From: a phage
Direction: 5' to 3' (one strand)
Length of the DNA: 64,000 bases
Assembly: GCA_024672275.1 (NCBI GenBank)
Contig: GCA_024672275.1_4536.1
Shown piece after piece: positions 1-64,000 of this stretch (positions within the stretch are counted from its first letter, which is position 1; every line of letters starts with the position of its first letter). The notes under the pieces are model-generated. The model saw only the letters and a program-made list of their open reading frames with translations. It was not told the origin of the DNA and searched no databases. Position numbers and translations under genes: made by a program.

Positions 1-1
1 C

Positions 2-406
2 TTTGTAACAGATCAGGCTGGAATAACAAAGAAAACTTCTTTGAAAGTGCTGTTGAGTGGTGCAGGGGTAACTAGAAACCGTCTGAATGCACGGGGAACA
101 GTAACTAGCACCTTGGCATTAGATATTAGTTCAGCAGAATATTTTTCTGCAACTTTATCTTCTGCAACGTGCACAATTAGTTTTACTAATATTCCAGTAG
201 CAACAAATGCAGTTTTAAACTTTACTTTAGCTTTGCGTCAAGGAAGTGGTGCAAATAAAGTCGTATGGCCTTCTTCTGTAAAATGGAGTTTTGGTCGCCC
301 CCCAGTTTTGAGTTATCGTCAAGGTGCAACAGACACTTTTGAGTTTATCAGTTATGATAATGGAGCAACTTGGACAGGTAGCTTAGTTTTAGCAGGAGTT
401 ATTTAA
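2..406 (+). CDS. tail-associated structural protein, probably 5'-truncated at window edge
   Basis: Frame appears open from nt 2 to the stop at 404-406 (track ORF 41..406 begins at a non-ATG codon); T/S/A/N-rich composition; first gene of the rightward tail series. Confidence 0.35.
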   Translation, partial: FVTDQAGITKKTSLKVLLSGAGVTRNRLNARGTVTSTLALDISSAEYFSATLSSATCTISFTNIPVATNAVLNFTLALRQGSGANKVVWPSSVKWSFGRPPVLSYRQGATDTFEFISYDNGATWTGSLVLAGVI

Positions 407-3282
407 TGTCAAGAGTTAAGCACAATATTGACAACACGTTTCAGTTGATTGAAGGGTTGGTTCAGTTTTTGGAAAGAAATACTGGTCTTACCATAGATCC
501 TACGGTTCAGCACTACATTATCAACCCACAAAACGTATTGGCGAACAACAGACACTTTATTAACTGGACAGCGCAGGAAGGGCAACCAAACGGTGACGCT
601 ACTACCGAAGGTCAATCTGTGCTTATCACTGGTTTTGCTTATGCATATTTGGCTACAGGAGATAAAAAATATCTTGAATCTGCCGAGAAGTATTGGCAAG
701 CCTATATAGATCACTTCTTCGGGGGCCAACCTATTCCTGATCCTCCAGCTAAGTATCGTCCCAACTGGATCATCAATGGTAAAGAACCACGTTTAGCACA
801 CTACCCTCTCACAGATGATGGGTATCCTACGCACGGTGGGTTCAAAGGTAGCATGATGACTTGGATTAACGGAAGGACTGTTATTCCTAAAGGTGCGCCA
901 CATTGGGGAGAATACTTAGATAAAGCTTGGTTTGCTTTCAATGGTAATCTTGGTTGGAACTCTGTTAACGCAACAGTGTATGCAACTAACCCAGATGGTT
1001 CAACCAACTGGAAAGAATATGGAGATCAGTGGGACGTTGAATGGATTATAGATCGTCTAGGACGTAAAGTTGATTGGGATGGTAACATTTTATCTACAGG
1101 TCACAGGTTCGCAGAATATGGAACAGTGCAACTTAAAAATACTTCTGTGAACGGGGACTATAAATTCAACTACGCTACATGCAATCCTGTAGAACACGGT
1201 GGATATCTGCTTAAGCGTAATGAGATGTGGCATAACCGTCCTGTAAACGTTCCGGTAGAGTTAGGTTATCAAGACAATGCTTCCGATGCTGAAACGTGGT
1301 GGTGTGATGCAAACTACTTGATGTATCAGATCACAGGAGAGAGAAAATACTGGCTTTGCTGGCAATCTTCTTTATTGTTGTGTCAAGACTACTCAAACAT
1401 CGATATGTTTGATAAATTCTTCCGTAGATCTACGACAGCAATAATTCCTTTTACAGATGGTATCTCGTATGATTACTCATACCCATCTACAGCAATACCT
1501 AAATATTCTCGTGACGAGTTAGGATACACAGTAATTCGCCAAGATGTTGCAGCACAAACAACTCTAGAACAACAGGCAGTTTGGTTCAGAGTGGATCAGA
1601 ATTCAAAACTGCGTATTGAGTTTCAAGGCGTAGATGATGCAGGGGAAGGTGTTCTTTTCCGTCCAGAGTTAGAATTAAGCAAGACTAAGAGTGAAACAGA
1701 CACAGTGACATATCGTTGTGGCTTACCTCTTGGTGCAGCTAATATGACTAAGATGGATATACCTTTATCTAGTTTTATGCGCACCGAACCTCCTGGAGGT
1801 GGTGTATATATTATTGCTGAACCCAGAATTATTGTTGACTGGGGAAGCAATACTGTGATACAATATAAATATGCAACTGGTATTGCTGGGACAAATAGTG
1901 ATCAGATAGTTTCTGCTAATATGGATTCAGATGGTGGTTTTACTGTTGGGTTTTGGTTAACACCAACTAAAACAGCCAATTTAAAATCTATTACATATCG
2001 TTCATACGCAGATGATTTTAACATCACTATTACGGATTCCGCAGGTTGGAGATGGTGGGCCATGTTAGAAAAAACAAATTCTGCATGGGTTACTAAAGCT
2101 TTAAGTCCTGCTGATTTCAAATTAAGCACTTGGCAACCCAATCATAACGACACAGAGACAAAACCTTCGTCAATAAACCTGACTGCTGTTGATCAGATCA
2201 ACATTGCATTGGATTCTGAACCTGCAAATGGCTTGACAGGGGCAATCGATTTTTATTGTGTTAACGATATCCCATCTTTGTATTCTTCAGCCGCTGGTGA
2301 TGATTACACAATGTATTTCAGGGTTACAGTTTCATCTGAAAATCCTTATACAGCAAAACTTGGAGATTGTACAATACTGGACTATAAACTTGACAGTTTG
2401 AATTATACTCCAGGAATCATTCCATTTTCCAATATTAGTGATCCTAACACAGCATTATATGACGGTTGGCGTGGTATTCCTTACCCAGGTTATCAATACC
2501 CATCCTTATATTGTTTTAAAGGGAGAGATATTGACTGGGTTCGTATGAACAACAGTATAGACTTTTTATATGATTCACAAATGTGGTTTTATAATAAGTT
2601 TGCCCCTGTAATGCCTGGGCCAATGGCACAAGCTTATGTTTGGGATCGTTGGGATGCTCATAAATATGGAAACAAAAATGAGTTCACAATGTATCATTGG
2701 AACGATAAAGCTTGGGATGGTTATGAAGCACGAGCATTCTTCTGTGCGTGTCATACGGTATACGAACTAAAGCGACGAGGAGCCGAAGTTCCTGAAAAAC
2801 TTTTAACAGTTTGTAAAAACTGGATCAACTACCTGAAGTGGTTCCAAGATAACAACGAAGGAAGAACACCAACAATATTTTATCCCAACGGAGAAGTGGC
2901 TGCGCCTGTAGATGACTTTACAAGTCACATGTCTGCGCTCTTTATGGCGGGATGTGCTATAATGGGGATGGCTGGATATGATTCAGAAATTCCTAACATT
3001 AAAATAGTAGCAGACCGCTGTTTTGAACTTATTCAGGAAAACTATATTGTTCTTGGTCCTAATCACGTTATGAATGGTTGTTGGAGTGCTGCTCCTAGAC
3101 CAGACAGTGATAACGGAGTCTTCTTTGGCTTCCACGCTGGAGAGTTGTTACGTGGTTTTGGGTTGTATGCTTTATACAAAAAACTTAATCCCCAAAATGC
3201 ATTACCTGTTTTGGATTCGAGCAATATTCCTGCACTTACTGTTTTGACAATGGCAAACATTAGTGTGGACGTTACCGAGTAA
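406..3282 (+). CDS. large tail/baseplate structural protein (958 aa)
   Basis: Long ORF with ATGA overlap to the upstream ORF; W/Y/N/D-rich, no enzymatic motif recognised; position in tail module. Confidence 0.45.
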   Translation: MSRVKHNIDNTFQLIEGLVQFLERNTGLTIDPTVQHYIINPQNVLANNRHFINWTAQEGQPNGDATTEGQSVLITGFAYAYLATGDKKYLESAEKYWQAYIDHFFGGQPIPDPPAKYRPNWIINGKEPRLAHYPLTDDGYPTHGGFKGSMMTWINGRTVIPKGAPHWGEYLDKAWFAFNGNLGWNSVNATVYATNPDGSTNWKEYGDQWDVEWIIDRLGRKVDWDGNILSTGHRFAEYGTVQLKNTSVNGDYKFNYATCNPVEHGGYLLKRNEMWHNRPVNVPVELGYQDNASDAETWWCDANYLMYQITGERKYWLCWQSSLLLCQDYSNIDMFDKFFRRSTTAIIPFTDGISYDYSYPSTAIPKYSRDELGYTVIRQDVAAQTTLEQQAVWFRVDQNSKLRIEFQGVDDAGEGVLFRPELELSKTKSETDTVTYRCGLPLGAANMTKMDIPLSSFMRTEPPGGGVYIIAEPRIIVDWGSNTVIQYKYATGIAGTNSDQIVSANMDSDGGFTVGFWLTPTKTANLKSITYRSYADDFNITITDSAGWRWWAMLEKTNSAWVTKALSPADFKLSTWQPNHNDTETKPSSINLTAVDQINIALDSEPANGLTGAIDFYCVNDIPSLYSSAAGDDYTMYFRVTVSSENPYTAKLGDCTILDYKLDSLNYTPGIIPFSNISDPNTALYDGWRGIPYPGYQYPSLYCFKGRDIDWVRMNNSIDFLYDSQMWFYNKFAPVMPGPMAQAYVWDRWDAHKYGNKNEFTMYHWNDKAWDGYEARAFFCACHTVYELKRRGAEVPEKLLTVCKNWINYLKWFQDNNEGRTPTIFYPNGEVAAPVDDFTSHMSALFMAGCAIMGMAGYDSEIPNIKIVADRCFELIQENYIVLGPNHVMNGCWSAAPRPDSDNGVFFGFHAGELLRGFGLYALYKKLNPQNALPVLDSSNIPALTVLTMANISVDVTE

Positions 3283-3290
3283 GGGGTAAA

Positions 3291-5444
3291 ATGAAACAAG
3301 CTATATTTACTGTCACGCGAGACAAGAGAGTAAATGCGAGTTCATTTAACTACACGACTGTTGACGGAACAGCAGTCGCTGGTAGAGATTATATTGCAAA
3401 ATCGGGAACACTTGTGTTCCCTGATGATGCTGATTCTGCTACTATTGTGGTTGAAGTATTTGAACGACCAAAGAACTCAATAGATCTTAACTTCTCCCTC
3501 CAAGTTTCAGGGATTAGTCAAAATAACATGATGGTTGAAACAACCATCAATTGTATTATAACTACTATCCAAGAAAATACTACTCCAATAACTTGGACTA
3601 CAAAAGACGTTAAAATGTTCTCTCCTATGTATTGGACAATAGATTCTCAAGCAACGGAAAGTTGTTCTATTGTATCTCATGGAGACTCTTTTACTGCAAG
3701 ATTTGTAAACAGAACAACAGCAGGTTTGGCAGGGGTTATCTGGAGCACAGTTGACAAATATGACCATAAAGGTGTTGGGTATTTGCCTCACACAGATTTA
3801 AGTTCAGAGAAACTTTGGTTTAAAATGGAAATTAGTCAAAACATGCCAGGTTTTAAAGAAGAACCTTTGGTGCCGACTTTGACTGTAACTCTCCTGGATA
3901 AAAGTGTTCATTATGTCAGTTTAGGATTCTACGCTTCAGATATTTCAGAAGATGGTAAAACAGCCACAATAAAGTTAGATTTTAGTAATATCTTTTCTGG
4001 CCCTAATAATGATATTCCTTTGGATATGAGTGCTGTAGATAATATTTTCTTCTCTTTGATTACAGCAAGGTATGAAAAAATAGAAGAGGTTGTACCTATT
4101 GACAGTCAAGAGGCTTGGTTTACTTTCACTCTTCTTGAACCTACTTCTGGTTACAGTATGATGAAAGTCAGCAACCTTGTCCAGCCTGAACATGATATTC
4201 GCATGTGCACATCTTATGATGATATGTATAACCTGACTCCAGAGAGAGTTATTTATAATACATATGCACTAGGTTATCGTGGAATGATTAACCATTACAA
4301 CGGAATGTCTCACTATTATGAGTTCTCATGGAACGGAACATCTTGGGCTTTAAATAGATCTGTTTTCCTGAATCCGGCTACAGAAGCTTGGCTTAACAGT
4401 TTCCATTCTATAGCTAATGAAAATGGCTACACAATAATGAACTCTTTGAGTTTTGAGTTGATGAGCACAGTTTGTCCTGTTGAATGGGTCCAGCATGATT
4501 GGAACGATGCTCTTGCAGCAACAGGGTATAAGCCTCCTAGTTACGTGTTGTCTCCAACTATTGACGAAGGCATGGAATATTTGCAAAATGTTATTAACAA
4601 AATAGCATCTATTTCTCAAGCTAATAACATTCCAGTCGTCATTCAAATTGGTGAACCTTGGTGGTGGTATAATACAGCAAGTAAAATGCCTTGCATATAC
4701 GATTACACTACCAAACTGGCATTCAACACAGAAACTGGCTTATTTGCACAAGATGCAGGAACAATAGATAATTATAAAACAGGAACGCCGTTTGACGAAT
4801 ACTATGCATTTTTGTCTCGTAAACTGGGGTTAAGAGTTACAAAGTTTGCAACAGACACCAGAGCAACTTATCCTGGAGCTAAAGTAACATTGCTTCCGTT
4901 CTTACCGTCAATTATTGGCAACGGTTTGATGGAGAAAGTTAACTTTCCGTCTGATTACTACATTCCTGAAGCTTTTGATTTTTACTGTTCAGAGTGTTAT
5001 GACTGGCTTCTGGAAGGTAAGATGATGAAAGCATTTGATGCAATTACCATACCACATGAAAAATTAGGTTTTGAATATTCTGATATTCACTATCTTTCAG
5101 GTTTTGTTCCAGATGCTACTCTTGCGCCTTTGTATGGCTTCGATCCTGAATCAAACTACCGCACGTATCTTTGGAAAATGATTATAGGTAATATAGTGTT
5201 GAACGCCAACAAGTTTAACGGACTTACACAATATATATGGGCCTATCCTCAAATAATGCACGATTCCATTACGGTAGTTAACTCTCAATCCCAAGTTTTC
5301 TATATGGGTAATGTGCCTTTGAATTGCTATTTGCAAGATATCACTCTTAAACAAGCAAATGTTGAGATTGCTACCATAAGTGGAATTACATTAGCTACTA
5401 AATCTGGAGAAGATTTAGTAACAACACAAAAATTTTATATATAG
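3291..5444 (+). CDS. tail structural protein, putative fibre or baseplate component (717 aa)
   Basis: SD AAGGGG upstream of ATG; long ORF in tail-gene series; no catalytic motif recognised. Confidence 0.45.
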   Translation: MKQAIFTVTRDKRVNASSFNYTTVDGTAVAGRDYIAKSGTLVFPDDADSATIVVEVFERPKNSIDLNFSLQVSGISQNNMMVETTINCIITTIQENTTPITWTTKDVKMFSPMYWTIDSQATESCSIVSHGDSFTARFVNRTTAGLAGVIWSTVDKYDHKGVGYLPHTDLSSEKLWFKMEISQNMPGFKEEPLVPTLTVTLLDKSVHYVSLGFYASDISEDGKTATIKLDFSNIFSGPNNDIPLDMSAVDNIFFSLITARYEKIEEVVPIDSQEAWFTFTLLEPTSGYSMMKVSNLVQPEHDIRMCTSYDDMYNLTPERVIYNTYALGYRGMINHYNGMSHYYEFSWNGTSWALNRSVFLNPATEAWLNSFHSIANENGYTIMNSLSFELMSTVCPVEWVQHDWNDALAATGYKPPSYVLSPTIDEGMEYLQNVINKIASISQANNIPVVIQIGEPWWWYNTASKMPCIYDYTTKLAFNTETGLFAQDAGTIDNYKTGTPFDEYYAFLSRKLGLRVTKFATDTRATYPGAKVTLLPFLPSIIGNGLMEKVNFPSDYYIPEAFDFYCSECYDWLLEGKMMKAFDAITIPHEKLGFEYSDIHYLSGFVPDATLAPLYGFDPESNYRTYLWKMIIGNIVLNANKFNGLTQYIWAYPQIMHDSITVVNSQSQVFYMGNVPLNCYLQDITLKQANVEIATISGITLATKSGEDLVTTQKFYI

Positions 5445-5452
5445 GAGTAAAA

Positions 5453-6757
5453 ATGTCAACTACAATTACTAATTTACCAGAAACATCAAAAGTTAATGGT
5501 TCTGATTACCTGGTTTTAGACCAATCTGATAAGACTGTTAAAAGCACAGTTTCCAACTTTCTTACTGACACTGGGGTGGTTTTAGCCACCCAGTTGAAAG
5601 ATACAGATGGAGCAGATTTAATACAATCCTCAAATGGTAATACTGTTCAGGAAGAGTTGAATAACAATCTTCTTAATAATCGTGAACAGTGGCGTCGTAG
5701 TCTTGCTGAGGCAGGGTTAACCCTTGTCAACGGTAGCTTTGAAGAAGGGGCTACAGTAAACAATAAGACGGATGCTGTTTGGCATATTGCTGGTGGGCAG
5801 TGCTATACGTGGGATGGTGCTTTCCCTAAAGCTGTTCCCTCTGACTCAACCACTACATCAACCGGTGGTGTTGGAACAGGTGCATGGGTTAGTGTTGGTG
5901 ATGCATCTTTGCGTACTGATTTATCTTCATCTGATGGTGCTGGGCTTATTGGTGTTAGCTCTGGAGGGACAGTACAAGGCTCCCTCTCCGACATTAAGAA
6001 CTTAATTAAGCACGCGCAGCCGCTTTCTGACAGACGCATCGTAGCTATTGCTCACCGTGGATATTCAGAGACGTATTTAGAGCAAACACTGATGGCTTAC
6101 AGTCAATGTAATGCTGATGTATTAGAAGTCGATATGCAAACTACATCAGATGGGTATGCTGTGTGCTTCCATGACAATGACTTGTCCCCTGCTACCGTAG
6201 GAGGTTCTGGGGCGGTAAAAGATAACACATACTCCACCGTTTCCGCATTACGTTTTACAAGAGCCGTCGGTACAAGATACGCAGACATGGCGGGCATACC
6301 GACATTGGGGTCAGTCTGCCGGATTGCTATGCGACGCGGTAAAATGCTTCACGCAGAAATAAAAGGCTACAGAACGTTAGAAGATTGCGCTCTTTACTCG
6401 AGCATAGTCAACCAATACGGCTTGAGTCCATACACCACATTTTCATGCTTCGACTTCGCTCCGTTGGCATACACCCACAACATAAATCCGCGTATTACCT
6501 ACGCACTAGAGTTAAACTCTTACGATAGTAGCATGGACGCTAACATAGCAGAGCTTGCGTCCTGGGGCGGGTCTGTGTTGTCTATAAACAAAAACATATT
6601 GAGCACTATAGGCAATAAGAAGCTTCGCGAGTGGGAGGCTATGGGGCTTACTTTGGCCGCATGGACGATATACACGGCAGAACAAATGCAGACCGTTGCC
6701 AATTACGGCATACGTCTTGTATATCTGGATAAAGATTTTTACAACATTATAGGTTAA
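5453..6757 (+). CDS. tail fibre protein with C-terminal glycerophosphodiester phosphodiesterase (GDPD) domain
   Basis: SD AGGAG; N-terminal fibre-anchor-like segment; C-terminal half has GDPD signature IAHRGYSETYLEQTLMAY...CNADVLEVDMQTTSDGYAVCFHDND. Confidence 0.7.
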   Translation: MSTTITNLPETSKVNGSDYLVLDQSDKTVKSTVSNFLTDTGVVLATQLKDTDGADLIQSSNGNTVQEELNNNLLNNREQWRRSLAEAGLTLVNGSFEEGATVNNKTDAVWHIAGGQCYTWDGAFPKAVPSDSTTTSTGGVGTGAWVSVGDASLRTDLSSSDGAGLIGVSSGGTVQGSLSDIKNLIKHAQPLSDRRIVAIAHRGYSETYLEQTLMAYSQCNADVLEVDMQTTSDGYAVCFHDNDLSPATVGGSGAVKDNTYSTVSALRFTRAVGTRYADMAGIPTLGSVCRIAMRRGKMLHAEIKGYRTLEDCALYSSIVNQYGLSPYTTFSCFDFAPLAYTHNINPRITYALELNSYDSSMDANIAELASWGGSVLSINKNILSTIGNKKLREWEAMGLTLAAWTIYTAEQMQTVANYGIRLVYLDKDFYNIIG

Positions 6758-6762
6758 CTGAT

Positions 6763-7530
6763 ATGAAGCAAATTATTAACTCCCGCAATTTCTCACACTG
6801 GGACTTTTTAAACACTGGTTCTGGTACAACGATGGTTGTGCCGGATGGTAGGTTACGTATGCAAAACCCTGATGACTCAAGCAGAGCAATGGTGATTCGC
6901 GATATCATGCTAATGCCTGGGGATACTGTGACCATCTATGGTATTGGAAGGACAACGTCGTTATCATCAGGCGCATTTATAATGGGGGTGGAGTACCCTG
7001 TTGGCAAACGCCTCGCTCAAGCTAACTTTATCCATAACGAAGACAGCTTACTTCTTAAATGTTCATGGAAATGTCCGGTAGACGCCGAACCGTGCACTGT
7101 TAGGCTTGCTTGCGGTCTTCCGAAATCAACAACAGCCATTGCGTATATGACAGACTTATGGATCGAGATTGACTCTGAAAACTTGAGTAGTCGACGCATC
7201 TTAATGGACGGTGTTCTTGAGATAAACGCTGGTGTGGCATCTATATCAACGGCATATGACCGTTGTAACGTAGGATCAATTAACGCGTCCAGCGTCAACG
7301 TTGACATTAGCCCAGCCGTCTTCACCGCAGGAGACCGTAGGCCTTTGGCGTTTGTCCAGCCGATTTTTAACACTAAAGAAACGTACTCATCCGGAGTTTT
7401 AATTCCTGTCGCTGACTTCACTAAGGCTGGGGTTCTAAACATTAGACTTCAAAACCCAGCTACAGGGAATCTCGTAGGTGTTACTGGAGCCAGTATTTAC
7501 AAAACAATAGCTTTCACTGTATATATTTGA
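6763..7530 (+). CDS. hypothetical structural protein (255 aa)
   Basis: ORF contiguous with the tail-gene series; no motif recognised. Confidence 0.35.
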   Translation: MKQIINSRNFSHWDFLNTGSGTTMVVPDGRLRMQNPDDSSRAMVIRDIMLMPGDTVTIYGIGRTTSLSSGAFIMGVEYPVGKRLAQANFIHNEDSLLLKCSWKCPVDAEPCTVRLACGLPKSTTAIAYMTDLWIEIDSENLSSRRILMDGVLEINAGVASISTAYDRCNVGSINASSVNVDISPAVFTAGDRRPLAFVQPIFNTKETYSSGVLIPVADFTKAGVLNIRLQNPATGNLVGVTGASIYKTIAFTVYI

Positions 7531-7543
7531 TTGCAATACACTA

Positions 7544-7566
7544 AAACCCCGCCGAAGCTGGGTTAG
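7544..7566 (-). terminator. putative intrinsic terminator (imperfect GC hairpin with TTCG loop, then T-run on minus strand)
   Basis: Minus-strand reading AACCCAGCTTCGGCGGGGTTTTAG immediately 3' of the ssb relic; stem has one mismatch. Confidence 0.3.
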
Positions 7567-7574
7567 TTCTATCA

Positions 7575-7620
7575 TCAGAACGGAATATCGTCGTCGAAAT
7601 CCATCGGAGGCTCATTACCT
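7575..7620 (-). pseudogene. orphan 3' fragment of an ssb gene (encodes ...NEPPMDFDDDIPF-stop)
   Basis: About 45-60 nt with roughly 85-90% identity to the 3' end of the full ssb at 20782..; upstream frame closed by TAA, so no full ORF; lies in the spacer between tail genes. Confidence 0.5.
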
Positions 7621-7769
7621 CCTTGTGGGCTTTATTGTTTGGGTGGCAGTTGCTGTTTATCAACCAAACCAACGCTGCGGTAGGTAGGGGGTTTTTGTTG
7701 TACCCCCTAACAAATTATTAGGTAGACTGTTTTAGTCAATTACGACTTAACTAACCTGAGAAAGTCCCT

Positions 7770-8060
7770 ATGGGAAATGAACCAGATAACGTAACTCTAG
7801 CCAGACTCGAGGAGAGACTGAGAAACATTTTCGAAAACCAAACCCGTGAATCAAGGGAAAGGGAGAAAATGGAAGAGTCTATTAAAAAACTAAGTGAGTC
7901 TATGGGCGACCTTAGTAACCGACTTAAACGGGTAGAGGAGAGCATCACTAAGTCTGAGCCTACTATTGAAGAGTTCATCACCATTAAACATAAAGTTGCT
8001 GGTGCTGGAATTTTTGGCAAGTTGGCATGGGCTGTAGCAGGTGCAAATGGGCTTCATTAA
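7770..8060 (+). CDS. hypothetical protein, coiled-coil with C-terminal hydrophobic helix (96 aa)
   Basis: ORF; charged heptad-like N-terminal part, C-terminal VAGAGIFGKLAWAVAGANGL segment. Confidence 0.4.
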   Translation: MGNEPDNVTLARLEERLRNIFENQTRESREREKMEESIKKLSESMGDLSNRLKRVEESITKSEPTIEEFITIKHKVAGAGIFGKLAWAVAGANGLH

Positions 8061-8191
8061 GGTTCACACAAGCTATGTCCTGCAAGCGCATGTCATCGCC
8101 ATGTGATAAAATGATGAAAACATATCGTAGCAGGGTTAATCTTGTCTTTAGTTACTATCGTACTAACTCAAAGTGTTGTCACTACCACTGC

Positions 8192-8213
8192 AAGCCCCTC
8201 CAAAGAGGGGCTT
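8192..8213 (+). other. perfect 9-bp stem-loop AAGCCCCTC-CAAA-GAGGGGCTT in an untranslated spacer
   Basis: Palindrome read directly; sits in a ~177-nt non-coding gap inside the tail operon; no clear T-tract. Confidence 0.35.
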
Positions 8214-8237
8214 ACTTAGAAAAACAAAGAGGTTGTT

Positions 8238-8546
8238 ATGAACGAAATGTTCTCCCAAGGTGGTAAAGGTTCAACCGGAATCTTAACCAATAAACAAGCA
8301 GTAGCCCGTCACTTTGGAGTTAAACAATCTGAGGTTGTTTACTTCTCAATTGGTGTGGATTTGGGTGGGTATAAGGTTATCTATGACAAGGAGACGCAAA
8401 GGGCGTATTCCCTACCTGCTGATATTGCCCCAGGTACTACTGCCATTAGTCTTAGTGCTGCTGTACTTGTGCATTCAGCGGGTTCTGTAGACCTTGGGGA
8501 ATTAGCTATATCTTGTGATTTAAAAAGTAATGAGAACGCACTATGA
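8238..8546 (+). CDS. hypothetical protein (102 aa)
   Basis: ORF with SD GAGGT upstream; no motif recognised. Confidence 0.4.
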   Translation: MNEMFSQGGKGSTGILTNKQAVARHFGVKQSEVVYFSIGVDLGGYKVIYDKETQRAYSLPADIAPGTTAISLSAAVLVHSAGSVDLGELAISCDLKSNENAL

Positions 8547-8785
8547 GAAAATTTTTAATAGGTATGTTCTGTACATATCCCGATAATAAAGTCAGTTCTA
8601 CGAAAGTCTGGAACGCTGTAGGCATGTCGGTTATGACAGGCATGTTTATCTTTTTAGGAATAGAAAAAGAAATTCCTGAATGGATGGGTTGGGCTTTTGT
8701 TTTCATGATAACCCCTTCTCGCCTCATGAAAAATCTTATTGATTTACGTTGGGGCAGATCACAATCTACTAAAGAGGATGACTAA
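8543..8785 (+). CDS. small membrane protein (80 aa)
   Basis: ATGA overlap with upstream ORF; two or three hydrophobic segments (FLIGMFCTY, GMSVMTGMFIFLGI, WMGWAFVFMI). Confidence 0.4.
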   Translation: MRKFLIGMFCTYPDNKVSSTKVWNAVGMSVMTGMFIFLGIEKEIPEWMGWAFVFMITPSRLMKNLIDLRWGRSQSTKEDD

Positions 8786-10272
8786 TGGACGAATATGGTT
8801 TGACAGATGCGGGATTTGTAATCCCGACTTTTGACGATGTTCTAAACAATTATATGACAGCAGTAAAAAACACATTTGGTGCAGATGCAGCCACTTCGGA
8901 AGATACTGTGATCGGACAACTGTTTAGAATAATTGCATACACAGATTACACATTGTGGGAAGGTATGCAAGGTGTTTATAATACTCAAACACTGGATGGT
9001 GCAGAAGGTATTTATCTTGATGAAATCTTTTCTAAACGCGGTTTCTATCGAGCAGGTGCAGCAGCAAGTACAGGTTATGCATATGTTAAGAGTAATAACA
9101 AAGCAGCTTGGACTTATGAGCTAGGCACGGATATTTACTTCAACTCTGACAGTGATATGAACTACTATGTTAGCACACCAACTATGTTGAATGCTAAGAT
9201 TGCAGCTTATCAAATCACTCGTGCTAATGCAACTGCTACAGGTGTTCCAAATATTACTTTTTATGCACAAAGTGCGGTGGATGGAGGACTAAACAGTAAA
9301 ACACTTGCACCTGGTTCTTCTACATTTATAACCGATCTTGAAACTTTTATCAAGGCAAACTTAACAGAGGCTGATCGTAGTCTTGTATTTTCTGATTCTG
9401 GTAACTTGTCAATTGGTTTTACTTCTTTAACCAGTGATACTCCAGTGGGACTAGTAACTCCTATCAAATTTTATGCTAGTGTTCCAGTTGGAACAAAATG
9501 GAGTGAAATTCCGGTAGTTGCAGCAGAGAAAGGATACAATCCGGTGGGTGTGGAGTCTATTACAGGAATATCTTCTACCTTTACAGGTTATCTTGATAGT
9601 GGTAACTTCTATTCGTTTTCTCCTGGTCGAGATGTTGAGACAGATGCAGAATTCCGCTCTCGTTTCAATGACAACGTTGACGAAGCTAACGCAGGGACAC
9701 GAGCAGCTATTGTGAAAGCTCTGCTACTTACAGATGGTGTTACTAAGGTGAAGATTTATGATAACCCTACATTACATGATCAAGAACATGCTCCAGCTAT
9801 GACTTTCCAGACTATAGTTTATGGTGGCAGTGCAGAAGAAATTGCAAATGTTATCTATAAAACCAAACCAATCAACACTTTGACACACGGAACAACTAAC
9901 ATAACAGTTACAACAGAAGATGGAGGACAAGAAATTATTCGCTTCTCTCCTGGTGCTTCTGCTATGTATTCTGTAAAACTTGTTTATCAAACTGTCAACG
10001 GAACAACTTTAAGTGGAACAGAAAAACAAAACATCGTAGAAGCTTTACAAAACCTGCAAGCTTACTTTGAGTTAGGTTCTTCAGTAACGAACGATCAAAT
10101 CAAAGGTGTTATTTATGCAGCACTTGCTTTTGGACGCTTGACTTCTCTTCGTGTTTATGTTAAACTTAATACTGAGGATGACAGTAAATATACAGAGAAT
10201 AATATAGTTCCTGCTTATAATGTTGTCCCTTCTTTTGACCTTGATAACATTTCTTACGAGTATGGAGTGTAA
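8785..10272 (+). CDS. baseplate J-like protein (495 aa)
   Basis: N-terminus MDEYGLTDAGFVIPTFDDVLNNYMTAVKNTFGADA resembles the baseplate J / gp47 family N-terminal pattern; position in tail module. Confidence 0.55.
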   Translation: MDEYGLTDAGFVIPTFDDVLNNYMTAVKNTFGADAATSEDTVIGQLFRIIAYTDYTLWEGMQGVYNTQTLDGAEGIYLDEIFSKRGFYRAGAAASTGYAYVKSNNKAAWTYELGTDIYFNSDSDMNYYVSTPTMLNAKIAAYQITRANATATGVPNITFYAQSAVDGGLNSKTLAPGSSTFITDLETFIKANLTEADRSLVFSDSGNLSIGFTSLTSDTPVGLVTPIKFYASVPVGTKWSEIPVVAAEKGYNPVGVESITGISSTFTGYLDSGNFYSFSPGRDVETDAEFRSRFNDNVDEANAGTRAAIVKALLLTDGVTKVKIYDNPTLHDQEHAPAMTFQTIVYGGSAEEIANVIYKTKPINTLTHGTTNITVTTEDGGQEIIRFSPGASAMYSVKLVYQTVNGTTLSGTEKQNIVEALQNLQAYFELGSSVTNDQIKGVIYAALAFGRLTSLRVYVKLNTEDDSKYTENNIVPAYNVVPSFDLDNISYEYGV

Positions 10273-10274
10273 AA

Positions 10275-10904
10275 ATGGCAGTGAGTGTTGACCATGTAAC
10301 AACTTGGGCCAGTATCAATGAAGATGTTAAAAACCTTCTGATTGAAGATTTTAAATCTTCTCCTAACATTGTCAAGCTCCTCTACATCGTATCCAGTGAA
10401 AAGCAAAAGATAGATCAGGCAATGATCTATCTTGCTAAACACCGCTTGATCTCTACAGCCACAGGCAAATACCTAGATATTCTAGGGGAAGAAATGGGGA
10501 TCGAACGTAATGGCTCTGATGATGAAGAGTATAGAACAATATTAAAAATCAGGGCTTACCGCGTAGCCTCATCGGGGACTCGTGGTGACATAATTGATAT
10601 CTTCGCCCGTTTCACAGGAACAGAGCGTGAAACGCTTAATACTTACGTAGGTTTGAATAAAACCTTTGATGTGTTTTTCTACAACCTGTGTCTTCAATCT
10701 GATCAAGCTTTAGAGCAGTTGCTAAGTGTTTTCCCTATTATTAGTAGCTACCGTCTTGGAGCAAAAGCAGGATCAGCTTTTGGTTTTAGTTCTTATTATG
10801 CTACCAAACCGCCTCATGGTATTGGTGGTTTAGGTTCCCTGTACATGGAATCTACTGGGGATGAAACAGGACGCATGTGTACGCTTCTCAAGCAAATAGA
10901 TTAA
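10275..10904 (+). CDS. hypothetical baseplate/tail protein (209 aa)
   Basis: ORF tightly coupled downstream of the baseplate J-like gene. Confidence 0.4.
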   Translation: MAVSVDHVTTWASINEDVKNLLIEDFKSSPNIVKLLYIVSSEKQKIDQAMIYLAKHRLISTATGKYLDILGEEMGIERNGSDDEEYRTILKIRAYRVASSGTRGDIIDIFARFTGTERETLNTYVGLNKTFDVFFYNLCLQSDQALEQLLSVFPIISSYRLGAKAGSAFGFSSYYATKPPHGIGGLGSLYMESTGDETGRMCTLLKQID

Positions 10905-10913
10905 GGAGTTTAA

Positions 10914-11975
10914 ATGGCGAAGCCAATATATTATCCTGACTGGGCTACACAAACTGTAACGCTCCCAGGAACTTTAAACACAAACAAAATTAGACCTAAA
11001 GAAACCATCCGCACAGTTGGTATGGATTATGGTCAAATCATGACTTGCGAAGAAATGAACTGGATTCTTAATAATATCGGTTTATGGATTCGCTATTTGG
11101 TGGATGACTTTCTTCCAACTTTACCTAATACCTACTTGCCTTTAGTGGGAACTAAGATTACAATGGCAGGTGATGCTACTGGTGAGGCTACTTGGAACGG
11201 TAACAAAGAAGTTACTTTATCTATCCAAGTTCAAGATAACAGTCATAATCACTTGTCGGCAAACATTACAGATGCTACTAGTTCAACAGTAACACCAAAC
11301 GTGCTGGTAAAACGTGATGCGGGTGGTGCTATTTATGGTGGTGATGTTTATGTTAACGGTACTTCCACAACAGATCCTGCAACACTGTTCTTCAAAAACT
11401 TTGCAGGACAAACAAATGGTGAGATTTCTGCCGAATATCAAAGCGGAGGTCAGCTTTACATCTATCGCAGAAATCCTAGTACAGGTGGTGTATCGGCAGG
11501 TATTCGTTTATATGATGCGGGTTATGTTCTAATTGATAATCCAAGATCTAACAGTGGACAAGACACTTCAAACGGAAATGCTTTAGTTCGCTTAGATTAT
11601 CTGAACTCTCGTTTGACTTCCCTTCAGAACACATTGCAGACGAATATTAACACTGTTCAAAACAACTTGAATAATGTTAACAACAACCTCTCTTCTCGTA
11701 TAAACAATGTAGAAAGTAATCATCAAAGTCAGATTACAAATAACTACAACTATGCTAACGGAACCTTTGTAAGAGATATTCGTTATACTAGCCAAGGTGT
11801 GTATTATCCACCAGGGAACGAGGTTTCTTGGACTTATATCTGTTCTTCTGGTTATGTTCTTTCTGGTATTATCGTACAGGAAACAGGACGTAGCTCTGCG
11901 GATAACATCGGTGGGGTTTACTTCAAACGCCTCCAGCGCAACGTTAACGGAAACTGGTACGATATTGGAGGCTAA
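10914..11975 (+). CDS. tail fibre protein (353 aa)
   Basis: SD AAGGAG; T/N/S/G-rich with fibre-like segments (VKRDAGGAIYGGDVYVNG; N/Q-rich coiled segment LQNTLQTNINTVQNNLNNVNNNL). Confidence 0.5.
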   Translation: MAKPIYYPDWATQTVTLPGTLNTNKIRPKETIRTVGMDYGQIMTCEEMNWILNNIGLWIRYLVDDFLPTLPNTYLPLVGTKITMAGDATGEATWNGNKEVTLSIQVQDNSHNHLSANITDATSSTVTPNVLVKRDAGGAIYGGDVYVNGTSTTDPATLFFKNFAGQTNGEISAEYQSGGQLYIYRRNPSTGGVSAGIRLYDAGYVLIDNPRSNSGQDTSNGNALVRLDYLNSRLTSLQNTLQTNINTVQNNLNNVNNNLSSRINNVESNHQSQITNNYNYANGTFVRDIRYTSQGVYYPPGNEVSWTYICSSGYVLSGIIVQETGRSSADNIGGVYFKRLQRNVNGNWYDIGG

Positions 11976-12521
11976 ATGATATTTACAAACTTTAAAAAAT
12001 ATATTCCTGAAGACCCTGAACTAAAAGAATTGGTAGAAGCAGAGAACATTCTTTTTCTTCGTTGCGACCAAGGTTACGATTGGTATGATTTACGTAGCAC
12101 AGAATTCAATAACGATAAAATGAAAGTCGTTTTTGATGATCAAAATCGTATTGTGTTTTGGAATACTGATCCTACACTACTTTGCCCTGAAGATCTTTCT
12201 ATAGCACAAGTAGACTTTAATATAGATACTTTTGAGGATATTAGGAACAAGGTTCTGGATTTAGAAACCTTAACTCTTAAGGATAAAGAGTATTCCCGTG
12301 AAGAGTTGATGACACAAGCTAGTGCAAAAATTCGCTCTTTACAAGAAACAGCGGTAGCACTTATAACACCTTTACAGTATGCTAAAGATTTAGAAATGGC
12401 TACTGAAGACGAATTAGCTTATCTTAAAAATCTTCAAGTTTATGTAGTTAAACTAAATCGTGTTCCGCTTCAAAAAGACTATCCTTACGCTATAGATTGG
12501 CCTACATTACCGACAGAATAA
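11976..12521 (+). CDS. hypothetical acidic protein, possibly fibre assembly/chaperone by position (181 aa)
   Basis: ORF directly after the tail fibre gene with TAAATG-type coupling; no motif recognised. Confidence 0.3.
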   Translation: MIFTNFKKYIPEDPELKELVEAENILFLRCDQGYDWYDLRSTEFNNDKMKVVFDDQNRIVFWNTDPTLLCPEDLSIAQVDFNIDTFEDIRNKVLDLETLTLKDKEYSREELMTQASAKIRSLQETAVALITPLQYAKDLEMATEDELAYLKNLQVYVVKLNRVPLQKDYPYAIDWPTLPTE

Positions 12522-12530
12522 GGGATCACT

Positions 12531-12866
12531 ATGGAATTTCAAGAAGCATGGGGACTTGCAAAGGATGCAATAATCCCTTTAATCGGAGTCATCTGGTTCT
12601 TTTTCAAACAAAAAATGGATAAATTCGGCTCTGATCTTGAGGAAATGGAGGAGAAAAGTCGAGAGCTAGAGAAGAAGTTGGTCTTTGTTGAATCAACTTA
12701 TGCAACTAAAGCCGAACTTACCCAGATGCTAAATCAAATTAACTCTACATTAATGGCAAATAATAACACCCTTGAGCAAAAAATTGAAAAGATTATGGAC
12801 CTCAAGAATGCGACTATCCAAATGATGCTAGATGACATAGTTAAACGTACACAGAATAAGGGGTAA
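12531..12866 (+). CDS. hypothetical protein with N-terminal hydrophobic segment and coiled coil (111 aa)
   Basis: ORF; IIPLIGVIWFFF hydrophobic stretch followed by a charged helical region. Confidence 0.35.
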   Translation: MEFQEAWGLAKDAIIPLIGVIWFFFKQKMDKFGSDLEEMEEKSRELEKKLVFVESTYATKAELTQMLNQINSTLMANNNTLEQKIEKIMDLKNATIQMMLDDIVKRTQNKG

Positions 12867-12869
12867 TTA

Positions 12870-15800
12870 ATGGCAACATTCCCAACATATCCAGCAACGT
12901 CTCTCGAACAGGGCGTAGACCTGGTTATTTTCTCATCTAACCAACTCCATGATGTTATTAATGGAAGTGCTACAGAGAGTATTGAAACAGAATCAGGGTT
13001 GATACCAACCCTGAGAAAAGCCCTTGTTGACAACTTTTTCTTTAAAAGCCCATTAGATTGGGCGCAAGGCACAAACGAAACAGTTTTTAACCAACTTCGT
13101 TATTTCCAGAATGGAGTATTGAGCGGTTATTACTATGCCCCTAACGCTACATTGGTTAACCCAATCCCTATGCAAGGGACTCCAGTAGGAGATAACAACT
13201 GGGTATTGTGGGGACTGAAGACAGAACAATTGGCAACAGAAGTCACCCCTTGGGTATATTCTGGTGCAACTGGTTATGAAACAGTAATCAGTCCTCCTTA
13301 CATCTTTGATAGTGCTATTGTTACGATTAATGGTGTTATTCAGGTTCTGGGGGAAGCTTTCCGTATAGAAGATAGTAAGATCATCTTATCTGAACCTTTG
13401 GGACACGATCCTGCAACAGGACTGCCAAACAAACTTTTTGCTTATATTGGCAAAATCGTAGCTTCAGCAGATACAGATCCTAATCTAGAGAACCGTCTTG
13501 TTAGTTTAGAAACAAAAACGGAAGAACTAACAGAAAGCATGGATAAAGTCCCTCTGCAAACTATTGCTCGTAAGTATGGTTTGTTAGATGATGAGGTGGC
13601 TTACGCAACAGCAGGTCAATCGTTAACAGGGATTAAAGCTCTGTATGATCCGGTAGCGCAGTCTTCCTACACATTACCTCCTAACATCACAGGCACTTTA
13701 ACATCCTTGTCTGTTTCTGGAGTAATGACTTATTCTGGAGGATCTGTAGACCTTTCTGCACTGGCTGTTGAGCGTGGACAGTTTGTTCATTTGCCTACAA
13801 GCTTTGGTAATAATGTAACTCTGACAGCTAAAAATCAGACGATTGGACGTGGCGCTGGTCGTTATCGTTGGGCTGGAAGTTTACCAAAAAGTATTTTGGC
13901 CTCCGATACATTGGAGACAAGCGGTGGATTAGGTCCAAATGCATGGGTTCTGACCAATACAGAAGGACTGTTAACCCCTCGTGGTGGAACATACAACGAT
14001 TTATTCGATGTTGTCTACTTGTCCGAATTTGCTAACAATACAACTACCTATACCACACCAGAAGCAGCTTTCCAGGCGGCACTGTTAGCAGCAAAAGCTT
14101 CGAAAAGCAAGATTCTCGATGCTTACGGTTGCGATATGACTTTCACGACAAGCTCTTTTGATATTCAAGATATCACTTTGCGTGGTGGTGTGTTCCGTGG
14201 TCAACGCGACTATCGTGTGCAGAATGCTACAGTAGAAGGCACAACTTTCCGTAACTCTCGTGTTATGTATTGGGGTGGTGCTGTGCGCATGTTCGATTGT
14301 TTGTGGGACGGTGCTCCTCGCCCAGGTCAAGTTGGTAGCTTGGTATTCCAAGGCAACCCAATATCAGGTACTTTTGAAATTGATAACTGTACTTTTAAAA
14401 ACGGGTTGTATGGCATCCTTCAACAAGGAACAGGGGAACCAGTAACACGTGGTGTCTTCCGTAACCTTACCTTCATGGACATGCAAGGTGATGCAATAGA
14501 ACTGAACGTCATCAATAAACATTATGATGATGGTTGTGTGATTGAGAATATTTACCTGTCTAATATCGATGGGACTAACGCTCCTATTCCTCTGTCCAAC
14601 TGGGGTATCGGTATCGGTGTAGCTGGTAAAGGACCATATGGTTACGGAATCCCTGATGATCAATATTGCAAGAATATTACAATTCGTAACGTTTTTGCAA
14701 AACGTTGTCGTCAGATTGTCCACGTAGAAGTTGGTCGTAATATCTCTATCGAAAACATTCATGGCGATCCAGACCAGACCGTATCTGTTGGGACAGGTTT
14801 GGCAACTGGCGCAGTTGTAATGTATGGAAGTAAAGATTTTACGATTGACGGTGTTTACGGAGAGCCTAAAACAGACGGTAGCACACTTGCAAGTAATATC
14901 CGTATGATTTATTTGGAGTGGGGAACTAACGCAGTTCTGGACGAAGAGGGTAATCCGGTAGTTCCGGCACAGGGTAGACCTTCAAACCCATGCTTTAACT
15001 ATTCTGTTCGTAACATTCACACCAAAACTGGGCGTGTTTTTGCGGGAGTTTCCGCTGGGCCAGGTTATGAAAACAGAGTTAGCTTTGAAAATATTCGTTG
15101 CGCTGCATTGCAGTTGTTCGGTATAGCTTCTTGGCTTTCAATGTCTAACATCACCTGTAATATCTTCGATTGTGTTGGTCAACCTGAATCTGGGCCAGGA
15201 ACATTTTATGATGGATTCTTCCGTAGAGAAAAATCTGTTCTTGAAATGGTTAACGTAAACTGTTACCCAGATGGCAAGACGATGGTTACTGGTCGTCCAC
15301 AGTGGAGCCGTTGCCGTTACTCGGATATTCATCGTGTCAACTGTAATGTTGAAGCTAATATGTATACCAATATCGCAGGTGGTATTGGAGCTATTGTAGG
15401 GACAACGGGCAAAGTTTATTACTTAGAGCCTAACCCTAGTCGAAACATTGATGGAATGCATTTCCCAACAGGGAAAGAGTTTGACAAAGGTGATATGATA
15501 GTCAAGGCGGATAATACGTTCTTCCTTGTAACAACAAGTGGGGCATATATTCCAGATATCCCAGCTTTCGGTATTCGAGCTACACAGGCAGGAGATACAT
15601 TCCTGACACAGAACTTGACTCCTAACGGGACAGCAACAAATGCTTCTTGGTTGTATCATTACCCTCTGTCAGCAGGGACACGTATCCGTATTCCTGGTGC
15701 TGGTGTAGGTGGAGCAGATTTGGACACAGTTATTACTCGTGCACCTTATCAAGATAATGATACGTGGACTAACCCAGTTAAAATAGACATTGCAGATCCA

Positions 15801-15923
15801 ATTGTAACGCCTACAAGTGCTGGAGTTAGAATTAAAACCATACCTAATGATTCCAGTAATGTTTCTGTAGGTAATACTGCGGTTATTCGCCCAACGCCAG
15901 TAGTAGATGTGCCAACAACCTAA
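12870..15923 (+). CDS. tailspike protein with parallel beta-helix (pectate-lyase-like) repeats; putative depolymerase (1017 aa)
   Basis: SD AAGGGG; repeated beta-helix-like coils (GNPISGTFEIDNCTFKNGLYGILQ, NLTFMDMQGDAIELNV, IENIYLSNIDGTNAPI, ITIRNVFAKRCRQIVHVEVGRNISIENIHGD). Confidence 0.6.
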   Translation: MATFPTYPATSLEQGVDLVIFSSNQLHDVINGSATESIETESGLIPTLRKALVDNFFFKSPLDWAQGTNETVFNQLRYFQNGVLSGYYYAPNATLVNPIPMQGTPVGDNNWVLWGLKTEQLATEVTPWVYSGATGYETVISPPYIFDSAIVTINGVIQVLGEAFRIEDSKIILSEPLGHDPATGLPNKLFAYIGKIVASADTDPNLENRLVSLETKTEELTESMDKVPLQTIARKYGLLDDEVAYATAGQSLTGIKALYDPVAQSSYTLPPNITGTLTSLSVSGVMTYSGGSVDLSALAVERGQFVHLPTSFGNNVTLTAKNQTIGRGAGRYRWAGSLPKSILASDTLETSGGLGPNAWVLTNTEGLLTPRGGTYNDLFDVVYLSEFANNTTTYTTPEAAFQAALLAAKASKSKILDAYGCDMTFTTSSFDIQDITLRGGVFRGQRDYRVQNATVEGTTFRNSRVMYWGGAVRMFDCLWDGAPRPGQVGSLVFQGNPISGTFEIDNCTFKNGLYGILQQGTGEPVTRGVFRNLTFMDMQGDAIELNVINKHYDDGCVIENIYLSNIDGTNAPIPLSNWGIGIGVAGKGPYGYGIPDDQYCKNITIRNVFAKRCRQIVHVEVGRNISIENIHGDPDQTVSVGTGLATGAVVMYGSKDFTIDGVYGEPKTDGSTLASNIRMIYLEWGTNAVLDEEGNPVVPAQGRPSNPCFNYSVRNIHTKTGRVFAGVSAGPGYENRVSFENIRCAALQLFGIASWLSMSNITCNIFDCVGQPESGPGTFYDGFFRREKSVLEMVNVNCYPDGKTMVTGRPQWSRCRYSDIHRVNCNVEANMYTNIAGGIGAIVGTTGKVYYLEPNPSRNIDGMHFPTGKEFDKGDMIVKADNTFFLVTTSGAYIPDIPAFGIRATQAGDTFLTQNLTPNGTATNASWLYHYPLSAGTRIRIPGAGVGGADLDTVITRAPYQDNDTWTNPVKIDIADPIVTPTSAGVRIKTIPNDSSNVSVGNTAVIRPTPVVDVPTT

Positions 15924-15929
15924 TGGAAT

Positions 15930-15956
15930 AGAGGGGGGATTCCCCCCTCTTCTTCC
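15930..15956 (+). terminator. GC-rich hairpin AGAGGGGGG-ATT-CCCCCCTCT downstream of the tailspike gene
   Basis: Perfect 9-bp palindrome followed by TCTTCC; approximate coordinates. Confidence 0.45.
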
Positions 15957-15986
15957 AATAGAATGGTCTAATGATAGGAGAGATAA

Positions 15987-18011
15987 ATGAATTTAACAAG
16001 ACCTAATAGTGCGATAGCCGATCTGGTAGAAGCTACTTATCGAAAACGTCGCAGCTTTGAGGCAGGTTTTACATTACGTAATCCCCGTGAAGTTTTGCTG
16101 TTAGCAGCAGAAGGGAATTATTACCAATGGAAAGGAACTTTTCCTAAAGTAGTTCCAGCAAACTCTACGCCAGCCACCACAGGTGGTATTTCTTCCCTTG
16201 CATGGCAAAATGTTGGGACCGCTGATGATATAGCAATTATCAATGCCAAGTTTACGGCAGTGCAGCAACAGATCGATGATCTGTCGGAAACAATACCTGA
16301 AGCTGGTAAATCAGCTTATCAGATCGCACTTGATAATGGTTTTGTTGGAACAGAAGCACAATGGCTTGCTTCTTTGAAAGGAGATACTGGTGCTCAACTT
16401 AATATTAAAGGATCATTAGCAAGCACTAGTGAGCTACCATCTACAGGTAACGTTGCAGGGGACGGTTATATCGTAGGCGATGTAATCTATGCTTGGGATG
16501 GTTCTGTTTGGAAACTTATTTCTTCTCTTGGGCCAGAAGGGAAATCAGCTTATGAGGTATGGTTGGCAGATGGTAATACAGGATCTGTTTATGATTTTCT
16601 TACCTCTATAAAAGGTGATAAAGGTGATATTGGTCCTACAGGGCCACAGGGAGCACCTGGTGTTAACGCCAACGGTTTTGATTATCGTGGGGATTTGCCT
16701 TCTACAAGTAACTTACCACAACCTAACTCTGAAAACGTAAGCCAAGCTTATTCTATCAATGGTAATCTTTATGTCTCTAATGGGACAGCTTGGGTCAACA
16801 TGGGTAATATTGTTGGTCCTCAAGGTCCACAAGGTGAGGCAGGTAAAGACGGTCTTGATGGAACAGATGGAGATGAAGGGAAATCTGCATATCAAAGTTG
16901 GCTGGATGCTGGTAATGAAGGGACAGAAGTAGATTTTATTGCCTCACTTAAAGGTCCAAAAGGAGACAAGGGTGATCAAGGAGAGCGAGGTCCACAAGGT
17001 GAACTAGGTCCACAAGGACCAGTGGGTGCAACAGGATCAGGCTTAGAGATTATCGGGGTTCTGAACAGTGAAGCTGAACTTCCTCCTACTGGAGAAGTAG
17101 GTGATGCATATAAAATTAATAATGATTTGTATGTTTGGATTCAAGATGCTACGGAATGGATGAATGTTGGCAGTCTTGGAGGAACATCAATTACAGCTAA
17201 AGGTCATGTTCCGAACAGTGAAGCTCTCCCTGTTTATAATAACTATGGTGATGCCTATTTAACTGAAGACACTAGTAATCTTTATATCTATACCTACGAT
17301 CAAGACACCAATTCCGCATCTTTTGTTGACATGGGAAGTATTAAAGGCGACAAAGGTGAAAAAGGGGATAAAGGCGATAAGGGTGATCCTGGAACAAACG
17401 GAACTAACGGTACTGATGGGACCAACGGTAAAGACGGCGCACAGTGGTTTGTAGCAACAACTAATCCAGTCGCAGGTGATGGTGTTATCAATGATTACGC
17501 TTTCAACACTACCACTGGAGCAGTGTTTAAGAAAACAGATTCTTCTACATGGACACTTATAGGAACTCTTCCTAGTATACCAGAAGCCCCTCAAGATGGC
17601 TTGACGTATGGTCGTTCTGATGGTAACTGGATTGAAATATCAGGATCAGATCCTACGGAAGCTATAACACCAACTAAAGTTACAGCAGGTTTCATGGAAC
17701 TTGAAACAACTACTGCCAACTCTGGAGCATCTTGGACCCCTTCTGGAACTTCCAATATGTATGTTGTTACAGTAACCGATGCTTTAACAGTTGGAGCATG
17801 GCCTGGTGTCACTGGCTCTACAAAGCCTAAAGCGTTTTCAGCAATGATTTATTTGATTCAAGATACAACGGGACACACGGTTACACTAGATGCGTCTTAT
17901 GGAGCACTGAATGATACAGAAATAGCAACTACTGCTAACGCAGTAACAATTTTGCAATTAACGTATCCTGGTGTGGGTGATATCGTGGACATGGTTGTTG
18001 TAACACGATAA
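15987..18011 (+). CDS. collagen-like repeat tail fibre protein (674 aa)
   Basis: SD AGGAGA; four G-X-Y tracts (KGDKGDIGPTGPQGAPG; GPQGPQGEAGKDGLDGTDGDEGK; KGPKGDKGDQGERGPQGELGPQGPVGATG; KGDKGEKGDKGDKGDPGTNGTNGTDGTNGKDG). Confidence 0.7.
   Translation: MNLTRPNSAIADLVEATYRKRRSFEAGFTLRNPREVLLLAAEGNYYQWKGTFPKVVPANSTPATTGGISSLAWQNVGTADDIAIINAKFTAVQQQIDDLSETIPEAGKSAYQIALDNGFVGTEAQWLASLKGDTGAQLNIKGSLASTSELPSTGNVAGDGYIVGDVIYAWDGSVWKLISSLGPEGKSAYEVWLADGNTGSVYDFLTSIKGDKGDIGPTGPQGAPGVNANGFDYRGDLPSTSNLPQPNSENVSQAYSINGNLYVSNGTAWVNMGNIVGPQGPQGEAGKDGLDGTDGDEGKSAYQSWLDAGNEGTEVDFIASLKGPKGDKGDQGERGPQGELGPQGPVGATGSGLEIIGVLNSEAELPPTGEVGDAYKINNDLYVWIQDATEWMNVGSLGGTSITAKGHVPNSEALPVYNNYGDAYLTEDTSNLYIYTYDQDTNSASFVDMGSIKGDKGEKGDKGDKGDPGTNGTNGTDGTNGKDGAQWFVATTNPVAGDGVINDYAFNTTTGAVFKKTDSSTWTLIGTLPSIPEAPQDGLTYGRSDGNWIEISGSDPTEAITPTKVTAGFMELETTTANSGASWTPSGTSNMYVVTVTDALTVGAWPGVTGSTKPKAFSAMIYLIQDTTGHTVTLDASYGALNDTEIATTANAVTILQLTYPGVGDIVDMVVVTR
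16611..17439 (+). repeat. interrupted collagen-like G-X-Y triplet repeat tracts within the fibre gene
   Basis: Positions from residue arithmetic (residues ~209-227, 277-299, 322-352, 453-484 of the 674-aa ORF). Confidence 0.6.
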
Positions 18012-18013
18012 CA

Positions 18014-18039
18014 GAAGCCCCGAAAGGGGCTTTCTTTTT
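18014..18039 (+). terminator. intrinsic terminator GAAGCCCC-GAAA-GGGGCTTT + T-tract
   Basis: GC stem with GAAA loop followed by CTTTTT, directly after the fibre gene stop. Confidence 0.6.
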
Positions 18040-18052
18040 ATGGAGGGTTTAA

Positions 18053-20725
18053 ATGTTTCCAATTCCAATATTTACTATTATGACCAGCACTGGTGTCGTT
18101 CCTCTGCCAGCGGGTATTGTTAAAAAAGTAATCACTTTAGATTACCCAGATAATGCTGGTAATTCTAACAGCAGTTTAGCAATTTTGCTTAATGATGGTA
18201 GATTGTTTACTCAAGGCGCAAACCTCTTTGGTGAGATTGCAGATGGAACTCGTAGTGCACGATTCAATAATTTCCACTTAGCTTCTACTGTAGTAGCGGA
18301 TGTGTTTACCGCAGATCGTTGTTTTGTTATTAAAACTAATAGTGGGGGATGGCAATATTCAGGATTGACAGCAGGGTTGGTAGGATCTATAGCAGCAGGT
18401 GGTACGGATGCATGTGTAACTACTTGGACCAGCTTTCCATCTGTAATAACAGGGACTATCTCTTTAGCCAATCTTAAAGAGGTTAAGGGAGGATATAACA
18501 ACACTCTCTGGTTAATGAATAGTGGTGTTCTTTACGGATCTGGTCAAAACACAGTAGGCAGTTTAGGTGCAAGTACTACTAACGAAGTTTCTACTCCTCG
18601 TCAGATAACAAGTGCAGCAGTTGCTTTTGATGCAGGTTACAACCAATGCTCTTATGTCAACAATGTGGGAACCTTGCGTGTTTGTGGAGCTAGTAAAGGT
18701 TTAGCAGGTAATAATAACACAACAACAGCTTTTGTCAATGCCAAGATATCCGCTACTGAAACAGTGTATGTCAAAGATTACATCAATACAGTTTCCCAGA
18801 CAATAGTTGTAGGAGATACCTCCGGTGGCACGGGTACAGTAAACTACTTATATGTCAGGTCTAATACAGAAACAACCTACACTAAACTGGATACCTTTGC
18901 AGCAGGTTTCTCAACATGGAAATTTCCACCAAGCCGCCACTCTTTTTTCGTTGGGATCAACAATTCCTTGTGGGCTATTGGTAAGAACTACACTGCAAAC
19001 TTAGGTTTGGGGTATGATTCTGCGAGCGGAGATCCACTCCAAGTGGGAAAACCAGTTAAACCTGAAGGAGTGGGTTCTTGGGATATAAACAAGCTCACAA
19101 GCGTTCATACGCTGAATATGGATATTACTAACCAATTAGGTTATCAAGGAACCTTTTTCGTTTATAACGGGGATATGTATTATTCCGGTATTTGGAAAGA
19201 TGGGAAAGCCTCGTATCTGTTCAACAGTGGTCTAAATTATAATAAATTCACACCGATAGCAAGCTCTGTGATTACGGGTGATATTCTGGCAACTGGTTTA
19301 ACTACAGATTCTTTAGGAATTTGTATTGTAGGTGGAACTAAACAGTTGACACATTCTGTTAGCCCAGAAGGAGGTAAACTTTTCAATATTAAATACACTT
19401 CTTCTGCCCCTGCAAACATGACAATATCATCCACTGGTTTAATGACTTTCCATGCAGAAGGTGGTTTTGATGCAGGTATGACAGCCTTAAACGCTGAAGG
19501 AACAACTTTATCAGATACCTCTGGAGGATATGCTTCAACATTGAGTGTTTACACCCCTAGCTTATCTGCGATGGATGTAGGAACAACACAAACAATGGTA
19601 GCAGAAATAACGCCAACAGGAGCAGCAAGCTTACCTGGTATGGTTGTTGAGTATACAACTACAGATCCTAATGTTGCTACAGTAGATCCTACAACTGGTG
19701 TAATAACTGGTGTTGGTGATGGTGGTTGTAGAATTGGTTGCACAGCTACGTATCAAGGTGTTGTTACCGCTTCTGATAGTTCTTATTTAACGGTGAACGC
19801 TGTTGCGGGAAAGGAGTTAGCTCCATCTCCGAGTAGTAGTTTAACGGTTCTAAACGGATATTTCAACCACTCGGCAGATGGGGCAATTACGTTCCCAATT
19901 TTATCGGGTACTGTCACACCAGCTAACTTTGTAGTTAAGGTGGATGACGTTGTAATACCTTCAAATAAAGTAATATTTAGAAATAAAGCTTTCTCTACAG
20001 TGGATAGTTATCCAGCAGGAGAATATAGACTGGCTATTGAATTTGCAAGTGCTTCAGTAGTGAATAGTGTTGATGTGTCTATGGAAGCAAATCCAGATCT
20101 TTTAGAATTATGGGGCGGCAACAGAATTGGTTATTCTACAAGCCCAGCCTCACAATTCTTAAAAGGTTGTGCTAACTTAAGACGAATAACTTCTGATTGT
20201 TTTAGTAACACATCTTACACCGGAACATCTATAAGTGGTATCTTCTCTGGCTGTACAAGTTTGACAGCTATCCCTGAAGGATTATTCAGTGATGCTTTAT
20301 TTCCTTCAATGACAACAATGTCAAGCACGTTTGAAGGTTGTACATCTTTAACATCTATTCCTTCAGATTTATTTAAGAATCTATCAAAAGTTACAAGATA
20401 TTCTTACACCTTTAAAGATTGCACCTCTCTTGCAGAAGTTCCAGCAGGAATGTTTGATAATATTCCAACAAAAGTGACCTCTTTAACAGCTACATTCCAA
20501 GGTTGTTTAGCACTTACAGATTTTAATAAAATCTTTAATGACAACCCAGGGTTAACTGTTTGTGGTAAACGTGGAGCATTATCTTCTTTCTTTAGTGGAT
20601 GCACAAATCTTACAGGAACAGGAACAACATTAACAAATACATTAGGTGGAGTAGCTAATAGTTACCTATTCAGGTATTGCACAAAACTTTCTGATTATAA
20701 CAACATTCCTTCTGGTTATAAATAA
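18053..20725 (+). CDS. tail fibre/adhesin with Big_2 Ig-like domain and C-terminal BspA-type leucine-rich repeats (890 aa)
   Basis: SD GGAGGG; Big_2-like segment (TTDPNVATVDPTTGVITGVGDGGCRIGCTATYQGVVTASDSSYLTVNA); LRR units FSGCTSLTAIPEGLF / FEGCTSLTSIPSDLF / FKDCTSLAEVPAGMF / FQGCLALTDF. Confidence 0.6.
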   Translation: MFPIPIFTIMTSTGVVPLPAGIVKKVITLDYPDNAGNSNSSLAILLNDGRLFTQGANLFGEIADGTRSARFNNFHLASTVVADVFTADRCFVIKTNSGGWQYSGLTAGLVGSIAAGGTDACVTTWTSFPSVITGTISLANLKEVKGGYNNTLWLMNSGVLYGSGQNTVGSLGASTTNEVSTPRQITSAAVAFDAGYNQCSYVNNVGTLRVCGASKGLAGNNNTTTAFVNAKISATETVYVKDYINTVSQTIVVGDTSGGTGTVNYLYVRSNTETTYTKLDTFAAGFSTWKFPPSRHSFFVGINNSLWAIGKNYTANLGLGYDSASGDPLQVGKPVKPEGVGSWDINKLTSVHTLNMDITNQLGYQGTFFVYNGDMYYSGIWKDGKASYLFNSGLNYNKFTPIASSVITGDILATGLTTDSLGICIVGGTKQLTHSVSPEGGKLFNIKYTSSAPANMTISSTGLMTFHAEGGFDAGMTALNAEGTTLSDTSGGYASTLSVYTPSLSAMDVGTTQTMVAEITPTGAASLPGMVVEYTTTDPNVATVDPTTGVITGVGDGGCRIGCTATYQGVVTASDSSYLTVNAVAGKELAPSPSSSLTVLNGYFNHSADGAITFPILSGTVTPANFVVKVDDVVIPSNKVIFRNKAFSTVDSYPAGEYRLAIEFASASVVNSVDVSMEANPDLLELWGGNRIGYSTSPASQFLKGCANLRRITSDCFSNTSYTGTSISGIFSGCTSLTAIPEGLFSDALFPSMTTMSSTFEGCTSLTSIPSDLFKNLSKVTRYSYTFKDCTSLAEVPAGMFDNIPTKVTSLTATFQGCLALTDFNKIFNDNPGLTVCGKRGALSSFFSGCTNLTGTGTTLTNTLGGVANSYLFRYCTKLSDYNNIPSGYK

Positions 20726-20726
20726 G

Positions 20727-20756
20727 AAAAGGAGCCATTCGGCTCCTTTCTTTTAT
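20727..20756. terminator. bidirectional terminator hairpin AAAGGAGCC-ATTC-GGCTCCTTT between convergent fibre and ssb genes
   Basis: Perfect palindrome flanked by A-run upstream and T-run downstream. Confidence 0.5.
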
Positions 20757-20781
20757 AAAAACTCTTTATAAATCAATAAGA

Positions 20782-21669
20782 TCAGAACGGAATATCATCG
20801 TCGAAGTCCATTGGAGGTTCTTCTTGATTACTTGGAGTTGGTTCTGGTTGTGGTTCAGGCTTCTTAACTTCTTTCTTCTCTTCTTTCTTAGGTTGTTCTG
20901 CTGAACCACGAATGGCAGCAGCAACTTTATCAGACAGGGCCAGAACTTTACGAGCAGAATCAATCAGATCTTCTACAGATACAGTCTTAATGGTATGGTC
21001 TTTACAAGCATTGAGGATAGCGTGACCAACAGATGCCCCAAGATCATAATCATTAATATCAACGCCACGAGATTCAGCAATTTCCGATTTCAGTGTGACA
21101 GTTGCAGATTGAACAACCCCAGCGATATCGAAAGCATCGCCTTTAACACCATTACGAATCAGTTCCAGTGCACCATTTACTGCGTGACCAGTTTCCAGAC
21201 CTACAGTATCACGTTTTTTATAGGACTGCTTAGGAGCAGCATCGTTGGAACCTTTATTGCCAGAAGATTTGTTAGACTTCTGAACACCATCGGTAGACAA
21301 TACTGTAATACGAGATTTTTTAGTATTGTAGTAAGTTTTACCGCCTTTATTATCAACGCGATCAATATCAATACTTACTTCTACACCTTTTTCAATAGTG
21401 ATCCAATTATCACCTTCTTTGACTTGCAGGTTTTCATAACCTTCTTTCAGTTCAATATCACCAAGAGAAATCCAAACACCTTTCTCATCTGGTTTAGCAC
21501 CTTTCTCTTTCAGAACAAGAGAAGCTCGGTGAGTTGAAACAATCGTTTTTCCTTCCCAATGAAAAGTTTTAGGTTCGGCGAATTTATCCAGTTTAACGTA
21601 GTCTACGATACCAGTTGCATAAGTTACGGTTTTGCCTTTACGATCAGTTTCAGTATTAATTACGGACAT
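20782..21669 (-). CDS. ssb: single-stranded DNA-binding protein with acidic C-terminal tip DFDDDIPF (295 aa)
   Basis: SD GAGGAG; K/E/P-rich linker then C-terminal ...PPMDFDDDIPF-stop, the canonical SSB-Ct interaction motif; heads the replication block. Confidence 0.6.
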   Translation of the reverse strand: MSVINTETDRKGKTVTYATGIVDYVKLDKFAEPKTFHWEGKTIVSTHRASLVLKEKGAKPDEKGVWISLGDIELKEGYENLQVKEGDNWITIEKGVEVSIDIDRVDNKGGKTYYNTKKSRITVLSTDGVQKSNKSSGNKGSNDAAPKQSYKKRDTVGLETGHAVNGALELIRNGVKGDAFDIAGVVQSATVTLKSEIAESRGVDINDYDLGASVGHAILNACKDHTIKTVSVEDLIDSARKVLALSDKVAAAIRGSAEQPKKEEKKEVKKPEPQPEPTPSNQEEPPMDFDDDIPF

Positions 21670-21685
21670 TATTATCTCCTCTACA

Positions 21686-22078
21686 TTACATTAATTTTGC
21701 ACAGAAAGAGCGGAGTCTTTCCATATCATCTTGCTCTAACAGGTATTTACCTTTACCTATTCCAACTCCAATTTCACCATTAGGAAAATGAACTATTTGC
21801 ACTGGAAAACCTCCGAGTTTAATTGTGGCAGCTTTGCCTTCTTCGTCTATAACGTTTCGGATTGTATCTTGCAGTGAAATGAATTCTTTGTTTGTAATAG
21901 TGGTTTCAATTATTTCAGATGTTTCAACACGAGCAGTTAGCTTCTTGTTTCCACCTTGAATAACCAAAATTTGAAAATAAAAAGAGTTGTCAAGACCTAC
22001 AACATTTTTCTCAACTAGTGTCAAACTGGTATAGTTTCCATAAACAGTTTCAACAGCTATCTTAGAACGTTCAGTCAT
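21686..22078 (-). CDS. hypothetical protein (130 aa)
   Basis: ORF; possible TTGACA promoter element ~35 nt upstream; no motif recognised. Confidence 0.4.
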   Translation of the reverse strand: MTERSKIAVETVYGNYTSLTLVEKNVVGLDNSFYFQILVIQGGNKKLTARVETSEIIETTITNKEFISLQDTIRNVIDEEGKAATIKLGGFPVQIVHFPNGEIGVGIGKGKYLLEQDDMERLRSFCAKLM

Positions 22079-22123
22079 TGAATGCTATCCTATCATAAAA
22101 TGTTTAATATTGTCAAGCTTTAA

Positions 22124-22717
22124 TTACCAAGGAATATCATCTTCTTCCAATCTGGTATCTACTTGAGGTGGACGTGGAACCTTAACCTCTTTCACAAAAC
22201 GAAGATATGGGAAACGTGTAGCAATTTTAATAACATGTTTGGCATCTTCTCTAACATCTTTGTGCAAGAAGCAGATCCCTGTTTCCAAGGTTGTTTCAAA
22301 ATCTTTAGAATAATAACAGTCCTTCCCATCAAATGCAGCCTGGCAGATGGACAGATCGAACTCATTTAGAAAGGTTGTCATTACGCTTGGTTCCATAATC
22401 ATAAGGTTGCAAAGCTGACCATCACGTTCAAACTCAAAAACGTGTTTAAGACCAGTAACACCTTCATAATTGTCAGAAGCCTCTTTGTTTCCTAGTTTAC
22501 GAATATTGGTTCCCATTAAAGCAGATGCAATTAATCCTTGTATTTGTTCTTCAGTCCGATGTGCAGGAAGGGATGTATAGAAATCCAGATCACGTCCAGC
22601 AATATCAAGAATACGCCAATCACGAACAGCACCGCCAGCCAAGACAGAATTAGGATCAGCGATCTTTAATACGGTAAGAATTTCTTTGGCAATATTGATT
22701 TGTTTTGATTTAGTCAT
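22124..22717 (-). CDS. Pol-beta-superfamily nucleotidyltransferase (CCA-adding/poly(A) polymerase head-like) with SSB-like C-terminal tip EEDDIPW (197 aa)
   Basis: GGAVRD motif followed by D-L-D (LAGGAVRDWRILDIAGRDLDFY); protein ends ...RLEEDDIPW-stop; SD GGAG; 8-nt overlap with upstream gene. Confidence 0.5.
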   Translation of the reverse strand: MTKSKQINIAKEILTVLKIADPNSVLAGGAVRDWRILDIAGRDLDFYTSLPAHRTEEQIQGLIASALMGTNIRKLGNKEASDNYEGVTGLKHVFEFERDGQLCNLMIMEPSVMTTFLNEFDLSICQAAFDGKDCYYSKDFETTLETGICFLHKDVREDAKHVIKIATRFPYLRFVKEVKVPRPPQVDTRLEEDDIPW

Positions 22718-22928
22718 TGATACGCTCCACAGTTACTTTTACAACATCGTCCATATTAATCTCATCCCCCAAGACCTCAATAACACCTTCCTCATAAAGT
22801 CGAGCACATTCTTCCCACACTTCAGCTTCCGTCATTCCACCTGCAATCTTATTTGCAAGACCTTTAATAACATCTTCATTTTGTTCATCAACAAGAATTG
22901 AAACATTAAAGCTCACTAATTTACGCAT
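22710..22928 (-). CDS. hypothetical small acidic protein (72 aa)
   Basis: ORF with SD AAGGAG; coupled to flanking genes. Confidence 0.4.
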   Translation of the reverse strand: MRKLVSFNVSILVDEQNEDVIKGLANKIAGGMTEAEVWEECARLYEEGVIEVLGDEINMDDVVKVTVERIND

Positions 22929-22938
22929 TGTTTTCTCC

Positions 22939-23106
22939 TTATACTTCTAAACGGAAAGTTTCTTTAGATACAAAATCGTATCCACCTTTTTCAAGCCAGT
23001 CATTGTAAACCTCATCGGCTTGAGACTCTATCATAAAATACCGAGTGGTAATTTCGTCTCCGACAATACGCACAATTTTATAGCAAATCATGATACCATT
23101 TCCCAT
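22939..23106 (-). CDS. small hypothetical ORF (~55 aa), not in supplied track
   Basis: ATG overlaps the stop of the upstream Zn-ribbon gene (TAATG); its stop is followed by SD+ATG of the next gene; translation read by eye. Confidence 0.3.
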   Translation of the reverse strand: MGNGIMICYKIVRIVGDEITTRYFMIESQADEVYNDWLEKGGYDFVSKETFRLEV

Positions 23107-23297
23107 TAATCTTCCTCCAGATCAATTTCATTATAACAATGTATGCAGAAACCATCATTGTGCATATGTTGTTCATAAGACATATCTTTACCACAAGACC
23201 AACAACGGATATCCCCATCATCCCATTCACGTTCTTCTCCACCTTCAAATTCATCTGGTAGATAAGGCATACCAAAACAATCTAAATCGTAACTCAT
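23106..23297 (-). CDS. small zinc-ribbon protein (63 aa; start adjusted to internal Met36 of track ORF)
   Basis: CxxC...CxxC (CWSCG...CIHCY); SD AGGAGA precedes the internal ATG; the longer track ORF would overlap the polymerase 3' end. Confidence 0.4.
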   Translation of the reverse strand: MSYDLDCFGMPYLPDEFEGGEEREWDDGDIRCWSCGKDMSYEQHMHNDGFCIHCYNEIDLEED

Positions 23298-23310
23298 ATC
23301 TTCTCCTATA

Positions 23311-23328
23311 AAGGGGCAGAAGCCCCTT
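23311..23328 (-). other. stem-loop AAGGGGC-(4 nt)-GCCCCTT between polymerase gene and Zn-ribbon gene
   Basis: Perfect 7-bp GC stem; no T-tract, so it may be a processing/attenuation hairpin rather than a full terminator. Confidence 0.35.
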
Positions 23329-23346
23329 ATAAAACAATACGTTAGA

Positions 23347-26300
23347 TCAGTGACAACTGGCCCAGGAATTCCCCACGTCATATCCAGCAGTAAGCTGAAC
23401 ATTAAGATTGTAAAATTCTCCAGCCTTAGTAACAGCTAAAGCAGCAAGTTCACCTGCCCGACTATAAGCTGTAAACCATCCACCTTTGGGAGATTCATGA
23501 ATGTTAGCCCAAATTTGCCCTGTCTCTTTTTCCTTATTATGCTTCCATTCTTCAACTTTAGCAAGGCATTCTTTATCAATTTTCTTTTGTTCTTCAGGAT
23601 CGTCTACTTTCTTCCAACCTAATGATTCAGGTGAAAACCATTTGAATTCTACGAGGTTACGAGAAACTTCAAGCTGGGCTTCATCGTGATATGCAATCAT
23701 TTGTTGCACGAAGTCTTTATTCTTCCAGTCATCTTTAAAGAAGTCAACACTTAATCCTTCTTCTTCGATCATATCGTCATAAATAACCATTGCACGTTTA
23801 GCACAGATAACCCCACCGCTTTGGAACAGAGAGTTAAGAATCGCGTGAGCAGAACGAGTAGGAACCTTACGACCGTCAATACCCAAAACATATTGTTTAC
23901 CAGTCTTAACCCAGAAATCGTTTAAACGTTCTTTAAGACGCGCCAATGGGAATGCAGCTTCCCAGAAAGCATCGAACACCAATTGACCTGTAAACTTATC
24001 GCTACCAATTGTTTTAGCAACCTTGTCGGCTTGTGCACCATAGGTAATACCATACTTAACAGATTTAGCAGGACTACGTTCAAATTTACGTCCAATAGTT
24101 TCAGTGATACGTTTTGCCATCATTGTGTGAACATCATTAGGTTTCTCTAACAACAGAGCGTTACAATATTCGTGTGGCTCCGGCTCGTACCGCCAACAGT
24201 TTCCTGTGATGGTAATGCAGTCTTTCTGACGCATGACCCACGTACCAAGTTCTGTTTGTGGACACCAAACATCCTCTACACCCCACTCTTCAATAGTCAA
24301 ACTTTGAACAGGAATGTGAGAGCGGTTAGTCAATGTTGCCACTTTTACTTTCTGCTCTTTTGTATTGAAAGCTACAGAGATATTGCCTCCATGCACCAGG
24401 TACGAGGCAGTTAAAGCTGCTTCAAAAAGTTCACCTGGGTTCTGCGCCCAACGCCAAACAGGTTTTTGTTTATGTTCGTGCCAGTAACCATCTGCAATCA
24501 AGAAACCTTCCAAGAAAGCTACACGCTCGGCATGAGACATATTAACTACACGTTCTACCCACGGAACATCCCATTTACCTTGTTGAACATAAGTTAAACT
24601 ATTTACCTGATCTTGTTCCATGTTAAATGGAGCATTACAAATAATGTTATCTCCTGTGCAAAGCTCGGCAGTTGTTCTGACTTTAGGCACATAAGTATTC
24701 CCTTTACTACGGGTATTAACATACCAACGGTGATCTGCTGTTGCACGGTAAGTGTGTGATTTCCCTTTAATCTCAAACGTCTTACTATTTTTATAGAAGA
24801 CCTTACCTTTTACTTTAGTCCATTCTTTCAGACCTGTTTCAGCATTGTACCCTAAAATCTCATCCCCTTCCTTCAGGTCGTGATATCCTACCCAACCTTT
24901 ACGAGTCAAAGCTTGAGCATCCATCGGCACACAGTAGTGTGATTCAATTTTTGCTTCCAAAGAGTCGAAGTCGTAGCCAATCTGGAAGTATTTAGGAACC
25001 TCTACACCAAACAAGTTACGCATCTCCCATCCAAACAAAGATGTGACACGAGGAATATTAGCTACAGATCTGTGCTTCATACGAGAAGTTGCAGCATCAC
25101 ATGTAGCGGCTGGGGTAGGAATACGACCATCTGCCCTTACTGCGGCTAAGAAACCTTTATCGTATTCTTGATCTTCCTCATCTTCTTCCCAATCAGCACC
25201 ACCACCTAAAATAGAGTTCCTACGATGTTTATACGTTAAGTATTCTACAATCTGCGTAGCATAAGGGAATTTCTCACCCAAAGCTTGCAGGTTAGGACAA
25301 ATTTCTTTTTCCTGACCTTTGGTAAAACATGGGTTAGTCAATACTTTAAGACCGCGACCTTTACCTTTTGCTATACGCTCTTGAATCTTCCTTTCCAAAG
25401 TTTCCGGTGTGCACTCCAGATGATCACAACGATCCTGACAAAAATTAGAAGATAGAGTTTGCTCAACGTAAGCTCTAATACCTTTCTGAAGTTCTTCCTC
25501 GCTCTTTTTAATTTTGGTGCCAGATTTAAGCGTCAAGTCTTTATCTTTATATTCAGACGGTACCCAACCTAATCCTACAAGCCAGTTTTTAATATGGGTT
25601 GTATCGTTCAATGTTGCAGGAATGTTAGGATCACATAGAGGCTCATCTGCTGCAACTGGCAGTTTCCACTCTTTCCCCAACATAACTAACCACCAATCGC
25701 CATCCCTCTCTTCCAAATGACCATCATGTTTCTTAGCAAAATTGATCATATGGTTAGTTGGCTCTAAGTTCTTTTTAATTTGCAACTTAGGTGGAATAAA
25801 AGCCTTAAGATAACCTTTTGTTGCTGGTTTAGGTGGCAAAATAGGCTCAACGAGTAAACGAAGACGCTCCATTTCTGCATCCAAAAAAGCAAGGTTCTCT
25901 TCTGCTTGTTTCATGTTAAAAGCAAACCCACGGTGTTCCTGGCGTGTAATAATGTCTGCTACACGTTGTTCAAGTTCAAATGGACCTTCCCATTTATCAT
26001 AATCACCCCATTCTTCCATAAGGTAATTATATACGCTCGTATTGGCTTTGTTGTCATAGATACAGTAATAAAGCATATCCGCAGCAAAAGTCTTAAATCG
26101 ATCTTCTTCTGGAATCTCTTTACGGAAATCTATTTTTACATCACCACCTGCTTTTCGAGAAAGTGCTGCCAAGCTATGTCCTGATTTGCCCTCAATCTTT
26201 CGATCTGGGTTTAACACTTTACTCAAAATCAAGGAGTCAATAAGTTTTACCTTATTTTTGCCCCACGTATTATATTTAACACTGTAATCTAATCCATAAA

Positions 26301-26679
26301 ACAGTTTTGTAGCCAACCAGTCGTAGTTGATACCGTTGTGAGCCACAGCCATTTCAACTAGATATTCAGGCTTGTCTTTAAAATAACCTTCATGATTAAT
26401 AAAATCTGGGAAATCTTTTAGTTGAAAATGTGTGTAATCTTGCGCCACATACTCTTTAAGAACATATGTGTATTTACCATCTGACTCTTCGTAAGGACGC
26501 CCATCAAAGATGTATTTAGGGCCATCGTGGAAAGCTACTATTTCTCCTGTTTCATGGTTCTCTAAGACAATACAGTGCATTTGAAATGTGTCTTTGAGAC
26601 GATAAGGACTAGCTAAATAATCAATAGTGTCATTATTCAACAATCCGTTTGCTTCAATATCCCATGTAAACTTACTCAC
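23347..26679 (-). CDS. family A DNA polymerase with 3'-5' exonuclease domain, interrupted by an intein (1110 aa precursor)
   Basis: Exo I motif WDIEANGL; motif A-like GYDFDSLEAKIESHY; motif B RSPAKSVKYGITYG; motif C YHDE; ~245-aa insertion between motifs A and B. Confidence 0.85.
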   Translation of the reverse strand: MSKFTWDIEANGLLNNDTIDYLASPYRLKDTFQMHCIVLENHETGEIVAFHDGPKYIFDGRPYEESDGKYTYVLKEYVAQDYTHFQLKDFPDFINHEGYFKDKPEYLVEMAVAHNGINYDWLATKLFYGLDYSVKYNTWGKNKVKLIDSLILSKVLNPDRKIEGKSGHSLAALSRKAGGDVKIDFRKEIPEEDRFKTFAADMLYYCIYDNKANTSVYNYLMEEWGDYDKWEGPFELEQRVADIITRQEHRGFAFNMKQAEENLAFLDAEMERLRLLVEPILPPKPATKGYLKAFIPPKLQIKKNLEPTNHMINFAKKHDGHLEERDGDWWLVMLGKEWKLPVAADEPLCDPNIPATLNDTTHIKNWLVGLGWVPSEYKDKDLTLKSGTKIKKSEEELQKGIRAYVEQTLSSNFCQDRCDHLECTPETLERKIQERIAKGKGRGLKVLTNPCFTKGQEKEICPNLQALGEKFPYATQIVEYLTYKHRRNSILGGGADWEEDEEDQEYDKGFLAAVRADGRIPTPAATCDAATSRMKHRSVANIPRVTSLFGWEMRNLFGVEVPKYFQIGYDFDSLEAKIESHYCVPMDAQALTRKGWVGYHDLKEGDEILGYNAETGLKEWTKVKGKVFYKNSKTFEIKGKSHTYRATADHRWYVNTRSKGNTYVPKVRTTAELCTGDNIICNAPFNMEQDQVNSLTYVQQGKWDVPWVERVVNMSHAERVAFLEGFLIADGYWHEHKQKPVWRWAQNPGELFEAALTASYLVHGGNISVAFNTKEQKVKVATLTNRSHIPVQSLTIEEWGVEDVWCPQTELGTWVMRQKDCITITGNCWRYEPEPHEYCNALLLEKPNDVHTMMAKRITETIGRKFERSPAKSVKYGITYGAQADKVAKTIGSDKFTGQLVFDAFWEAAFPLARLKERLNDFWVKTGKQYVLGIDGRKVPTRSAHAILNSLFQSGGVICAKRAMVIYDDMIEEEGLSVDFFKDDWKNKDFVQQMIAYHDEAQLEVSRNLVEFKWFSPESLGWKKVDDPEEQKKIDKECLAKVEEWKHNKEKETGQIWANIHESPKGGWFTAYSRAGELAALAVTKAGEFYNLNVQLTAGYDVGNSWASCH
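24199..24933 (-). mobile_element. intein (Hint domain with degenerate LAGLIDADG block), residues 583-827 of the polymerase
   Basis: Begins with Cys right after motif A (ESHY|CVPMDAQAL), block B-like TADHRWYV, LAGLIDADG-like FLEGFLIADGYW, ends ...ITITGN|C with Cys +1 then WRYE; coordinates by residue arithmetic. Confidence 0.6.
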
Positions 26680-27473
26680 TATTCCTCCTTTCTAATGTTC
26701 TCCAGAACCCACTGAAGTTCTTTTAAACTTAAACTTCTTACTCCCGCAGTTTTACTAGCTTCAGCTTTAAGTAACGGGTAAGCCTCAATGATACGCGTTT
26801 TAAGATCAGAAGTCAAGGCTTTTAAAAAATAGGTAGATGCTTCAGATAAAGAATCTTCTTCTGATAACACTTTACCTGCACTTGCTCCCGCTCTCCTAAC
26901 GACTATATCGTAGTCTTTACTGTTACCTAATACGAATAGTCGATTCTCTCCTAAAACAACGGGAGAACGCTTCTCGTTGCGTTTAATCCATACCTGGAAT
27001 ACACAAGGAACATCCCAAGGTTCTCCATGAAGAATAAAAGATCCTTTTGGACATTCTTCTTCGTAAAGAAGATGCATATGGGGATTTAGCTTGTGTGCAA
27101 AAAAGATTTTTTGAAATGTGCGAGGCAAGATAAAACAAATACCACCTTCGTTATCCAGCATTTCAGCACAATGGTTAAAGAATTTAATGGCAAGACTAGC
27201 ATTTTTTCCAAATGGAGGATTACCGACAAAAGCAGTTACACTACCAACAGACTCAACAGATTGAGCTAAAAAATCTGCCTCAATACAATCTTCAAACTTA
27301 GGGTCAATATCAAAAGAAGTTATGTTTTTAAAACAAGAAGAGAAAGCTCCTTCTCCCGCAGATGGTTCTACGTAGTTAGCTTCCTCTCCAAAAATTTCTT
27401 TGATCTTATCACATAAGAACCCCGCATAAGCGGGGTTAGTGTAATATTGATCAAGTGTGTTCAACTTGCTCAA
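26679..27473 (-). CDS. DNA N6-adenine methyltransferase (264 aa)
   Basis: SAM-binding-like VEPSAGEGAF and catalytic NPPFG motif; 1-nt stop/start overlap with the polymerase gene. Confidence 0.6.
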   Translation of the reverse strand: MSKLNTLDQYYTNPAYAGFLCDKIKEIFGEEANYVEPSAGEGAFSSCFKNITSFDIDPKFEDCIEADFLAQSVESVGSVTAFVGNPPFGKNASLAIKFFNHCAEMLDNEGGICFILPRTFQKIFFAHKLNPHMHLLYEEECPKGSFILHGEPWDVPCVFQVWIKRNEKRSPVVLGENRLFVLGNSKDYDIVVRRAGASAGKVLSEEDSLSEASTYFLKALTSDLKTRIIEAYPLLKAEASKTAGVRSLSLKELQWVLENIRKEE

Positions 27474-27482
27474 TAGTCCTCC

Positions 27483-27914
27483 TTAGTTGTTAGCGAACTC
27501 AATAGTGAGGTCAACTTTACCATCATCAGAAATAACCATGTTTTTAGTATTTTTAAAGATGATATCTACTTTACCTTCACTTACACGACAGAATGCAACA
27601 CCATCTGCAACTTTATCGATATAATATTTGTAAGAAAGAATACCCACTTTACTACGACCAGCACCTTTTGTGAAAGAAGGGCTTACATCGAAACGGAAAC
27701 CTTTAGAAGAAACAACACGGTAAGAACGTCCAGTTGGGATATGTTCAATAACAGAAACATTGTTCTCAACAACTTTTACAGCAAACTCTTCAGGATGATC
27801 CTCAACAATCATATGTGGGATGGCAAATGCCAACGCTTGTTTGTGTTTAATAACACCAGCACCCAGAGCACCAGCAGCTTTAACTTTTGCATTCAGATCG
27901 ATTGTCATACGCAT
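27483..27914 (-). CDS. hypothetical protein (143 aa)
   Basis: ORF; no motif recognised. Confidence 0.4.
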   Translation of the reverse strand: MRMTIDLNAKVKAAGALGAGVIKHKQALAFAIPHMIVEDHPEEFAVKVVENNVSVIEHIPTGRSYRVVSSKGFRFDVSPSFTKGAGRSKVGILSYKYYIDKVADGVAFCRVSEGKVDIIFKNTKNMVISDDGKVDLTIEFANN

Positions 27915-27992
27915 TTTTACTTCTCCTCTTGTTTGGTTGATGAGACAAGTATAAGTCCCTTCCGCAAAGTTGTCAACAGGTATTTTTAATAA

Positions 27993-28008
27993 AAGGGCCG
28001 AAGCCCTT
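27993..28008 (-). terminator. hairpin AAGGGC-TTCG-GCCCTT after the primase-helicase gene
   Basis: Minus-strand GC stem with UUCG loop followed by a short T/A-rich tract; overlaps the stop codon. Confidence 0.35.
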
Positions 28009-29785
28009 AATAGTTGCTATCCGTAGGCAAATTAGCAGGATTGTTGAAATACTGCTCTTTGTCATGCAGAGTTGCAGTTCTAATATCATAGTAAAACTGC
28101 CCTGCTGGACCAGTTTCCGAGAACTCACGGTTTTTTAGGATAAAGCAATGAGTCGTATTGCGTTCTACAGGGTCTTCAGCGGCTTTATCTCGTTCCAAAG
28201 CCAAGGTAATACCAGCACCTTTAGCCAAGAAACTACTACCCATTGCATCGTCCTCTGTTAAGTGTTCATTGCCACCATTAGCCGACTTCTTAACGTGTGA
28301 GATGACGATAATGGTTATAGCATACTCTTTCATGATGCGCTTCAACCATGTTGCTAACTCTTCCTGGGCTTGAACATCCATACCAGAAAGCAAATCAGAA
28401 TAAGGGTCGATAACAAGAATTGTTACTCCAAAATAGATGATCATCTCCAAAACTTTTTCTTTGATAGACTCCACATCTGCTCCACGATCATCACACACAT
28501 AAAAACGTGGTGATCCATCTTCTCTTTCGTAAAAATCTAGGATTTTTTCTTTATTCTCTTCCAAGATTTGAAATTTCTCTTCCGGTGTTTTCCTGTGTAG
28601 AGGAATATGCAGGAACGAGGACAACAGGTTACGAGAATATTTCTTATAAGTTGCTTCCAAGGACAGAATGCCTAGGGTATGTTCTGGGTGCGCAACAATA
28701 ATATGTTTGGTGATCTCGTTCACCATCAAAGTTTTACCGATACTGGTCTTTGCCAGGATGACGGTAATCTCTTCCTCTACTAAACCACCACCCAGCATGT
28801 TTGCAGCTACACGCATAAAAGGAGGCAAGGTAATCATCTTGGATTCCAAGCATTCTAATGCAGCTTCATACAAGACATTAGAAGCATAAACACCTGCTGG
28901 GGTATATAGACGAGCACTCCAAAAAGCTTTTACGAAATCTTTTGCACGACCTTCTTCCAGATACTGATTGGCATCCTTAAGATCCATCTGCATACGGTAG
29001 ACTTTGTTACGAGGCAGCACCTTAACAATATTTTCAAATGCCTCATTACCTGCTTTGTCATTATCCATGCAAACAATAATCTTCTTAAATTTTTCAAAGA
29101 AAGGATATTGTGCCTGAACTTGTTTATACATACTGGTTTCACCAGTTGTGCCACTAACTACTGCTGGAAGTTCATATTTGTTGTCCAAGTTTTCAGACAG
29201 CATTTGATAAGCTGCCAGAGCATCGTGTTCACCACCTGTAATTACCACAGTATGAGAACGGTCTGCAAAACGAATTTGTCCAAAAAGATCTACATCTTTA
29301 CCTACTTGACCAATAGGTTTACTGAAATCTTTAGGATGGATACGACGCTTAAAACCAACCAATTCTTTACCGATGGTAGTTGGATATAAACAACTTTCTA
29401 CTACCATCTGATCCCCTTCCTGACGGTATTCATAACGAACACCATAGAAAGATGAAACTTTTTCTTTAATGCCTCGATAACCACGTGGGTTGGTTGATGT
29501 TTCTTGAACAATTTTACGATGAATCTGTTTATTAAATTCCGAACCCACAATCTCCTCCTCTTCTTCTAAAACTTCACCATTTTCTCGTAACCATTCTACG
29601 CTAGGAATAGTGTATTCACACGCAAAGCACTTAGCACCTTTATGCTCTCCATTAGAATCTAATCCATAAACCATCAGGTTATTACGAGAGCGATCCTTGC
29701 CATTTTTCATGCAGCGCGGACAACCTGTATGCCCTTCCTTGCTAAGATCAACATCAAATCCATATTTAGTTATAATGTGCGACAC
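28007..29785 (-). CDS. bifunctional DNA primase/helicase (T7 gp4-like) (592 aa)
   Basis: N-terminal zinc-binding CPRC...CFAC; TOPRIM (VVITGGEHDALAAYQ; CMDNDKAGNEAF); helicase Walker A ILAKTSIGKT and Walker B-like VIDPYSDL. Confidence 0.85.
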   Translation of the reverse strand: MSHIITKYGFDVDLSKEGHTGCPRCMKNGKDRSRNNLMVYGLDSNGEHKGAKCFACEYTIPSVEWLRENGEVLEEEEEIVGSEFNKQIHRKIVQETSTNPRGYRGIKEKVSSFYGVRYEYRQEGDQMVVESCLYPTTIGKELVGFKRRIHPKDFSKPIGQVGKDVDLFGQIRFADRSHTVVITGGEHDALAAYQMLSENLDNKYELPAVVSGTTGETSMYKQVQAQYPFFEKFKKIIVCMDNDKAGNEAFENIVKVLPRNKVYRMQMDLKDANQYLEEGRAKDFVKAFWSARLYTPAGVYASNVLYEAALECLESKMITLPPFMRVAANMLGGGLVEEEITVILAKTSIGKTLMVNEITKHIIVAHPEHTLGILSLEATYKKYSRNLLSSFLHIPLHRKTPEEKFQILEENKEKILDFYEREDGSPRFYVCDDRGADVESIKEKVLEMIIYFGVTILVIDPYSDLLSGMDVQAQEELATWLKRIMKEYAITIIVISHVKKSANGGNEHLTEDDAMGSSFLAKGAGITLALERDKAAEDPVERNTTHCFILKNREFSETGPAGQFYYDIRTATLHDKEQYFNNPANLPTDSNY

Positions 29786-29797
29786 TTTGTTCTCCTG

Positions 29798-30076
29798 TTA
29801 AAATGGTTCGTTAGTCTCCATCATATATTCTGCTTCTAGTTCTTCCATATGCTTTCTAAATTGGAAAGCAATTTCTGCTACAGTTACATTTAAATCTTTT
29901 TCAAAAACTTCTGTAGAGCCTTCATAAAAACGAATACCGTCAATTAAAAGCCCTCCGTGGTAATCCCAATCACTTTCACGAGAAAGCGGGTTAGGCTCTT
30001 CATAATAGTAATCCACCTCCACAACTAAGGCTTTCCCGTTACGAGTGGTGTATTCAAAATCAAAAGTGTTAATCAT
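29798..30076 (-). CDS. hypothetical protein (92 aa)
   Basis: ORF coupled to the downstream glycosyltransferase gene. Confidence 0.4.
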   Translation of the reverse strand: MINTFDFEYTTRNGKALVVEVDYYYEEPNPLSRESDWDYHGGLLIDGIRFYEGSTEVFEKDLNVTVAEIAFQFRKHMEELEAEYMMETNEPF

Positions 30077-31020
30077 TATAGCTCCTCAAATAAAAGTCTA
30101 CGACGCTCATTCAACACATCAATGTGATAATGAGTCCTGACATACTTAGCTAATGCTAATCCTTTCTCCATGCAAACATCGGGAGCACTTAATAAGTATT
30201 CCGTAATATCTTTCCACTCGGAAGGTGTTTCAGCAAAGAATAACAAATCTTTAAACTCTTGTGTATGATAATTCTCACGAGGAGAACAGATCAAAGGTAA
30301 ACCCTTAGCACCTGCCTCAAGAATTTTAAGATTGCTTTTTGCATTATTAAACACGTTATCAATCAATGGCGCAAGACTGATTTGATGACCATCGTAAGAT
30401 TCCATGTAGTTGGCATATGGTCTTACACCTTCATAAACACAAGTTGGTGCTACATTTTCTCTGATTACAGACCATTCACGACTACTTAAAACTTCAGAAT
30501 CCCTACGAAAACCACATATTGTAAGGTCTTTACCAAAATCGGGCAAGATAGCCAAATCTTGTTTATGTGTTTCACTTCCAGCCCAGACTAATGGAGTTTT
30601 GGAGTAGCGATCACGGGTCAACACAAATTGACCTTCATCGTAAGGAAGTCCATTAGGGATTATGTGCACATTATCATTGTATTGTGAAAGTTCAACTTGC
30701 AAAGCAGGTGTCGTAGTTGTAACAAGATCGCTGTGCTCTAAAAACCATTTTAAATGTTCACGAATACCTGATTCAAAAATACCTTCTAACATGTGTCCTT
30801 TTGGAATAACTAAAGAGTCATCCAAATCCATAACCATTTTAAAGCCTAGGTTTTTAAGGGCTAAAAAGCCCTCTTTACCTTTTGTTGGCACTCCGTTAAA
30901 AACGAAAACGTTGTATTTAGGTTGTGAAGAGAACTGCCTTGAGTAAGGCAGCACTACCCTATGGAAATCGCAGACACTATAATTGATTCCGTTACGATTG
31001 TCAAGAATTATTTGTCCCAT
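30076..31020 (-). CDS. GT-B fold glycosyltransferase, paralog 1 (314 aa)
   Basis: Motif KSNLKILEAGAKGLPLICS resembles the GT1/GT4 EX7E region; clear paralogy to 31028..31975 (shared VVDLDD, WAG..H..DL, ISLAPL(I/V)DN.FNN.KSNLKILEAGAKG). Confidence 0.5.
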   Translation of the reverse strand: MGQIILDNRNGINYSVCDFHRVVLPYSRQFSSQPKYNVFVFNGVPTKGKEGFLALKNLGFKMVMDLDDSLVIPKGHMLEGIFESGIREHLKWFLEHSDLVTTTTPALQVELSQYNDNVHIIPNGLPYDEGQFVLTRDRYSKTPLVWAGSETHKQDLAILPDFGKDLTICGFRRDSEVLSSREWSVIRENVAPTCVYEGVRPYANYMESYDGHQISLAPLIDNVFNNAKSNLKILEAGAKGLPLICSPRENYHTQEFKDLLFFAETPSEWKDITEYLLSAPDVCMEKGLALAKYVRTHYHIDVLNERRRLLFEEL

Positions 31021-31027
31021 ACTTCAC

Positions 31028-31975
31028 CTACAAACTTTCAATAACCTGGCGTCGCAACTCATTTGCATCTGCCAGATTATAATGTGTTCGAACATGTTCA
31101 GCCAAGAACAAGCCACGATCTTCCCGATAGTTTGGATTGCGAAGAAGCTTAACAATTTCGTAATGCCATTCTGCTTTGTTCTCTGCGTAAGCAACAGCAC
31201 GAGCATCTACAGGGTTAAAATAAGGTAATACCTTAGAACAAACAATCGGAATACCCTTTGCTCCAGCTTCTAGGATTTTGAGATTACTTTTACAATTATT
31301 AAAATCATTATCTACCAAAGGAGCTATAGCAATAGCATGACTTTCGTAAACACTCATGTAATTATCTAAATCTTTTACAGCAGCTTTATATTTAGCATTT
31401 GGTAAATTTCTGCGAATCTTAATCCACTCTTGTCCCGTGATGCTCTGCGATGCTTCATATCCCGCAATAGTAAGAAGTTCATCATCGAAAGTATTAGAGA
31501 CTAGTCGTAAATCGGGTTCGTGACTAGCACCGCCAGCCCATACAACAGGGGTACCGGATGAACGATCATTTGACAAAGTGAATTGTCCACTATCAAAAGG
31601 AAGTGCATTTCGGATCACAACAACATTCCTATTTAAGTGACGGATCTTATATGCCAAATATTCTGTAGTCACAATAACCACATCAGCAAGCTTAACCATA
31701 GCTACAATAGCATGAGTGTTTGACTCGTATAGACTTGCTAAATAATGTTCTGGATTAAGTTGGTAGAAATCATCTAAATCTACAACAATCTTAACACCTT
31801 GACGTTTCAAAGATAAAACGTATTCTGCACCTTTAGAGTGGATACGGTTAAACACAACAACATCTTTCTTAGGTTGAAGATTATGGTTGTTAAATGGCAT
31901 AACAATACGATGATAGTCACAACCGCTGTGAGGTTTTGCATCAATTTTTAGTTTAGACCATTTTTTATTTGACAT
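31028..31975 (-). CDS. GT-B fold glycosyltransferase, paralog 2 (315 aa)
   Basis: Same motifs as paralog 1 (KSNLKILEAGAKGIPIVCS); tandem arrangement. Confidence 0.5.
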   Translation of the reverse strand: MSNKKWSKLKIDAKPHSGCDYHRIVMPFNNHNLQPKKDVVVFNRIHSKGAEYVLSLKRQGVKIVVDLDDFYQLNPEHYLASLYESNTHAIVAMVKLADVVIVTTEYLAYKIRHLNRNVVVIRNALPFDSGQFTLSNDRSSGTPVVWAGGASHEPDLRLVSNTFDDELLTIAGYEASQSITGQEWIKIRRNLPNAKYKAAVKDLDNYMSVYESHAIAIAPLVDNDFNNCKSNLKILEAGAKGIPIVCSKVLPYFNPVDARAVAYAENKAEWHYEIVKLLRNPNYREDRGLFLAEHVRTHYNLADANELRRQVIESL

Positions 31976-32648
31976 GTGCTAGTGCCTCCTCATAGGAAAT
32001 TCGGATTTTCCCATTTTTAATATCCTCTAAAGATGCTTTATATTCTTCCCAGTTAATCCCGATAGCAGCTTCTTTCTCTTCTTTTGTCAGATTAGCAAAA
32101 GGCATAGGATTGTTTCCAAAAACATCGTCTGGGTGGATATAAGCCATGATACGAAGTGGACAAGGTGTTGCCTGAATACCATGATTCAAACCAGCAGCTT
32201 TCAAACGGTGTCCCCATTCGGCATCTTCAAAACCATAACCGTGAGTGTAAGGGCGGAAATAACCCATCTTCTCAACAACGGCACGAGAATACATTGCAAA
32301 TTGACACATTGCAAGTTCCCAGAGAATAACTTCTCCTTTGCTTCCAACAACTTTATCTTTGAAGTACTCCGGCATACCAAAGAAATCCCATCCTCCAGAA
32401 ACAGCTTGATCTACAAAGTATGTTTCCCATCCTTCCATGACTGGGTAGCAATCGTCGTCAAAAATAAACCAATAATCATAACCTTCTTCATAAAACTGGT
32501 GTATAAGTTCATTCCTGGCATAAGCTACACCTTTACGGTCTGGATCGTTGAATACTCGAAAATCTGCACGTGGATCTGTTACAAGGTAGTCTTTAAGTGG
32601 GCGGACACCTACAGTGATAACACCCACTCCGATTTTAATATTTTCCAT
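31965..32648 (-). CDS. GT-A fold (family 2-like) glycosyltransferase (227 aa)
   Basis: VAYARNELI, DxD-type FIFDDDCYP, and YGFEDAEW motifs. Confidence 0.55.
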   Translation of the reverse strand: MENIKIGVGVITVGVRPLKDYLVTDPRADFRVFNDPDRKGVAYARNELIHQFYEEGYDYWFIFDDDCYPVMEGWETYFVDQAVSGGWDFFGMPEYFKDKVVGSKGEVILWELAMCQFAMYSRAVVEKMGYFRPYTHGYGFEDAEWGHRLKAAGLNHGIQATPCPLRIMAYIHPDDVFGNNPMPFANLTKEEKEAAIGINWEEYKASLEDIKNGKIRISYEEALAHVK

Positions 32649-32656
32649 TTTCTCTC

Positions 32657-33220
32657 CTAAATAGTTTTACTGTGATCGTGACAGTGTAATAAATGATGTA
32701 TAGACCGTTGAGGATTTGTTTGACCTAATCTGTAAATGTGAAACAGATACATTCCCCGCATCAATCCTAACCTCTTTCCTTTTTCATGTAAAGTGCGAGA
32801 GAAAATTAAGTCGAATTGGATAGATTTTTCTTCAAAAGGAATTTCATTCCACAATGATTTTCTAAAAAGCAAAAAGAAACCTGCCAAAGGTGTTCCGAAA
32901 GGAACTTCTTCAACACTCACTTTATGATATTCTCTTGCAATCTTAGCATATTCTATATGGTTTAGAATATCTGGATCATCGTTAATTTGGTTAGAGAAAA
33001 GCTGATAACCACTGCCTAACCTGTTACAAGTTGCACCTATTACATCAAAAGGCGGGTTTGACATAACAAGCTCTTCAAGCATAGATGGTTGATCAGGTAG
33101 GAGGAACATTGTATCGGTATCTCTTAAACACACCCAACTATCATCTGGAAGAACGGCAATGGCTTCATTGATAGCCTTGCCGATATTTCCTGTCAGATAG
33201 GGAGTAATATAATAAATCAT
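32657..33220 (-). CDS. glycosyltransferase-like protein (187 aa)
   Basis: Possible DxD (CLRDTDTMF) in an N-terminal Rossmann-like context; weak. Confidence 0.35.
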   Translation of the reverse strand: MIYYITPYLTGNIGKAINEAIAVLPDDSWVCLRDTDTMFLLPDQPSMLEELVMSNPPFDVIGATCNRLGSGYQLFSNQINDDPDILNHIEYAKIAREYHKVSVEEVPFGTPLAGFFLLFRKSLWNEIPFEEKSIQFDLIFSRTLHEKGKRLGLMRGMYLFHIYRLGQTNPQRSIHHLLHCHDHSKTI

Positions 33221-33236
33221 TCTCCCCTCCGTTATA

Positions 33237-33428
33237 TTAACTGTCGGCTACAATCCCGCGTTTAATCATTTCCTGTTGGATTTGGATGACACGATCTCGT
33301 GCTTCCATGTATTCTTTAAAAGATTCTTGAAGATGGTCACGAGCTACGTCTCGTAGCTTAATCAGTTTGTCGTTTGTCACTTCTTGAAGAGAGATTTCGC
33401 CAGTTTCATTGGTCCCAAGCGTTTTCAT
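33237..33428 (-). CDS. small hypothetical protein (63 aa)
   Basis: ORF only. Confidence 0.3.
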   Translation of the reverse strand: MKTLGTNETGEISLQEVTNDKLIKLRDVARDHLQESFKEYMEARDRVIQIQQEMIKRGIVADS

Positions 33429-33636
33429 TTACAACCTCCTTAATAGCTACTGCACAGTTCTTACAAATACATTGACCTTTGTTCTTAGAAATTTCAATGT
33501 AAGGTTCATTTTCGTTTTCTCCGCGTCGTGAGTCGTATATTACTGTATTGAAGCAGACAACGCAAATGTTTTTAATAACGACATATTTTTGCACTTTCTG
33601 TTTAGTGCGAAAATTGACTTCAATGACTTCTCCCAT
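33406..33636 (-). CDS. small zinc-ribbon protein (start adjusted to Met17 of track ORF)
   Basis: CVVC...CICKNC pattern; adjusted ATG overlaps the upstream stop by 1 nt. Confidence 0.35.
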   Translation of the reverse strand: MGEVIEVNFRTKQKVQKYVVIKNICVVCFNTVIYDSRRGENENEPYIEISKNKGQCICKNCAVAIKEVVNENAWDQ

Positions 33637-33920
33637 CAATGAATCTCCCCTAAAATGTTGTTTTGAGACATTACTGCGGAGCATTCTACAGCATCATGAG
33701 TCCTTGCAAAACGCTCCCACAACACAGCATCTACTTTAAGAACCATACAAGGATAAATACTGTCGTTGATCATATCAATGCTATATTTATCTACATCGTT
33801 TTCATCTTCCATAAACAAAGTAGCGTATGCTTCTAAATGCTTACGGGTGTAGTATACATCCTCTTCGGTAAGACCGACAACCAGGTAACTTGCTACAACA
33901 ACAGTATTATCTTCTTGCAT
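33636..33920 (-). CDS. hypothetical protein (start adjusted to Met22 of track ORF)
   Basis: SD AGGGGAG precedes the internal ATG; removes the overlap with the hydrolase gene. Confidence 0.35.
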   Translation of the reverse strand: MQEDNTVVVASYLVVGLTEEDVYYTRKHLEAYATLFMEDENDVDKYSIDMINDSIYPCMVLKVDAVLWERFARTHDAVECSAVMSQNNILGEIH

Positions 33921-33921
33921 T

Positions 33922-34443
33922 TTAACTCCCCTTTGGTAGATAGAAACCATGCACTTTATCTCGATAAACAAGACGCATATCACGTTCCCAGTGTGTCTTT
34001 ATATTCCGTTTCTTGAAATATAGAGCACCTTTAGTAACATCTAAAACAGACCGCAATTCAGGAAAATGTTTCTCTAGATAAAGTAAACGCTCCGCTATTG
34101 CTTTTGCTTCCTGCCACTTATCTTTCTCTGTTACGTTAAAAGTTTTCGCATATGAGAATTGTCCTTTCTGGAACAAGACTCCTCTGACTGTGTTAGGGAA
34201 GTAGGTATCATTTCTTCTGTTGATTACCACATTCCCAACGGCATTCATTCCTTTTTTACCCAGACCGCGACCTTCTGCGTAAATTGCACAAGCTAATAGA
34301 ATTTTATCATTATATTGCTTTGTACATTTGTGAACTACTTTAGCGGTTTTTACGTTTGCAGCTTCGGCTTTCGCCACAACAGGTGTAAATGTAAAAGCAG
34401 TTAAGGATAGTAACGCAACTGTTACAAAGTTTTTTATCAGCAA
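33922..34443 (-). CDS. secreted cell wall hydrolase, SleB/CwlJ (Hydrolase_2)-like (173 aa)
   Basis: N-terminal signal peptide MLIKNFVTVALLSLTAFTFTPVVAKA; Hydrolase_2-like core LLACAIYAEGRGLGKKGMNAVGNVVINR...VLFQKGQFSY. Confidence 0.6.
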   Translation of the reverse strand: MLIKNFVTVALLSLTAFTFTPVVAKAEAANVKTAKVVHKCTKQYNDKILLACAIYAEGRGLGKKGMNAVGNVVINRRNDTYFPNTVRGVLFQKGQFSYAKTFNVTEKDKWQEAKAIAERLLYLEKHFPELRSVLDVTKGALYFKKRNIKTHWERDMRLVYRDKVHGFYLPKGS

Positions 34444-34504
34444 ATTTTGCCTCCTTTTTAAGTTAACGAATTTCTAGTATAACACGATAGAGGCTTTATT
34501 GCAA

Positions 34505-34524
34505 GAGGGGGATTTCTCCCCCTC
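34505..34524 (-). other. stem-loop GAGGGGGA-TTTC-TCCCCCTC between terD and the hydrolase gene
   Basis: Perfect GC palindrome, near-identical to the hairpin at ~15930; no T-tract. Confidence 0.3.
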
Positions 34525-34542
34525 AAAATCATTTGTTAATTA

Positions 34543-35145
34543 TTATGGACATTCATACCATTCTTTTTTACCACCGAAGGCCATCACCACATCACAAATA
34601 TCCAGACCAGCTTTACCTACACCATATGCTTTCAGCTTCCATTCCCCATCTTCACGAACCAAGGAAGCCACGTGGCAGATTGTGTTGCCAGCTACTTCAG
34701 GAGCCAGGAAGTCAAAATCCAGAATTTCCACATTGCGCTCGGAGTCAAAGATTTTAAGCATACCTTCAGAAGCATGACCAAAACGTTTCAGACCTGTATC
34801 ATCATCAATGGTCAGAACAAAGGCAATCTCTTGTGCATCAGGAGAGATTTTAGCCAGAGTAATATCAATCTGCTCCATGCTGCCAGTTCCATCACGAACA
34901 TCGTCACCAGCGAAGGTAGAACGTTCAGGATCAAACTTGTTAGCATAGCAAACCAGGTGACGTGCAGACAGCATTTCAGGATTGCCAGCGGCATTGTGAC
35001 GACAAACCAGTGCACTTACATCCAGATCCAGTTTAGAATCAGATTTCCAAGAGAATTCCAGGCGCAGTTCTTTCAGAGCCGGAGCAACTTTCTTCAGGGA
35101 AATTTTTTCGCTAGAGCCTTTTTTCAGGGAAATTTTATCAGTCAT
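34543..35145 (-). CDS. terD: TerD-domain stress-response protein (200 aa)
   Basis: Whole-length match to the TerD pattern: ISLKKG...ISLKK N-terminus, DLDVSALV, GDDVRDGTG, FVLTIDDD, GEWKLKAYGVGKAGL. Confidence 0.85.
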   Translation of the reverse strand: MTDKISLKKGSSEKISLKKVAPALKELRLEFSWKSDSKLDLDVSALVCRHNAAGNPEMLSARHLVCYANKFDPERSTFAGDDVRDGTGSMEQIDITLAKISPDAQEIAFVLTIDDDTGLKRFGHASEGMLKIFDSERNVEILDFDFLAPEVAGNTICHVASLVREDGEWKLKAYGVGKAGLDICDVVMAFGGKKEWYECP

Positions 35146-35160
35146 CTTTTGTCTCCTCTA

Positions 35161-35430
35161 TTATTTAAGTGTAATACCAGTTACAGTCAATTCTACTTCC
35201 AAAAGCTTAGATGTGTTTTGGATTGATACTAATTGTGCATGATGGTTTAGTTCTACAGCAGAACAATCATTTTCCCCATCATCTACTTTTAAATAAACAA
35301 TGATTTCACTAAGGTCTAAACCATTTTCGTCAAATGCATTTTCATAGACGAAAGTATCTCCTACATCCAAATCTTTAATGGTAAGGCATCGTTTATTTAC
35401 TTTTTGCTCATCAATTTCGAAGTTTAACAC
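35161..35430 (-). CDS. small hypothetical protein, paralog of 36452..36796 (89 aa)
   Basis: Shares F(N/E)I(Q/D)E(E/Q)K...DL..G.TF.Y..A.E..GLD and C-terminal V(E/D)L(T/E)VT(G/N)ITLK with its paralog. Confidence 0.4.
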   Translation of the reverse strand: MLNFEIDEQKVNKRCLTIKDLDVGDTFVYENAFDENGLDLSEIIVYLKVDDGENDCSAVELNHHAQLVSIQNTSKLLEVELTVTGITLK

Positions 35431-35659
35431 TTCTTCCTCCTAATGTTATCTCCGGTTTGTATATACGAAGAATTATAGCATTTTCATTTTCTTTGTCAAC
35501 CCATTCTTCATAATCGGGCCATACATGAATCTCTACTCTACTTACAATATCTTCCATTCGCACAGTCCCAATGAAATACTCTTTGAGACTGCGCATAATG
35601 AAAGCTTCTCTCTCGCGCCAATAATTTTCTATGACTTGAGAGGCAAGCTCGTCGATCAT
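35411..35659 (-). CDS. hypothetical protein (82 aa)
   Basis: ORF coupled between the vWA gene and the small paralog. Confidence 0.35.
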   Translation of the reverse strand: MIDELASQVIENYWREREAFIMRSLKEYFIGTVRMEDIVSRVEIHVWPDYEEWVDKENENAIILRIYKPEITLGGRSVKLRN

Positions 35660-36450
35660 TTTTTAGCACCTACTTTAACAACCCACTCTCCGAACTCTTC
35701 AGATAAGAGTTTGTCATAAAGCTCTGAATCTGTCAAGTCTAAATCTTTAATGCCAATAAAACCAACATTATCATAAGCATTTGCCAGTTCTTTCAGGAAG
35801 CCGAACTTCTCATTACCAACGCCAACCATGAACCAATAAATAGGTTTATTCTTATTCTCTTCGATAAGACGACGAACAGCACTAGGATCACCATTCTCAC
35901 CATCCGTCTGGAAGAATACAACACCAGGGGTAACGTCAGCACCTGGTTCAGATACAGCTACAACCTTTTCACGCTCTACAGATACTGTTTCAGTTTTACC
36001 AAGCAGACGATTAAAGAAGCCTTTCTTTGGAGCCTCTTCTTGTACCACTTGTTTAGTGGTAATATATTTGGTAACAGTGCCAAAATACTCATCGTAGATA
36101 TCTGCCATTACAGGGGCGTAATTTGTTCCACCTCCGATACGAACATTACGCATACATTTACCAACATAGTCATCGTAAACGTCTGCTGTTGCTGGAGTAA
36201 GCTCTTGAGAACTCGTATTGAAGGCCCACATGTCAATTTGTTCATTATCGTCGAACAGCATACCAAAAGGAAGCAGTTTACCTACAAAATCACTCACTAC
36301 CCCACGAGCATATAGACCATGCATACTACCAGAAATATCTAAAGCACATGCTACACGAAGAACAATCTTACCTTCATTCAGGTTCTTATTCTTTTTCAGA
36401 GAGAAAGCAAGGTTTTCTTGACGTTTTTTCAGGCTGATTTTCTCGGACAT
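35656..36450 (-). CDS. von Willebrand factor A (vWA) domain protein, TerY-like (264 aa)
   Basis: MIDAS motif DISGSM, plus GGGTNYAP and FFQTDGENGD elements. Confidence 0.7.
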   Translation of the reverse strand: MSEKISLKKRQENLAFSLKKNKNLNEGKIVLRVACALDISGSMHGLYARGVVSDFVGKLLPFGMLFDDNEQIDMWAFNTSSQELTPATADVYDDYVGKCMRNVRIGGGTNYAPVMADIYDEYFGTVTKYITTKQVVQEEAPKKGFFNRLLGKTETVSVEREKVVAVSEPGADVTPGVVFFQTDGENGDPSAVRRLIEENKNKPIYWFMVGVGNEKFGFLKELANAYDNVGFIGIKDLDLTDSELYDKLLSEEFGEWVVKVGAKK

Positions 36451-36451
36451 A

Positions 36452-36796
36452 TTATTTCTCCTTCTTAAGTGTAATGTTGGTAACTTCTAAATCTACTTCC
36501 ACCATATTTGTATCTGGCGGGATGCAATGAGTATATCCTCGTTGTGCTAGTGATCCATTAATACAGATCGCACTGTTTGTGGAATTTTTAATGAACACCA
36601 AGTTACGGTAGGTATCCAACCCTGCGTCTTCATAGGCATCATAATACATGAATGTGGCCCCTATGCCAAGATCTTCGAAAGCAATAGGTAAATCCTGACA
36701 CTTTTCTTCTTGAATATTGAATCTAAACACGCATACCTCCTCTACCAATTTTGAAGCCCAAATCGTAAGCTTCCTTAGTGATCTTTTGTAACTCAC
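36452..36796 (-). CDS. small hypothetical protein, paralog of 35161..35430 (true start probably downstream of track start)
   Basis: Conserved region aligns with the 89-aa paralog; the track ORF overlaps the upstream gene by ~74 nt. Confidence 0.35.
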   Translation of the reverse strand: MSYKRSLRKLTIWASKLVEEVCVFRFNIQEEKCQDLPIAFEDLGIGATFMYYDAYEDAGLDTYRNLVFIKNSTNSAICINGSLAQRGYTHCIPPDTNMVEVDLEVTNITLKKEK

Positions 36797-37286
36797 TTAT
36801 AGGAAGTGTTACAAGAGGATCATCTTCTTCAATTTCCATCTTGTCATCTTCTGTTTCAATGAGAGTATTATGCACTTTGTGATAAGGGTTGTCAACACGT
36901 TTAAACTTATTCTTTTCTGTGCTGAAAAAACAATCTGGATCTTCTTCACCATCACCCCAACCTTGGTTAGGATCTCCGTCAGATTGTTCTGTAGGGATTT
37001 CACCTGTAAAGTACTCTTCCAGCACCATAGCAATACCGTCCCTTGGATTTGAGGAATGCATTAAATCACAAACCTTACCCCAATCCATAGCCCATTCGAA
37101 CCGTTCACGAACGCCATTTTCATCCTCCTTTCCAGAGAAAACACAACCATAACTATCATAGTTGCCATACATCTCTTCAATAACAACACCGTCCTTCAAA
37201 AGAAAGAGATAACAAGGTGATCCGTCGAAAGAAGTAGAAAGGGCAGCTTTGCCCGATTCCTTACACAAAAAACTAAAACAACCCAT
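36723..37286 (-). CDS. hypothetical acidic protein (187 aa)
   Basis: ORF; D/E-rich; no motif recognised. Confidence 0.4.
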   Translation of the reverse strand: MGCFSFLCKESGKAALSTSFDGSPCYLFLLKDGVVIEEMYGNYDSYGCVFSGKEDENGVRERFEWAMDWGKVCDLMHSSNPRDGIAMVLEEYFTGEIPTEQSDGDPNQGWGDGEEDPDCFFSTEKNKFKRVDNPYHKVHNTLIETEDDKMEIEEDDPLVTLPISELQKITKEAYDLGFKIGRGGMRV

Positions 37287-37684
37287 TACAAACCCTCCTT
37301 CAGATTATCAAGAGCTACAGTGGTTTCACAAAAGTCTCCATACGTTTTATGATGTTCTAGAAAAGCTTCAGGTCCACCCCAATCATTATCTTGTGTATTC
37401 CAGCCATCAATAAAAGCATCTTCAATGATTGTGATCAGTTCCTGTCGAGTCAACGTAATGGTATCAGGTTTCTGCGTAGTTTCCACACGGAACCCTGGTT
37501 CTTCATAAAAACCTTTAGTTACAATGGACTCTAACTCTTCTGCATCACAGAGGAAGTAGCCACAAAGATAACACCAACCGTCATCATCTTTCATTACTTC
37601 ATAAACTTCACCACTTGCTAACTTGATGAAAAGAGTAGGGTCTGTTACTGTAAGTTTTAAAAGAATACCTGTTGGATTATACAT
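37286..37684 (-). CDS. hypothetical protein (132 aa)
   Basis: ORF with ATGA coupling to the downstream gene. Confidence 0.4.
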   Translation of the reverse strand: MYNPTGILLKLTVTDPTLFIKLASGEVYEVMKDDDGWCYLCGYFLCDAEELESIVTKGFYEEPGFRVETTQKPDTITLTRQELITIIEDAFIDGWNTQDNDWGGPEAFLEHHKTYGDFCETTVALDNLKEGL

Positions 37685-37849
37685 CTTCTTCCTCCTCTAA
37701 AATATGGAACCCGTAATTACAATAATCCTGAAAGGTTTCGTGTGCAAGATCTTCTATATCCTCTTGAGACATATCATCTTCAATTTCGATATCCACAACC
37801 TCATTGCATCCACACCAAGCAGTTTCAATATTCACTCGTAATATTTTCA

Positions 37850-38047
37850 TTACTCCTCCTCCTCATTGAAGTCAATATCTGCAAGGAGTTCGAATTTACG
37901 GAAGTTACGACAACCTTCATAAATATAACAATCACGACAAACTGCTAGAACACTTGGGGGATATATGCCTCCCATCGGCGCGAATCGTTTTTCGTCATCA
38001 TAACGGACACCAATGTCCTCATCAATTATATAGATACGGATTCTCAT
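37850..38047 (-). CDS. small hypothetical protein, Cys-containing, acidic C-terminus (65 aa)
   Basis: ORF overlapping the telA-like stop (ATGA). Confidence 0.3.
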   Translation of the reverse strand: MRIRIYIIDEDIGVRYDDEKRFAPMGGIYPPSVLAVCRDCYIYEGCRNFRKFELLADIDFNEEEE

Positions 38048-39156
38048 TTACCAAGCCCTCGTTTCACAGCAGCTACCATCCCGTCTTCCAGAGATTGAAC
38101 TTCGTTAATATAATCAACACGAGCAGCACGGGCTTCCGTATTGATGCGGTTAGTTTCTTCCAACATCTTAACCAAGTTTTCCTGATCGTGACGCAGAGTT
38201 TCAATATCCAACACTTGACGGTTAGCCAGTGCTGCTGCTTCGATCTGATTCTGTGTGGCAAGATCGCTACCCAGTTTAATTGCCAGGTTAAATTCATCAA
38301 GAACGTTATTCTGCGTCTCTGCTGCTTTCATTTGACGTAAGCTCTCGATATACATTGAGAAGTTAGCAGAGTAAGCAGGAATAACATTATTTACTATATT
38401 ACGCGCAGATCGCATTAAGCTTGCAGAAACTTTTTGCATACCTTGTACACGCGGTCCCATTTGGACACACAGTAGGCGCAATGCCTTTAAATCTGCAATA
38501 CGAATCTCCAGAAGATCCAAAGTATCTCGGATCACTTGTCGCTGTTCTACTGCATCTTCTGGAAGAGCAGCCAAAGCTTGTTCTTCTTTTTCATAGGTTG
38601 CTGTTAGAAGCTGCATATCTCGGTTCAAACTTGCAGCATATTGTCCAATAGCTTGATGTAGCTTTTCAAGATATACCAAGGAATCTTCTTCTTTGCGAAT
38701 ATCCATTTGAAGGTTCTTTACCAACTCTTCAATACGGTTATTAACATTATCAAACTCCCCAAACAGGTCTTCTTTCATACCCATAACTTTTTTAATGAGT
38801 TTAGTAATACCCTTGCTTTGTTTAATAGAGTTTGGATCAAGTTGTTTTGCCTGTTTAATCAAAGCTGTGAGTCGTTCACTCATCTGATCGCCTTGATTAC
38901 TACGTTGATGTTTTAACACCTCGGCATTCAAGGAACGCAAGGTTGTTCCTGCCTCTGCCCCAATCTCTTCAATCTCTTGTCGGGTCATAGAAGGCAAAAC
39001 TGGAACTTCTTGCGGTGCCGCTGGTGCATAAACAGGACTGGCATCTAACACGCTTGGAGCGAATACAGATTTACTTGCATCTGTTGTTGCAGCGAATACA
39101 CTCATTTCAGACTTCTTCTGACCACCAGTAGCTGCTTTTAAAAATGGACTTGTCAT
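38044..39156 (-). CDS. TelA-like (toxic anion resistance / KlaA family) protein (370 aa)
   Basis: Size and long helical, charged composition consistent with TelA; co-localised with TerD/TerC/vWA; no sharp motif, so the call leans on context. Confidence 0.5.
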   Translation of the reverse strand: MTSPFLKAATGGQKKSEMSVFAATTDASKSVFAPSVLDASPVYAPAAPQEVPVLPSMTRQEIEEIGAEAGTTLRSLNAEVLKHQRSNQGDQMSERLTALIKQAKQLDPNSIKQSKGITKLIKKVMGMKEDLFGEFDNVNNRIEELVKNLQMDIRKEEDSLVYLEKLHQAIGQYAASLNRDMQLLTATYEKEEQALAALPEDAVEQRQVIRDTLDLLEIRIADLKALRLLCVQMGPRVQGMQKVSASLMRSARNIVNNVIPAYSANFSMYIESLRQMKAAETQNNVLDEFNLAIKLGSDLATQNQIEAAALANRQVLDIETLRHDQENLVKMLEETNRINTEARAARVDYINEVQSLEDGMVAAVKRGLGK

Positions 39157-39743
39157 TCTTCATTCTCCTCTTCTGCATCTCTTATATATGGTGAAACACC
39201 GTACTCTTTAGCTACTTTAACCCAATCATCCCATTTATACAACCATAATTTTCCTTCAGTTCCTTCTTTATCTGATTTCAACCACATGTTAGGTTGCTTG
39301 CCTGGGTACATGCGATTAGGTTTACGATTATAACCTCTAACACATCTTGTCGCAAACCTATCTACCAGAACAAGAACATATTTATATTCGTGGTTCAACG
39401 GCTCTTTGGAAGTGGCTTTAGGATTAGCCCCTAACTCTGCTGCCAGTTTTTGCCAATGAGCACCGTGTCTACTAAACTTACCCATACAACCATCAATAGC
39501 ATGAGCAATTTCGTGCTTCATTGTATCCACGATCATGTCTCTTGTGGAGTTCTTATGCAAGTGCCAATTTACAACAACAATTTTATCTCGGTAGTTGCAC
39601 CAACCGAAAGAGTTATTCACTTTGTTTCTAACACAAGCTTTATATCCTGCTTCATGTAACATGTTGTAGTAAACAGGAAAATCTTCTTTTATTTCCTGCA
39701 TCACTTCCCACCACAAGAGTTGCAAGTCTCTCTCGGTATGCAT
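39153..39743 (-). CDS. SprT-like zinc metalloprotease domain protein (196 aa)
   Basis: HExxH in KHEIAHAIDGCMGKFSRHGAHW. Confidence 0.5.
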   Translation of the reverse strand: MHTERDLQLLWWEVMQEIKEDFPVYYNMLHEAGYKACVRNKVNNSFGWCNYRDKIVVVNWHLHKNSTRDMIVDTMKHEIAHAIDGCMGKFSRHGAHWQKLAAELGANPKATSKEPLNHEYKYVLVLVDRFATRCVRGYNRKPNRMYPGKQPNMWLKSDKEGTEGKLWLYKWDDWVKVAKEYGVSPYIRDAEEENEE

Positions 39744-39746
39744 AAC

Positions 39747-40340
39747 TTACACCTTAAAAGCGAAATGCGTGGTCGTGGCTTCAAAATCAGGGCCAGATAA
39801 ACTTGCACTGAAATCTGAAATATTTGTAATTAAAAAGCTTTTATGCATACCTAACACAGCCACGCTTTCAATATCTTCTACTAACATTTCAATCATGTTA
39901 GAAACATGGCTGAACGTATAGTTTTGTTTTTTGATGGTGTAGAAAGAAAGACTCCCACCTGCTGTATAAGATACCTCTTCAAAATCTTTAATCGTATATT
40001 GTGTGCCATCAGTAAAGAAAATGGTAGCTTTATTAGTAGCACGTTTCTTGTTTTTTGGTCCTTTTTTACGTTTACTGCGAGTAGGCAAACCGTTTGGGAA
40101 CACCGTAGCTACAAATTCTTCAGGGGAAACCTCCTTACCGAAATCATAACCGTAAGAAACAGCGTCTATAAACTCGTCGTCTTCATTTTTAAAATAATGA
40201 AAATAGGGCCAATTTGAGAGATTATCAAGCATCTTATGCTCATCCACAGCAGAGAACGTATCTCTCAAAGCACGTGTGATTTGTAAAGCATTAGGCAAAC
40301 TTTTAACACCTGTAATGGAAGTACGAATAGAAATTGTCAT
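39747..40340 (-). CDS. hypothetical protein (197 aa)
   Basis: ORF; no motif recognised. Confidence 0.4.
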   Translation of the reverse strand: MTISIRTSITGVKSLPNALQITRALRDTFSAVDEHKMLDNLSNWPYFHYFKNEDDEFIDAVSYGYDFGKEVSPEEFVATVFPNGLPTRSKRKKGPKNKKRATNKATIFFTDGTQYTIKDFEEVSYTAGGSLSFYTIKKQNYTFSHVSNMIEMLVEDIESVAVLGMHKSFLITNISDFSASLSGPDFEATTTHFAFKV

Positions 40341-40354
40341 TGTTTTTCTCCTTA

Positions 40355-40792
40355 TTAACGTCGCTTGCTACGAGATGAACTCTTTTTACTTAAAGGGCTA
40401 TTGTAAGATTTACGAGTTGTATAGCTACTATTTGTTTTAAAAGTCTGTCTCGGCTTTTCATAAGTTTTTATCTCTTGTTTAGGCTTACCATAAAAATTAG
40501 TTTTCGGTTTAGGTGTATTATAATGCTTATTAATAATCGTTCTGTTATCGTTATAATCCCCACTGCTACGATTACTACCGCCACTCATCATATGCCCTAA
40601 CAACATACCTGTAGCAAACTCACCAACACCGCTACTACTAGAACCGCCACCATTGTTGATAATAGTTGTATCTCCGTCAGATCCTTGTTGAGCGTATTGT
40701 TGAGGAGGTTGTTGGTATTGTGCAGGATTTGTTTCATCCTCGCAAGCTGTTAAAAAGATACAACCAATTAAAATCAGGGCTAGTTTTTTCAT
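40355..40792 (-). CDS. lipoprotein, G/S/N/K-rich (start adjusted to Met26 of track ORF)
   Basis: Signal peptide + lipobox MKKLALILIGCIFLTAC; low-complexity GGGSSSSG region. Confidence 0.5.
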   Translation of the reverse strand: MKKLALILIGCIFLTACEDETNPAQYQQPPQQYAQQGSDGDTTIINNGGGSSSSGVGEFATGMLLGHMMSGGSNRSSGDYNDNRTIINKHYNTPKPKTNFYGKPKQEIKTYEKPRQTFKTNSSYTTRKSYNSPLSKKSSSRSKRR

Positions 40793-40979
40793 ATTTGCTT
40801 TCCTCGTTTTGGCTATTAATACATCTGTGTTTGAAATCTCCAGAGAAGCAATAAAGTTGCTCTCCATCTCGGTATAAACTCACTTTACTGCCGTTGATTA
40901 CGCTTGTCAATACAAAAATTACAACAAACAACCCTATTGCAAAACAGATATTTTCAAACACAACCAACAAGTATTTCAT
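40734..40979 (-). CDS. possible small membrane protein (81 aa)
   Basis: Hydrophobic helix ICFAIGLFVVIFVLTSVI; overlaps the lipoprotein gene start region, so it is uncertain. Confidence 0.25.
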   Translation of the reverse strand: MKYLLVVFENICFAIGLFVVIFVLTSVINGSKVSLYRDGEQLYCFSGDFKHRCINSQNEESKYEKTSPDFNWLYLFNSLRG

Positions 40980-41326
40980 TTTAAAAATACCTCATCATCA
41001 GTTTCATTATCCCAGAAGAACAAATCCCAACCATTCGGATCATTCCATTTGGCTGCTGGAGAAGTCCATATTTGTTCGATATCAATATTCAAAACTTCAC
41101 CGTTTCGTTTTGAAACAGCTTTAGTTAATTCCCAACGAGACACAGGCTCCACTTCCCCTGAACCGCTCCCACAACAAGCTACCACATTAGGAGGCAAATT
41201 AATTGGATCTTTGGTCACAATCATAACGCTTACCCCAGGGTAAACTTTTGAAAGATAATCTAAAACGTAATCCACATCGCCAGATAAATCCCAAATAAGT
41301 TCTTGAATTTCATCAAAATTATTCAT
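40976..41326 (-). CDS. hypothetical protein (116 aa)
   Basis: ORF with SD AGGAGA. Confidence 0.4.
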   Translation of the reverse strand: MNNFDEIQELIWDLSGDVDYVLDYLSKVYPGVSVMIVTKDPINLPPNVVACCGSGSGEVEPVSRWELTKAVSKRNGEVLNIDIEQIWTSPAAKWNDPNGWDLFFWDNETDDEVFLK

Positions 41327-41337
41327 AAGTCTCTCCT

Positions 41338-41362
41338 ATAAAATAGCCTCCCGAAGGAGGCT
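41338..41362 (-). terminator. terminator hairpin AGCCTCC-TTCG-GGAGGCT + AUUUUAU after terC
   Basis: Minus-strand GC stem with 4-nt loop followed by a U-rich tract, immediately before the next RBS. Confidence 0.45.
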
Positions 41363-41368
41363 CATCTA

Positions 41369-42343
41369 TTAAACAGCAGCTTCTTCTTTTTCAGGGAAGA
41401 TAAAGCTTGCAATAACACCAAGAGCTAATGTGCCTAGAACAATCATCAGACTTACGTTAGGGGAAATATCATGCGGGAAGAATGACCACTTGGCATGAAG
41501 TGTTTCACCGAACGGGTGATACATAAGTTTAGCACCAACAAACACCAGAACCACAGCAACAGCTTTCTCTAAGTGAACCAGATATTTCACAGCTACACTT
41601 AACACAAAGAAAAGTGCACGTAAACCAAGAACAGCCATCAGCATTGCAGAATAAACTAGCAGAGGTTCTTGTGTCACACCGATCACAGCCGGAACTGAAT
41701 CAAAAGAGAAGACAATATCTGTAAGCTCAATAACAAACACACAAAGAAGAGCAGGAGTTGCATATTTAATACCATTCTTAATGGTAATGAACTTTTCACC
41801 ATCTAGTGCATTGTGCACAGGCAGAACTTTACCTACTAAACGAACAGCCCAATGCTTAGAGTAATCAATATCCTCTTCTTCGTCACCACCTTTGATGATA
41901 GCCACGGCAGACCAAGCTACAATCAAACCGAACAACACTTGGACCGACCAATGAAGGTTAAACAAAGCGGTCCCTGCTGCAACAAAAATACCTCGGAAGA
42001 CAATGGCTCCTGCAATCCCCCAAAGTAAAATCTTATGTTGGAGATGTGTGCTCTTAATTCCAAAGCTTGCAAAAATTGCCATGAATACCATCAGGTTATC
42101 TACAGAAAGACTCTTTTCCAACACATAGCCACTTAGGAAAAGCGCGGCAAACTCTTTACCATGTTCTACCCAAATGAATGCGTAATATCCTAAAGCTAAA
42201 GCAATCCAAAAAACAGACCAAAGCAAAGCAGATTTAATTCCAATTTCTTTATTCTCTTTATGACCAAAGAAATCGATACCAATAGACAATGCCAAAATAC
42301 TAACTAAAACAACTACATCAATAATTGGGAAACCGAGTTGCAT
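41369..42343 (-). CDS. terC: TerC-family integral membrane protein (324 aa)
   Basis: Multiple TM helices; TerC signature LEKSLSVDNLMVFMAIF and FSFDSVPAVIG. Confidence 0.8.
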   Translation of the reverse strand: MQLGFPIIDVVVLVSILALSIGIDFFGHKENKEIGIKSALLWSVFWIALALGYYAFIWVEHGKEFAALFLSGYVLEKSLSVDNLMVFMAIFASFGIKSTHLQHKILLWGIAGAIVFRGIFVAAGTALFNLHWSVQVLFGLIVAWSAVAIIKGGDEEEDIDYSKHWAVRLVGKVLPVHNALDGEKFITIKNGIKYATPALLCVFVIELTDIVFSFDSVPAVIGVTQEPLLVYSAMLMAVLGLRALFFVLSVAVKYLVHLEKAVAVVLVFVGAKLMYHPFGETLHAKWSFFPHDISPNVSLMIVLGTLALGVIASFIFPEKEEAAV

Positions 42344-42422
42344 TCTTTTCTCCTCTCTTTGCGGGGAATTATTCCCCGCTTTATGTGATATATCTTACTC
42401 TTTTTAAGAACTATGTCAACAC

Positions 42423-42644
42423 TTATTTTGTTGAATGAGAGGAAAAGATTCCTCGTAATACCGCCAGAATAAACGAAACACAAACCACGGTCCAGAAGGT
42501 TACTGGGACAGTGATATCTGCATGACCCATAACTTCAGCAACATAGTTGTAAGCCAGCAACAGTAACCAAGCTGGAATCAAACTAAGCATAAAAGCAATA
42601 ACAAAAAAGCTTACCACCGCAACAATACCTGCAAAAACACCCAT
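42423..42644 (-). CDS. small membrane protein, 2 TM (73 aa)
   Basis: Two hydrophobic helices. Confidence 0.4.
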   Translation of the reverse strand: MGVFAGIVAVVSFFVIAFMLSLIPAWLLLLAYNYVAEVMGHADITVPVTFWTVVCVSFILAVLRGIFSSHSTK

Positions 42645-42656
42645 ACTAATCTCCTC

Positions 42657-43130
42657 TTAAAGTTTATAAATAGTCACATCGTGACCTGTTTTTACTAAAG
42701 TTTCTTCAATCATCACTTGGATGATAGCCCAATTACCTCCAGCATATCCAGCGCCAATCATAGGTAAGCCGATCTTACATTTTTGGTCACGGAGAAGCAA
42801 ATCGTTAGCCATAGCTATTAGTGCATCGTAAAGTGCATCATAGTCCAACTGACGACCTTTAGCATTATATCCGTAACGGTATTGCCCGTATAGATTATAT
42901 ACCAAAGGGTCTGATTGTTCGTCTGGCACCCCTAAACTAAAAGAACCTAACTTACTTTGATCACCAGCCATTGTGTCTAAATCTGCCGCATATGCATAAG
43001 GGAATGCTCGTTTAATTTGCGGAGCAATTCCTGCTCCCATATTACACATACAATTGCAACAATGAGCAATAACAGTTACTTCACCTGCTTTAGCGGCATC
43101 AATAAGATTACCTGTTTTCATTTTAAGCAT
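42657..43130 (-). CDS. macro domain protein (start adjusted to Met23 of track ORF)
   Basis: VIAHCCNCMCNMGAGIA...IGLPMIGAGYAGG fits the macro fold; SD AAGGAG before the adjusted ATG. Confidence 0.6.
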   Translation of the reverse strand: MLKMKTGNLIDAAKAGEVTVIAHCCNCMCNMGAGIAPQIKRAFPYAYAADLDTMAGDQSKLGSFSLGVPDEQSDPLVYNLYGQYRYGYNAKGRQLDYDALYDALIAMANDLLLRDQKCKIGLPMIGAGYAGGNWAIIQVMIEETLVKTGHDVTIYKL

Positions 43131-43143
43131 TTTTAGCTCCTTA

Positions 43144-43971
43144 TTACAGAATGTGTTGTTTTGTGTAACGATCCAAGAATTCAAAGTTTTCAACATACTT
43201 TGAAATTCGGTTGTAACCTTCTCCCAAACATCCGAAGAAAAGTTGCTCTACATAGTAGTGTGGCAATTGGCTAAGAATGATTTTGAAGTCTTCATGATTT
43301 TGGCCCATAAGATACTTAATAGGACGAACAAGACACTGTGCATCACGTTCTTCATTAATCATTTTAACAAACGCTTCTGGTGTATTAATGTAGTTAAAAT
43401 TCAGTTTAGCTTCGGTATCTGCTTGATTACCTTCATATTTTGCAAAATACAAGAAGTAAACATCATTTTTAACTTGATTTTCATCAAGGATCTCAATCAG
43501 TTTGTCTTCATGAGTTCCAGTGATATTTACATCATCAATAAACACAAGCTTCTTATCACCCCAGAATTCTTTGTTGCAGTAGAATGTATCCCCATCAATA
43601 AGTTTCTTACGACTAGCTTTATCCAAGAAACCATAATCGTTGATATAGCTAACTTTACGATGAATAATATCTAGTTCTGCTGAACAACCTTGATCATATT
43701 GTGATTGCAACATATTAAAGTAATTAATAAAATGATCTGTCATCATTGTTGCAGCATTATGCACATGGTTGTAAGGAGAAGGAATGATAACAAATTGTTC
43801 CCCAATATGTTTCATTGCCACTTGAGCAAAAAACTGAAGTGCCAATTCTTTACCCATACGACGCGCAGCCTGGTTACTACCAAATTTCAATTTTGAATAG
43901 TCTTTGATATCAAAAGTAGCAGTTTCCAGGTCATCAAATTTATTTGCAAAAATTTGAGTTTGATTACGCAT
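43144..43971 (-). CDS. phosphoribosyltransferase (type I PRTase)-like protein (275 aa)
   Basis: PRPP-binding motif KKLVFIDDVNITGTHEDK. Confidence 0.5.
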   Translation of the reverse strand: MRNQTQIFANKFDDLETATFDIKDYSKLKFGSNQAARRMGKELALQFFAQVAMKHIGEQFVIIPSPYNHVHNAATMMTDHFINYFNMLQSQYDQGCSAELDIIHRKVSYINDYGFLDKASRKKLIDGDTFYCNKEFWGDKKLVFIDDVNITGTHEDKLIEILDENQVKNDVYFLYFAKYEGNQADTEAKLNFNYINTPEAFVKMINEERDAQCLVRPIKYLMGQNHEDFKIILSQLPHYYVEQLFFGCLGEGYNRISKYVENFEFLDRYTKQHIL

Positions 43972-44620
43972 TTACAATTTCTCCTCTTTTAAGTTTCTCT
44001 AGTAAGTCGTTAGGGTTCTTAATATGACAGAAGTTAAATCCTAAGTCAACACATTTTCCATCATATTCTTCACTATCGCCTACGTGCAACACTTCGTGCC
44101 CTAACAGAGGGATCGGAGAATACGTGAGCGTGCGAGCAAAGAATCGCGGATCTGGTTTACAAAGTAAAGCTTCATCCGAAAAATGGGTGAACTCAAAACA
44201 ATTCCAACTATCAAACTTACAAGCACGACGCAGGATATCCCCTGATATGAAGTTGGTGTTACTCTTAATACTCAAATCATAACGCCCCGAAAGATACAGC
44301 AAGTACATCGGCAGATCTACGGCTACGTGTGGTGGAAACTTAAGGAACCACTGTTCACACTCGAAACGAAGCTTTGCAGACTTCCAAGGCGTTATCCCAA
44401 GTTCAGAACCAAGTCTTTCCCAGGCGTATGCTGCACACTCGGCTCGGCCTTGAAGTGCTGCATTATCCAGTTCCTTTTTGATCTTTTTATAAGCTACTCT
44501 TGCTTCCACTTCCGTAATATCTCCATATTTTGCGATAGTCCAGGCTCGCATGTCTGCGTAATTGGAGTTTGCTGTGATCAGTGTGTTCCATACATCAAAA
44601 GAGATATGTTTAATAGTCAT
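43964..44620 (-). CDS. HAD-superfamily hydrolase-like protein (218 aa)
   Basis: Motif I-like ISFDVWNTL, motif IV-like LHVGDSEEYD. Confidence 0.5.
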   Translation of the reverse strand: MTIKHISFDVWNTLITANSNYADMRAWTIAKYGDITEVEARVAYKKIKKELDNAALQGRAECAAYAWERLGSELGITPWKSAKLRFECEQWFLKFPPHVAVDLPMYLLYLSGRYDLSIKSNTNFISGDILRRACKFDSWNCFEFTHFSDEALLCKPDPRFFARTLTYSPIPLLGHEVLHVGDSEEYDGKCVDLGFNFCHIKNPNDLLEKLKRGEIVNA

Positions 44621-44621
44621 A

Positions 44622-45227
44622 TTAAGCCCACCATGCGTCTAAGTTAAGATTACTGTCCACTACCACTTGTTCTATGTGGTAGCCTTTTATCTGTATCCCA
44701 CTGTTCAAGAGCATCTCATACGCTTCATTGAAACGCAACTTATCTTCTGCGGAATATAAGCGAGCATTATAAAATCGGTAATCAATTTCTTCAGCATTAG
44801 AAGAAATACGGAAGAAGTTTGTTTCTACTTCGGGGTCACTTGCTGAAGTCTTAATGTGAACTTCTCCATAATTTTCTTTACTTAGATCCATGAAAAGAAC
44901 ACAGGCAACATGTTTAAACATTCGTTCCAGTTTGTAACGAACAACATTGAAACCTGCATTCTCAAGTTTTTCTACACACTGCAACATTAAAGTAGTGTCG
45001 AGATCGCTTTGATACTTTGTTAACATACGATCACGTTGAGACTTTGTATCCCGATGTAAATCAATTGTTGTGCATTTGGCACCAATAATCTTAGCTGCTT
45101 TCATCAACTCTTCAGAACTAACGTTAGATAAAGTAAGATGAAAATGAGCTTTCCACACTTTTTTAGCAGGGACACCAAAAGATTTATCCCCACTATTCGG
45201 CATGTTGACTACTACACTATGTTGCAT
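44622..45227 (-). CDS. hypothetical protein (201 aa)
   Basis: ORF; no motif recognised; adjacent to the HAD/PRTase genes. Confidence 0.4.
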   Translation of the reverse strand: MQHSVVVNMPNSGDKSFGVPAKKVWKAHFHLTLSNVSSEELMKAAKIIGAKCTTIDLHRDTKSQRDRMLTKYQSDLDTTLMLQCVEKLENAGFNVVRYKLERMFKHVACVLFMDLSKENYGEVHIKTSASDPEVETNFFRISSNAEEIDYRFYNARLYSAEDKLRFNEAYEMLLNSGIQIKGYHIEQVVVDSNLNLDAWWA

Positions 45228-45242
45228 TACTTATCTCCTCAC

Positions 45243-45467
45243 TTAAAATGGAAGTCTTTGAAGTTCATCTCCTCCGATATCAAGTAATTTAGCAACATCT
45301 CGATCAGAAAGCAACTCTTTTCTTTGTAAAATATCCACAAGGGTTGCAAGAATGTCCTTAACGTCCCGATCACTGTTCTTCAAAAGTTCTCCTGCCGTCC
45401 CTACTCTATCTCCTATAGCAAAATATGTAACCATGAAACCTCCTAAGTTAATCTGATTGCCAACCAC
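45243..45467 (-). CDS. hypothetical protein (74 aa)
   Basis: ORF only. Confidence 0.35.
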   Translation of the reverse strand: MVGNQINLGGFMVTYFAIGDRVGTAGELLKNSDRDVKDILATLVDILQRKELLSDRDVAKLLDIGGDELQRLPF

Positions 45468-45918
45468 TTGCCGTTTTGGTCCATAATCTTTGATTATCTG
45501 ACCCTCTGAAAGGTTTTGTAGTTGGATTGTTTATTTCATACTTTCCGTCTACAATAATGTCAACAAGATTTTTAATATACAAAGGCACTTCCTCAAAAGT
45601 ATACCCTGTATATACCATTATATCTTTGCTTGACCCATAAACGTCTCTAACCTTTTCTATAAGGTTTTTAACATTGTAAATATTCTGTGGATCTAATGGC
45701 TCTCCTCCTAAAATTGTTAAACCTTTTACAAACGGTCTTGACAAATCTTTTAAAACTTGCTCTACATTTTCGTGAGTGAACGGTTTCCCATAAGAATAAG
45801 ACCAGGCTTTTTGGTTAAAACAGCCACGACAACCGTGGCTACAACCACTAACCCAGAGGGAGCACCTAACTCCCTCGCCATTAATAAGATCTACAGGTTC
45901 ATATCCTGCAAAATTCAA
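45448..45918 (-). CDS. nrdG: anaerobic ribonucleoside-triphosphate reductase activating protein (radical SAM) (156 aa)
   Basis: CxxxCxxC cluster CSHGCRGC near the N-terminus; overlaps nrdD. Confidence 0.8.
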   Translation of the reverse strand: MNFAGYEPVDLINGEGVRCSLWVSGCSHGCRGCFNQKAWSYSYGKPFTHENVEQVLKDLSRPFVKGLTILGGEPLDPQNIYNVKNLIEKVRDVYGSSKDIMVYTGYTFEEVPLYIKNLVDIIVDGKYEINNPTTKPFRGSDNQRLWTKTASGWQSD

Positions 45919-47729
45919 AGATGTTTCTCCCTTTGCAAAACTTCCTGCATTTTACCTTTGTTGTAAGGGCGTGAATTAGGGGCAGAAAGATACCCTGACA
46001 CACGTCTAACTACAGAAATAGTTTCTTCTTCATGGTTGCCACAATCAGGACACTCAAACCCTTTAGCCGTTGCCTTAAATTCTCCATGAAAACCACACTT
46101 AAAGCATTGATCCACGGGCTGATTAATACCAAAATAGTGAATATGTTCATAAGCGTAGTCTACTAAAGTCTCCAAAGCTTCTAAGTTATTCTTTAAGTTT
46201 GGTGTTTCGACATAACTTATGTTACCACCATTACTAATCTGTGCAAAACCTGCTTCATAATCCCATTTTTCAAAAGGATTTGTTACCAACCATACAGGTT
46301 GATGAAAAGAGTTAGTAAGATAGTCTCTTTCTACCAAACCTGGATATTTTTCATTTAAAGCTGTTGCAAACTTATAGCACAAGGATTCTGCTGGAGTTCC
46401 ATAGAGACTAAACGCCAGCTTAGATCGTTCTTTAAACACAGCACACACATCTTTCATATGTTGCAGAATGCTTTTACCAAGTTCCTTTTTATCTTTTTCT
46501 TCTGGATAAAGGATTTCCAAAGCTTCAGCAAGACCTACATAACCAATACTAATAGAAGCATAACCATCTTCAAACAAAACACCAATTTCATCGTTGGCAT
46601 TTAAACGCGCTAAAGCCCCTTCCATGAAAAGAATAGGGTTTTCAGATGCTTTGGTATGTTTAATACGGTTTACACGTAACATGTGAGCATCGTAGGCTAT
46701 CTCCATATGTTTATTAAGGAGGTCGGTGAAAGATTCTCCTTTACTTCTCGCTTCCGCAGCAATCAGAGGCAAGTTGATAGAAACTACTCCAAGGTTGAAG
46801 CGTCCATCATATTTTTCTCCTTGTTCGGTGGCATAGTACGACAAAAAGGAACGACAACCCATACTCGTAACAGTGCCATCTGCTGATCCCGTAACTTCTT
46901 TGTTCAAAGGAACAGAAATAAAATCTGGATAAATACGATCAGCACAACATGCCAAAGCTTGTTGCTTAAGGTCATAGTTAGGATCACTAGGTTTCATGTT
47001 AACACCTTCTTGTAAAAAGAAAATAACTTTAGGGAATACAGGCGTTACATGATCTTTGCCTAGACCATTACTATGCACTTTAAGATAATTAGCTGTGATC
47101 ATTCTGCCAAAAACAGAGGTATCCAGACCCATACTGATTGTAATAAAAGGAGATTGTCCATTAACACTCATTAAAGTATTAACCTGATACAAGAGAGTTT
47201 GCATAGCATCATATACATCTTGTTCGGTCATTTCCAGGGCTTCTTTCCTTGCATAACAACCGTAGCGACGTTTGGTTATCTCCATGTTTTTAAGGAAACT
47301 AGCTTCAACATAAGGACTAAGACCTTTATCAATGTGCGCACACGTCTGACCTCCATACTGACTGGAGGCAACAGCTTGGATAATTTGAGTTAGCACTGTG
47401 GTAGCTACTCCAATAGATTTTGGTTTTTCTATCTGTGCAGCACCGATCTTAAAACCATTTTCTAACATATCTTGATAATTAACAAGACAACAGTTTGTAA
47501 GAGGAGAGAGTAGATAATCCAAGTCGTGAATATGTCCAAAACCTTCTGTATGCCATTCTGACAAGTTTTTTGGCAGTATCTGTGTCATTGCCATATGTTT
47601 GCTTAAAATCCCCGCCAAGAGATCCCTGTGCGTGTTAACGAGGTGGGAAGGTTTGTTTGCATTCTCTCTAGTGTATGTTTCTGAAGTGCGATCTAAAAAA
47701 GAAAAAACATCTTGGTACAAATCTTTCAT
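45915..47729 (-). CDS. nrdD: anaerobic (class III) ribonucleoside-triphosphate reductase (604 aa)
   Basis: C-terminal glycine-radical motif RRVSGYL and zinc ribbon CFKCG...CPDCG. Confidence 0.9.
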   Translation of the reverse strand: MKDLYQDVFSFLDRTSETYTRENANKPSHLVNTHRDLLAGILSKHMAMTQILPKNLSEWHTEGFGHIHDLDYLLSPLTNCCLVNYQDMLENGFKIGAAQIEKPKSIGVATTVLTQIIQAVASSQYGGQTCAHIDKGLSPYVEASFLKNMEITKRRYGCYARKEALEMTEQDVYDAMQTLLYQVNTLMSVNGQSPFITISMGLDTSVFGRMITANYLKVHSNGLGKDHVTPVFPKVIFFLQEGVNMKPSDPNYDLKQQALACCADRIYPDFISVPLNKEVTGSADGTVTSMGCRSFLSYYATEQGEKYDGRFNLGVVSINLPLIAAEARSKGESFTDLLNKHMEIAYDAHMLRVNRIKHTKASENPILFMEGALARLNANDEIGVLFEDGYASISIGYVGLAEALEILYPEEKDKKELGKSILQHMKDVCAVFKERSKLAFSLYGTPAESLCYKFATALNEKYPGLVERDYLTNSFHQPVWLVTNPFEKWDYEAGFAQISNGGNISYVETPNLKNNLEALETLVDYAYEHIHYFGINQPVDQCFKCGFHGEFKATAKGFECPDCGNHEEETISVVRRVSGYLSAPNSRPYNKGKMQEVLQREKHL

Positions 47730-47794
47730 TATTAATCCTTATTTTGTGAGTAGAACTATTATTCTACCTCTTCCAACCGAAAAAAGCTTTGAGG

Positions 47795-47822
47795 AAAATC
47801 AAAAAAGGCGCAAAGTGCGCCT
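47795..47822 (-). terminator. intrinsic terminator AGGCGC-ACTTT-GCGCCT + UUUUUU (minus strand) upstream of nrdD
   Basis: GC stem followed on the minus strand by CTTTTTTG; separates the 448-aa gene from nrdD. Confidence 0.55.
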
Positions 47823-47829
47823 TTAAGTT

Positions 47830-49176
47830 TTATCGTTTGGAGAGGAATTGTCTTCCCATGATCTTACCGTTCTTTACAGCGGTCCCATCGTGTCCATTAT
47901 AATCCCAAGTTCCATCAATGTTGCGCAAGAAGCTATCACGAACAGTGTAGGCTTTACCGTTCTCTACTTTACTTTCTTCAACAATGATTGCCATAACAAG
48001 CTTATTTTCAATTTCGGTAGTAACCGATTCTTTAATACCCTCTGTAACTTCACGATCATATTGGATATAAACTCGCTCCTCGGTCACTTGCACGTCTACC
48101 ACATTTTTAAATGTGTATGTCTGCTGTGTAGTGTAAAGGACACGAACGACACTCTTCTTACCTACTGGAGGCTTCTGACGACGCTTGCGGTAACGGGGAG
48201 ACGGGTTAAGTTTAATATAACCTACAATATCTGATCCATCTCCAGAGTGGCTCCAATAAAACGTCTCTGCCAAACCTTTTCCTTGGTCCCCATTTCGAAA
48301 AAGAACATTAACAGGACCATCACAAGGGCGTCTACCTCCGATGTGGGCTTGGTATTTTGCTGTTCTTGGGAGAACAAAATATTCTTCAATCTGCCATTCA
48401 CTGTCGTATTTCTCCCATTCGAAGTGGTTGGCTTTACATACTTCTAAAACACCATTTTTGTAACGGACTTGAACAAAGTCCTCACAAGGTTGAATACCTG
48501 TATTAGGAATATAGGTAGGCTCTGTGTCTTCTGGTTCAAAAGTCTCTTTTTGTTGTTCCACATCTTCCACTTTTCTTACATGCTTAGTATAAAACATATC
48601 TTTAAACTCCTGTGCTTCAACCTCAACTGCAAATTCATGTTCTCTAACAGCCGGAGGCACAAGGCTTCCACACTCAAGATGTAGAGCATCCAGACCTGCC
48701 ATTTTATCGTAAAAGATAACTTTTCGATACTTCTTACCGTCTTCTGGAATAGCAGGGTCTACTCGTTTAAGACGGGAAGCATCGCTTTTAGTCCAAAAAC
48801 TCTTCCCTGTTGTATTATTGAAAGTAGTAATCATTTCTCCAATTTCTTCTTCAGAAAGGTTACTAGTGTCTGTGTAAACATCTTCAATTTTTAGCATTTT
48901 AGTTTTCTTAAAAATTAAATCTAGCATTGCATCTCCTGTAAAACGTAGTTCATTATCTCCTACTGTCGGCTCTCCAGAAAATTCATCGGTCCCGACTGTG
49001 TGACAGATGTATGGAAAATTTGTGCAACCGTGTAAAAGAGCATATTGTCCTGTAAGTTTAGGATCTGTCTCTTTAGTCCAACCATATGCAATCTCAATAG
49101 CTTTGCAAAGCCTATCGAACAAGCCCCGATTGTTTGCCGCTGTTACCAAATCTTGCTTATGTGCATATACATTCAT
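47830..49176 (-). CDS. hypothetical protein (448 aa)
   Basis: Long ORF; no motif recognised. Confidence 0.45.
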   Translation of the reverse strand: MNVYAHKQDLVTAANNRGLFDRLCKAIEIAYGWTKETDPKLTGQYALLHGCTNFPYICHTVGTDEFSGEPTVGDNELRFTGDAMLDLIFKKTKMLKIEDVYTDTSNLSEEEIGEMITTFNNTTGKSFWTKSDASRLKRVDPAIPEDGKKYRKVIFYDKMAGLDALHLECGSLVPPAVREHEFAVEVEAQEFKDMFYTKHVRKVEDVEQQKETFEPEDTEPTYIPNTGIQPCEDFVQVRYKNGVLEVCKANHFEWEKYDSEWQIEEYFVLPRTAKYQAHIGGRRPCDGPVNVLFRNGDQGKGLAETFYWSHSGDGSDIVGYIKLNPSPRYRKRRQKPPVGKKSVVRVLYTTQQTYTFKNVVDVQVTEERVYIQYDREVTEGIKESVTTEIENKLVMAIIVEESKVENGKAYTVRDSFLRNIDGTWDYNGHDGTAVKNGKIMGRQFLSKR

Positions 49177-49727
49177 AATAACCCTCCCCGTTTTATTGCA
49201 ATAGATGCCCTAGGCTCTGCGATACCAGTGGCGTATAAATATGGATGACCTTGTGGAGAAGTTCTCATCCCAAACGAACCTAATTCTAACCCATACATAT
49301 CTTCCACGTCAAGACCAATATCTGTCTCTATGATTTGAGTTTGAACTTTGTAATACGTCCAAAAGAAATAGCGCATAGTTTCGGCATATTCTTTGACGGA
49401 CGCTCCTGGATAAAACTCAATAATTTCCAACTTTAAGAAAATGTTAAAATGAGCATCATCCAACTCTTCTTCTGTTCGGTAGCAAGGTGTTAGAGCCATA
49501 TAAGGATGATCTGTTGAAAATTCAAACCCATCTTTCTCCATCTGGAGGAAAGACTGCTCTGCACTGGCTACGTAGAACTTACCATTAGGATGCCCCAAGG
49601 GGCGATCCTCTTTACCTTCTGGTAATGTATATGCAAGGATATCCGCATCTACAAGATAAGGGACTTCCAACATCTCCGCAAATCGCCCGTAGTAATCAAT
49701 AGCTTGAGCAATAACAGCTACGTTCAT
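49173..49727 (-). CDS. hypothetical protein (184 aa)
   Basis: ORF with ATGA coupling. Confidence 0.4.
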   Translation of the reverse strand: MNVAVIAQAIDYYGRFAEMLEVPYLVDADILAYTLPEGKEDRPLGHPNGKFYVASAEQSFLQMEKDGFEFSTDHPYMALTPCYRTEEELDDAHFNIFLKLEIIEFYPGASVKEYAETMRYFFWTYYKVQTQIIETDIGLDVEDMYGLELGSFGMRTSPQGHPYLYATGIAEPRASIAIKRGGLL

Positions 49728-49975
49728 GATCTTCCTCCTGTGCGGAAAGCGCGTTTAGTAATGTTGGACATAATGATTAAGTCTTGTAAAGTCATATCTG
49801 GGAACTGTTGTTCTAAAACTCCCTCAACAGCACCTATAATATCTGATAATTCAACAAGTTGCATTATTTTGCAATCCTGTTCAACAGCATCAAAAAGTTC
49901 TTCTACTTCCTCTTTAATCTTTTCTATGCTGCCATAAGGTTGTTTCTTAATGTCTGTTATGTGATACCCTGCCAT
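49724..49975 (-). CDS. small protein, possibly MazG-like pyrophosphatase (83 aa)
   Basis: EEVEELFDA...ELSDIIGA resembles the MazG ExxE...ELGD pattern; weak. Confidence 0.3.
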   Translation of the reverse strand: MAGYHITDIKKQPYGSIEKIKEEVEELFDAVEQDCKIMQLVELSDIIGAVEGVLEQQFPDMTLQDLIIMSNITKRAFRTGGRS

Positions 49976-51568
49976 TTAACGATCCTCTCTGATTTGATTA
50001 ATCTTACGAGCAAGGGCAGCTATAAGCTTATCTTCTTCAGATACAGGAGCCGTGCTCTTACCTAAACGATGCATGTCTAAAATCTCTTGAACAGTTCGGT
50101 TCCATTGTAGACATTTAATACAACGTGTATGTGCAACATACAGAAGATTTCGTTCTGATTCTTCAAGACCTACCCACTCACCCTTCTTATCATAATTGGA
50201 AGGGAAGTCATTTGCAACAATAACCTGATCCCACTCCAAACCTTTTGATTTGTGGGCTGTAGTTAAAGTAACTTTAGCCGTTGGAGAGTTACGGTGCATA
50301 CGTAAAGTGTATGCAATATTATTAGCTTTACCAGAAACAACGATGTTTAAAAGTCGTTTTGCATCAGGATCTGATTCTGCACACTCTACAAATTCTTCCC
50401 AAGAAGTGTAAGGTAGGACTGTCTCATGCTTAACTTTGTCCAAATCACCTCTACGTAAAGCATTAACACTATCAACCATAGAAATGAAATCTTTGGTATC
50501 TACGTTAATAATAATCTCTTCTCCGTTAGCGATTCGGTCCATAGCTTCGAGCAACAGAGTCAAATTCTTACGGAAAATAATGGTGTAAGGTTTACTATAA
50601 TCTACCACATCAGAATGAAAACTTCCAGTGACAGTATCATAACCTTTGCCTACCAGCGGATGCTTCAGAGGTGAGCGATCAGAAAGGATCGCATTAGCAA
50701 TGTCCGCAACTTTAGGACCAAAGCGAAAACAAGCTGTCAGAGGCAACTCAACCCCATATGTAGCCGTTTGCTTCATCATGTTCTGGCTTCCACGGAACTG
50801 ATAAATACTCTGAAATTCATCACCCACAACAACAATACGTTTAGCCGATTTAGCATTGCGAAGGATAGACAGGAATGCAGGGTTAACATCCTGGAATTCA
50901 TCTCCAAAAATAATATCATATCCTAAGTCTTCTTTGCTCAATTCAAAGAGTTTCACATAGGTGTCATGAGTCATAATGGTTTCTGATTTAGGATCAATAC
51001 GCTCACGCCAAAGTTGCTTCGCATATTTAACAACTTCGTTAATAAGTTTTTGTTCGTTGATGTTCTTACGTTTAAGATCTGACATATGCACTTTAGGAAA
51101 ATGTTTATGTCCAATATGTTCATCGTCAGAAAACTCGTATTTAGCTAAAGTTTGTTTTACCATTAACCCGATCATTGCACGAGTCAGTAGCACTTTACCA
51201 TTCTTATCGATCAAGTTCTGAATCTTGAATTTTTTAGCAATCTCACTACCAGTTCCAGCTACGTTAACATATTGACCTTCTGGACGAGACAATTTGTGTC
51301 GAAGGTTTTGTGGAAGACGCTGGTAACAGATTGAATGTAGCGTTCGGCACATAACATTAGGCGGCATTTTACGTCGAGCTTCCTCTGCCATACTTTTGTT
51401 AAACGCCAAGTATAGAATACTATCATTTGTGCCATTAGCCAACATATACAGTGTTGACGTTTTACCTGATCCAGATTTAGCTTGAATTGTAACGAAACGA
51501 TTTTCTTTATACCCGCTTTCAATAGCGTATTGTTCCTCTGTAGGTGTAAAACTCAATTGTGTAGACAC
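49976..51568 (-). CDS. UvrD/Rep-type superfamily 1 DNA helicase (530 aa)
   Basis: Walker A AKSGSGKTSTL; motif II FGDEFQDVNP; other SF1 blocks present. Confidence 0.8.
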   Translation of the reverse strand: MSTQLSFTPTEEQYAIESGYKENRFVTIQAKSGSGKTSTLYMLANGTNDSILYLAFNKSMAEEARRKMPPNVMCRTLHSICYQRLPQNLRHKLSRPEGQYVNVAGTGSEIAKKFKIQNLIDKNGKVLLTRAMIGLMVKQTLAKYEFSDDEHIGHKHFPKVHMSDLKRKNINEQKLINEVVKYAKQLWRERIDPKSETIMTHDTYVKLFELSKEDLGYDIIFGDEFQDVNPAFLSILRNAKSAKRIVVVGDEFQSIYQFRGSQNMMKQTATYGVELPLTACFRFGPKVADIANAILSDRSPLKHPLVGKGYDTVTGSFHSDVVDYSKPYTIIFRKNLTLLLEAMDRIANGEEIIINVDTKDFISMVDSVNALRRGDLDKVKHETVLPYTSWEEFVECAESDPDAKRLLNIVVSGKANNIAYTLRMHRNSPTAKVTLTTAHKSKGLEWDQVIVANDFPSNYDKKGEWVGLEESERNLLYVAHTRCIKCLQWNRTVQEILDMHRLGKSTAPVSEEDKLIAALARKINQIREDR

Positions 51569-51582
51569 GTATTTCTCCTCTC

Positions 51583-52098
51583 TTAATAAAAACTCTTGAC
51601 AATCCTCATCATTTCCTTAGCTCTGCTGGCATAAGGTTCTTTTAGATTAGGTGGCAAATGTGCATTAATGTACCCCATTTGTTTTTCCCATGTCCACTTA
51701 TCTTTAAATCTTGGCATGGTGTCTCCTGCTAAACTGTTTTCTTTTCGTGTTTGAATAATCCAATTACATGGAAAATGCACACCACCTTTACGGAAGGGAA
51801 TATAATGTCCCAATGTGAATGCCTTATTGTTCTTTAAACGTCCAGCTAAATTAAGATTAACAATAAGACTACGAAACACGTAGTATTGATAAAGATTGTC
51901 AACAGTATATACAGAGTAGTATGCTCTAAGTGCATTATCTCTACTAAGATTACCAACATCCAAACTGCACCAGTTTAAATTACTTGGATCGTAGTTGTGA
52001 TTATCAATCCATTCTTCTCTTTCCTCAAATTCTGCATTAACAGCAGACTGCCCTGCTGTAGATACAAAAAGAGAATTTGCATCAAAGAACATACTCAC
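51583..52098 (-). CDS. hypothetical protein (171 aa)
   Basis: ORF only. Confidence 0.4.
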   Translation of the reverse strand: MSMFFDANSLFVSTAGQSAVNAEFEEREEWIDNHNYDPSNLNWCSLDVGNLSRDNALRAYYSVYTVDNLYQYYVFRSLIVNLNLAGRLKNNKAFTLGHYIPFRKGGVHFPCNWIIQTRKENSLAGDTMPRFKDKWTWEKQMGYINAHLPPNLKEPYASRAKEMMRIVKSFY

Positions 52099-52105
52099 TC
52101 CCCCT

Positions 52106-52459
52106 TTAGTTTACATCGTTTAGAGCATTACCAATCTTTAAGATAATAACATCATTAAGAGCGTCTTCTCCATTAAGGCCAGAGAAAGCAGGAGTAACGA
52201 AAGTTACCATATAATAATGGTCTTCTTGTAGGATTGCGATAACGCCGTCTAGTTTAACATCTCCTGTGAAACGAAAAACTTTCAACTTTTGTTCTAAAGG
52301 AAGATCTCCTTCAACATTTAAAACCATATCTCCGACACCAAACTTTTCTGCCCCGATGTAGATGTAAGCTTGGTCATCTTTTTTATGGTAATACAATGTT
52401 GCTTGTTTGTCTTGTAGTGTTGTGATACCAAACACATCTACATCAATAATATTTTTCAA
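52106..52459 (-). CDS. hypothetical protein (117 aa)
   Basis: ORF only. Confidence 0.4.
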   Translation of the reverse strand: MKNIIDVDVFGITTLQDKQATLYYHKKDDQAYIYIGAEKFGVGDMVLNVEGDLPLEQKLKVFRFTGDVKLDGVIAILQEDHYYMVTFVTPAFSGLNGEDALNDVIILKIGNALNDVN

Positions 52460-52471
52460 AAAATTCTCCTC

Positions 52472-53014
52472 TTATTTTGTGTTGACCTTATTTCGCATTA
52501 ACCTGTGGGATACAGAGTTGCGAGATCTGTTTAGAACCTTACCAATCCCTGCATGACTATACCCTTCACTATTTAACTTTTCAAGAATCTGGTCTTCTTC
52601 CTCTGTCCAGTAGCGGCGTTTAGCTTGTCTATCATCCACACCATACATGATAGGTTGCTTTACATCCATCACTTTTAGCAATCTGACAGCCTCTTCCGCT
52701 TTCTCTTTTTTGAAACGGAGATAAGGGATTAAATTCTCAAGCAATCTTATCACACTTTCTCTGCTGCTAACATTGATATTATACATCAAATTATCATATT
52801 TTTCAGCCCAAGCTACGCGCGATGTGAAAGAGACAGTATATCCATAACTTTCCAACTCTTTAGCCAAATCGGTCATTTCTTCTGCCGATCTCTCGTGTTG
52901 TGTAAGGTTTACTGTGTAGGAGTCTGAAGTCTCCCTGTTTCTGCTTATAATAGACCCATCACAATCTATACAACCTGCGTAGTAAGCATAAAACAGTTGT
53001 TCTTTTATGTCCAC
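52472..53014 (-). CDS. LAGLIDADG-like homing endonuclease candidate with C-terminal HTH-like region (180 aa)
   Basis: Single LAGLIDADG-like block YYAGCIDCDGSI and NLIPYLRFKKEKAEEAVRLL; C-terminal YWTEEEDQILEKLNSEGYSHAGIGKVL. Confidence 0.4.
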   Translation of the reverse strand: MDIKEQLFYAYYAGCIDCDGSIISRNRETSDSYTVNLTQHERSAEEMTDLAKELESYGYTVSFTSRVAWAEKYDNLMYNINVSSRESVIRLLENLIPYLRFKKEKAEEAVRLLKVMDVKQPIMYGVDDRQAKRRYWTEEEDQILEKLNSEGYSHAGIGKVLNRSRNSVSHRLMRNKVNTK

Positions 53015-53018
53015 AATA

Positions 53019-53381
53019 TTAACCTAAACACATACGTGCGATCAGACCCTGGATGAGTTTATCTGCTTCTTCCCGATCATAGTCGGTATCTTCTATACCA
53101 CCATCTTCGTCACGATAAACTTTACCTTCCAGGTACCCAGCATCGATCAAACCAATAATCAAATCGAACTGCCAGCAAGAGTTACCGAAAGGGCGTTTTC
53201 CACTGAAACTATCTTCTTCTTCCCAAAGTGTAGAGAGCAGTCGTCTGAAATATTCACGCACAGTAACAGTGCCAAGATCATCGTCTTCAAAAACAACATC
53301 TAAAGCATCTGGTTCAGCTTTCTCTACAACAGGCACATAACGTTGACCATTAATAACAACATCTACGATTGTTTCTCTCAT
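53019..53381 (-). CDS. hypothetical acidic protein (120 aa)
   Basis: ORF only. Confidence 0.4.
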   Translation of the reverse strand: MRETIVDVVINGQRYVPVVEKAEPDALDVVFEDDDLGTVTVREYFRRLLSTLWEEEDSFSGKRPFGNSCWQFDLIIGLIDAGYLEGKVYRDEDGGIEDTDYDREEADKLIQGLIARMCLG

Positions 53382-53740
53382 TTTTCCTCCTTTTTGTATT
53401 CAATGAACATATCTGCATAGTAAGCTTTACGTTCTTCAAATTTAGCAGGGTTTACCACAATGAACAACACCTTTCTATTGTCTTGTGGTTCTTTGACTGT
53501 AATATATAAATCTTTTGTGCAATAGAAACCTGTGGCTTTGTAAGCGTCACCCCAATTATCCACTCCACGATCTATACGATCAAACTTGCAGTTATACTTT
53601 TTATCATCCACCTGGTAGACAGCTTCACCACCATACCAAGTGAAGAATTGGCTACCTTCCACCCCAATCTTGAAACCATCACGGGCGGCTGTAGCATTGG
53701 TGGCAATCATCAACATCAGGACACAAAGTAGCCTTTTCAT
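53378..53740 (-). CDS. secreted hypothetical protein with signal peptide (120 aa)
   Basis: N-terminal MKRLLCVLMLMIATNATAARDG. Confidence 0.4.
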   Translation of the reverse strand: MKRLLCVLMLMIATNATAARDGFKIGVEGSQFFTWYGGEAVYQVDDKKYNCKFDRIDRGVDNWGDAYKATGFYCTKDLYITVKEPQDNRKVLFIVVNPAKFEERKAYYADMFIEYKKEEK

Positions 53741-54046
53741 TTAGAATTCCTCTTCAGTCTTCTGTCGGTTTTTGAAGAATACTACATCATATACATCTCC
53801 GTAACCATCATTTACACAGAACATAATAAAACGATCATCTTCTGCTGTTGGTGCACGATGTTCAAGTTCAAAACTTTCAATAAAACCGCGTGAATTTACG
53901 TAGTAGATTTCATCCTCACCAGAGAACATCCAATCCCTGTCTATCAGATAGAAAGCTAAACTCACAGGCGACAACTCATCCTTCACAGAATCATTGTACA
54001 GCATGTGGGCTGCAACTGCCAAGCTTAAAGTCGGATTATACAACAT
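53741..54046 (-). CDS. hypothetical protein, tandem paralog A (101 aa)
   Basis: Shares FIM(F/Y).VN(D/N)G.G(D/E)..(D/N)VVF.K and acidic C-terminus with 54046..54354. Confidence 0.4.
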   Translation of the reverse strand: MLYNPTLSLAVAAHMLYNDSVKDELSPVSLAFYLIDRDWMFSGEDEIYYVNSRGFIESFELEHRAPTAEDDRFIMFCVNDGYGDVYDVVFFKNRQKTEEEF

Positions 54047-54354
54047 TACACCTCCTCGTCAGACTCATCTGCTTTAGAGAATACAACATTAAACGTTTCA
54101 CCGCAACCATTATTTACGAAATACATGATAAAGTTTTCATCTTCGTCTACAGGGCCACGGTATTCCAGTTCGTAGCTATACAGAGAACTATCGCTTGTGG
54201 CTCCCTGCGGATACCAGAAATAGATCTCATCGAAAGATTTAACCCACTTCAAACCTGTACGATCCTCAAACACTAATGAGGAAGGATTGTCAGCATCTTT
54301 GACAGCTTCTTCATAATCCTGGTGGAACTTGACTGCTGTTGATAATGTGCTCAT
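54046..54354 (-). CDS. hypothetical protein, tandem paralog B (start adjusted to Met14 of track ORF)
   Basis: Paralog of 53741..54046; adjusted length 102 aa matches the paralog; track start is a non-ATG codon. Confidence 0.4.
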   Translation of the reverse strand: MSTLSTAVKFHQDYEEAVKDADNPSSLVFEDRTGLKWVKSFDEIYFWYPQGATSDSSLYSYELEYRGPVDEDENFIMYFVNNGCGETFNVVFSKADESDEEV

Positions 54355-54527
54355 TATGCCTCCTCGTAATGTTTGCAAACAACGTGTCTCCACGTCTTCT
54401 TATAATGTTCTCGCTTCATCATAGCTTCTTGATAAGAGGGAATACGCTGTAACAGAAGTCTCCATTCGCAGTCTACGCCCATACGTCCGTACAAAGCATA
54501 ACGAACATTGTTTTTCTTGTCTTGCAT
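54354..54527 (-). CDS. small hypothetical ORF (~57 aa), not in supplied track
   Basis: Strong SD GGAGGGAG before the ATG; stop overlaps the downstream start (TAATG); read by eye, coordinates approximate. Confidence 0.3.
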   Translation of the reverse strand: MQDKKNNVRYALYGRMGVDCEWRLLLQRIPSYQEAMMKREHYKKTWRHVVCKHYEEA

Positions 54528-54546
54528 ACTCCCTCCGATCAGTTAA

Positions 54547-54744
54547 TTAAACTTTTTCCCAAGTACCAAAAGCACAGGAAGGGTAGATTCCAACTTGAGG
54601 GTTTCCGTTATCATCTTTGAAAGTAAAACTGTTGTTGTCTTTATCAAGAACTGTAGAATAAATCTTACCAACAGTAACGCAGTTGGAAGCTTGACCCAGT
54701 TCAGTGAGAGTAAGACATTTCATTTTCTGTTTCTTTGTAGCCAT
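54547..54744 (-). CDS. small hypothetical protein (65 aa)
   Basis: SD AAGGAG; preceded by a strong promoter-like element. Confidence 0.4.
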   Translation of the reverse strand: MATKKQKMKCLTLTELGQASNCVTVGKIYSTVLDKDNNSFTFKDDNGNPQVGIYPSCAFGTWEKV

Positions 54745-54774
54745 TTATAAAATCTCCTTAGTAAGTGAATCTTT

Positions 54775-54816
54775 ATTCTACACAAAGAGTTTTGCACATG
54801 TCAAGTAACTCTTTGT
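54775..54816 (-). promoter_or_regulatory. sigma70-like promoter TTGACA-18-TAGAAT embedded in a 10-bp inverted repeat (ACAAAGAGTT...AACTCTTTGT)
   Basis: Hexamers and palindrome read directly on the minus strand upstream of 54547..54744; approximate coordinates. Confidence 0.4.
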
Positions 54817-54826
54817 CAGATTAGTC

Positions 54827-55096
54827 TTAATGATTAGTGATGTTGATGACAATCTTAGTTTCAACCTTAGCCCAACAGTAATCTGCTTCATTAAAACGAC
54901 TAGTCACAATGTATTCTCCTGCACGAGAACCTGTTAAGCACACTGCACCTGTATCTGTAGCTAAGTAGTAGTCCCGTTCTTGTTCACTTACTTCTGAATC
55001 GTAGTAGTAGAAAACAGACATAGGTTCAATTTCAGATAAACGGTATAACTTTGGAACAGGGGATTTCTCGATAAACTCAACAGAAGTTTTACTCAT
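54827..55096 (-). CDS. hypothetical protein (89 aa)
   Basis: ORF only. Confidence 0.35.
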   Translation of the reverse strand: MSKTSVEFIEKSPVPKLYRLSEIEPMSVFYYYDSEVSEQERDYYLATDTGAVCLTGSRAGEYIVTSRFNEADYCWAKVETKIVINITNH

Positions 55097-55329
55097 TTGT
55101 TTTCTCCTAGATCTAAACTAATTAAGAAGTCACGAAGGATGATCATTTGTTCTGTAGACAATGATAATACACCTTCTCCATAAATATCACCAGACCATTC
55201 AGCAGTTAGATCTAATGTACCAGTACCAGGAAACCAATCAACAGTGATCTGATTACCATTAGAGTCAGGTAGTATTCCACTGACTAACATAACACACTCT
55301 CCTATTATTGTTCTTGATCTTACGATCAT
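55093..55329 (-). CDS. hypothetical protein (78 aa)
   Basis: ORF with ATGA coupling. Confidence 0.35.
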   Translation of the reverse strand: MIVRSRTIIGECVMLVSGILPDSNGNQITVDWFPGTGTLDLTAEWSGDIYGEGVLSLSTEQMIILRDFLISLDLGENK

Positions 55330-55466
55330 CTACCGATAAGAACAAGTACTTAAATCTCTGTTCTTCGAACATCTAACGATAGAGATTAATCTATTACATA
55401 ATCTATACTCGCTATCGCTCGACCCTTCGGGGTTAGGGTAGCATATTTTTTGAAAAAAGTCAACAC

Positions 55467-55784
55467 TTATTTTTTGGTAAGTAGATAAATCAATTGTTCA
55501 CCTGCTTCTGGTGCATATAGTGCTTTAGTATCGAAGTCAAAGAAATGAGTGACTCCTGTTACTTTGGATGCATGAATAGATAATCGTGCAAGCTTAAGCA
55601 GATTATCCATTTCCGCAATCTTTGCACGAAATACTGCACGTGTAGCGTCAAAAGCTGCATGTGGCATGTATTTACGATTTAGACTACTACGTTTAAATTT
55701 ACGATAATCTGCAATGATCTTGTTACGTTCTTTGTTCAAGTGTTTTACCAGTGCAGTATATACATGTGGTTCTTTGTTAGCCAT
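55467..55784 (-). CDS. hypothetical basic protein (start adjusted to Met12 of track ORF)
   Basis: SD GAGGAG precedes the internal ATG. Confidence 0.35.
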   Translation of the reverse strand: MANKEPHVYTALVKHLNKERNKIIADYRKFKRSSLNRKYMPHAAFDATRAVFRAKIAEMDNLLKLARLSIHASKVTGVTHFFDFDTKALYAPEAGEQLIYLLTKK

Positions 55785-55989
55785 TGTTAATCTCCTCTTC
55801 ATATGTTGGTAGTGCATGGTATGCGATCACAGGTGCCAAGTCAAAATAAAAATGACCATTGATAACAGCTATCGTGCCATTGCGTGTTTTGTTAACTTCA
55901 CAGAATCCCTTCTTGCCGTTTGCCATGATTACAAGCCACTCTCCGATAGGAACATCCTCGGTACCAGATACTTTAATCCATCCACTCAC
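55777..55989 (-). CDS. hypothetical protein (70 aa)
   Basis: ORF only. Confidence 0.35.
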   Translation of the reverse strand: MSGWIKVSGTEDVPIGEWLVIMANGKKGFCEVNKTRNGTIAVINGHFYFDLAPVIAYHALPTYEEEINNG

Positions 55990-56246
55990 TTTACTTCCCC
56001 TTTGTAATCGGACACTATACCAGGTCTTACTTTTGCCTTAAGATGTTTCAACTCTGCCATAGGAGTTGCCACTTGTATAAGGTTAATAATTTCAACCTCG
56101 TAGATAGTATACTCATAACCCGCATACTTCCCGATGGAATGCAGGTATTTGATAGCATGTTCAGGTGAATCTGCTTCAACATACCCCAAATCTTTTGTAG
56201 TGCGGCCTTCACAGTCGCCTTCTGTAGTTACGTGATAAAGTGTCAT
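55986..56246 (-). CDS. hypothetical protein (86 aa)
   Basis: ORF only. Confidence 0.35.
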   Translation of the reverse strand: MTLYHVTTEGDCEGRTTKDLGYVEADSPEHAIKYLHSIGKYAGYEYTIYEVEIINLIQVATPMAELKHLKAKVRPGIVSDYKGEVK

Positions 56247-56388
56247 AAAACCTCCTCATAGTAAGGTAAAGCCTTGATCAGTTGTTCTGAAGTGCCATTT
56301 TGCACCCACGTAACACCCTTGTCAAGAGAAACAAACCCTTTCTTATCGATAAATTTACGGAGACAACCAGTGAACTTGTTTTTGTAGA

Positions 56389-56832
56389 TCATTTCTTCTT
56401 TCCTTTCTTTAATTTGTTGTGACCTTTACCCTTATAAAGCTTGTGATTACGAGCAGACGGGTTATTTTGGTTCTCCAGTCGGCTAACAGGTGTATTCCAA
56501 AGGTTTCCTGCTACAAAAGATGCTGCCACAAGTTCTTCCAGGTATACAAAATCCAAAGCAGGTATCTTTGTTTCCCTCGTCTCGCGTTCTACATTAGACA
56601 ACACACCTTCTTCCTTACTGTCTTCTTTTTCAATTACAGACCAACCCTCTTCCTGCCAAGCTTCCCCTCTGAACCAAGTTTCCATGTTATAACCTTGTTC
56701 GTCGAGAATAACACCATCTCGCATCTCAAACCATTCACCACCACAAAAATGGCGGTGCTCAACACGTCTACCTTCCTTCATTGCTTCTTTAGCTTCGGGC
56801 CAAGTCAGTTTGATGTTTTGGATGTTTTGCAT
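56389..56832 (-). CDS. hypothetical protein with basic C-terminal tail (147 aa)
   Basis: First gene of the leftward block after the divergent promoter region; K-rich C-terminus. Confidence 0.4.
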   Translation of the reverse strand: MQNIQNIKLTWPEAKEAMKEGRRVEHRHFCGGEWFEMRDGVILDEQGYNMETWFRGEAWQEEGWSVIEKEDSKEEGVLSNVERETRETKIPALDFVYLEELVAASFVAGNLWNTPVSRLENQNNPSARNHKLYKGKGHNKLKKGKKK

Positions 56833-56862
56833 TTGTTTTCTCCTTTTGTTTGGTAGGAGTTG

Positions 56863-56890
56863 ATCTTAACAAGATTAAAAAGTATGTCAA
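56863..56890 (-). promoter_or_regulatory. candidate sigma70 promoter TTGACA-16-TAAGAT for the leftward genes
   Basis: Perfect -35 hexamer on the minus strand, 16-nt spacer, 4/6 -10; approximate coordinates. Confidence 0.3.
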
Positions 56891-56893
56891 TAC

Positions 56894-56921
56894 TTGATCT
56901 GAAATTATTTTCAGGTATCAT
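56894..56921 (+). promoter_or_regulatory. candidate sigma70 promoter TTGATC-16-TATCAT for the rightward early genes
   Basis: Read on the plus strand ~25 nt upstream of the 56947 ORF; approximate coordinates. Confidence 0.3.
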
Positions 56922-56946
56922 GTATGAACATTAACAAGAGAGGTAG

Positions 56947-57240
56947 ATGATGAACATTACTTTAGCAACTAAGAATATTTCTGAAACAATTAACGGTTTT
57001 GGTGTGATTGTAGCCTTGCACGGTAACAATGAGAAATGGTTGGCTTCTTTTGAAGAGGATCGTCAACACAACATTATTTTAGATGCCCCTATAAAAGTTA
57101 TGCATATCGTTGGTGAAAGCAAAGTGCTCACTTCCTCCCGTTCAAAAGAACAAATTACAAATGAATTAGTAAAACTGCTTGACAATGTTCTTAACATGTT
57201 TGATAATGCACCCATCGATACAAAACGTGTCTTAATGTGA
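56947..57240 (+). CDS. hypothetical early protein (97 aa)
   Basis: ORF with SD GAGAGG. Confidence 0.4.
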   Translation: MMNITLATKNISETINGFGVIVALHGNNEKWLASFEEDRQHNIILDAPIKVMHIVGESKVLTSSRSKEQITNELVKLLDNVLNMFDNAPIDTKRVLM

Positions 57241-57252
57241 GAGGAGAACAAA

Positions 57253-57540
57253 ATGTACTATTCACAAGACGAAGTAGCAAACATTAAACTGGCAGTGGGC
57301 GATCTTATTGTGTCACCTAACTACTATTGGGATAACACAGATTTGGTTGAAGTAGTAACCTATGTTGGAGTTGAAGGTATTGTGCTCTACACACTAGGTG
57401 GAGGTGTTGTTGGGGAAATGGAACGTTATACGACAACGAAGAAACTGGTAAGCTCTTATCACATGTTTTTACACCAAGGTTCGGAAGAGTATACAGCTTT
57501 CTTGTTGAAATTAGATGCAGATCGGGAGAAGGCACGATGA
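57253..57540 (+). CDS. hypothetical protein (95 aa)
   Basis: ORF with SD GAGGAG. Confidence 0.4.
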   Translation: MYYSQDEVANIKLAVGDLIVSPNYYWDNTDLVEVVTYVGVEGIVLYTLGGGVVGEMERYTTTKKLVSSYHMFLHQGSEEYTAFLLKLDADREKAR

Positions 57541-57893
57541 AAATTGTACACGATGAAATTCAAATAGAAGAAAGTGACCTGATGGATTTGGATGCAGCTT
57601 TGGGGAAGGTAATCTATGCAGGAATTAAAGCCTTCCGTGAGAAGGCAAACAATAGCACGTTTGTCATGATCCCCACTAAACTGATGCGTGTTTTGTATCC
57701 AAATAGAAGTGCGCCGTATACAGATGAAGAAGAGGAGACAGGTAGAAGAGAGTGGTTAAATATTTTAGAAAAGATGGAGAATGCTTTTATTGATAGCGGT
57801 AATCCAGAAATCGTGTATGCTGAAGATCAAAGGAAGGCACGGTTAGAGGGCCGTCTTTTATTCGCTAGTTATTTTGACAATCTTTGGAGCTAA
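57537..57893 (+). CDS. hypothetical protein (118 aa)
   Basis: ATGA-coupled ORF. Confidence 0.4.
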   Translation: MKIVHDEIQIEESDLMDLDAALGKVIYAGIKAFREKANNSTFVMIPTKLMRVLYPNRSAPYTDEEEETGRREWLNILEKMENAFIDSGNPEIVYAEDQRKARLEGRLLFASYFDNLWS

Positions 57894-58072
57894 ATATGTC
57901 TGAATTCTTCACAATGGCTTTCTTAGGGATCTATCTGATTATTAGTGCTGTTGGCTTAATCATGTCTCTAATAGAGGAAATGGGAATTAAGTGGAATTGT
58001 GCATTCGGTATAGCTCTTATGCTCACTCCAGTTTGGATCTACATTTGCAAATCGGTTGAACTAATTGGTTAA
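57884..58072 (+). CDS. small membrane protein (62 aa)
   Basis: Two hydrophobic helices (FFTMAFLGIYLIISAVGLIMSLI; CAFGIALMLTPVWIYI). Confidence 0.4.
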   Translation: MELNMSEFFTMAFLGIYLIISAVGLIMSLIEEMGIKWNCAFGIALMLTPVWIYICKSVELIG

Positions 58073-58082
58073 TGGAGGTAAT

Positions 58083-58421
58083 ATGTTTAGTAAAGAAATG
58101 AGAGAGGTGATCGCTACTCTGGTAGTTGATCATGGTGTTGAAGTTGAGCGTCACGTTTGGAAAGACGAGCCTCCTTTCTTTGATTTGGCATCACGGGCTA
58201 AAAGTCACATGTATCTCCTTGAAGATGATAAGGATTTTATTCTGCGTATGCGTTATGATCGAGAGTTTAAAATTCCTCTTGACACAGATCCTGATGATGT
58301 AGTATTGTGGTTGGCAGAGCATTTCGCATTTAACGCTCTACATGGAAGAAGTTTTGGTAATGAACGTTGGGATACCATTTGTCGTAAACATAATATTGAA
58401 CCAGAATACGGGAGTATGTAA
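58083..58421 (+). CDS. hypothetical protein (start adjusted to Met7 of track ORF)
   Basis: SD GGAGGT precedes the internal ATG. Confidence 0.4.
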   Translation: MFSKEMREVIATLVVDHGVEVERHVWKDEPPFFDLASRAKSHMYLLEDDKDFILRMRYDREFKIPLDTDPDDVVLWLAEHFAFNALHGRSFGNERWDTICRKHNIEPEYGSM

Positions 58422-58672
58422 TGTTAAGCGTTAAGCCTAAGATGATCAGTGAAGACCAGAAAGATTTCATTTACAAGTGTGGACGAATCTGGAGAGAGTA
58501 TACCAAGGGTAACGAGGTCGTGGTGGTTACTGAACACCAGATTGAAATCTCTGATCTTTTCGGTGATTATTTGCAAGTGATCAAATTAGGCATTGACAGA
58601 GGTTTGGTGCAGGTGTTAACATTATCCCAAGTTGAAGCAGAACACTTAGACAAAATCATTGTCGAGTTCTAA
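58421..58672 (+). CDS. hypothetical protein (83 aa)
   Basis: ATGA-type coupled ORF. Confidence 0.4.
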   Translation: MLSVKPKMISEDQKDFIYKCGRIWREYTKGNEVVVVTEHQIEISDLFGDYLQVIKLGIDRGLVQVLTLSQVEAEHLDKIIVEF

Positions 58673-58685
58673 GAGGAGAAAGAAT

Positions 58686-58850
58686 ATGATCTCTTTAGAA
58701 TCAATAGCTTTTAAGAAAGGGTATACCGCAGGGTTCAAGTTTGGTATGTTTAATAAAGTAAATCCATATTGTCCAAAGACACACAAAAAGGAATTCGAAG
58801 AATGGGAAGATGGATTTTCTAAAGGCTACCAGGCAAAGGGTTGGTTGTAA
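58686..58850 (+). CDS. small hypothetical protein (start adjusted to Met10 of track ORF)
   Basis: SD AGGAGA precedes the internal ATG. Confidence 0.35.
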   Translation: MISLESIAFKKGYTAGFKFGMFNKVNPYCPKTHKKEFEEWEDGFSKGYQAKGWL

Positions 58851-58859
58851 GGAGATAAT

Positions 58860-59024
58860 ATGATTTTAAACTTCATCATCAATTTGTGTTTGACATTGGG
58901 ACTACTTTGTGCGATAGTATCCCCTCTGGTTGGTGAATATTGTTCAGAACTGGCGATGTTTATAGTTCTTGGTGCAGCTATTGCTAATATGTTTGTCGCT
59001 GCGATTTGTATGTTGTGGGAATAG
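58860..59024 (+). CDS. small membrane protein (~54 aa), not in supplied track
   Basis: SD AAGGAG + ATG; two hydrophobic helices (MILNFIINLCLTLGLLCAIV...MFIVLGAAIANMFVAAICMLW); read by eye. Confidence 0.4.
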   Translation: MILNFIINLCLTLGLLCAIVSPLVGEYCSELAMFIVLGAAIANMFVAAICMLWE

Positions 59025-59035
59025 GAGGGAAGTTT

Positions 59036-59392
59036 ATGAAAAAATTAATCTTAGCCACATTGCTGGCTACCGTAAGCTTCACCACTTACGCTCAAAAATT
59101 TGTAGCAGTTAAAACGGATATTGGTAAAGATGTTGTGATCACAGGCAACAAGTTTTACTATACATCTGGAAATGGTATTCTAGAAGAGTGCAAAGATGTT
59201 GAGGCATATACAGGAAAAGAAGATAACACGGAACGTCCTTTTTATTCGATTATAGCTACTTGCAAAAATGAAATAGTAGCTATTAAACAATACAAAGATG
59301 CACCTGGAGGAGAGTACTTATTAATCAAGAATATTAAGAGTGAAAAAACTGCAAAGTTTACAGTAATTATTTTAAAAGGAGAAACGTTCTAA
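59036..59392 (+). CDS. secreted hypothetical protein (start adjusted to Met11 of track ORF)
   Basis: SD AGGAGGG; signal peptide MKKLILATLLATVSFTTYAQ. Confidence 0.45.
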   Translation: MKKLILATLLATVSFTTYAQKFVAVKTDIGKDVVITGNKFYYTSGNGILEECKDVEAYTGKEDNTERPFYSIIATCKNEIVAIKQYKDAPGGEYLLIKNIKSEKTAKFTVIILKGETF

Positions 59393-60531
59393 TGAAATAC
59401 ACTATTTTTGGAGATGTGGCTGTTGTAAATAAGGAATATGGTGTTGAAGCTAATAAACTTCCTGCTGGAGTTTGGGTTGTCAACTGCGATCCGCACGGTA
59501 ACTACTCTTTAGTGCGTGGCGAAAGTTTCTCTCTTCCGAACACTCTTTATGGGGAAACTAAAGACCGCGCCGCACATGTTATTAAAACATTTGCTCGTCG
59601 TAGTAAAGAAGGTAAAAATACTGGGGTGTTACTGACAGGGACAAAGGGCAGTGGTAAGACGATGTTAGCTAAACTGATTAGCATGTCCCTAATGTCCACA
59701 GAAGGTTTAGGTATTCCAACCATTTTGGTGACACAGCCTTACACAGATGCTGGATTCTTAGAATTTATGAGTAAAATTACAGATCGTGCTGTTGTTTTAT
59801 TTGACGAGTTTGATAAAGTGTACGCTAAGAAAGAAGATCAGGAAGCACTGTTGACCTTGTTGGATGGAACAGGAAGTGGAAATAAACTTTACATCCTCAC
59901 TAAAAATAGTGGCTATATCTCAGAATATTTTGTAAACCGTCCTAGTCGTATCTACTACAGTTTCAATTACGATAAACTGTCTAGTGAAACTATGTTAGAT
60001 TACTTGGATAAGAACTTGGTAAATAAAAAGCACGTAGATAACTTCCAACGTTTATGGGATGTTAGCACAGAGTTGTCTTTCGATGTTATTCAAGGCATTG
60101 TAGAAGAATTGAATTTCTATCCAAAAATGACTTTTAAAGAATGTCTTGAAATGATGGGTATTTCTTTAGGGAACGATGCTAAATGGAATGTGGCTTCTAT
60201 CGTAGCTAATGGCAAAACCTTGAAGGTGAATTGGATCAATAACTGGCACGACTTCACCCCTACTAAGTTTTTGTCGGGTGCTTGTTCCCTGAACATCTAT
60301 CTACAAAGTTTGAAAGATGATGAAGTGGAAGCAATGGAAACCAACAGTTATGTTATCCTGGATGAAGATGGTGATCCACATATTGATCTATGTGCAACGG
60401 CTGATGGTCTAACTTGTGATCTGATTGAAGGTGGTAAGATTCTGGTTATGAGCACTACACCAGGAAACACTCTGCGAGTGGTTCTGGAGCCTGTAACACA
60501 ACGTTCCACTACCCTGGGTAGCGTATTCTGA
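59392..60531 (+). CDS. AAA-type ATPase (379 aa)
   Basis: Walker A LLTGTKGSGKT and Walker B VVLFDEFDK. Confidence 0.6.
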   Translation: MKYTIFGDVAVVNKEYGVEANKLPAGVWVVNCDPHGNYSLVRGESFSLPNTLYGETKDRAAHVIKTFARRSKEGKNTGVLLTGTKGSGKTMLAKLISMSLMSTEGLGIPTILVTQPYTDAGFLEFMSKITDRAVVLFDEFDKVYAKKEDQEALLTLLDGTGSGNKLYILTKNSGYISEYFVNRPSRIYYSFNYDKLSSETMLDYLDKNLVNKKHVDNFQRLWDVSTELSFDVIQGIVEELNFYPKMTFKECLEMMGISLGNDAKWNVASIVANGKTLKVNWINNWHDFTPTKFLSGACSLNIYLQSLKDDEVEAMETNSYVILDEDGDPHIDLCATADGLTCDLIEGGKILVMSTTPGNTLRVVLEPVTQRSTTLGSVF

Positions 60532-60547
60532 TACAGCACAAATAGCT

Positions 60548-60572
60548 AAACCCGCTTCGGCGGGTTTTGTTA
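60548..60572 (+). terminator. intrinsic terminator AAACCCGC-TTCG-GCGGGTTT + TTTTGTT
   Basis: Perfect GC stem with TTCG loop followed by a T-tract, after the ATPase gene. Confidence 0.6.
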
Positions 60573-60609
60573 TATTGATTTCAGTTTAATAGGGAGATAA
60601 TTGTTAGAT

Positions 60610-61599
60610 ATGCCAGTAAAGAAGAGTATTGAACAATATATTGAAGAGTGTCAACCTATTGCTGCTGCTAAAGGGATTGAGATTATTGGAATTGTTGAGC
60701 CGTTTACAGGACAACACACGAAAATGATCAATCGTTGTCAGTATGCTCATGAATGGAACACTACAACATTTAAAAACTTTAAAACTGGTCGTGCTGGTTG
60801 TCCTGTCTGTGCAATTGGGAAAGGATTTGGGAAAGGAGGTAAGACAGACGATCAGCACATAAAAGATTTCATTAACACAGGAAAGTTTAAACCTGGCACC
60901 ATTTTCACCAATACAGGCAAACGTAAAGGGAGTCATATTCTCTGGATGGTTGAATGTCCTGTTTGTTCTCATGATGAATACGTACAAGCAGGAGTGTGTG
61001 ATGGTAAATTTTACATTGCAGGGAACGATCTTAAAAAAGGGATTATCCCTTGTCGTTGTACTAGAGTTTACCGTTATACAAAAGATCAGATCACTTACAA
61101 GGTGAGAAAAGGTTTAGAAAGTAAAGGATATATCTGGATGGAGTGGATTAGTAAACCTTCCTCAACAGGAGAGTTTAAATATGGATGTAAGGATCACGGG
61201 GAGCAAATAGGGAATGCTGACCACTTATTACATAAGGGGCGTGGTTGTCCGCAGTGTAAAGGGCATACACAACAACAGGCATACATCAACTATATCTACG
61301 ATGAACAAAATCTTCTCTGTGCTTTGAAGTTTGGTATTGCCAATAGTAGTGATCGCCGTATCAAAGAACAAAATAGTCATAATGTGTTTACTATGAAACA
61401 GAGCCAAGTGTGGCACTTCCCTACTGTGAAGCAATGCAAAGATGCAGAAAAGCGTTGTAAGCGTGTCCTTCACACGGAAGCAGTGAGCAAATATTCTATG
61501 CCAGATGGCTACACAGAAACAGTAGAGTTATCTTGCATGGCCTCAATACAAAACATTTATAAACTTTATGGTGGAACATTACAGGAGGAAACATGTTAG
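60610..61599 (+). CDS. multi-zinc-ribbon protein with HNH-like CxxH...CPxC repeats (start uncertain)
   Basis: Repeated units CQYAHEW...GCPVC, ECPVCSHDEY, CKDHGEQIGNADHLLHKGRGCPQC; track start is a non-ATG codon, first ATG at Met4. Confidence 0.4.
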   Translation: MPVKKSIEQYIEECQPIAAAKGIEIIGIVEPFTGQHTKMINRCQYAHEWNTTTFKNFKTGRAGCPVCAIGKGFGKGGKTDDQHIKDFINTGKFKPGTIFTNTGKRKGSHILWMVECPVCSHDEYVQAGVCDGKFYIAGNDLKKGIIPCRCTRVYRYTKDQITYKVRKGLESKGYIWMEWISKPSSTGEFKYGCKDHGEQIGNADHLLHKGRGCPQCKGHTQQQAYINYIYDEQNLLCALKFGIANSSDRRIKEQNSHNVFTMKQSQVWHFPTVKQCKDAEKRCKRVLHTEAVSKYSMPDGYTETVELSCMASIQNIYKLYGGTLQEETC

Positions 61600-61958
61600 T
61601 TGACGTTCAAATTATGCGCAACGAAAGAATGGACTTCTTTGAAGCAGTAGAGAAACATCTGATTCGATGGGACTATGAATTTGTTCCTGCTGGATGTGGA
61701 CCAGTAGAGCATTTAGCGGAAGACGACGATGTATACATGATCATTCGTCAAGTGTACCAGACAGACCAGTGTGAAGAAACTCCCGAACTGATTTTGTTTG
61801 AGTGTAAAGATCTTGCAAAATATTTTGACTATGGCGGAAAAGAGGGTCATAATCTCTCCAGATACAATAAACGTCTACTTATCTTAGACTACATGCGGAA
61901 CAACAAACACAAACTCATCGACGCAGACGCAGTTTATGGCTACTGGTGGATGGATTAA
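61593..61958 (+). CDS. hypothetical protein (121 aa)
   Basis: ORF overlapping the upstream stop. Confidence 0.4.
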   Translation: MLVDVQIMRNERMDFFEAVEKHLIRWDYEFVPAGCGPVEHLAEDDDVYMIIRQVYQTDQCEETPELILFECKDLAKYFDYGGKEGHNLSRYNKRLLILDYMRNNKHKLIDADAVYGYWWMD

Positions 61959-61971
61959 CAAAGGAGAAACT

Positions 61972-62160
61972 ATGGCACGTTTAGCAGATAACCCTGTATT
62001 CTACCCCGTTCTTGATCTTTATGATGAATTGACATATGTTGTGGAGCGGTATAACTACAATGAAGATCTTTTGGAGACAAACCTTAAAGTGGTCCTGATG
62101 AAAGCCTATCAGAAAGGGCAACGTGAAATTTTGGAGAGTATGAAAAATGCGAATAACTGA
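61972..62160 (+). CDS. small hypothetical protein (start adjusted to Met13 of track ORF)
   Basis: SD AAGGAGA precedes the internal ATG. Confidence 0.35.
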   Translation: MARLADNPVFYPVLDLYDELTYVVERYNYNEDLLETNLKVVLMKAYQKGQREILESMKNANN

Positions 62161-62689
62161 TGATTATGTATTCTTCTTTTCACATAAAGATGTGTTTAGT
62201 AATTGGTATATTGCACCCTTTACAGAAACCGAACCAGGTTACAATCAAACATTTAATTGTGTCGAACAATATATGATGTGGCGTAAAGCTTTGCTTTTTA
62301 ATGACCACAACACTGCACAGGCTATTCTGACTCATAGTTTGATACGGAAAGATGAGAAGATCCAAGCTTATTACAAACGTATGGGTAGGGCAGTGTCGGA
62401 TTTTGATAACAACGTATGGGAAGAGAACCGTGAGCGTATTGTTATGCGAGGTTTATGCTTGAAATATGTACAGAATCCAGATTTGTATGCAGACTTACAC
62501 CTTTACCAATACAAAACGTTTGTTGAAGCAAGCCCCTACGATAAGGTTTACGGAATTGGAATGGGGATGTATGAACCAGGGGTGCTAAACCCTGCCACCT
62601 GGAAAGGGCAGAATCTTTTAGGCAAATATCATAATAAACTGATCGAAATACTTTTCCCAGACAAAATACCGCAAAGACGATATTTGTGA
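62147..62689 (+). CDS. NADAR (YbiA-like, DUF1768) family protein (180 aa)
   Basis: FFFSHKDVFSNWYIAPF, FNCVEQYMMWRKALLF and IVMRGLCLKYVQNPDL match the NADAR pattern. Confidence 0.65.
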   Translation: MRITDDYVFFFSHKDVFSNWYIAPFTETEPGYNQTFNCVEQYMMWRKALLFNDHNTAQAILTHSLIRKDEKIQAYYKRMGRAVSDFDNNVWEENRERIVMRGLCLKYVQNPDLYADLHLYQYKTFVEASPYDKVYGIGMGMYEPGVLNPATWKGQNLLGKYHNKLIEILFPDKIPQRRYL

Positions 62690-62745
62690 TATTTTAACTT
62701 TTTTCATTTTTAGAACAAAGGTGTCACTTTGTAGCACAGAAATAA

Positions 62746-62779
62746 GGCTCCTACAGCACCGTAGAGAGCCTATTATTTT
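62746..62779 (+). terminator. putative terminator GGCTCCTAC-(6 nt)-GTAGAGAGCC + TATTATTTT
   Basis: 9-bp stem with one bulge, then a T-rich tract, after the NADAR gene; approximate. Confidence 0.4.
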
Positions 62780-62930
62780 GTCCTATACAAACACTTGTCT
62801 TTTTCAGTTTGCATCACTGGGATTCGATCTGAGTGGGTTCCTGAAGGTCTGCCAATAAGATTAAAGGTTATCTCAAATTCCCATTACCTATTATCTCAAA
62901 AATCCCTCAAATTATTTAAACTTTTTAAGA

Positions 62931-63120
62931 ATTTACAAAAGTGAAAGTTGAAAACCAAAATTTAAAGTTTAGGAAAATTATCTTAAAATGTCAGATACAA
63001 AACAAAACTCAAAAGTCAAGGAAAATTTTAAAAATTTTGCGCGCCCACAGTATTTAAAGTTTTTTTGCTTTTACAAAAATGAAAGTACAAAAGCAAAATT
63101 TAAAGTTTACAAAAATTTAT
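62931..63120. repeat. AT-rich imperfect direct repeats (~46 bp, ~80% identical; core AAAATTTAAAGTTTA), iteron-like
   Basis: TACAAAAGTGAAAGTTGAAAACCAAAATTTAAAGTTTAGGAAAATT vs TACAAAAATGAAAGTACAAAAGCAAAATTTAAAGTTTACAAAAATT, with related words between; approximate coordinates. Confidence 0.5.
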
Positions 63121-63129
63121 GCAGATGGG

Positions 63130-63235
63130 AATGAGAAGAGTTCTCATATGGAAATGCAAATGATAATGATTCGCATTTAAGTTTATAAATGAGATTGATT
63201 CTTATTTAATAAGGTAAATGATAATCATTCTCATC
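63130..63235. promoter_or_regulatory. array of palindromic / Fur-box-like operator sites
   Basis: ATGAGAAGAGTTCTCAT palindrome; AAATGATAATGATTCGCATTT and AAATGATAATCATTCTCATC resemble the Fur box GATAATGATAATCATTATC; approximate coordinates. Confidence 0.4.
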
Positions 63236-63493
63236 TAGAGAATGACGCGCAGGGGCGGTGTTTGTCTCGCGCTCCCGTGTCCCCTCGCCATGTAATAAGA
63301 ATAACAGATCCAGCCAGGAAAGCAAGCGATTATTTTATCTTTACATTTCTTTACAAATATATAGCGCCCAGCCTACCGGCGATCAACCTTCCAACCAGTG
63401 CCCTGGTATGTTAGCCCCGCCTTTACGCCGTGGGGTGGCGCTTCCTCTTCTGTATGTAAAACAGTATAAGCCCGATCCCTGGGCTTGTCAAGA

Positions 63494-63760
63494 TTATTTT
63501 TTGTTTTCTTGCCAGGAAAGGACACCTAACCAAAAATGCATATCGCCCCGCGCCCCTGGTGGGATCTTGCTTTCCCCGCCGCCACTGCAAGCCCATAAAT
63601 AACCATCAGCGAACGGATCAAAGTTTTCTATTTCTTCCACCTTATGATCGCCCAGGTTGAGAACTGTTTCAACCTTTAAGCCCGTTGCGCTTGCTACCTG
63701 GTGCACCGTGCCGCCTTGCCAGCCCAATGAGTGCATAAGGTGTAATGTAGTATTTGTCAT
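63494..63760 (-). CDS. hypothetical protein in the GC-richer terminal segment (88 aa); coding status uncertain
   Basis: ORF with weak SD; N-terminal half looks protein-like, C-terminal half is G/P-rich. Confidence 0.25.
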   Translation of the reverse strand: MTNTTLHLMHSLGWQGGTVHQVASATGLKVETVLNLGDHKVEEIENFDPFADGYLWACSGGGESKIPPGARGDMHFWLGVLSWQENKK

Positions 63761-64000
63761 GGTGTCGCCCTTTCTTTGTTGTGCGCCCTAGTTGGCGCGG
63801 TAGAAAGATGATAGCCTTTTCCTTTATATATAGCAAGCAAAAAGAAAATAAAAAAGATTGAAAAAGTGGTTGACGTTCCTCACCTGGTAGCGTAGTATTC
63901 ATCTTGTCGAGGGGGGCGCGGCACAACGACAATAAACAACAGGCGGGCGCAATGCAGGACGGGCAAAGGTGAGGATCTCCATAATCCACCGTCAACCAAC

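Follow-up and report, generated by a model that had tools for sequence, protein, structure and literature searches.

The gene at positions 5453-6757 of the 64,000-nucleotide stretch of phage DNA analysed here (the window) is intact and, judged by its sequence, encodes the tail spike of a myovirus of the phAPEC8-like group (Phapecoctavirus; Table 1). Its reading frame runs unbroken on the + strand from the ATG at 5453 to the TAA at 6755-6757 and encodes 434 amino acids. Two Pfam families are matched by the product, both with profile scores far beyond chance: Tail_spike_N (PF18668) at residues 92-150 (nt 5726-5902; E 1.1e-20; 73.9 bits, cut-off 25), and glycerophosphodiester phosphodiesterase (GDPD, PF03009) at residues 201-426, aligned with positions 1-240 of the 244 in the profile (E 6e-21; 76.1 bits, cut-off 23.6). 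The GDPD signature that a sequence-only reading had seen in the C-terminal half is thus borne out by the HMM, and the catalytic set is complete. In a sequence search of the PDB, residues 75-190 match the N-domains of tailspikes (8x8m, 9occ, 4oj5), and residues 190-427 match GDPDs (2pz0, 5t91 GlpQ, and 9f49/9euf of phage K/812). The NCBIfam equivalogs UgpQ and GlpQ are matched far under their cut-off (51 versus 264 bits), so the spike is a member of the GDPD family that is an orthologue of neither. The N-terminus had been called fibre-like; its nature as a virion adaptor is upheld by the Tail_spike_N match, and "tail spike" is a more accurate name for the product than "tail fibre". In NCBI, a sequence identical to the spike protein is found as a TPA entry, "hypothetical protein [Escherichia coli]", from a contig of 151,261 bp.

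Table 1. Features of the tail-spike locus, in window coordinates
Feature	Position	Strand	Description and evidence
Shine-Dalgarno AGGAG	5443..5447	+	5 nt upstream of the spike ATG; read from the sequence
Tail-spike gene, 434 aa	5453..6757	+	Lineage-specific anchor, Tail_spike_N, helical linker and GDPD barrel; ORF, Pfam, PHROG tail-spike families
Resident Phapecoctavirus part of the spike (residues 1-~152)	5453..5910	+	Predicted virion anchor and Tail_spike_N; nucleotide and protein identity, Pfam
Segment acquired horizontally, ~2 kb	5911..7880	+	Linker, GDPD, partner gene and 350 nt downstream; breakpoints, GC, Citrobacter match
GDPD catalytic domain (residues 201-426)	6053..6730	+	Pfam; alignment to 2PZ0 and 5T91; Foldseek
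Catalytic codon H201	6053-6055	+	
Catalytic codon R202	6056-6058	+	
Catalytic codon E225	6125-6127	+	
Catalytic codon D227	6131-6133	+	
Catalytic codon H240	6170-6172	+	
Catalytic codon E302	6356-6358	+	
Catalytic codon K304	6362-6364	+	
Partner gene, 255 aa	6763..7530	+	Starts 5 nt past the spike stop; all-beta, two domains; undescribed family

The spike is a composite of two parts with different histories. Residues 1 to about 152 (to about 160) are 85-93% identical to the corresponding part of many Phapecoctavirus spikes, and the gene is syntenic with the annotated tail spikes of phages ZCKP1 and UP17. Nucleotide identity to UP17 and ZCKP1, which stands at 96-97%, stops at 5905-5910, and from 5910 to 7881 (ZCKP1) or 8049 (UP17) we detected no homology to these Phapecoctavirus relatives. 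The intervening segment has a GC content of 0.44-0.46 against 0.394 for the window, and over both of its genes (6049-7526) it shares 63.5% nucleotide identity with a cassette in a Citrobacter prophage. On this nucleotide-level comparison, the segment 5911-7880 was acquired horizontally, in place of the ancestral spike body; the spikes of the Phapecoctavirus relatives are 200-600 aa longer than the GDPD spike. An apparent second GDPD spike in Phapecoctavirus (tblastn; UP17, TSP7_1, aligned to residue 273) proved to be an over-extended alignment: by pairwise BLASTP and Pfam, true homology ends near residue 155, and the UP17 spike has no GDPD. The ORF at 8238-8546, which corresponds to a spike N-terminus only, was considered as recombination debris and rejected, since ZCKP1 has it too and it falls beyond the tract that was replaced. 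A scan for promoters and terminators around the two genes gave nothing above shuffled expectation, and tRNAs are absent from the window.

Alignment to 2PZ0 and 5T91 places H201, R202, E225, D227, H240, E302 and K304 of the spike opposite H17, R18, E44, D46, H59, E119 and K121 of the 2PZ0 chain. In TtGDPD, H17 and H59 are reported to be the catalytic pair, E44, D46 and E119 metal ligands and R18 the phosphate-binding residue (Shi et al. 2008); these assignments were checked against the chain numbering of 2PZ0. The catalytic His pair and metal ligands, on which the sequence-only reading had staked its assignment, are all present. H201, R202, E225, D227, H240 and E302 are invariant in 13/13 loci, at identities down to 25%, with K304 kept in 12/13, and H201, R202, E225, D227, H240, D241 and E302 are invariant in 18 family members. 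Since the catalytic and metal-binding residues do not vary over a range of 25-100% identity, we argue that the chemistry of the domain is retained. In the textbook P-E-N-T motif that follows HRG, Asn is replaced by Gln (E210-Q211-T212) in all nine enterobacterial members, which retain the Glu and Thr; the distant phage members of the 13-locus comparison keep the Asn.

Structure prediction and Foldseek give an alpha/beta barrel for residues 190-434, with no beta-helix body. The top 50 PDB matches of the spike model are mostly GDPDs (E 1e-13 to 1e-8, target-normalised TM 0.6-0.76), the best being B. subtilis GlpQ 5t9b (E 1.2e-13, TM 0.67-0.76), and they include the central spike of phage 812 (9eul) and gp155 of phage K (9f5m). 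The TIM barrel anticipated from the signature is therefore recovered, in a monomer model of moderate quality (mean pLDDT only 66.9) that reaches a pLDDT of 75-88 across residues 70-140, defines the N-terminal third of the barrel poorly and has stretches of low confidence near the active site (203-219, 246-252 and 274-279). We propose, from the conserved residues and the predicted fold, that the domain is a catalytically competent, metal-dependent TIM barrel of the GlpQ/UgpQ type.

The assignment of a GDPD spike stands, but the picture of a single gene was incomplete: a second gene of the same cassette, at 6763-7530, lies just beyond the spike. The N-domain of its product, the partner, is predicted to adopt a CBM-like beta-sandwich jelly-roll fold (CBM4/16/22/70-like), a fold also seen at the distal end of tail spikes and fibres such as CBA120 TSP4, Kp7 gp52 and KP32gp38. 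Identity to the structural matches is 8-21%, and no Pfam, PHROG or NCBIfam family is matched at E 0.1, including the CBM, Tfa and gp38 families, so that the partner looks like a CBM in its predicted fold alone. An exhaustive profile search of 1.84 billion representatives returned about 25 relatives, almost all of which stand alone and are 250-278 aa long, and none fused to a GDPD or spike; scans of viral contigs for the distant relatives P0037 and P0039 gave no match. Among close relatives, divergence runs 3-4 times faster in the partner than in the enzyme, as would be expected of a specificity determinant. The variation is spread across both domains, with no hot-spot of the kind that might mark a binding site. 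The partner is labelled "hypothetical" everywhere, and in the RefSeq record of phage DTL it carries no annotation at all.

The partner gene adjoins the GDPD gene in 13/13 complete loci, with a gap of 0-16 nt, and a GDPD gene is also found upstream of it in two truncated contigs. These 13 loci span N4/G7C-like, P22-like, lambda-like, T1-like (DTL, Snitter) and other phages, and each homologue belongs to a tail module, in which a virion-attachment domain precedes it. Pairwise identities of the GDPD domain and the partner are correlated (Pearson 0.96, 78 pairs), those of the N-terminal adaptors are not, and a single recombination tract covers both genes. From these genome comparisons, the GDPD domain and the partner are a co-inherited mobile two-gene cassette, characterized by obligate adjacency and co-divergence. 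Of 50,697 phage genomes, none covers at least 80% of the spike protein, and a search of 5,426 complete E. coli genomes did not find the cassette; it is present in one of 185,579 species-representative genomes, that of Proteus sp. FME41. Other lysogens that carry it are Proteus vulgaris CP063314 and Citrobacter JBRYHT010000001. Downstream of the cassette, prophages have gtrA-gtrB-gtr(type) genes or an acyltransferase-3 gene. Such neighbours are typical of the serotype-converting loci of O-antigen-specific phages, and provide a link between the cassette and O-antigen.

We consider it moderately probable that the spike is a virion phosphodiesterase acting on glycerol-phosphate O or K antigens, assisted by a lectin-like partner. 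The resident N-terminal anchor (residues 1 to about 152, with Tail_spike_N) would fix a short spike on the baseplate, the tip of which would be the GDPD barrel instead of the usual beta-helix depolymerase, the enzyme having been brought in by recombination as part of the cassette of GDPD and 255-aa partner. Once incorporated into the virion, the spike may bind and hydrolyse glycerol-phosphate phosphodiester links in a teichoic-acid-like polysaccharide of the host surface, for which a glycerol-phosphate O-antigen (E. coli O28ab, O37, O100, O130 type) or a K2-type capsule is a candidate. Binding and cleavage would let the virion attach, open a path to the outer membrane and detach from debris. 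The partner would join the GDPD barrel and supply or refine polysaccharide recognition, in a role that may be likened to that of gp38-type adhesins or of the distal, lectin-like domains found in classical tailspikes. Polymers of this kind have been described: O-polysaccharides with glycerol-1-phosphate are given for E. coli O28ab/O37/O100, plus O130 and O33, by references cited in PMC7685785, the K2 capsule is called teichoic-acid-like in a reference cited in PMC13171606, and a Morganella O-antigen has in-chain Gro-1-P (PMC10609480). We advance more tentatively the idea of an obligate heteromer of GDPD spike and partner, a "split" depolymerase that recognises and cleaves teichoic-acid-like O/K antigens of Enterobacterales, with a separately encoded, fast-evolving lectin subunit. 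Because the characterised GlpQ-type enzymes are, to our knowledge, exo-acting or active on small diesters, an endo-depolymerase role is not assured. Moreover, the isolation host of phage DTL, which has a distant cassette, was the rough strain E. coli K-12, implying that the cassette is dispensable on a host without O-antigen, or that it sees another target.

The inferred association of partner and spike has to be weighed against the possibility that the partner is a mere assembly or folding chaperone for the GDPD tip (of the lambda Tfa or T4 gp57A/gp38 type), which stays outside the mature virion and has no receptor role. A gene just downstream of a fibre tip that is exchanged together with the tip is the classical signature of a tail-fibre chaperone; the partner occupies just this position, its adjacency and co-divergence would fit a chaperone equally well, and fused GDPD-partner forms are absent. 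However, its predicted fold is the CBM/lectin-like one of TSP4, Kp7 gp52 and KP32gp38 and no known chaperone fold, it has no Pfam or PHROG similarity to the Tfa/gp38 families, and it outpaces the enzyme in divergence 3-4 times over, so that we regard a chaperone role alone as rather unlikely. Also doubtful, in our estimate, is a milder use of the enzyme, in which it trims pendant or terminal glycerol-phosphate from O-antigen, capsule or core, modifying the receptor or acting from chain ends with no depolymerisation. GlpQ, the closest solved enzyme, removes terminal glycerol-3-phosphate units, and its exo-action and the deacetylating spike gp63.1 of phage G7C offer analogies for such trimming. 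The small protein, as modelled, also seems to have no extended groove such as a beta-helix offers. Glycerol phosphate occurs on several enterobacterial O-antigens according to references cited in PMC7685785, but O-antigens with in-chain Gro-1-P are found as well (PMC10609480).

A target of quite another kind would be a surface head group of glycerophospholipid type (lysophospholipids, phosphatidylglycerol-linked ECA, glycerophosphorylated glucans), cleavage of which aids membrane penetration and not receptor recognition. Lysophospholipase-D-type GDPDs (7ym0, 8ghh) do appear among the weaker matches, and the growth of DTL on rough K-12 would suit such a target. Nevertheless, the best matches are soluble enzymes of the GlpQ/UgpQ type and not lipid-directed ones, the spike has a peripheral, host-range-variable position and is paired with a CBM-like protein, its type of adaptor (Tail_spike_N, P22 head-binding) otherwise bears O/K-antigen depolymerases, and genes for O-antigen modification flank the prophage cassettes; taken together, these observations make a lipid target improbable. 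The replacement of Asn by Gln in the ENT motif could be taken to mean that the GDPD domain is an inactive binding module, and a phosphodiesterase in virion preparations of another E. coli siphophage, deemed a contaminant (PMC6832132), that the ORF is a non-structural auxiliary phosphodiesterase misassigned as a spike. We hold either to be very improbable indeed, given that the catalytic and metal-binding residues are all invariant at 25-100% identity, that the 152 N-terminal residues are the conserved Phapecoctavirus spike anchor, and that the homologues, without exception, follow a virion-attachment domain within a tail module.

Tail-spike depolymerases set the range of strains that can be infected, and are under development as typing reagents and as enzymes against capsules and biofilms. 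As far as we know, the ones characterised for Gram-negative hosts are glycosidases, lyases or esterases. The literature on GDPD or phosphodiesterase tail spikes in Gram-negative phages yielded only Gram-positive cases or irrelevant uses of "phosphodiesterase", and we found no published Gram-negative precedent, the enzyme type having been studied so far in Gram-positive phages only. The sequence-only reading was right to call GDPD uncommon as a receptor-binding module, related domains being found in 56 phage records, nearly all of them from Gram-positive hosts. If the split-depolymerase reading is true, the cassette represents an unrecognised class of Gram-negative depolymerase with phosphodiester chemistry, distributed as a plug-in across myo-, sipho- and podoviruses. 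A phosphodiesterase spike would add the phosphodiester-linked antigens of E. coli O28ab, O37, O100, O130 and K2 to the repertoire, together with many antigens of Proteus, Providencia, Morganella and Citrobacter, and would be a ready-made enzyme for the degradation of all of these. With its co-inherited partner, the locus offers a concrete example of a two-component receptor-binding module that can be put to the test, and half of which annotation pipelines overlook. For engineering, the stretch from the breakpoint after Tail_spike_N to the end of the partner gene marks what should be transplanted together for transfer of specificity.

Among known systems, a virion-borne enzyme of this type has been studied in Lactobacillus delbrueckii phage Ld17, where it is reportedly a glycerophosphodiesterase of the baseplate. 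This baseplate GDPD degrades a surface polymer (Cornelissen et al. 2016, J Biol Chem 291:16816, as cited in PMC7476776 and PMC6116005). Homology between the Ld17 domain and the spike GDPD is detectable (23% identity, E 3e-8), but the Ld17 domain belongs to the baseplate/Tal of a siphovirus with a Gram-positive host, and its substrate is a cell-wall polymer of the (lipo)teichoic-acid type, not an outer-membrane polysaccharide; no homologue of the partner was detected in Lactobacillus phages by tblastn. In Staphylococcus phage 812, the "petal" of the central spike folds as an alpha/beta barrel of the GDPD type, in which two histidines are conserved and for which cleavage of teichoic acid has been proposed (PMC13433997). 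This myovirus tail GDPD (812 and phage K gp155; 9eul, 9euf, 9f49/9f5m) matches our spike in both sequence and structure, but in 812/K, again with a Gram-positive host, the enzyme sits on a central spike that plugs the channel and the lectin-like knob is in the same chain of about 840 aa, whereas in the window a peripheral tail spike bears the enzyme and the lectin-like module is encoded by a gene of its own. The best matches in sequence and fold, B. subtilis GlpQ (5T91/5T9B), 2PZ0 and 2OTD, share with the spike the histidine pair, the arginine and the metal site of Glu/Asp/Glu; wall teichoic acid is a substrate of GlpQ, as cited in PMC13433997. GlpQ/UgpQ-type enzymes, in contrast, are free cellular or secreted scavengers with no virion adaptor, have ENT or EHT where the spike has EQT, and are about 23% identical to it.

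With respect to its anchor, the spike resembles CBA120 TSP1-4, G7C gp66/gp63.1, ZCKP1 gp111 and the UP17 spike, which share Tail_spike_N and in which the C-terminal enzymatic module is swapped by recombination; the Phapecoctavirus spikes among them (ZCKP1 gp111, UP17) occupy the same locus, with anchors 85-93% identical to that of the GDPD spike. G7C gp63.1 is an esterase, a case of non-glycosidase chemistry on a spike of the Tail_spike_N type. The tailspikes named here are trimeric beta-helix proteins of 630-1,040 aa, unlike the 434-aa GDPD spike with its predicted TIM barrel and separate partner. The cassette itself has counterparts in the Drexlerviridae, where the lateral-fibre genes of Escherichia phage DTL (gp52) and Erwinia phage Snitter (tail protein; phrog_16641) end in a GDPD (Pfam E 3e-27 and 2e-39) and are followed by partner homologues (hhalign 97.4% and 98.8%). 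These differ from the spike cassette in their siphovirus lateral-fibre adaptors, and identity is down to 25-31% for the GDPD and 22-25% for the partner. The annotations of DTL and Snitter recognise neither the GDPD nor the partner, and we found no functional study of these GDPD fibres in the literature. In T4/T2 gp37-gp38, lambda Stf-Tfa and Mu S-U, a distal tip and the gene downstream are swapped as one unit. Although the partner has no likeness in sequence or fold to Tfa or gp38, and the upstream tip is an enzyme rather than a fibre tip, the GDPD-partner cassette undergoes the same joint exchange as these classical pairs.

Three parts of this system are established: an anchor on the tail spike, a catalytically complete glycerophosphodiester phosphodiesterase (GDPD) barrel behind it, and a co-inherited, CBM-like partner encoded by the next gene. 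The window belongs to a phAPEC8-like myovirus (Stephanstirmvirinae, Phapecoctavirus type), and 3000-9000, the variable block excepted, is 96-97% identical to ZCKP1 (Klebsiella), ukendt, Ro121c4YLVW, UP17 (Escherichia) and many more. The spike gene sits between the sheath and baseplate-wedge genes, the annotated tail-spike position in ZCKP1 and UP17.

Features of the spike locus and of cassette-bearing loci in other genomes
Feature	Location	Strand	Remarks
'Non-contractile tail sheath' gene	3291-5444	+	Pfam NCTSP_N, TIM-barrel_NCTSP, Calx-beta
AGGAG	5 nt upstream of spike ATG	+	sequence
Spike ORF, 434 aa	5453-6757	+	ORF call; uninterrupted
Partner ORF, 255 aa	6763-7530	+	begins 5 nt past spike stop codon; inside foreign tract
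Baseplate-wedge gene	8785-10272		other flank of spike locus
DTL partner homologue, ~265 aa	L019 (Escherichia phage DTL, NC_047893) 4216-5010		in 846-nt unannotated RefSeq gap after GDPD tail-fibre gene
Snitter partner homologue	L020 (Erwinia phage Snitter) 4243-5031		annotated hypothetical only
GtrA/GtrB/Glucos_trans_II	L005 10030-12772; L006 3710-6452	opposite to cassette	
Acyl_transf_3 O-acetyltransferase	L007 10013-11050	opposite to cassette	
Putative 345-aa serotype-conversion ORF	L018 5641-6678	opposite to cassette	size only

The 717-aa product of the sheath gene has its TIM-barrel_NCTSP domain ('non-contractile tail sheath protein') at E 5e-79, in a phage whose tail is contractile; relatives name the gene inconsistently ('capsid and scaffold', 'tail fibers', hypothetical). 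GC skew changes sign from + to - near 20 kb and from - to + near 56 kb, consistent with switches in transcription direction between structural and other modules; no tRNA genes were found across the 64-kb window.

Pfam places Tail_spike_N (PF18668) at spike residues 92-150 (E 1.1e-20) and GDPD (PF03009) at 201-426 (E 6e-21; 76 bits, cut-off 23.6; profile covered in full); among PHROGs, the N-terminal 180 residues match dozens of tail-spike families and residues 189-431 match phrog_16641 ('tail fiber protein'). These matches confirm the proposal of the sequence-only reading that this ORF encodes a tail fibre with a GDPD domain. With phmmer against PDB sequences, residues 190-427 align to the GDPDs of T. 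tengcongensis (2PZ0), B. subtilis (GlpQ, 5T91) and S. aureus (2OOG), and also to phage K/812 proteins 9F49, 9EUF and 9EUL. By chain count, spike H201, R202, E225, D227, H240, E302 and K304 equal H17, R18, E44, D46, H59, E119 and K121 of 2PZ0, positions reported (Shi et al. 2008) to comprise the general acid/base His pair, the phosphate-binding Arg and the Glu/Asp/Glu metal site. The catalytic residues are invariant across an 18-member family alignment, as are H, R, E, D, H, D and E in the 13 complete loci compared, where GDPD identity falls to 25-30%; only at one point does the sequence differ from the textbook motif, which has E-N-T where E-Q-T stands here. An AlphaFold2 model computed from the family alignment is of moderate quality (mean pLDDT 66.9; good at 70-140 and 290-420, poor at 1-64 and parts of 200-280), and almost every PDB structure that Foldseek matches to it is a GDPD (best GlpQ 5T9B, E 1.2e-13, TM 0.67-0.76 on the target); the central spike of phage 812 and the C-terminal domain of phage K gp155 are also matched. 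Given this invariance and these structural matches, the His pair and metal ligands on which the earlier proposal depended are all in place. On sequence grounds the domain is a true GDPD family member, and is judged not to be an orthologue of GlpQ or UgpQ because its NCBIfam scores for both lie far below the cut-offs. A GDPD on a spike is unsurprising once Pfam has been consulted; functionally it belongs with the modular tail spikes, yet it lacks the beta-helix body that marks them structurally.

Nucleotide homology to Phapecoctavirus relatives ends at 5905-5910, around spike codon 152 and just past Tail_spike_N, and restarts at 7881 (ZCKP1) or 8049 (UP17). The ~2 kb between these breakpoints has a GC content of 0.44-0.46 against 0.394 for the window, and 6049-7526 shares 63.5% DNA identity with a Citrobacter prophage segment. 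Together, these features indicate that the phage retained its own virion anchor while the spike body, about 540-590 residues in ZCKP1 and UP17, was swapped for foreign DNA. A protein match of the UP17 spike extending to residue 273 was rejected as BLAST over-extension: identity collapses past ~155, and no GDPD domain is present in UP17.

The right-hand junction at 7881 is spanned by ORF 7770-8060 (+ strand, 96 aa, predicted coiled coil, phrog_5211 of unknown function), whose first ~110 nt lie in the acquired tract, so that its N-terminus is unlike that of ZCKP1. Outside the replaced tract, ORF 8238-8546 (+ strand, 102 aa), conserved in Phapecoctavirus (ZCKP1 gp113, 'tail protein'), matches tail spikes only in the anchor at their extreme N-terminus (phrog_7992 positions 327-419 and phrog_18484 positions 1-94, E 1e-61 to 1e-45) and may act on its own as a spike anchor or adaptor. 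In the equivalent spike locus of Escherichia phage JLBYU50 (L021; Justusliebigvirus), 3001-5574 encodes Tail_spike_N with a C-terminal NAGPA domain (PF09992, E 5e-25), a 'phosphodiester glycosidase' and hence a second, distinct phosphodiester-directed module on a Stephanstirmvirinae spike; no partner-like gene lies downstream.

The sequence-only reading was sound but covered only half of a two-gene unit, missing the partner. This obligate, CBM-like protein, from an undescribed family, matches no Pfam, PHROG or NCBIfam family at a threshold as loose as E 0.1, and its HMM profile, run exhaustively against 1.84 billion representatives, returned only 25 proteins at E <= 0.001, nearly all stand-alone and 250-278 aa long, with no partner-GDPD fusion among them. 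The distant relatives P0037, P0040 and P0049, once placed, lie directly downstream of GDPD-domain tail proteins; one further contig ends upstream of the partner gene. Profile-profile comparison (hhalign) identifies full-length homologues downstream in Snitter (98.8% probability) and in DTL (97.4%). Among close relatives the partner varies at 75 of 255 sites and the enzyme at 29 of 245, i.e. 3-4 times more substitutions in the partner, scattered over both its domains. Inter-domain residues 138-151 (S-x-N-L-x-S-R-R-I-L-M-D-G-V) are invariant across the family and therefore a candidate interface or hinge.

A GDPD-domain search of 5.8 billion clustered proteins, limited by its word index, gave 22 clusters at E <= 0.001, all 360-440 aa or fragments, from E. 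coli, Citrobacter, Providencia and Proteus, in which the adaptor ahead of GDPD is Tail_spike_N or the P22-type head-binding domain PF09008. In all retrieved loci a partner homologue of 255-266 aa follows the GDPD protein after 0-16 nt. The carriers include lambda-like prophages of Proteus vulgaris, Citrobacter and a metagenome, an N4/G7C-like podovirus contig, a 91-kb phage contig, a P22-like prophage of Proteus mirabilis, a lytic siphovirus that encodes a DNA polymerase, and Proteus sp. FME41; databases name the prophage proteins only automatically, as 'glycerophosphodiester phosphodiesterase family protein'. Across the 13 loci, GDPD and partner identities are correlated (Pearson r = 0.96, 78 pairs, which are not independent, so that its p-value is not literal). 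The N-terminal adaptors do not follow this pattern; in one locus (L012) identity is 93.5% for GDPD, 79.6% for the partner and 33% for the adaptor. The correlation and this difference show that the exchange unit is the GDPD domain plus partner, plugged behind the recipient phage's own virion adaptor.

We propose that the spike would be mounted on the baseplate via its resident N-terminus, that the GDPD would cut glycerol-phosphate diester bonds of a surface polysaccharide, and that the partner would bind the same polymer or, at minimum, be needed for tip assembly. In the prophages, gtrA-gtrB-gtr(type) or an acyltransferase-3 gene follows the cassette on the opposite strand. Temperate phages specific for O-antigen typically carry such genes as serotype-conversion modules, and their place directly after the cassette in temperate carriers points to O-antigen as receptor. 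A polysaccharide target, specifically O-antigen, is also suggested because Tail_spike_N and P22 head-binding adaptors otherwise bear O- or K-antigen depolymerases, and because suitable substrates occur in exactly these hosts. Polymers built from CDP-glycerol carry sn-glycerol-3-phosphate, and it is this stereoisomer that enzymes of the GlpQ type accept. Works cited in PMC7685785 concern glycerol-1-phosphate O-polysaccharides of E. coli O28ab, O37 and O100, and also O130 and O33; one cited in PMC13171606 concerns the teichoic-acid-like K2 capsule, and Morganella has an O-antigen with in-chain Gro-1-P (PMC10609480).

Other readings must be weighed against cleavage of O-antigen. The partner may be a chaperone only, and the enzyme may remove glycerol phosphate at pendant or terminal positions with no depolymerisation. 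The target may also be a lipid-type head group, in favour of which DTL was isolated on rough K-12; on that host, then, either the cassette is dispensable or another target is seen. A GDPD domain retained for binding only is unlikely, because the catalytic residues are invariant.

In phages of Gram-positive hosts, virion GDPDs are known or have been proposed: the Ld17 baseplate GDPD hydrolyses carbohydrate polymers of the cell surface (Cornelissen et al. 2016, summarised in PMC7476776), teichoic-acid cleavage has been proposed for the petal domain of the phage 812/K central spike (PMC13433997), and a survey of enterococcal phage tail lysins exists (PMC10194240). Our full-text literature search returned no GDPD or phosphodiesterase tail spike or fibre in a Gram-negative phage, and no description of the partner family. 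A related GDPD domain occurs in 56 phage records, of which 53 lack a Gram-negative host name (48 named for Gram-positive genera, five unnamed 'Bacteriophage sp.'), and the T1-like DTL and Snitter are the only Gram-negative phages with such a domain in the deposited phage collection. What is new, and directly testable, is the conserved two-gene architecture, its spread over at least four tail types, and the class of depolymerases for teichoic-acid-like O/K antigens that it implies. The spike described here belongs to a Gram-negative phage, and we classify it as an enzymatic modular receptor-binding protein with probable phosphodiester chemistry and an obligate partner.

Follow-up and report, generated by a model that had tools for sequence, protein, structure and literature searches.

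The minus strand of the 64,000-nucleotide phage DNA analysed here (the window) carries, directly behind a tailspike gene and its partner, the 3′ end of an ssb gene that very probably is a pseudogene fragment of a siphophage ssb, hitch-hiking with a swapped receptor-binding cassette. The window itself belongs to a Phapecoctavirus (Stephanstirmvirinae), a phAPEC8-like myophage with a genome of about 150 kb. In GenBank, 51 phages each cover at least 80% of positions 1–20800, with 96–98% identity among the relatives listed.

An ssb 3′ end without its gene

The ssb relic occupies positions 7575–7658 on the minus strand and comprises 27 codons and a stop, with the translation KQQLPPKQ*SPQGGNEPPMDFDDDIPF*. 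It encodes the exact SSB tip peptide PPMDFDDDIPF, including the acidic tip D-F-D-D-D-I-P-F. The terminal stop is the TGA at 7575–7577, which is followed by two further in-frame stops, TGA and TAG, at 7569–7574, and the frame is broken by an in-frame TAA at 7632–7634, 18 codons before the end. Past this TAA the sole start codon is the ATG at 7602–7604, leaving a 9-codon ORF, MDFDDDIPF (7575–7604). A degenerate pattern for DDDIPF plus stop was found twice in the 64 kb window (7575–7595 and 20782–20802), both times on the minus strand, where 100 shuffles gave an expectation of 0. The relic is not a functional SSB gene: it has no OB-fold (about 100 aa, PF00436) in an open frame, and only the 27 codons are homologous to ssb.

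A sequence-only reading of the window had already placed a minus-strand ssb relic after the 255-aa gene, its frame closed by a nearby stop so that at most MDFDDDIPF could be made, and translation, stop positions and the pattern count all bear this out. Its estimate of 45–60 nt for the relic was right about the presence of an ssb end, but the relic is longer: its coding sequence alone measures 84 nt, to which the 3′ spacer and hairpin add about 45 nt.

Upstream of the relic (on the ssb strand) the DNA is unrelated to ssb. The segment that adjoins the relic, 7659–7684, is short non-ssb DNA that takes the same place in nearly all relic-bearing phages, as seen in an alignment of the window, phages G17, SP5M, PhAPEC5 and ukendt, the E. 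coli 602 prophage and the metagenomic contig L018, and it would represent a common ancestral truncation junction. Further decayed ssb sequence was considered as a source for these 25–35 nt and found no support, local alignments to five ssb genes being no better than those to shuffled sequences (p ≥ 0.18). A search of 7300–8300 for Rfam-type RNA families found none, the only hits being two sub-threshold chance matches elsewhere in the stretch.

Probable siphophage source of the cassette and the relic

A sensitive blastn search of GenBank phages with positions 7531–7700 returned 431 records. The best matches other than relics were the ssb 3′ ends of 45–48 kb siphophages (ZCEC08, HC6, DS8, LPST10, the 'seszw' series and IME207), at 82–86% identity over 115–124 nt with E values down to 7e-31, and what they match is the hairpin, the stop cluster and some 27 codons. 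With local blastn, ZCEC08 aligned at 84% over 138 nt, the overall range being 84–86% over 124–138 nt (E 7e-31 to 6e-35). The coding part of the relic agrees with the ssb ends of contig L013, ZCEC08 and DS8 at 71–73 of 84 positions and with ViII-E1 ssb at 67 of 84; the ViII-E1 gene is 87.9% identical to the relic copy of E. coli 602. Siphophage ssb genes match the relic at 32–37 of 39 positions over the last 12 codons and stop, and at 33–39 of 45 over the preceding 15 codons, and the 60 nt past the relic stop are nearly identical to L013.

The gene order expected of a source is found in L013 and L021/L022, metagenomic siphophage contigs of the ZCEC08/DS8/ViII-E1 type. Each has a tailspike gene with Tail_spike_N and GDPD domains, a homologue of the 255-aa gene (82% amino acid identity) and an intact convergent SSB gene (PF00436, 166–167 aa), beyond which lie a recombinase, an exonuclease and a helicase, the recombination module of ZCEC08/DS8-type phages. 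On both sides of the cassette their backbone is 84–92% identical to ZCEC08, DS8 and ViII-E1. Window positions 5810–7656 align with L013 4048–5894 in one 1849-nt alignment of 87.1% identity, which enters ssb by 82 nt and ends there, and window positions 5878–7660 align with L021/L022 at 89.2% (for L021 as a single alignment of 1783 nt). Taken by segment, identity to L013 is 92.8% in GDPD, 82.4% in the 255-aa gene, 82.2% in the spacer and hairpin and 85.2% in the relic. Because this homology runs uninterrupted from the receptor-binding genes into an intact ssb, the relic would have been transferred together with the cassette.

In ZCEC08, DS8, ViII-E1 and the T1-like phage Motto, ssb and the last tail-fibre or tailspike gene converge and have a hairpin in common. 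Compared with this junction in ZCEC08, DS8 and ViII-E1 (Macdonaldcampvirus, Deseoctovirus) and in Motto (Drexlerviridae), the window has a homologous spacer, hairpin (AACCCCGC-loop-GCGGGGTT), stop cluster TGATGATA(A/G) and last 27 ssb codons, whereas its ssb breaks off after 27 codons and continues into unrelated DNA, and its hairpin has an inverted loop and a mismatch in the stem. Both lines of homology, that of the relic to live ssb ends and that of the whole cassette, indicate that the relic is a remnant of a ZCEC08/DS8/ViII-E1-type siphophage ssb brought in with the tailspike cassette. No donor closer than 82–93% identity was found in the collections searched, and identities of this size fix neither the exact donor nor the order of events. 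The transfers may have passed from a siphophage through a podophage to the myophage, or in the opposite order.

Extent and make-up of the exchanged block

The closest relative, EF1-1, is collinear with the window over 1–5896 (97.8%) and again over 8080–21800 (98.3%, in a single alignment of 13.7 kb within which the resident ssb-like gene lies). Homology to ukendt breaks off at 5904 (megablast) or 5913 (blastn) and resumes at 8047. The backbone thus resumes within the intergenic DNA upstream of a 102-aa tail gene (8047–8237, plus strand), from 8047 in ukendt and from 8080 in EF1-1. The variable segment between, about 5897–8046/8079, is one tailspike body plus what follows it, and the relic, which lies inside it, marks a recombination junction in the receptor-binding region, as the sequence-only reading had held.

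The tailspike gene (434 aa, 5453–6757, plus strand) combines a backbone-type N-terminus and Tail_spike_N (PF18668, aa 92–150) with an imported GDPD domain (glycerophosphodiester phosphodiesterase, PF03009, aa 201–426; both from Pfam), which would be the receptor-binding or enzymatic domain. It has the form of an exchangeable cassette, with a conserved N-terminal anchor and the rest replaced relative to EF1-1 and ukendt. The left crossover zone (5810–5913, plus strand) lies at the end of Tail_spike_N; its DNA is conserved between phage families and matches the tailspike genes of SP5M, PBM-3 and ZCEC08 at 73–80%. Within it the window tracks EF1-1 to about 5896 and siphophage contig L013 from about 5880, with the motif GGGTTAGTGTT in common.

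The 255-aa partner gene of the GDPD tailspike (6763–7530, plus strand) belongs to no known family: it has no match in Pfam or PHROG, none in GenBank phages by tblastn and none in IMG/VR. A large protein collection yielded 13 homologues in metagenomes and genomes, and every one whose context was inspected immediately follows a GDPD tailspike gene, with Tail_spike_N called in most.

The right part of the insert, 7540–8046, has its counterpart in phi G17 and SP5M, two Gamaleyavirus (N4-like) phages, at 86% identity. It includes an intergenic region of Gamaleyavirus type (7685–7769, plus strand), made up of an 8-bp GC hairpin (7685–7709, folding at −13.6 kcal/mol) and a conserved leader upstream of a gp63-like ORF. 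This region is 86–96% identical to G17, SP5M, ST4, G7C and PhAPEC5/7, and also to unannotated DNA of Agtrevirus AV101, A221, PC3 and PH4. The ORF itself (96 aa, 7770–8060, plus strand) encodes a truncated N4 gp63-like small protein (phrog_5211, E 2e-35, profile positions 1–92 of 112), the gp63 homology being that given in the annotation of PhAPEC5 (PhAPEC5_66). Its nucleotide identity to G17 and SP5M is 86% up to 8046, where it is cut; the hydrophobic C-terminal end is gone, with NGLH* instead, and microhomology at the junction amounts to 2–3 nt at most. The gp63-like fragment is probably a second passenger, from a Gamaleyavirus-like phage, and the insert can be read as a nested mosaic of a siphophage-type cassette with its relic, a Gamaleyavirus-type flank and the Phapecoctavirus backbone.

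The arrangement very probably arose as follows. The source would be the last 27 codons, stop, 3′ spacer and terminator hairpin of ssb in a 45–48 kb siphophage of the ZCEC08/DS8/ViII-E1 type, from which the GDPD tailspike body and the 255-aa partner gene were copied out, the ssb fragment being carried along. The left crossover would have fallen in conserved Tail_spike_N (about 5880–5913) and the right end inside the ssb 3′ end. The fragment would now lie within a mosaic insert of about 2.1 kb (about 5897–8046) that fills the one hypervariable tailspike slot. Its right part, 7540–8046, with relic, short flank, GC hairpin and 3′-cut gp63-like ORF in the Gamaleyavirus arrangement, suggests passage through, or exchange with, a phage of that type.

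Relic copies in other phages

In the Gamaleyavirus phages phi G17, SP5M and PhAPEC5 the relic lies directly downstream of different tailspike/depolymerase genes. Copies were also found in ukendt and in contig L018, both with a Phapecoctavirus-type backbone, the latter carrying the same GDPD cassette without the gp63 fragment, and in E. coli isolate 602, where the relic sits in a P22-like prophage between the genes for tailspike and integrase. The non-ssb flank is the same in G17, SP5M, PhAPEC5, ukendt, L018 and E. coli 602, and the copies differ in internal deletions in a Q-rich repeat. The copy in Agtrevirus AV101 is very decayed, with everything upstream of the tip deleted and no junction left. 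Since the same non-ssb flank adjoins the relic in all of these but AV101, the alignments point to one ancestral truncation event whose product has since spread.

A further Gamaleyavirus, PBM-3, also carries a relic, with a 5′ boundary that looks different. The K1 endosialidase cassette of PBM-3 is shared with ZCEC08, at 99.3% in the tailspike body and 258/258 in the intergenic region with the hairpin. The ssb end shows 92% identity over the last 12 codons and 80% over the next 10 codons, and is unrelated beyond. This stepwise fall suggests that an older, more diverged relic recently underwent homologous crossing-over at its ssb tip. Alleles of the tip are also mixed behind the common junction, with DDDIPF in the window, SP5M and PBM-3 and the DDSIPF type in L018 and PhAPEC5.

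These patterns suggest that the relic passively provides a right-hand homology arm that can be used repeatedly, with Tail_spike_N as its left-hand counterpart, and of the roles considered this evolutionary one has the best support. We infer such reuse because the live ssb ends of co-infecting siphophages, in which the gene is kept conserved, are still about 85–90% identical to the relic, which would allow repeated swaps of receptor-binding genes between unrelated phages. The evidence consists of one clear case (PBM-3/ZCEC08) and the allele mosaicism. Recombination through an ssb 3′ end, as the sequence-only reading had envisaged, is therefore suggested in its general form, but the arm is not the phage's own ssb and did not serve to move a 13 kb block.

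A broader version, for which we would claim something short of an even chance, is that relic and terminator (with the gp63-like fragment in some lineages) form a recurrent pan-family arm for cassette exchange together with Tail_spike_N. If so, receptor-binding genes would be shuttled among siphophages (with the live ssb as arm), N4-like podophages, phAPEC8-like and Agtrevirus myophages and P22-like prophages, and keeping the arm would make the host range of a lineage more evolvable.

The spacer hairpin

The spacer at 7531–7574 contains a decayed hairpin (7545–7564), a putative bidirectional terminator, and the extra in-frame stops past the ssb stop. It is identical to L013 at 37 of 45 positions and was probably inherited from the siphophage tailspike/ssb convergent junction. 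In the window the hairpin reads CCCCGC-CGAA-GCTGGG, with one internal stem mismatch and an inverted loop. The same hairpin is perfect in ZCEC08, PBM-3, G17, Motto, L013 and AV101, and in sister copies TTAGTTTTAT follows a stem without mismatches. The fold of −9 to −11.9 kcal/mol corresponds to z of about −1 against shuffles, and a terminator consensus scan made no call at 7545–7564. Of the relic's 'own hairpin terminator', as it had been described, the hairpin exists, but its mismatched stem, unremarkable fold and failure to be called leave its working as a terminator in doubt.

It is unlikely, though worth weighing, that the whole element is kept solely as a terminator of the tailspike operon, possibly a bidirectional one, with the ssb codons as baggage that plays no part in recombination. 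A hairpin does adjoin the relic in every copy that still has that end, being absent only from the truncated ukendt copy; the PhAPEC5 stem carries paired changes (CCCCAC/GTGGGG vs CCCCGC/GCGGGG) and is annotated as a terminator in that phage's record; and SP5M and E. coli 602 have a different hairpin in place of the original. However, selection of this kind sits poorly with the window, where the stem is mismatched and folds no better than shuffles, and it leaves the stepwise loss of identity inside the PBM-3/ZCEC08 relic unexplained. It is, moreover, compatible with a siphophage fragment carried in with its cassette, and does not exclude it. That the hairpin ends transcription of the tailspike gene is plausible in general and doubtful in the window, because the hairpin there is imperfect. 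If any physiological part of the fragment is selected, it is probably this hairpin alone, as a transcription stop after the tailspike gene, and in a weakened form here.

The MDFDDDIPF micro-ORF

The SSB C-terminal tip (SSB-Ct, ...DFDDDIPF) is the motif by which partner proteins dock on E. coli SSB (PDB 1eqq/4mz9 chains). The relic encodes exactly this peptide, but it differs from a bacterial SSB-Ct in having no OB-fold and a stop 18 codons before the end, in lying antisense to the surrounding operon and in being decayed in sister copies. The tip peptide is intact in four of the nine relic copies (window, L018, SP5M and PBM-3) and broken in five: G17 has MGFSDDIPL, PhAPEC5 has MGPDNSIPF, AV101 has a premature stop, E. 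coli 602 a frameshift and ukendt a truncation. Start codon, frame and peptide are thus not conserved across the homologous copies, as they should be for a micro-ORF.

Expression of MDFDDDIPF (7575–7604, minus strand) as a decoy of the host SSB tip, competing for SSB partners, is very improbable. The window, SP5M and PBM-3 differ from one another by synonymous changes only in this intact peptide, but divergence within live ssb before capture, or refreshment from it, explains that pattern, and five copies have lost the peptide. The Shine–Dalgarno-like AAGGAGG, 13 nt upstream of the ATG, consists simply of Q-G-G codons that came with the donor's intact ssb. A single, weak sigma-70-like match on the minus strand (7663–7634, 9/12) might serve as a promoter, yet 0.7 such matches are expected by chance, and the ORF would be antisense to the late structural operon.

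We conclude from the comparison of copies that the relic codons are probably not under selection and have no function of their own. The intact tips with only synonymous differences can be attributed to recent refreshment from live ssb; weak selection would also fit them.

The resident ssb-like gene

A second gene with an SSB-type C-terminal tip (...EEPPMDFDDDIPF) lies on the minus strand at 20782–21669. It encodes a 295-aa protein that is annotated as ssb in relatives and in which PF00436 finds no match. The gene is collinear with EF1-1 gp177 and convergent to a tail gene, in line with the placement of an ssb at 20.7 kb by the sequence-only reading. That reading had further taken the relic for a copy of this gene, about 85–90% identical at the nucleotide level, and the BLAST comparison of the two, which it had proposed as a check, gave 40 nt of tip codons only, an outcome that it had itself named as refuting its view. 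Over 7574–7613, that is the EPPMDFDDDIPF codons, the agreement is indeed 36/40 (90%, blastn), but it ends there. The last 12 codons and stop match at 35 of 39 positions, whereas the preceding 15 codons match at 18 of 45, which is the chance level, giving 53/84 for the whole coding part. In the 60 nt past the stop the relic is unrelated to the 3′ flank and terminator of the resident gene. Similarity of much the same length, about 44 nt at 88–91%, links the relic to ssb genes of the E. coli chromosome and of plasmids.

Neither of these candidate sources was retained. Capture from a host or plasmid ssb was rejected on its match of only about 44 nt, the same extent as that of the resident gene, and duplication of the resident ssb on the lack of homology beyond the conserved tip codons into either the linker or the 3′ flank.

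The proposed duplicated junction would also have required that the roughly 13 kb between the two ssb ends (7.7–20.7 kb) had been inserted or exchanged. Alignment with relatives does find a variable cassette, but at about 5.9–8.05 kb, on the other side of the relic and around it. The 13 kb insertion is refuted because these sequences are conserved backbone in relatives that do not have the relic (8080–21800 at 98.3% to EF1-1). Insertion or exchange of 7.7–20.7 kb through a duplicated end of the phage's own ssb can therefore be given almost no probability: the 36/40 match, the common strand and the likewise convergent tail gene speak for it, but the similarity is confined to a tip that host and plasmid ssb genes match as well, both flanks resemble a siphophage ssb and its terminator instead, and flank comparison and synteny with relatives together contradict it.

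Relation to known exchange systems

Gene remnants at mosaic junctions are classical in tailed phages, lambdoid and others, as scars of illegitimate recombination in modular evolution. The siphophage ssb fragment is similar in being a decaying, truncated piece of a neighbouring gene at the edge of an exchanged module, with no reading frame of its own. It differs in that the same scar and junction recur after different tailspikes in Gamaleyavirus, Phapecoctavirus and a P22-like prophage, with a decayed copy in Agtrevirus, and in that a live counterpart exists in ZCEC08/DS8-type siphophages and the scar is apparently reused for homologous crossovers. It seems, then, to be an ordinary mosaic scar of a known sort, to which is added that one scar is found across several families and seemingly used again.

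That tailspikes exchange their receptor-binding domains at conserved N-terminal domains is well described: experiments have shown it for Ackermannviridae (PMC11414711), and comparative genomics has led to the same proposal (PMC10791037). The left boundary in the window, at the end of Tail_spike_N (PF18668), is as proposed there for the XD/TD domains of Ackermannviridae and for G7C-type tailspikes (PMC10791037, PMC11414711). The conserved domains described in those accounts are 5′, whereas the window has in addition a 3′ boundary formed by the ssb-tip relic and the gp63-like fragment. The word 'intergenic' turned up in neither of these two papers when they were searched for it, nor did 'remnant' in the one checked for that word. 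A limited search of the full-text literature found no precedent for an ssb remnant beside tailspike genes.

Once the comparison is extended past the conserved peptide codons, the inferred donor is no longer the phage itself but a phage of an unrelated family, and the exchanged block has to be placed on the opposite side of the relic. The relic offers a convenient way to trace tailspike and depolymerase cassettes that move horizontally from one phage family to another, and it would indicate the 3′ boundary of the cassette, which the literature on N-terminal-domain recombination leaves undefined. For host-range engineering, Tail_spike_N and the ssb-tip/terminator patch would offer a pair of natural homology arms.

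A tailspike and companion gene in a conserved unit

The GDPD-domain tailspike gene and the orphan 255-aa gene that follows it (5453-7530, + strand) form a conserved two-gene unit, also represented by loci L012-L015 and L019-L022. This unit is present in siphophages of the ZCEC08/DS8 type, in one phage carrying an SNF2 helicase, and in E. coli and Citrobacter prophages of lambdoid appearance, where it adjoins an Acyl_transf_3 gene. Its receptor presumably contains a phosphodiester.

Scars and flanks of the exchange

Downstream of the unit, a truncated N4 gp63-like ORF (7770-8060, + strand; phrog_5211) is located in this myophage. A 5′ fragment of the same kind of gene, together with its leader, lies 3′ of the last tailspike gene in Agtrevirus AV101 (positions 3001-3194 of locus L017), where it carries no annotation, and an unannotated 5′ fragment and leader are likewise present in A221, PC3 and PH4. 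The gp63-like fragment is a second hitch-hiking scar from the exchange of tailspikes.

The ssb 3′-end relic was also found with another flank. In phage ukendt (9543-9581 of locus L006) and in L018, a metagenomic contig with a Phapecoctavirus-type backbone (897-1280), the relic adjoins a different flank of ~175 nt instead of the Gamaleyavirus-type flank, and there are therefore at least two relic contexts among Phapecoctavirus-type genomes.

The ORF of 79 aa that crosses the cassette/backbone junction (8027-8266, + strand) overlaps the neighbouring genes on both sides, gave no match to any family, and is probably not a real gene. The conserved 102-aa ‘tail protein’ (8238-8546, + strand) matches positions 327-419 of phrog_7992 and is a homologue, at 73-75% nucleotide identity, of the N-terminal domain in both the PBM-3 endosialidase and the SP5M tailspike; it resembles a tailspike adaptor domain encoded on its own.

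The resident ‘ssb’ and the hairpin

The resident ‘ssb’ (20782-21669, − strand) encodes a 295-aa protein in which no match to PF00436 or an OB-fold was obtained. Its top PHROG match is phrog_4477, a family of unknown function, and its likeness to SSB is confined to the last ~27-50 residues. Judged from these matches, it may be another type of protein that merely bears the host SSB C-terminal docking tip.

On the + strand, the donor hairpin reads CCCCGC-TTCG-GCGGGG in the podophages G17 and PBM-3, in the Drexlerviridae phage Motto and in L013, a metagenomic siphophage contig. Compared with this form, the window hairpin (7545-7564) has an inverted loop, CGAA, and one altered stem base, a change that looks like a hairpin flip produced by a template-switch type of event.

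Follow-up and report, generated by a model that had tools for sequence, protein, structure and literature searches.

Bacterial surface proteins are the main home of the BspA-type leucine-rich repeat (LRR), as an earlier note on this DNA had stated. In the BspA/TpLRR proteins, which include Tannerella forsythia BspA, T. pallidum TpLRR (6mlx), and BACOVA_04585 (4fs7), the Ig domain follows the LRR. The protein encoded by the last gene of the tail module in the window (the whole 64,000-nucleotide stretch of phage DNA analyzed) has the opposite order, with Ig before LRR. In addition, the phage protein has no signal peptide and no cell-wall/T9SS anchor, its gene lies in a phage tail module, its repeat period is 26–32 aa, and its LRR_5 score stays under the cut-off. 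The DUF285/PARCEL proteins, with their 26-residue repeats, have in common with the phage LRR a period of ~26–28 aa and the '...V-T-x-M/F-x-x-x-F-x-G-C' half of the repeat. On the other hand, their signature F-N-Q-D-I-S-x-W-D/N is absent from the phage LRR, which has C-T-S-L-T-x-I-P instead.

Among phage proteins, gp35 of Klebsiella phage ST16-OXA48phi5.4 (P2-like 'tail protein I') is likewise built from an anchor, Big_2, and then a BspA-type LRR, and its gene belongs to a baseplate/tail-fibre locus. It scores 41 bits with LRR_5 and 32 bits with DUF285, and is 32% identical to residues 113–305 of the C-terminal cassette described below. Its anchor, however, is a canonical Tail_P2_I baseplate domain and not a propeller, and the phage is a temperate member of the Peduoviridae. 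A relative also sits in a crAss-like tail module. The last slot of the tail module is occupied in other phages by rV5 gp27 (1,878 aa), Justusliebigvirus Bas62_0035 (942 aa), and phi92 gp152 (202 aa), all of which begin with the same heptapeptide motif as the protein studied here despite different downstream domains, and all of which lack the LRR cassette. rV5 gp27 shows ~39% identity over aa 1–195 and otherwise consists of many Ig-like domains in a row; Bas62_0035 lacks the propeller and terminates in a different cassette (B); phi92 gp152 consists of the Ig pair only.

The exchangeable-tip receptor-binding proteins, such as the T4 gp37/gp38-type fibres and the branched tailspikes of the Ackermannviridae, also combine a conserved N-terminus with a variable C-terminal module subject to mosaic exchange. 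Several such proteins are carried per virion, and the gene studied here similarly stands beside other fibre- or spike-type genes. These known proteins are trimeric or beta-helical with defined anchors, whereas the phage protein is predicted to string together globular folds that are normally monomeric, ending in an LRR tip.

The open reading frame at 18053–20725 corresponds to the 'tail protein' tuntematon gp128, or 'TfpM1', of Phapecoctavirus-type E. coli myoviruses, and its synteny agrees with that of tuntematon gp128. In the literature searched, the gene is named only 'tail protein' or 'TfpM1' (PMC12695924). Over 30 phage genomes encode the 890-aa protein with 98–99% identity, and its full length is covered by PHROG 11922 ('tail protein'). 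Both this match and the position of the gene place it in the tail/baseplate-fibre module. The earlier note had located it there beside GDPD and collagen-like proteins, which is correct; a colanidase-like protein belongs to the module as well. The plus-strand genes end with this gene, convergent replication genes come next, and the sign of the GC skew flips at ~20.7 kb. The features of the locus are as follows.

18014–18033, plus strand: terminator-like hairpin, GAAGCCCC-GAAA-GGGGCTTT, followed by a T-run (terminator scan and sequence)
18042–18047, plus strand: ribosome-binding site GGAGGG, 5 nt 5' of the ATG, read from the sequence
18053–20725, plus strand: complete CDS, 890 aa plus stop (ATG at 18053, stop at 20723–20725)
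18053–18073, plus strand: heptapeptide MFPIPIF (M-x-P-I-P-[IL]-[FL]), with M1, P3, and P5 invariant; candidate attachment peptide
18071–19192, plus strand: RCC1-like beta-propeller, aa ~7–380 (Pfam RCC1, WD40_RLD, Foldseek, and AF2)
19193–19282, plus strand: flexible linker, aa 381–410, of low pLDDT and the most variable segment
19283–19540, plus strand: Big_2 Ig-like domain 1, aa 411–496 (Pfam and AF2)
19541–19804, plus strand: Big_2 Ig-like domain 2, aa 497–584 (Pfam and AF2)
19805–20722, plus strand: exchangeable cassette 'A', aa 585–890, with linker, PKD-like sandwich, and LRR (protein and DNA breakpoints)
19844–20122, plus strand: PKD-like beta-sandwich, aa 598–690 (AF2, consensus of relatives, and hhalign)
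20150–20722, plus strand: LRR solenoid, aa 700–890, seven repeats with a helical C-terminal cap (motif scan, AF2, and homology)
20728–20749, both directions: bidirectional intrinsic terminator, AAAGGAGCC-ATTC-GGCTCCTTT (z = −5.75)

The hairpin at 18014–18033 separates the collagen-like fibre gene from the gene studied here, and no promoter-like site is present between the hairpin and the ATG. The location of the hairpin directly upstream suggests low expression of the gene. The terminator at 20728–20749 lies between the convergent genes; the cassette has its conserved 3' boundary here, and a Justusliebigvirus has kept the terminator too.

The propeller accounts for 43% of the protein. The RCC1 repeat HMM (PF00415) scores 23.9 bits, above its cut-off of 21.7, while the RCC1-like domain HMM (PF25390, WD40_RLD) scores 42.9 bits (E 5e-11), below its cut-off of 150. 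In Foldseek, the propeller model matches UVR8, RPGR, HERC2, and RCC1 (E ~4e-14 to 1e-9; target TM 0.53–0.68). These matches point to a seven-bladed propeller as the predicted fold, the blade number being taken from the matches and not from a direct count. The presence of a Big_2 Ig-like segment, claimed in the earlier note, is confirmed by PF02368, which matches two stretches with 36.0 bits (cut-off 22.8; E 7e-09), the best at aa 505–565, and by the AF2 model, in which aa 411–496 and 497–584 form two all-beta Ig-like sandwiches with pLDDT mostly 80–93. The Big_2 region is 62% identical to the N-terminus of Bas62_0035 and ~64% identical to phi92 gp152 (tblastn). The propeller, the PKD-like sandwich, and the exchangeability of aa 585–890 had been missed in the earlier note.

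The assignment of the C-terminal repeats is less direct. LRR_5 (PF13306) does not match the full 890-aa protein, and on the isolated aa 585–890 it reaches 17.1 bits (E 0.0054), below the cut-off of 27.7. DUF285 (PF03382) scores 13.3–15.2 bits against a cut-off of 25, and PARCEL (TIGR02167) about 17.3 bits against a cut-off of 30. Filing the region under LRR_5, DUF285, or PARCEL by HMM was rejected since every score is under its curated cut-off, and fold and transitive homology were used instead. The motif [FL]-x-x-C-[TSALP]-x-[LMI] occurs seven times, starting at aa 703, 731, 760, 787, 815, 847, and 873 with a spacing of 26–32 aa; in 20,000 shuffles the mean was 0.12 and the maximum 3. The region aa 700–890 has the curved solenoid with one short beta-strand per repeat and a parallel sheet that define the LRR superfamily fold. 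Of the 203 cassette relatives found, 57 were aligned, and LRR_5 matches 22 of these (best E 1e-16) and DUF285 11. One relative, P0048 (E 2.7e-40), carries the NCBI name 'BspA family leucine-rich repeat surface protein'. TpLRR-class repeats are ~23 aa long; the phage LRR contains F-x-x-C-T-S-L-T-x-I-P, yet its period is 26–32 aa. A PDB sequence search with the full protein returned only weak LRR and RCC1 matches and no solved phage homologue. BFVD contains many phage proteins with the same LRR fold.

On the AF2 model and the homology of its relatives, aa 700–890 is an LRR of the BspA/DUF285 superfamily, the fold and family-level evidence outweighing the weak HMM scores of the protein itself. 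The earlier claim of a BspA-type LRR is therefore upheld by the seven repeats, the fold, and the relatives that are members of the family, but not by the LRR_5, DUF285, and PARCEL scores. The earlier note had named a lack of HMM support for LRR and Big_2 as grounds for giving up its reading; for this sequence, that support falls short of the cut-offs for the LRR and is present for Big_2. The combination of Big_2 with a BspA/DUF285-superfamily LRR in one protein stands, and the domain architecture and the LRR fold can be regarded as established. Preceding the LRR, the sandwich at aa 598–690 is homologous to the 'VDWGDG' domain that stands before the LRR in the relatives.

The C-terminal third of the protein is an exchangeable unit. 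Relatives with other cassettes are 97.6% identical over aa 1–584 and unrelated beyond, with a sharp break at codon 584. At the DNA level, ZCKP1, which carries cassette B, is 95.8% identical up to 19803 and has no counterpart up to 20720, giving breakpoints at 19803 and 20721. Examples of phages with cassette A are tuntematon, ESCO5, and AV126. The 5' recombination boundary coincides with the end of Big_2 domain 2 (DSSYLxVNAV). At least four cassette types (A, B, C, and D) are found on the same chassis, along with cassette-less forms, which establishes both the cassette boundaries and the presence of different cassettes on one chassis in related phages. A conserved proximal part with an exchangeable distal part is the arrangement expected of receptor-binding proteins. 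In the 'Wecvirus' lineage, the cassette is 90–92% conserved compared to 76–81% for the chassis, which indicates lateral transfer of the cassette, as judged from these identities.

The other cassettes inform on what the slot may hold. For cassette B, the homologues include the solved 'tail fiber protein gp17' (9occ; E 4e-17) as well as the head spike fibre of RcGTA (6tb9; E 5e-13), and this cassette is also present in siphovirus 'tail tip protein M' genes. The homology to a solved tail-fibre tip suggests that the cassette slot holds ligand-binding modules. In cassette C, a clear DUF285 LRR (133 bits) follows a PKD-like sandwich homologous to the one in cassette A. In a profile–profile comparison of cassettes A and C, only the PKD-like sandwich was aligned (hhalign probability 97.6%), and the likeness of their LRRs rests on one BLAST match (30% identity, E 6e-5). 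P0041 is a natural fusion, apparently the product of a 3.5-kb in-frame deletion (reads SRR10359460), that places the cassette on a Tail_spike_N anchor, suggesting that the tip tolerates another anchor. Among 13 cassette-A sequences, the LRR scaffold residues are conserved and the remaining variation is diffuse, with no clear hot spot on the concave face. The swapped C-terminal third and the homology of cassette B to a tail-fibre tip strengthen the proposal that the protein is a receptor-binding candidate. There is no basis for the suggestion that it makes the host range 'switchable': flanking inverted repeats or inversion sites, silent cassettes, and DGR-like template repeats are all absent from the 64-kb window, and switching within one genome was rejected. 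E. coli K-12 has served as isolation host for phages with cassette A and for phages with cassette B, so plating on this strain is not determined by the cassette.

The term 'fibre' used previously is doubtful. All predicted domains are globular, normally monomeric folds (AF2), and no coiled coil, beta-helix, trimerisation motif, or Tail_spike_N anchor is predicted in the 890-aa protein, although three neighbouring proteins carry Tail_spike_N. The predicted architecture is thus neither that of a trimeric fibre nor that of a beta-helix on a known anchor domain, and a classical trimeric fibre was rejected as the default since no fibrous or trimerisation element is predicted. As for the virion, rV5 gp27, which is syntenic and homologous over aa 1–195, has been weakly detected in virions (3 peptides, 3.1% coverage). 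A literature search found no Phapecoctavirus virion proteome and no proteomic, structural, or genetic data placing the protein on virions, and yielded no experiments on its receptor binding or its influence on adsorption and host range. The syntenic gp152 goes unmentioned in the 2026 phi92 cryo-EM study, as do these phages in the extended BASEL paper; the 'gp152' of a transposon-mutagenesis preprint is a PhiKZ protein and not phi92 gp152. The gene looks dispensable, given the propeller-less proteins of the Justusliebigviruses, the phi92 protein with the Ig pair only, and the common truncated or cassette-less forms.

With moderate confidence, we propose that the protein is a putative modular accessory adhesin or receptor-binding protein of the tail apparatus, strung together like beads and probably a monomer. 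The swapping of the tip cassette among related phages makes an accessory host-binding role probable. From the N-terminus, the order is the conserved peptide, the RCC1-like propeller, the flexible linker, the two Big_2 Ig domains, and the C-terminal PKD-like sandwich with the seven-repeat LRR. The conserved N-terminal part (the heptapeptide, with or without the propeller and the Ig pair) would dock the protein on the virion, the Big_2 domains may serve as a stalk or spacers, and the LRR would bind a bacterial-surface structure, probably through its concave beta-sheet face. Such binding would add one more reversible adsorption specificity to those of the GDPD, colanidase-like, and collagen-like proteins. 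Specificity would change between lineages by whole-cassette replacement through homologous recombination, with crossovers at two conserved sites, the end of Big_2 domain 2 and the bidirectional terminator, rather than by switching within one genome.

Some of the same observations would fit a Hoc-like virion decoration or environmental adhesin ('adherence to mucus') that binds mucins, host-animal matrix, or non-bacterial glycans and serves gut retention. Bacterial BspA-type LRR proteins bind eukaryotic matrix proteins, and the Big_2 domains match PHROG 215 'structural protein with Ig domain'. Globular, normally monomeric domains, an apparently dispensable gene with a terminator in front, and the failure of cassette type to separate the K-12-isolated phages also agree with a decoration. 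We nevertheless consider this role unlikely, since the gene lies within the tail-fibre cluster and away from the head genes, the tail-fibre tip related to cassette B recognises bacteria, a P2-like phage has an LRR of this type fused to its baseplate protein I, and whole-cassette replacement is the classic signature of a host-range determinant.

The polarity of the protein could also be reversed, with the variable LRR docking on a co-varying fibre component and the conserved propeller exposed as a lectin for a conserved glycan (LPS core or ECA, for instance). LRRs typically bind other proteins, and lectin activity is common among beta-propellers. Phages of Cronobacter and Salmonella share the conserved propeller with Phapecoctavirus, and the P0041 fusion indicates that the cassette can also be produced on a Tail_spike_N anchor. 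This arrangement is improbable, however: no co-varying partner is evident, the upstream fibre genes being ~96% identical across the swap of cassettes A and B; the Justusliebigvirus proteins, which have no propeller, still possess the N-terminal peptide, the Ig pair, and a cassette at the C-terminus; and the relatives of cassette B are distal tips. Still more improbable is a late-expressed intracellular or released protein whose adjacency to tail genes is incidental. The terminator in front of the gene might point to separately regulated expression, and PHROGs 4219, 7220, and 16766 are labelled 'regulator of chromosome condensation', with some RCC1-like PHROGs filed under nucleotide metabolism, but these RCC1 labels look like fold-based name transfer. 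The full-length match to PHROG 11922, the slot at the end of the tail-fibre cluster conserved across three phage groups, the rV5 gp27 peptides in virions, and the homology of cassette B to tail-fibre and head-spike proteins speak against such a non-virion protein.

Therapy and biocontrol cocktails make use of Phapecoctaviruses, which rank with the coliphages of broadest host range and whose receptors have yet to be identified (PMC10844046). For the accessory adhesin proposed here, the cassette junctions (codon 584 and the terminator at 20728–20749) and the domain map are usable for host-range engineering, and direct swap experiments are possible with the cassettes A, B, C, and D that occur naturally on this chassis. 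Should the LRR tip fail to bind bacteria, the protein would be an ordinary dispensable decoration. If the tip binds them, it would add an LRR-type, probably monomeric module to receptor-binding folds dominated by trimeric fibres and beta-helices, and would link phage folds to a very large bacterial surface repeat family of 14,415 clusters. More tentatively, it is possible that BspA/DUF285-superfamily LRR solenoids are genuine and so far unrecognised phage receptor-binding tips, shared with or borrowed from bacterial adhesins, carried on non-trimeric Ig-stalk proteins, and exchanged as PKD and LRR cassettes among Phapecoctavirus, P2-like, and crAss-like phages and cyanophages. If such a class of tips exists, this protein, coming from easily cultured E. 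coli phages, would be a tractable model for it.

The gene at 18053-20725 had been placed last in the tail module. Its coordinates are exact, and it is the final + strand gene before the convergent - strand replication block, and the GC skew changes sign at this border. Its immediate features are as follows.

18014-18033, after the collagen-like fibre gene and ahead of the ribosome-binding site: strong terminator-like hairpin with a T-run
18042-18047, + strand: ribosome-binding site GGAGGG
18053-20725, + strand: ORF of 890 aa, ATG at 18053, stop at 20723-20725
20728-20749: bidirectional intrinsic terminator (folding z-score -5.75), 3' boundary of the C-terminal cassette

No promoter-like site was found between the hairpin and the start codon, and expression may depend on read-through past the hairpin, which would imply a low copy number. 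The gene itself is already known as an annotated tail protein. Its DNA is matched by 68 phage records, 34 of them full-length; most of the 68 are 95-99% identical, and nearly all come from E. coli myoviruses of the genus Phapecoctavirus (Stephanstirmvirinae, ~150 kb). Annotations there read 'tail protein' or 'hypothetical protein'; tuntematon gp128 is one example. The gene product matches PHROG 11922 'tail protein' over its whole length. A published paper without domain analysis describes the gene as not present in Justusliebigvirus and its variation as mostly C-terminal (PMC12695924). The protein looks dispensable, because truncated and absent forms occur.

The N-terminal 380 residues (43% of the protein), overlooked in the earlier note, make up an RCC1-like beta-propeller. 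The Pfam RCC1 score is 23.9 bits (cut-off 21.7), WD40_RLD has an E of 5e-11, and PDB sequence matches include RPGR and UVR8. Foldseek with the full-length model retrieves UVR8, RPGR, HERC2, and RCC1 (E ~4e-14, target TM 0.63-0.68). The model has a pLDDT of 79.6 and a pTM of 0.49, the latter expected because of the beads-on-a-string layout:

aa ~7-380: propeller
aa 381-410: low-confidence linker
aa 411-496: Big_2 domain 1
aa 497-584: Big_2 domain 2
aa 585-597: short linker
aa 598-690: PKD-like sandwich
aa 700-890: LRR

The Big_2 assignment of the earlier note is borne out by Pfam (36.0 bits against a cut-off of 22.8, in two stretches). The C-terminal repeats are also real. The motif [FL]-x-x-C-[TSALP]-x-[LMI] occurs seven times (aa 703, 731, 760, 787, 815, 847, and 873; spacing 26-32 aa) compared with a mean of 0.12 and a maximum of 3 in 20,000 shuffled sequences. 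The BspA-like LRR proposal holds at the fold and superfamily level, but the LRR_5 check is formally negative: the full protein gives no match, and the isolated C-terminus reaches 17.1 bits (cut-off 27.7). DUF285 (13-15 bits, cut-off 25) and the PARCEL repeat TIGR02167 (17 bits, cut-off 30) also fall short.

With aa 585-890 as query, 203 significant relatives are found, mostly metagenomic proteins of 350-530 aa. Their consensus opens with 'VDWGDG...', continues with repeated [F-x-x-C-T-x-L-T-S-I-P-x-x-L-F-x5-V-T-x-F-x3], and ends in the cap C-T-x-L-x-N-Y-x-x-I-P-x-x-W. Among 57 aligned relatives, LRR_5 is detected in 22, DUF285 in 11, and LRR_8 in 6 (E <= 0.001), and a Phocaeicola relative (E 2.7e-40) carries the NCBI name 'BspA family leucine-rich repeat surface protein'. 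An exhaustive HMMER scan matches 14,415 representative clusters (E <= 1e-3), of which 787 remain at E <= 1e-30; giant proteins of 1,000-7,400 aa with 10-26 matched stretches each head the list. The repeat pattern had thus been recognised correctly. A close relative from an ENA metagenome (P0044, 503 aa) has a prepilin-like hydrophobic N-terminus, MKKRKKKNAITLLALVITIVIMLLLAG..., followed downstream by very regular 27-aa repeats (C-T-G-L-T-S-I-P-E-G-L-F-K-N-N-V-N-V), and could be an LRR displayed via a pilin-like anchor.

The C-terminal third of the protein (aa 585-890) is an exchangeable cassette on a common chassis (aa 1-584). Three relatives (P0008-P0010) are 97.6% identical to it over the chassis and unrelated thereafter. 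In DNA, Klebsiella phage ZCKP1 aligns to the window with 95.8% identity through nt 19803 (codon 584), similarity is absent from 19804 to 20720, and it returns at 20721-20756. The terminator at 20728-20749 is kept even in a Justusliebigvirus. The following forms have been observed:

Cassette A (window phage): PKD-like sandwich and LRR
Cassette B: ~305-aa 'GNGWYR...GLKYYD' domain
Cassette C: PKD-like sandwich and canonical DUF285 (133 bits)
Cassette D: unique
No cassette: forms of 564-573 aa that stop after Big_2 domain 2

Cassettes A and C have homologous sandwiches (hhalign probability 97.6%). Homologues of cassette B include the solved 'tail fiber protein gp17' (9occ, E 4e-17) and the head spike fibre of RcGTA (6tb9, E 5e-13); the cassette also turns up in Kagunavirus genes for 'tail tip protein M'. 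In a 'Wecvirus'-like lineage, cassette A is better conserved (90-92%) than the chassis (76-81%), which points to lateral transfer of the cassette. The proposal of a switchable host range is unsupported: the 64-kb window showed neither inversion sites nor silent cassettes nor template repeats, so the variation lies between genomes and nothing was found for a switch within one. K-12 has served as isolation host for cassette-A phages and for cassette-B phages alike.

Several further records have been noted. ZCKP1, which carries cassette B, has an additional minus-strand gene of 135 aa (L006:4440-4847; annotation 'baseplate wedge protein gp25'), inserted just past the common bidirectional terminator and not present in the window (cf. 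20757-20785). A 396-aa protein from Logan contig SRR10359460_34 (P0041, L002:8001-9191) is a natural in-frame fusion of aa 1-73 of the collagen-like fibre (Tail_spike_N) to aa ~567-890 of the 890-aa protein. Its junction corresponds to window positions 16206-16230 and 19754-19778, where 3.5 kb are deleted across an imperfect microhomology of 25 nt; an assembly artefact appears unlikely, because no exact 31-mer is shared. Five records labelled as Campylobacter, Pseudomonas, Acinetobacter, or Klebsiella phages (MG065650.1, MG065646.1, OR584014.1, OP562383.1, and MH252123.1) closely match the gene or its rV5-type or cassette-B versions, with the cassette 90-95% identical in two; their host labels look doubtful.

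The chassis is modular as well. In the same slot, rV5-like phages carry gp27, a 1,878-aa Ig-repeat protein (~39% identical to aa 1-195); Justusliebigvirus Bas62 carries a 942-aa protein with no domain ahead of its Big_2 pair (62% identical) and with cassette B at its end; and phi92 carries gp152 (202 aa), the Big_2 pair only. The N-terminal heptapeptide M-x-P-I-P-[IL]-[FL] (18053-18073) is shared with rV5 gp27, Bas62_0035, and phi92 gp152 (homologous loci starting at L005:6001, L007:2090, and L004:5956), while the domains after it differ, and it may be a virion-attachment element. The mass-spectrometry signal of rV5 gp27 is weak (3 peptides, 3.1% coverage). Next to this slot, phi92 gp153 (L004:6731-7618) has a + strand annotation that carries the remark 'no RBS, weak prodigal statistics'; its length of 295 aa equals that of the minus-strand gene 3' of the window gene (20782-21669), and it was probably called on the wrong strand.

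The term 'fibre' is not supported for the 890-aa protein, whose predicted domains are globular and which, unlike three neighbours, lacks the TSP1/gp66-type Tail_spike_N anchor:

5453-6757: GDPD protein with Tail_spike_N
12870-15923: colanidase-like protein (1,017 aa) with Tail_spike_N
15987-18011: collagen-like (collagen-repeat) protein with Tail_spike_N

This anchor is typical of branched tailspike complexes and suggests, by analogy with Ackermannviridae, that the three may form a branched receptor-binding complex. The collagen-like protein is a homologue of phi92 gp151, and the 'collagen fibre' may not be a tail fibre. A 717-aa ORF (3291-5444), unmentioned in the earlier note, combines Calx-beta, NCTSP_N, and TIM-barrel_NCTSP (the 'non-contractile tail sheath protein' TIM barrel, 266 bits) and is a possible enzymatic tail component.

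Comparable LRR tips occur in other phages. The baseplate locus of a P2-like Klebsiella phage combines Tail_P2_I, Big_2, LRR_5 (41 bits), and DUF285; one cassette relative is found in a crAss-like tail module and another in a bacterial chromosome; and uncultured phages and cyanophages have PKD+LRR models of this kind in BFVD. LRR/beta-helix domains have been predicted, in a 2026 preprint, for the host-recognition proteins of Goslar. No experimentally characterised phage LRR receptor-binding protein was found in the literature searched.

The evidence best fits an accessory adhesin or receptor-binding protein, and the earlier interpretation is plausible to that extent. Beyond the established architecture, fold, and cassette exchange, we infer virion attachment, polarity, ligand, and a contribution to host range. 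In this picture, docking on the virion would fall to the conserved N-terminal part, with the Ig pair serving as a stalk; the ligand of the distal PKD+LRR cassette would be a structure on the bacterial surface. Points that speak against this or call for caution are the weak gp27 signal, the hairpin just upstream of the gene, the apparent dispensability, and the isolation of cassette-A and cassette-B phages on one host, K-12. Rival readings would change one of these steps: a mucus or environmental adhesin would have another ligand, an adaptor of reversed polarity another orientation, and a non-virion protein would not dock. On the accessory-adhesin reading, recombination of whole cassettes would renew specificity. 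What is new is the domain map with exact cassette boundaries, and the recognition of a BspA/DUF285-type LRR in what would be a receptor-binding slot.
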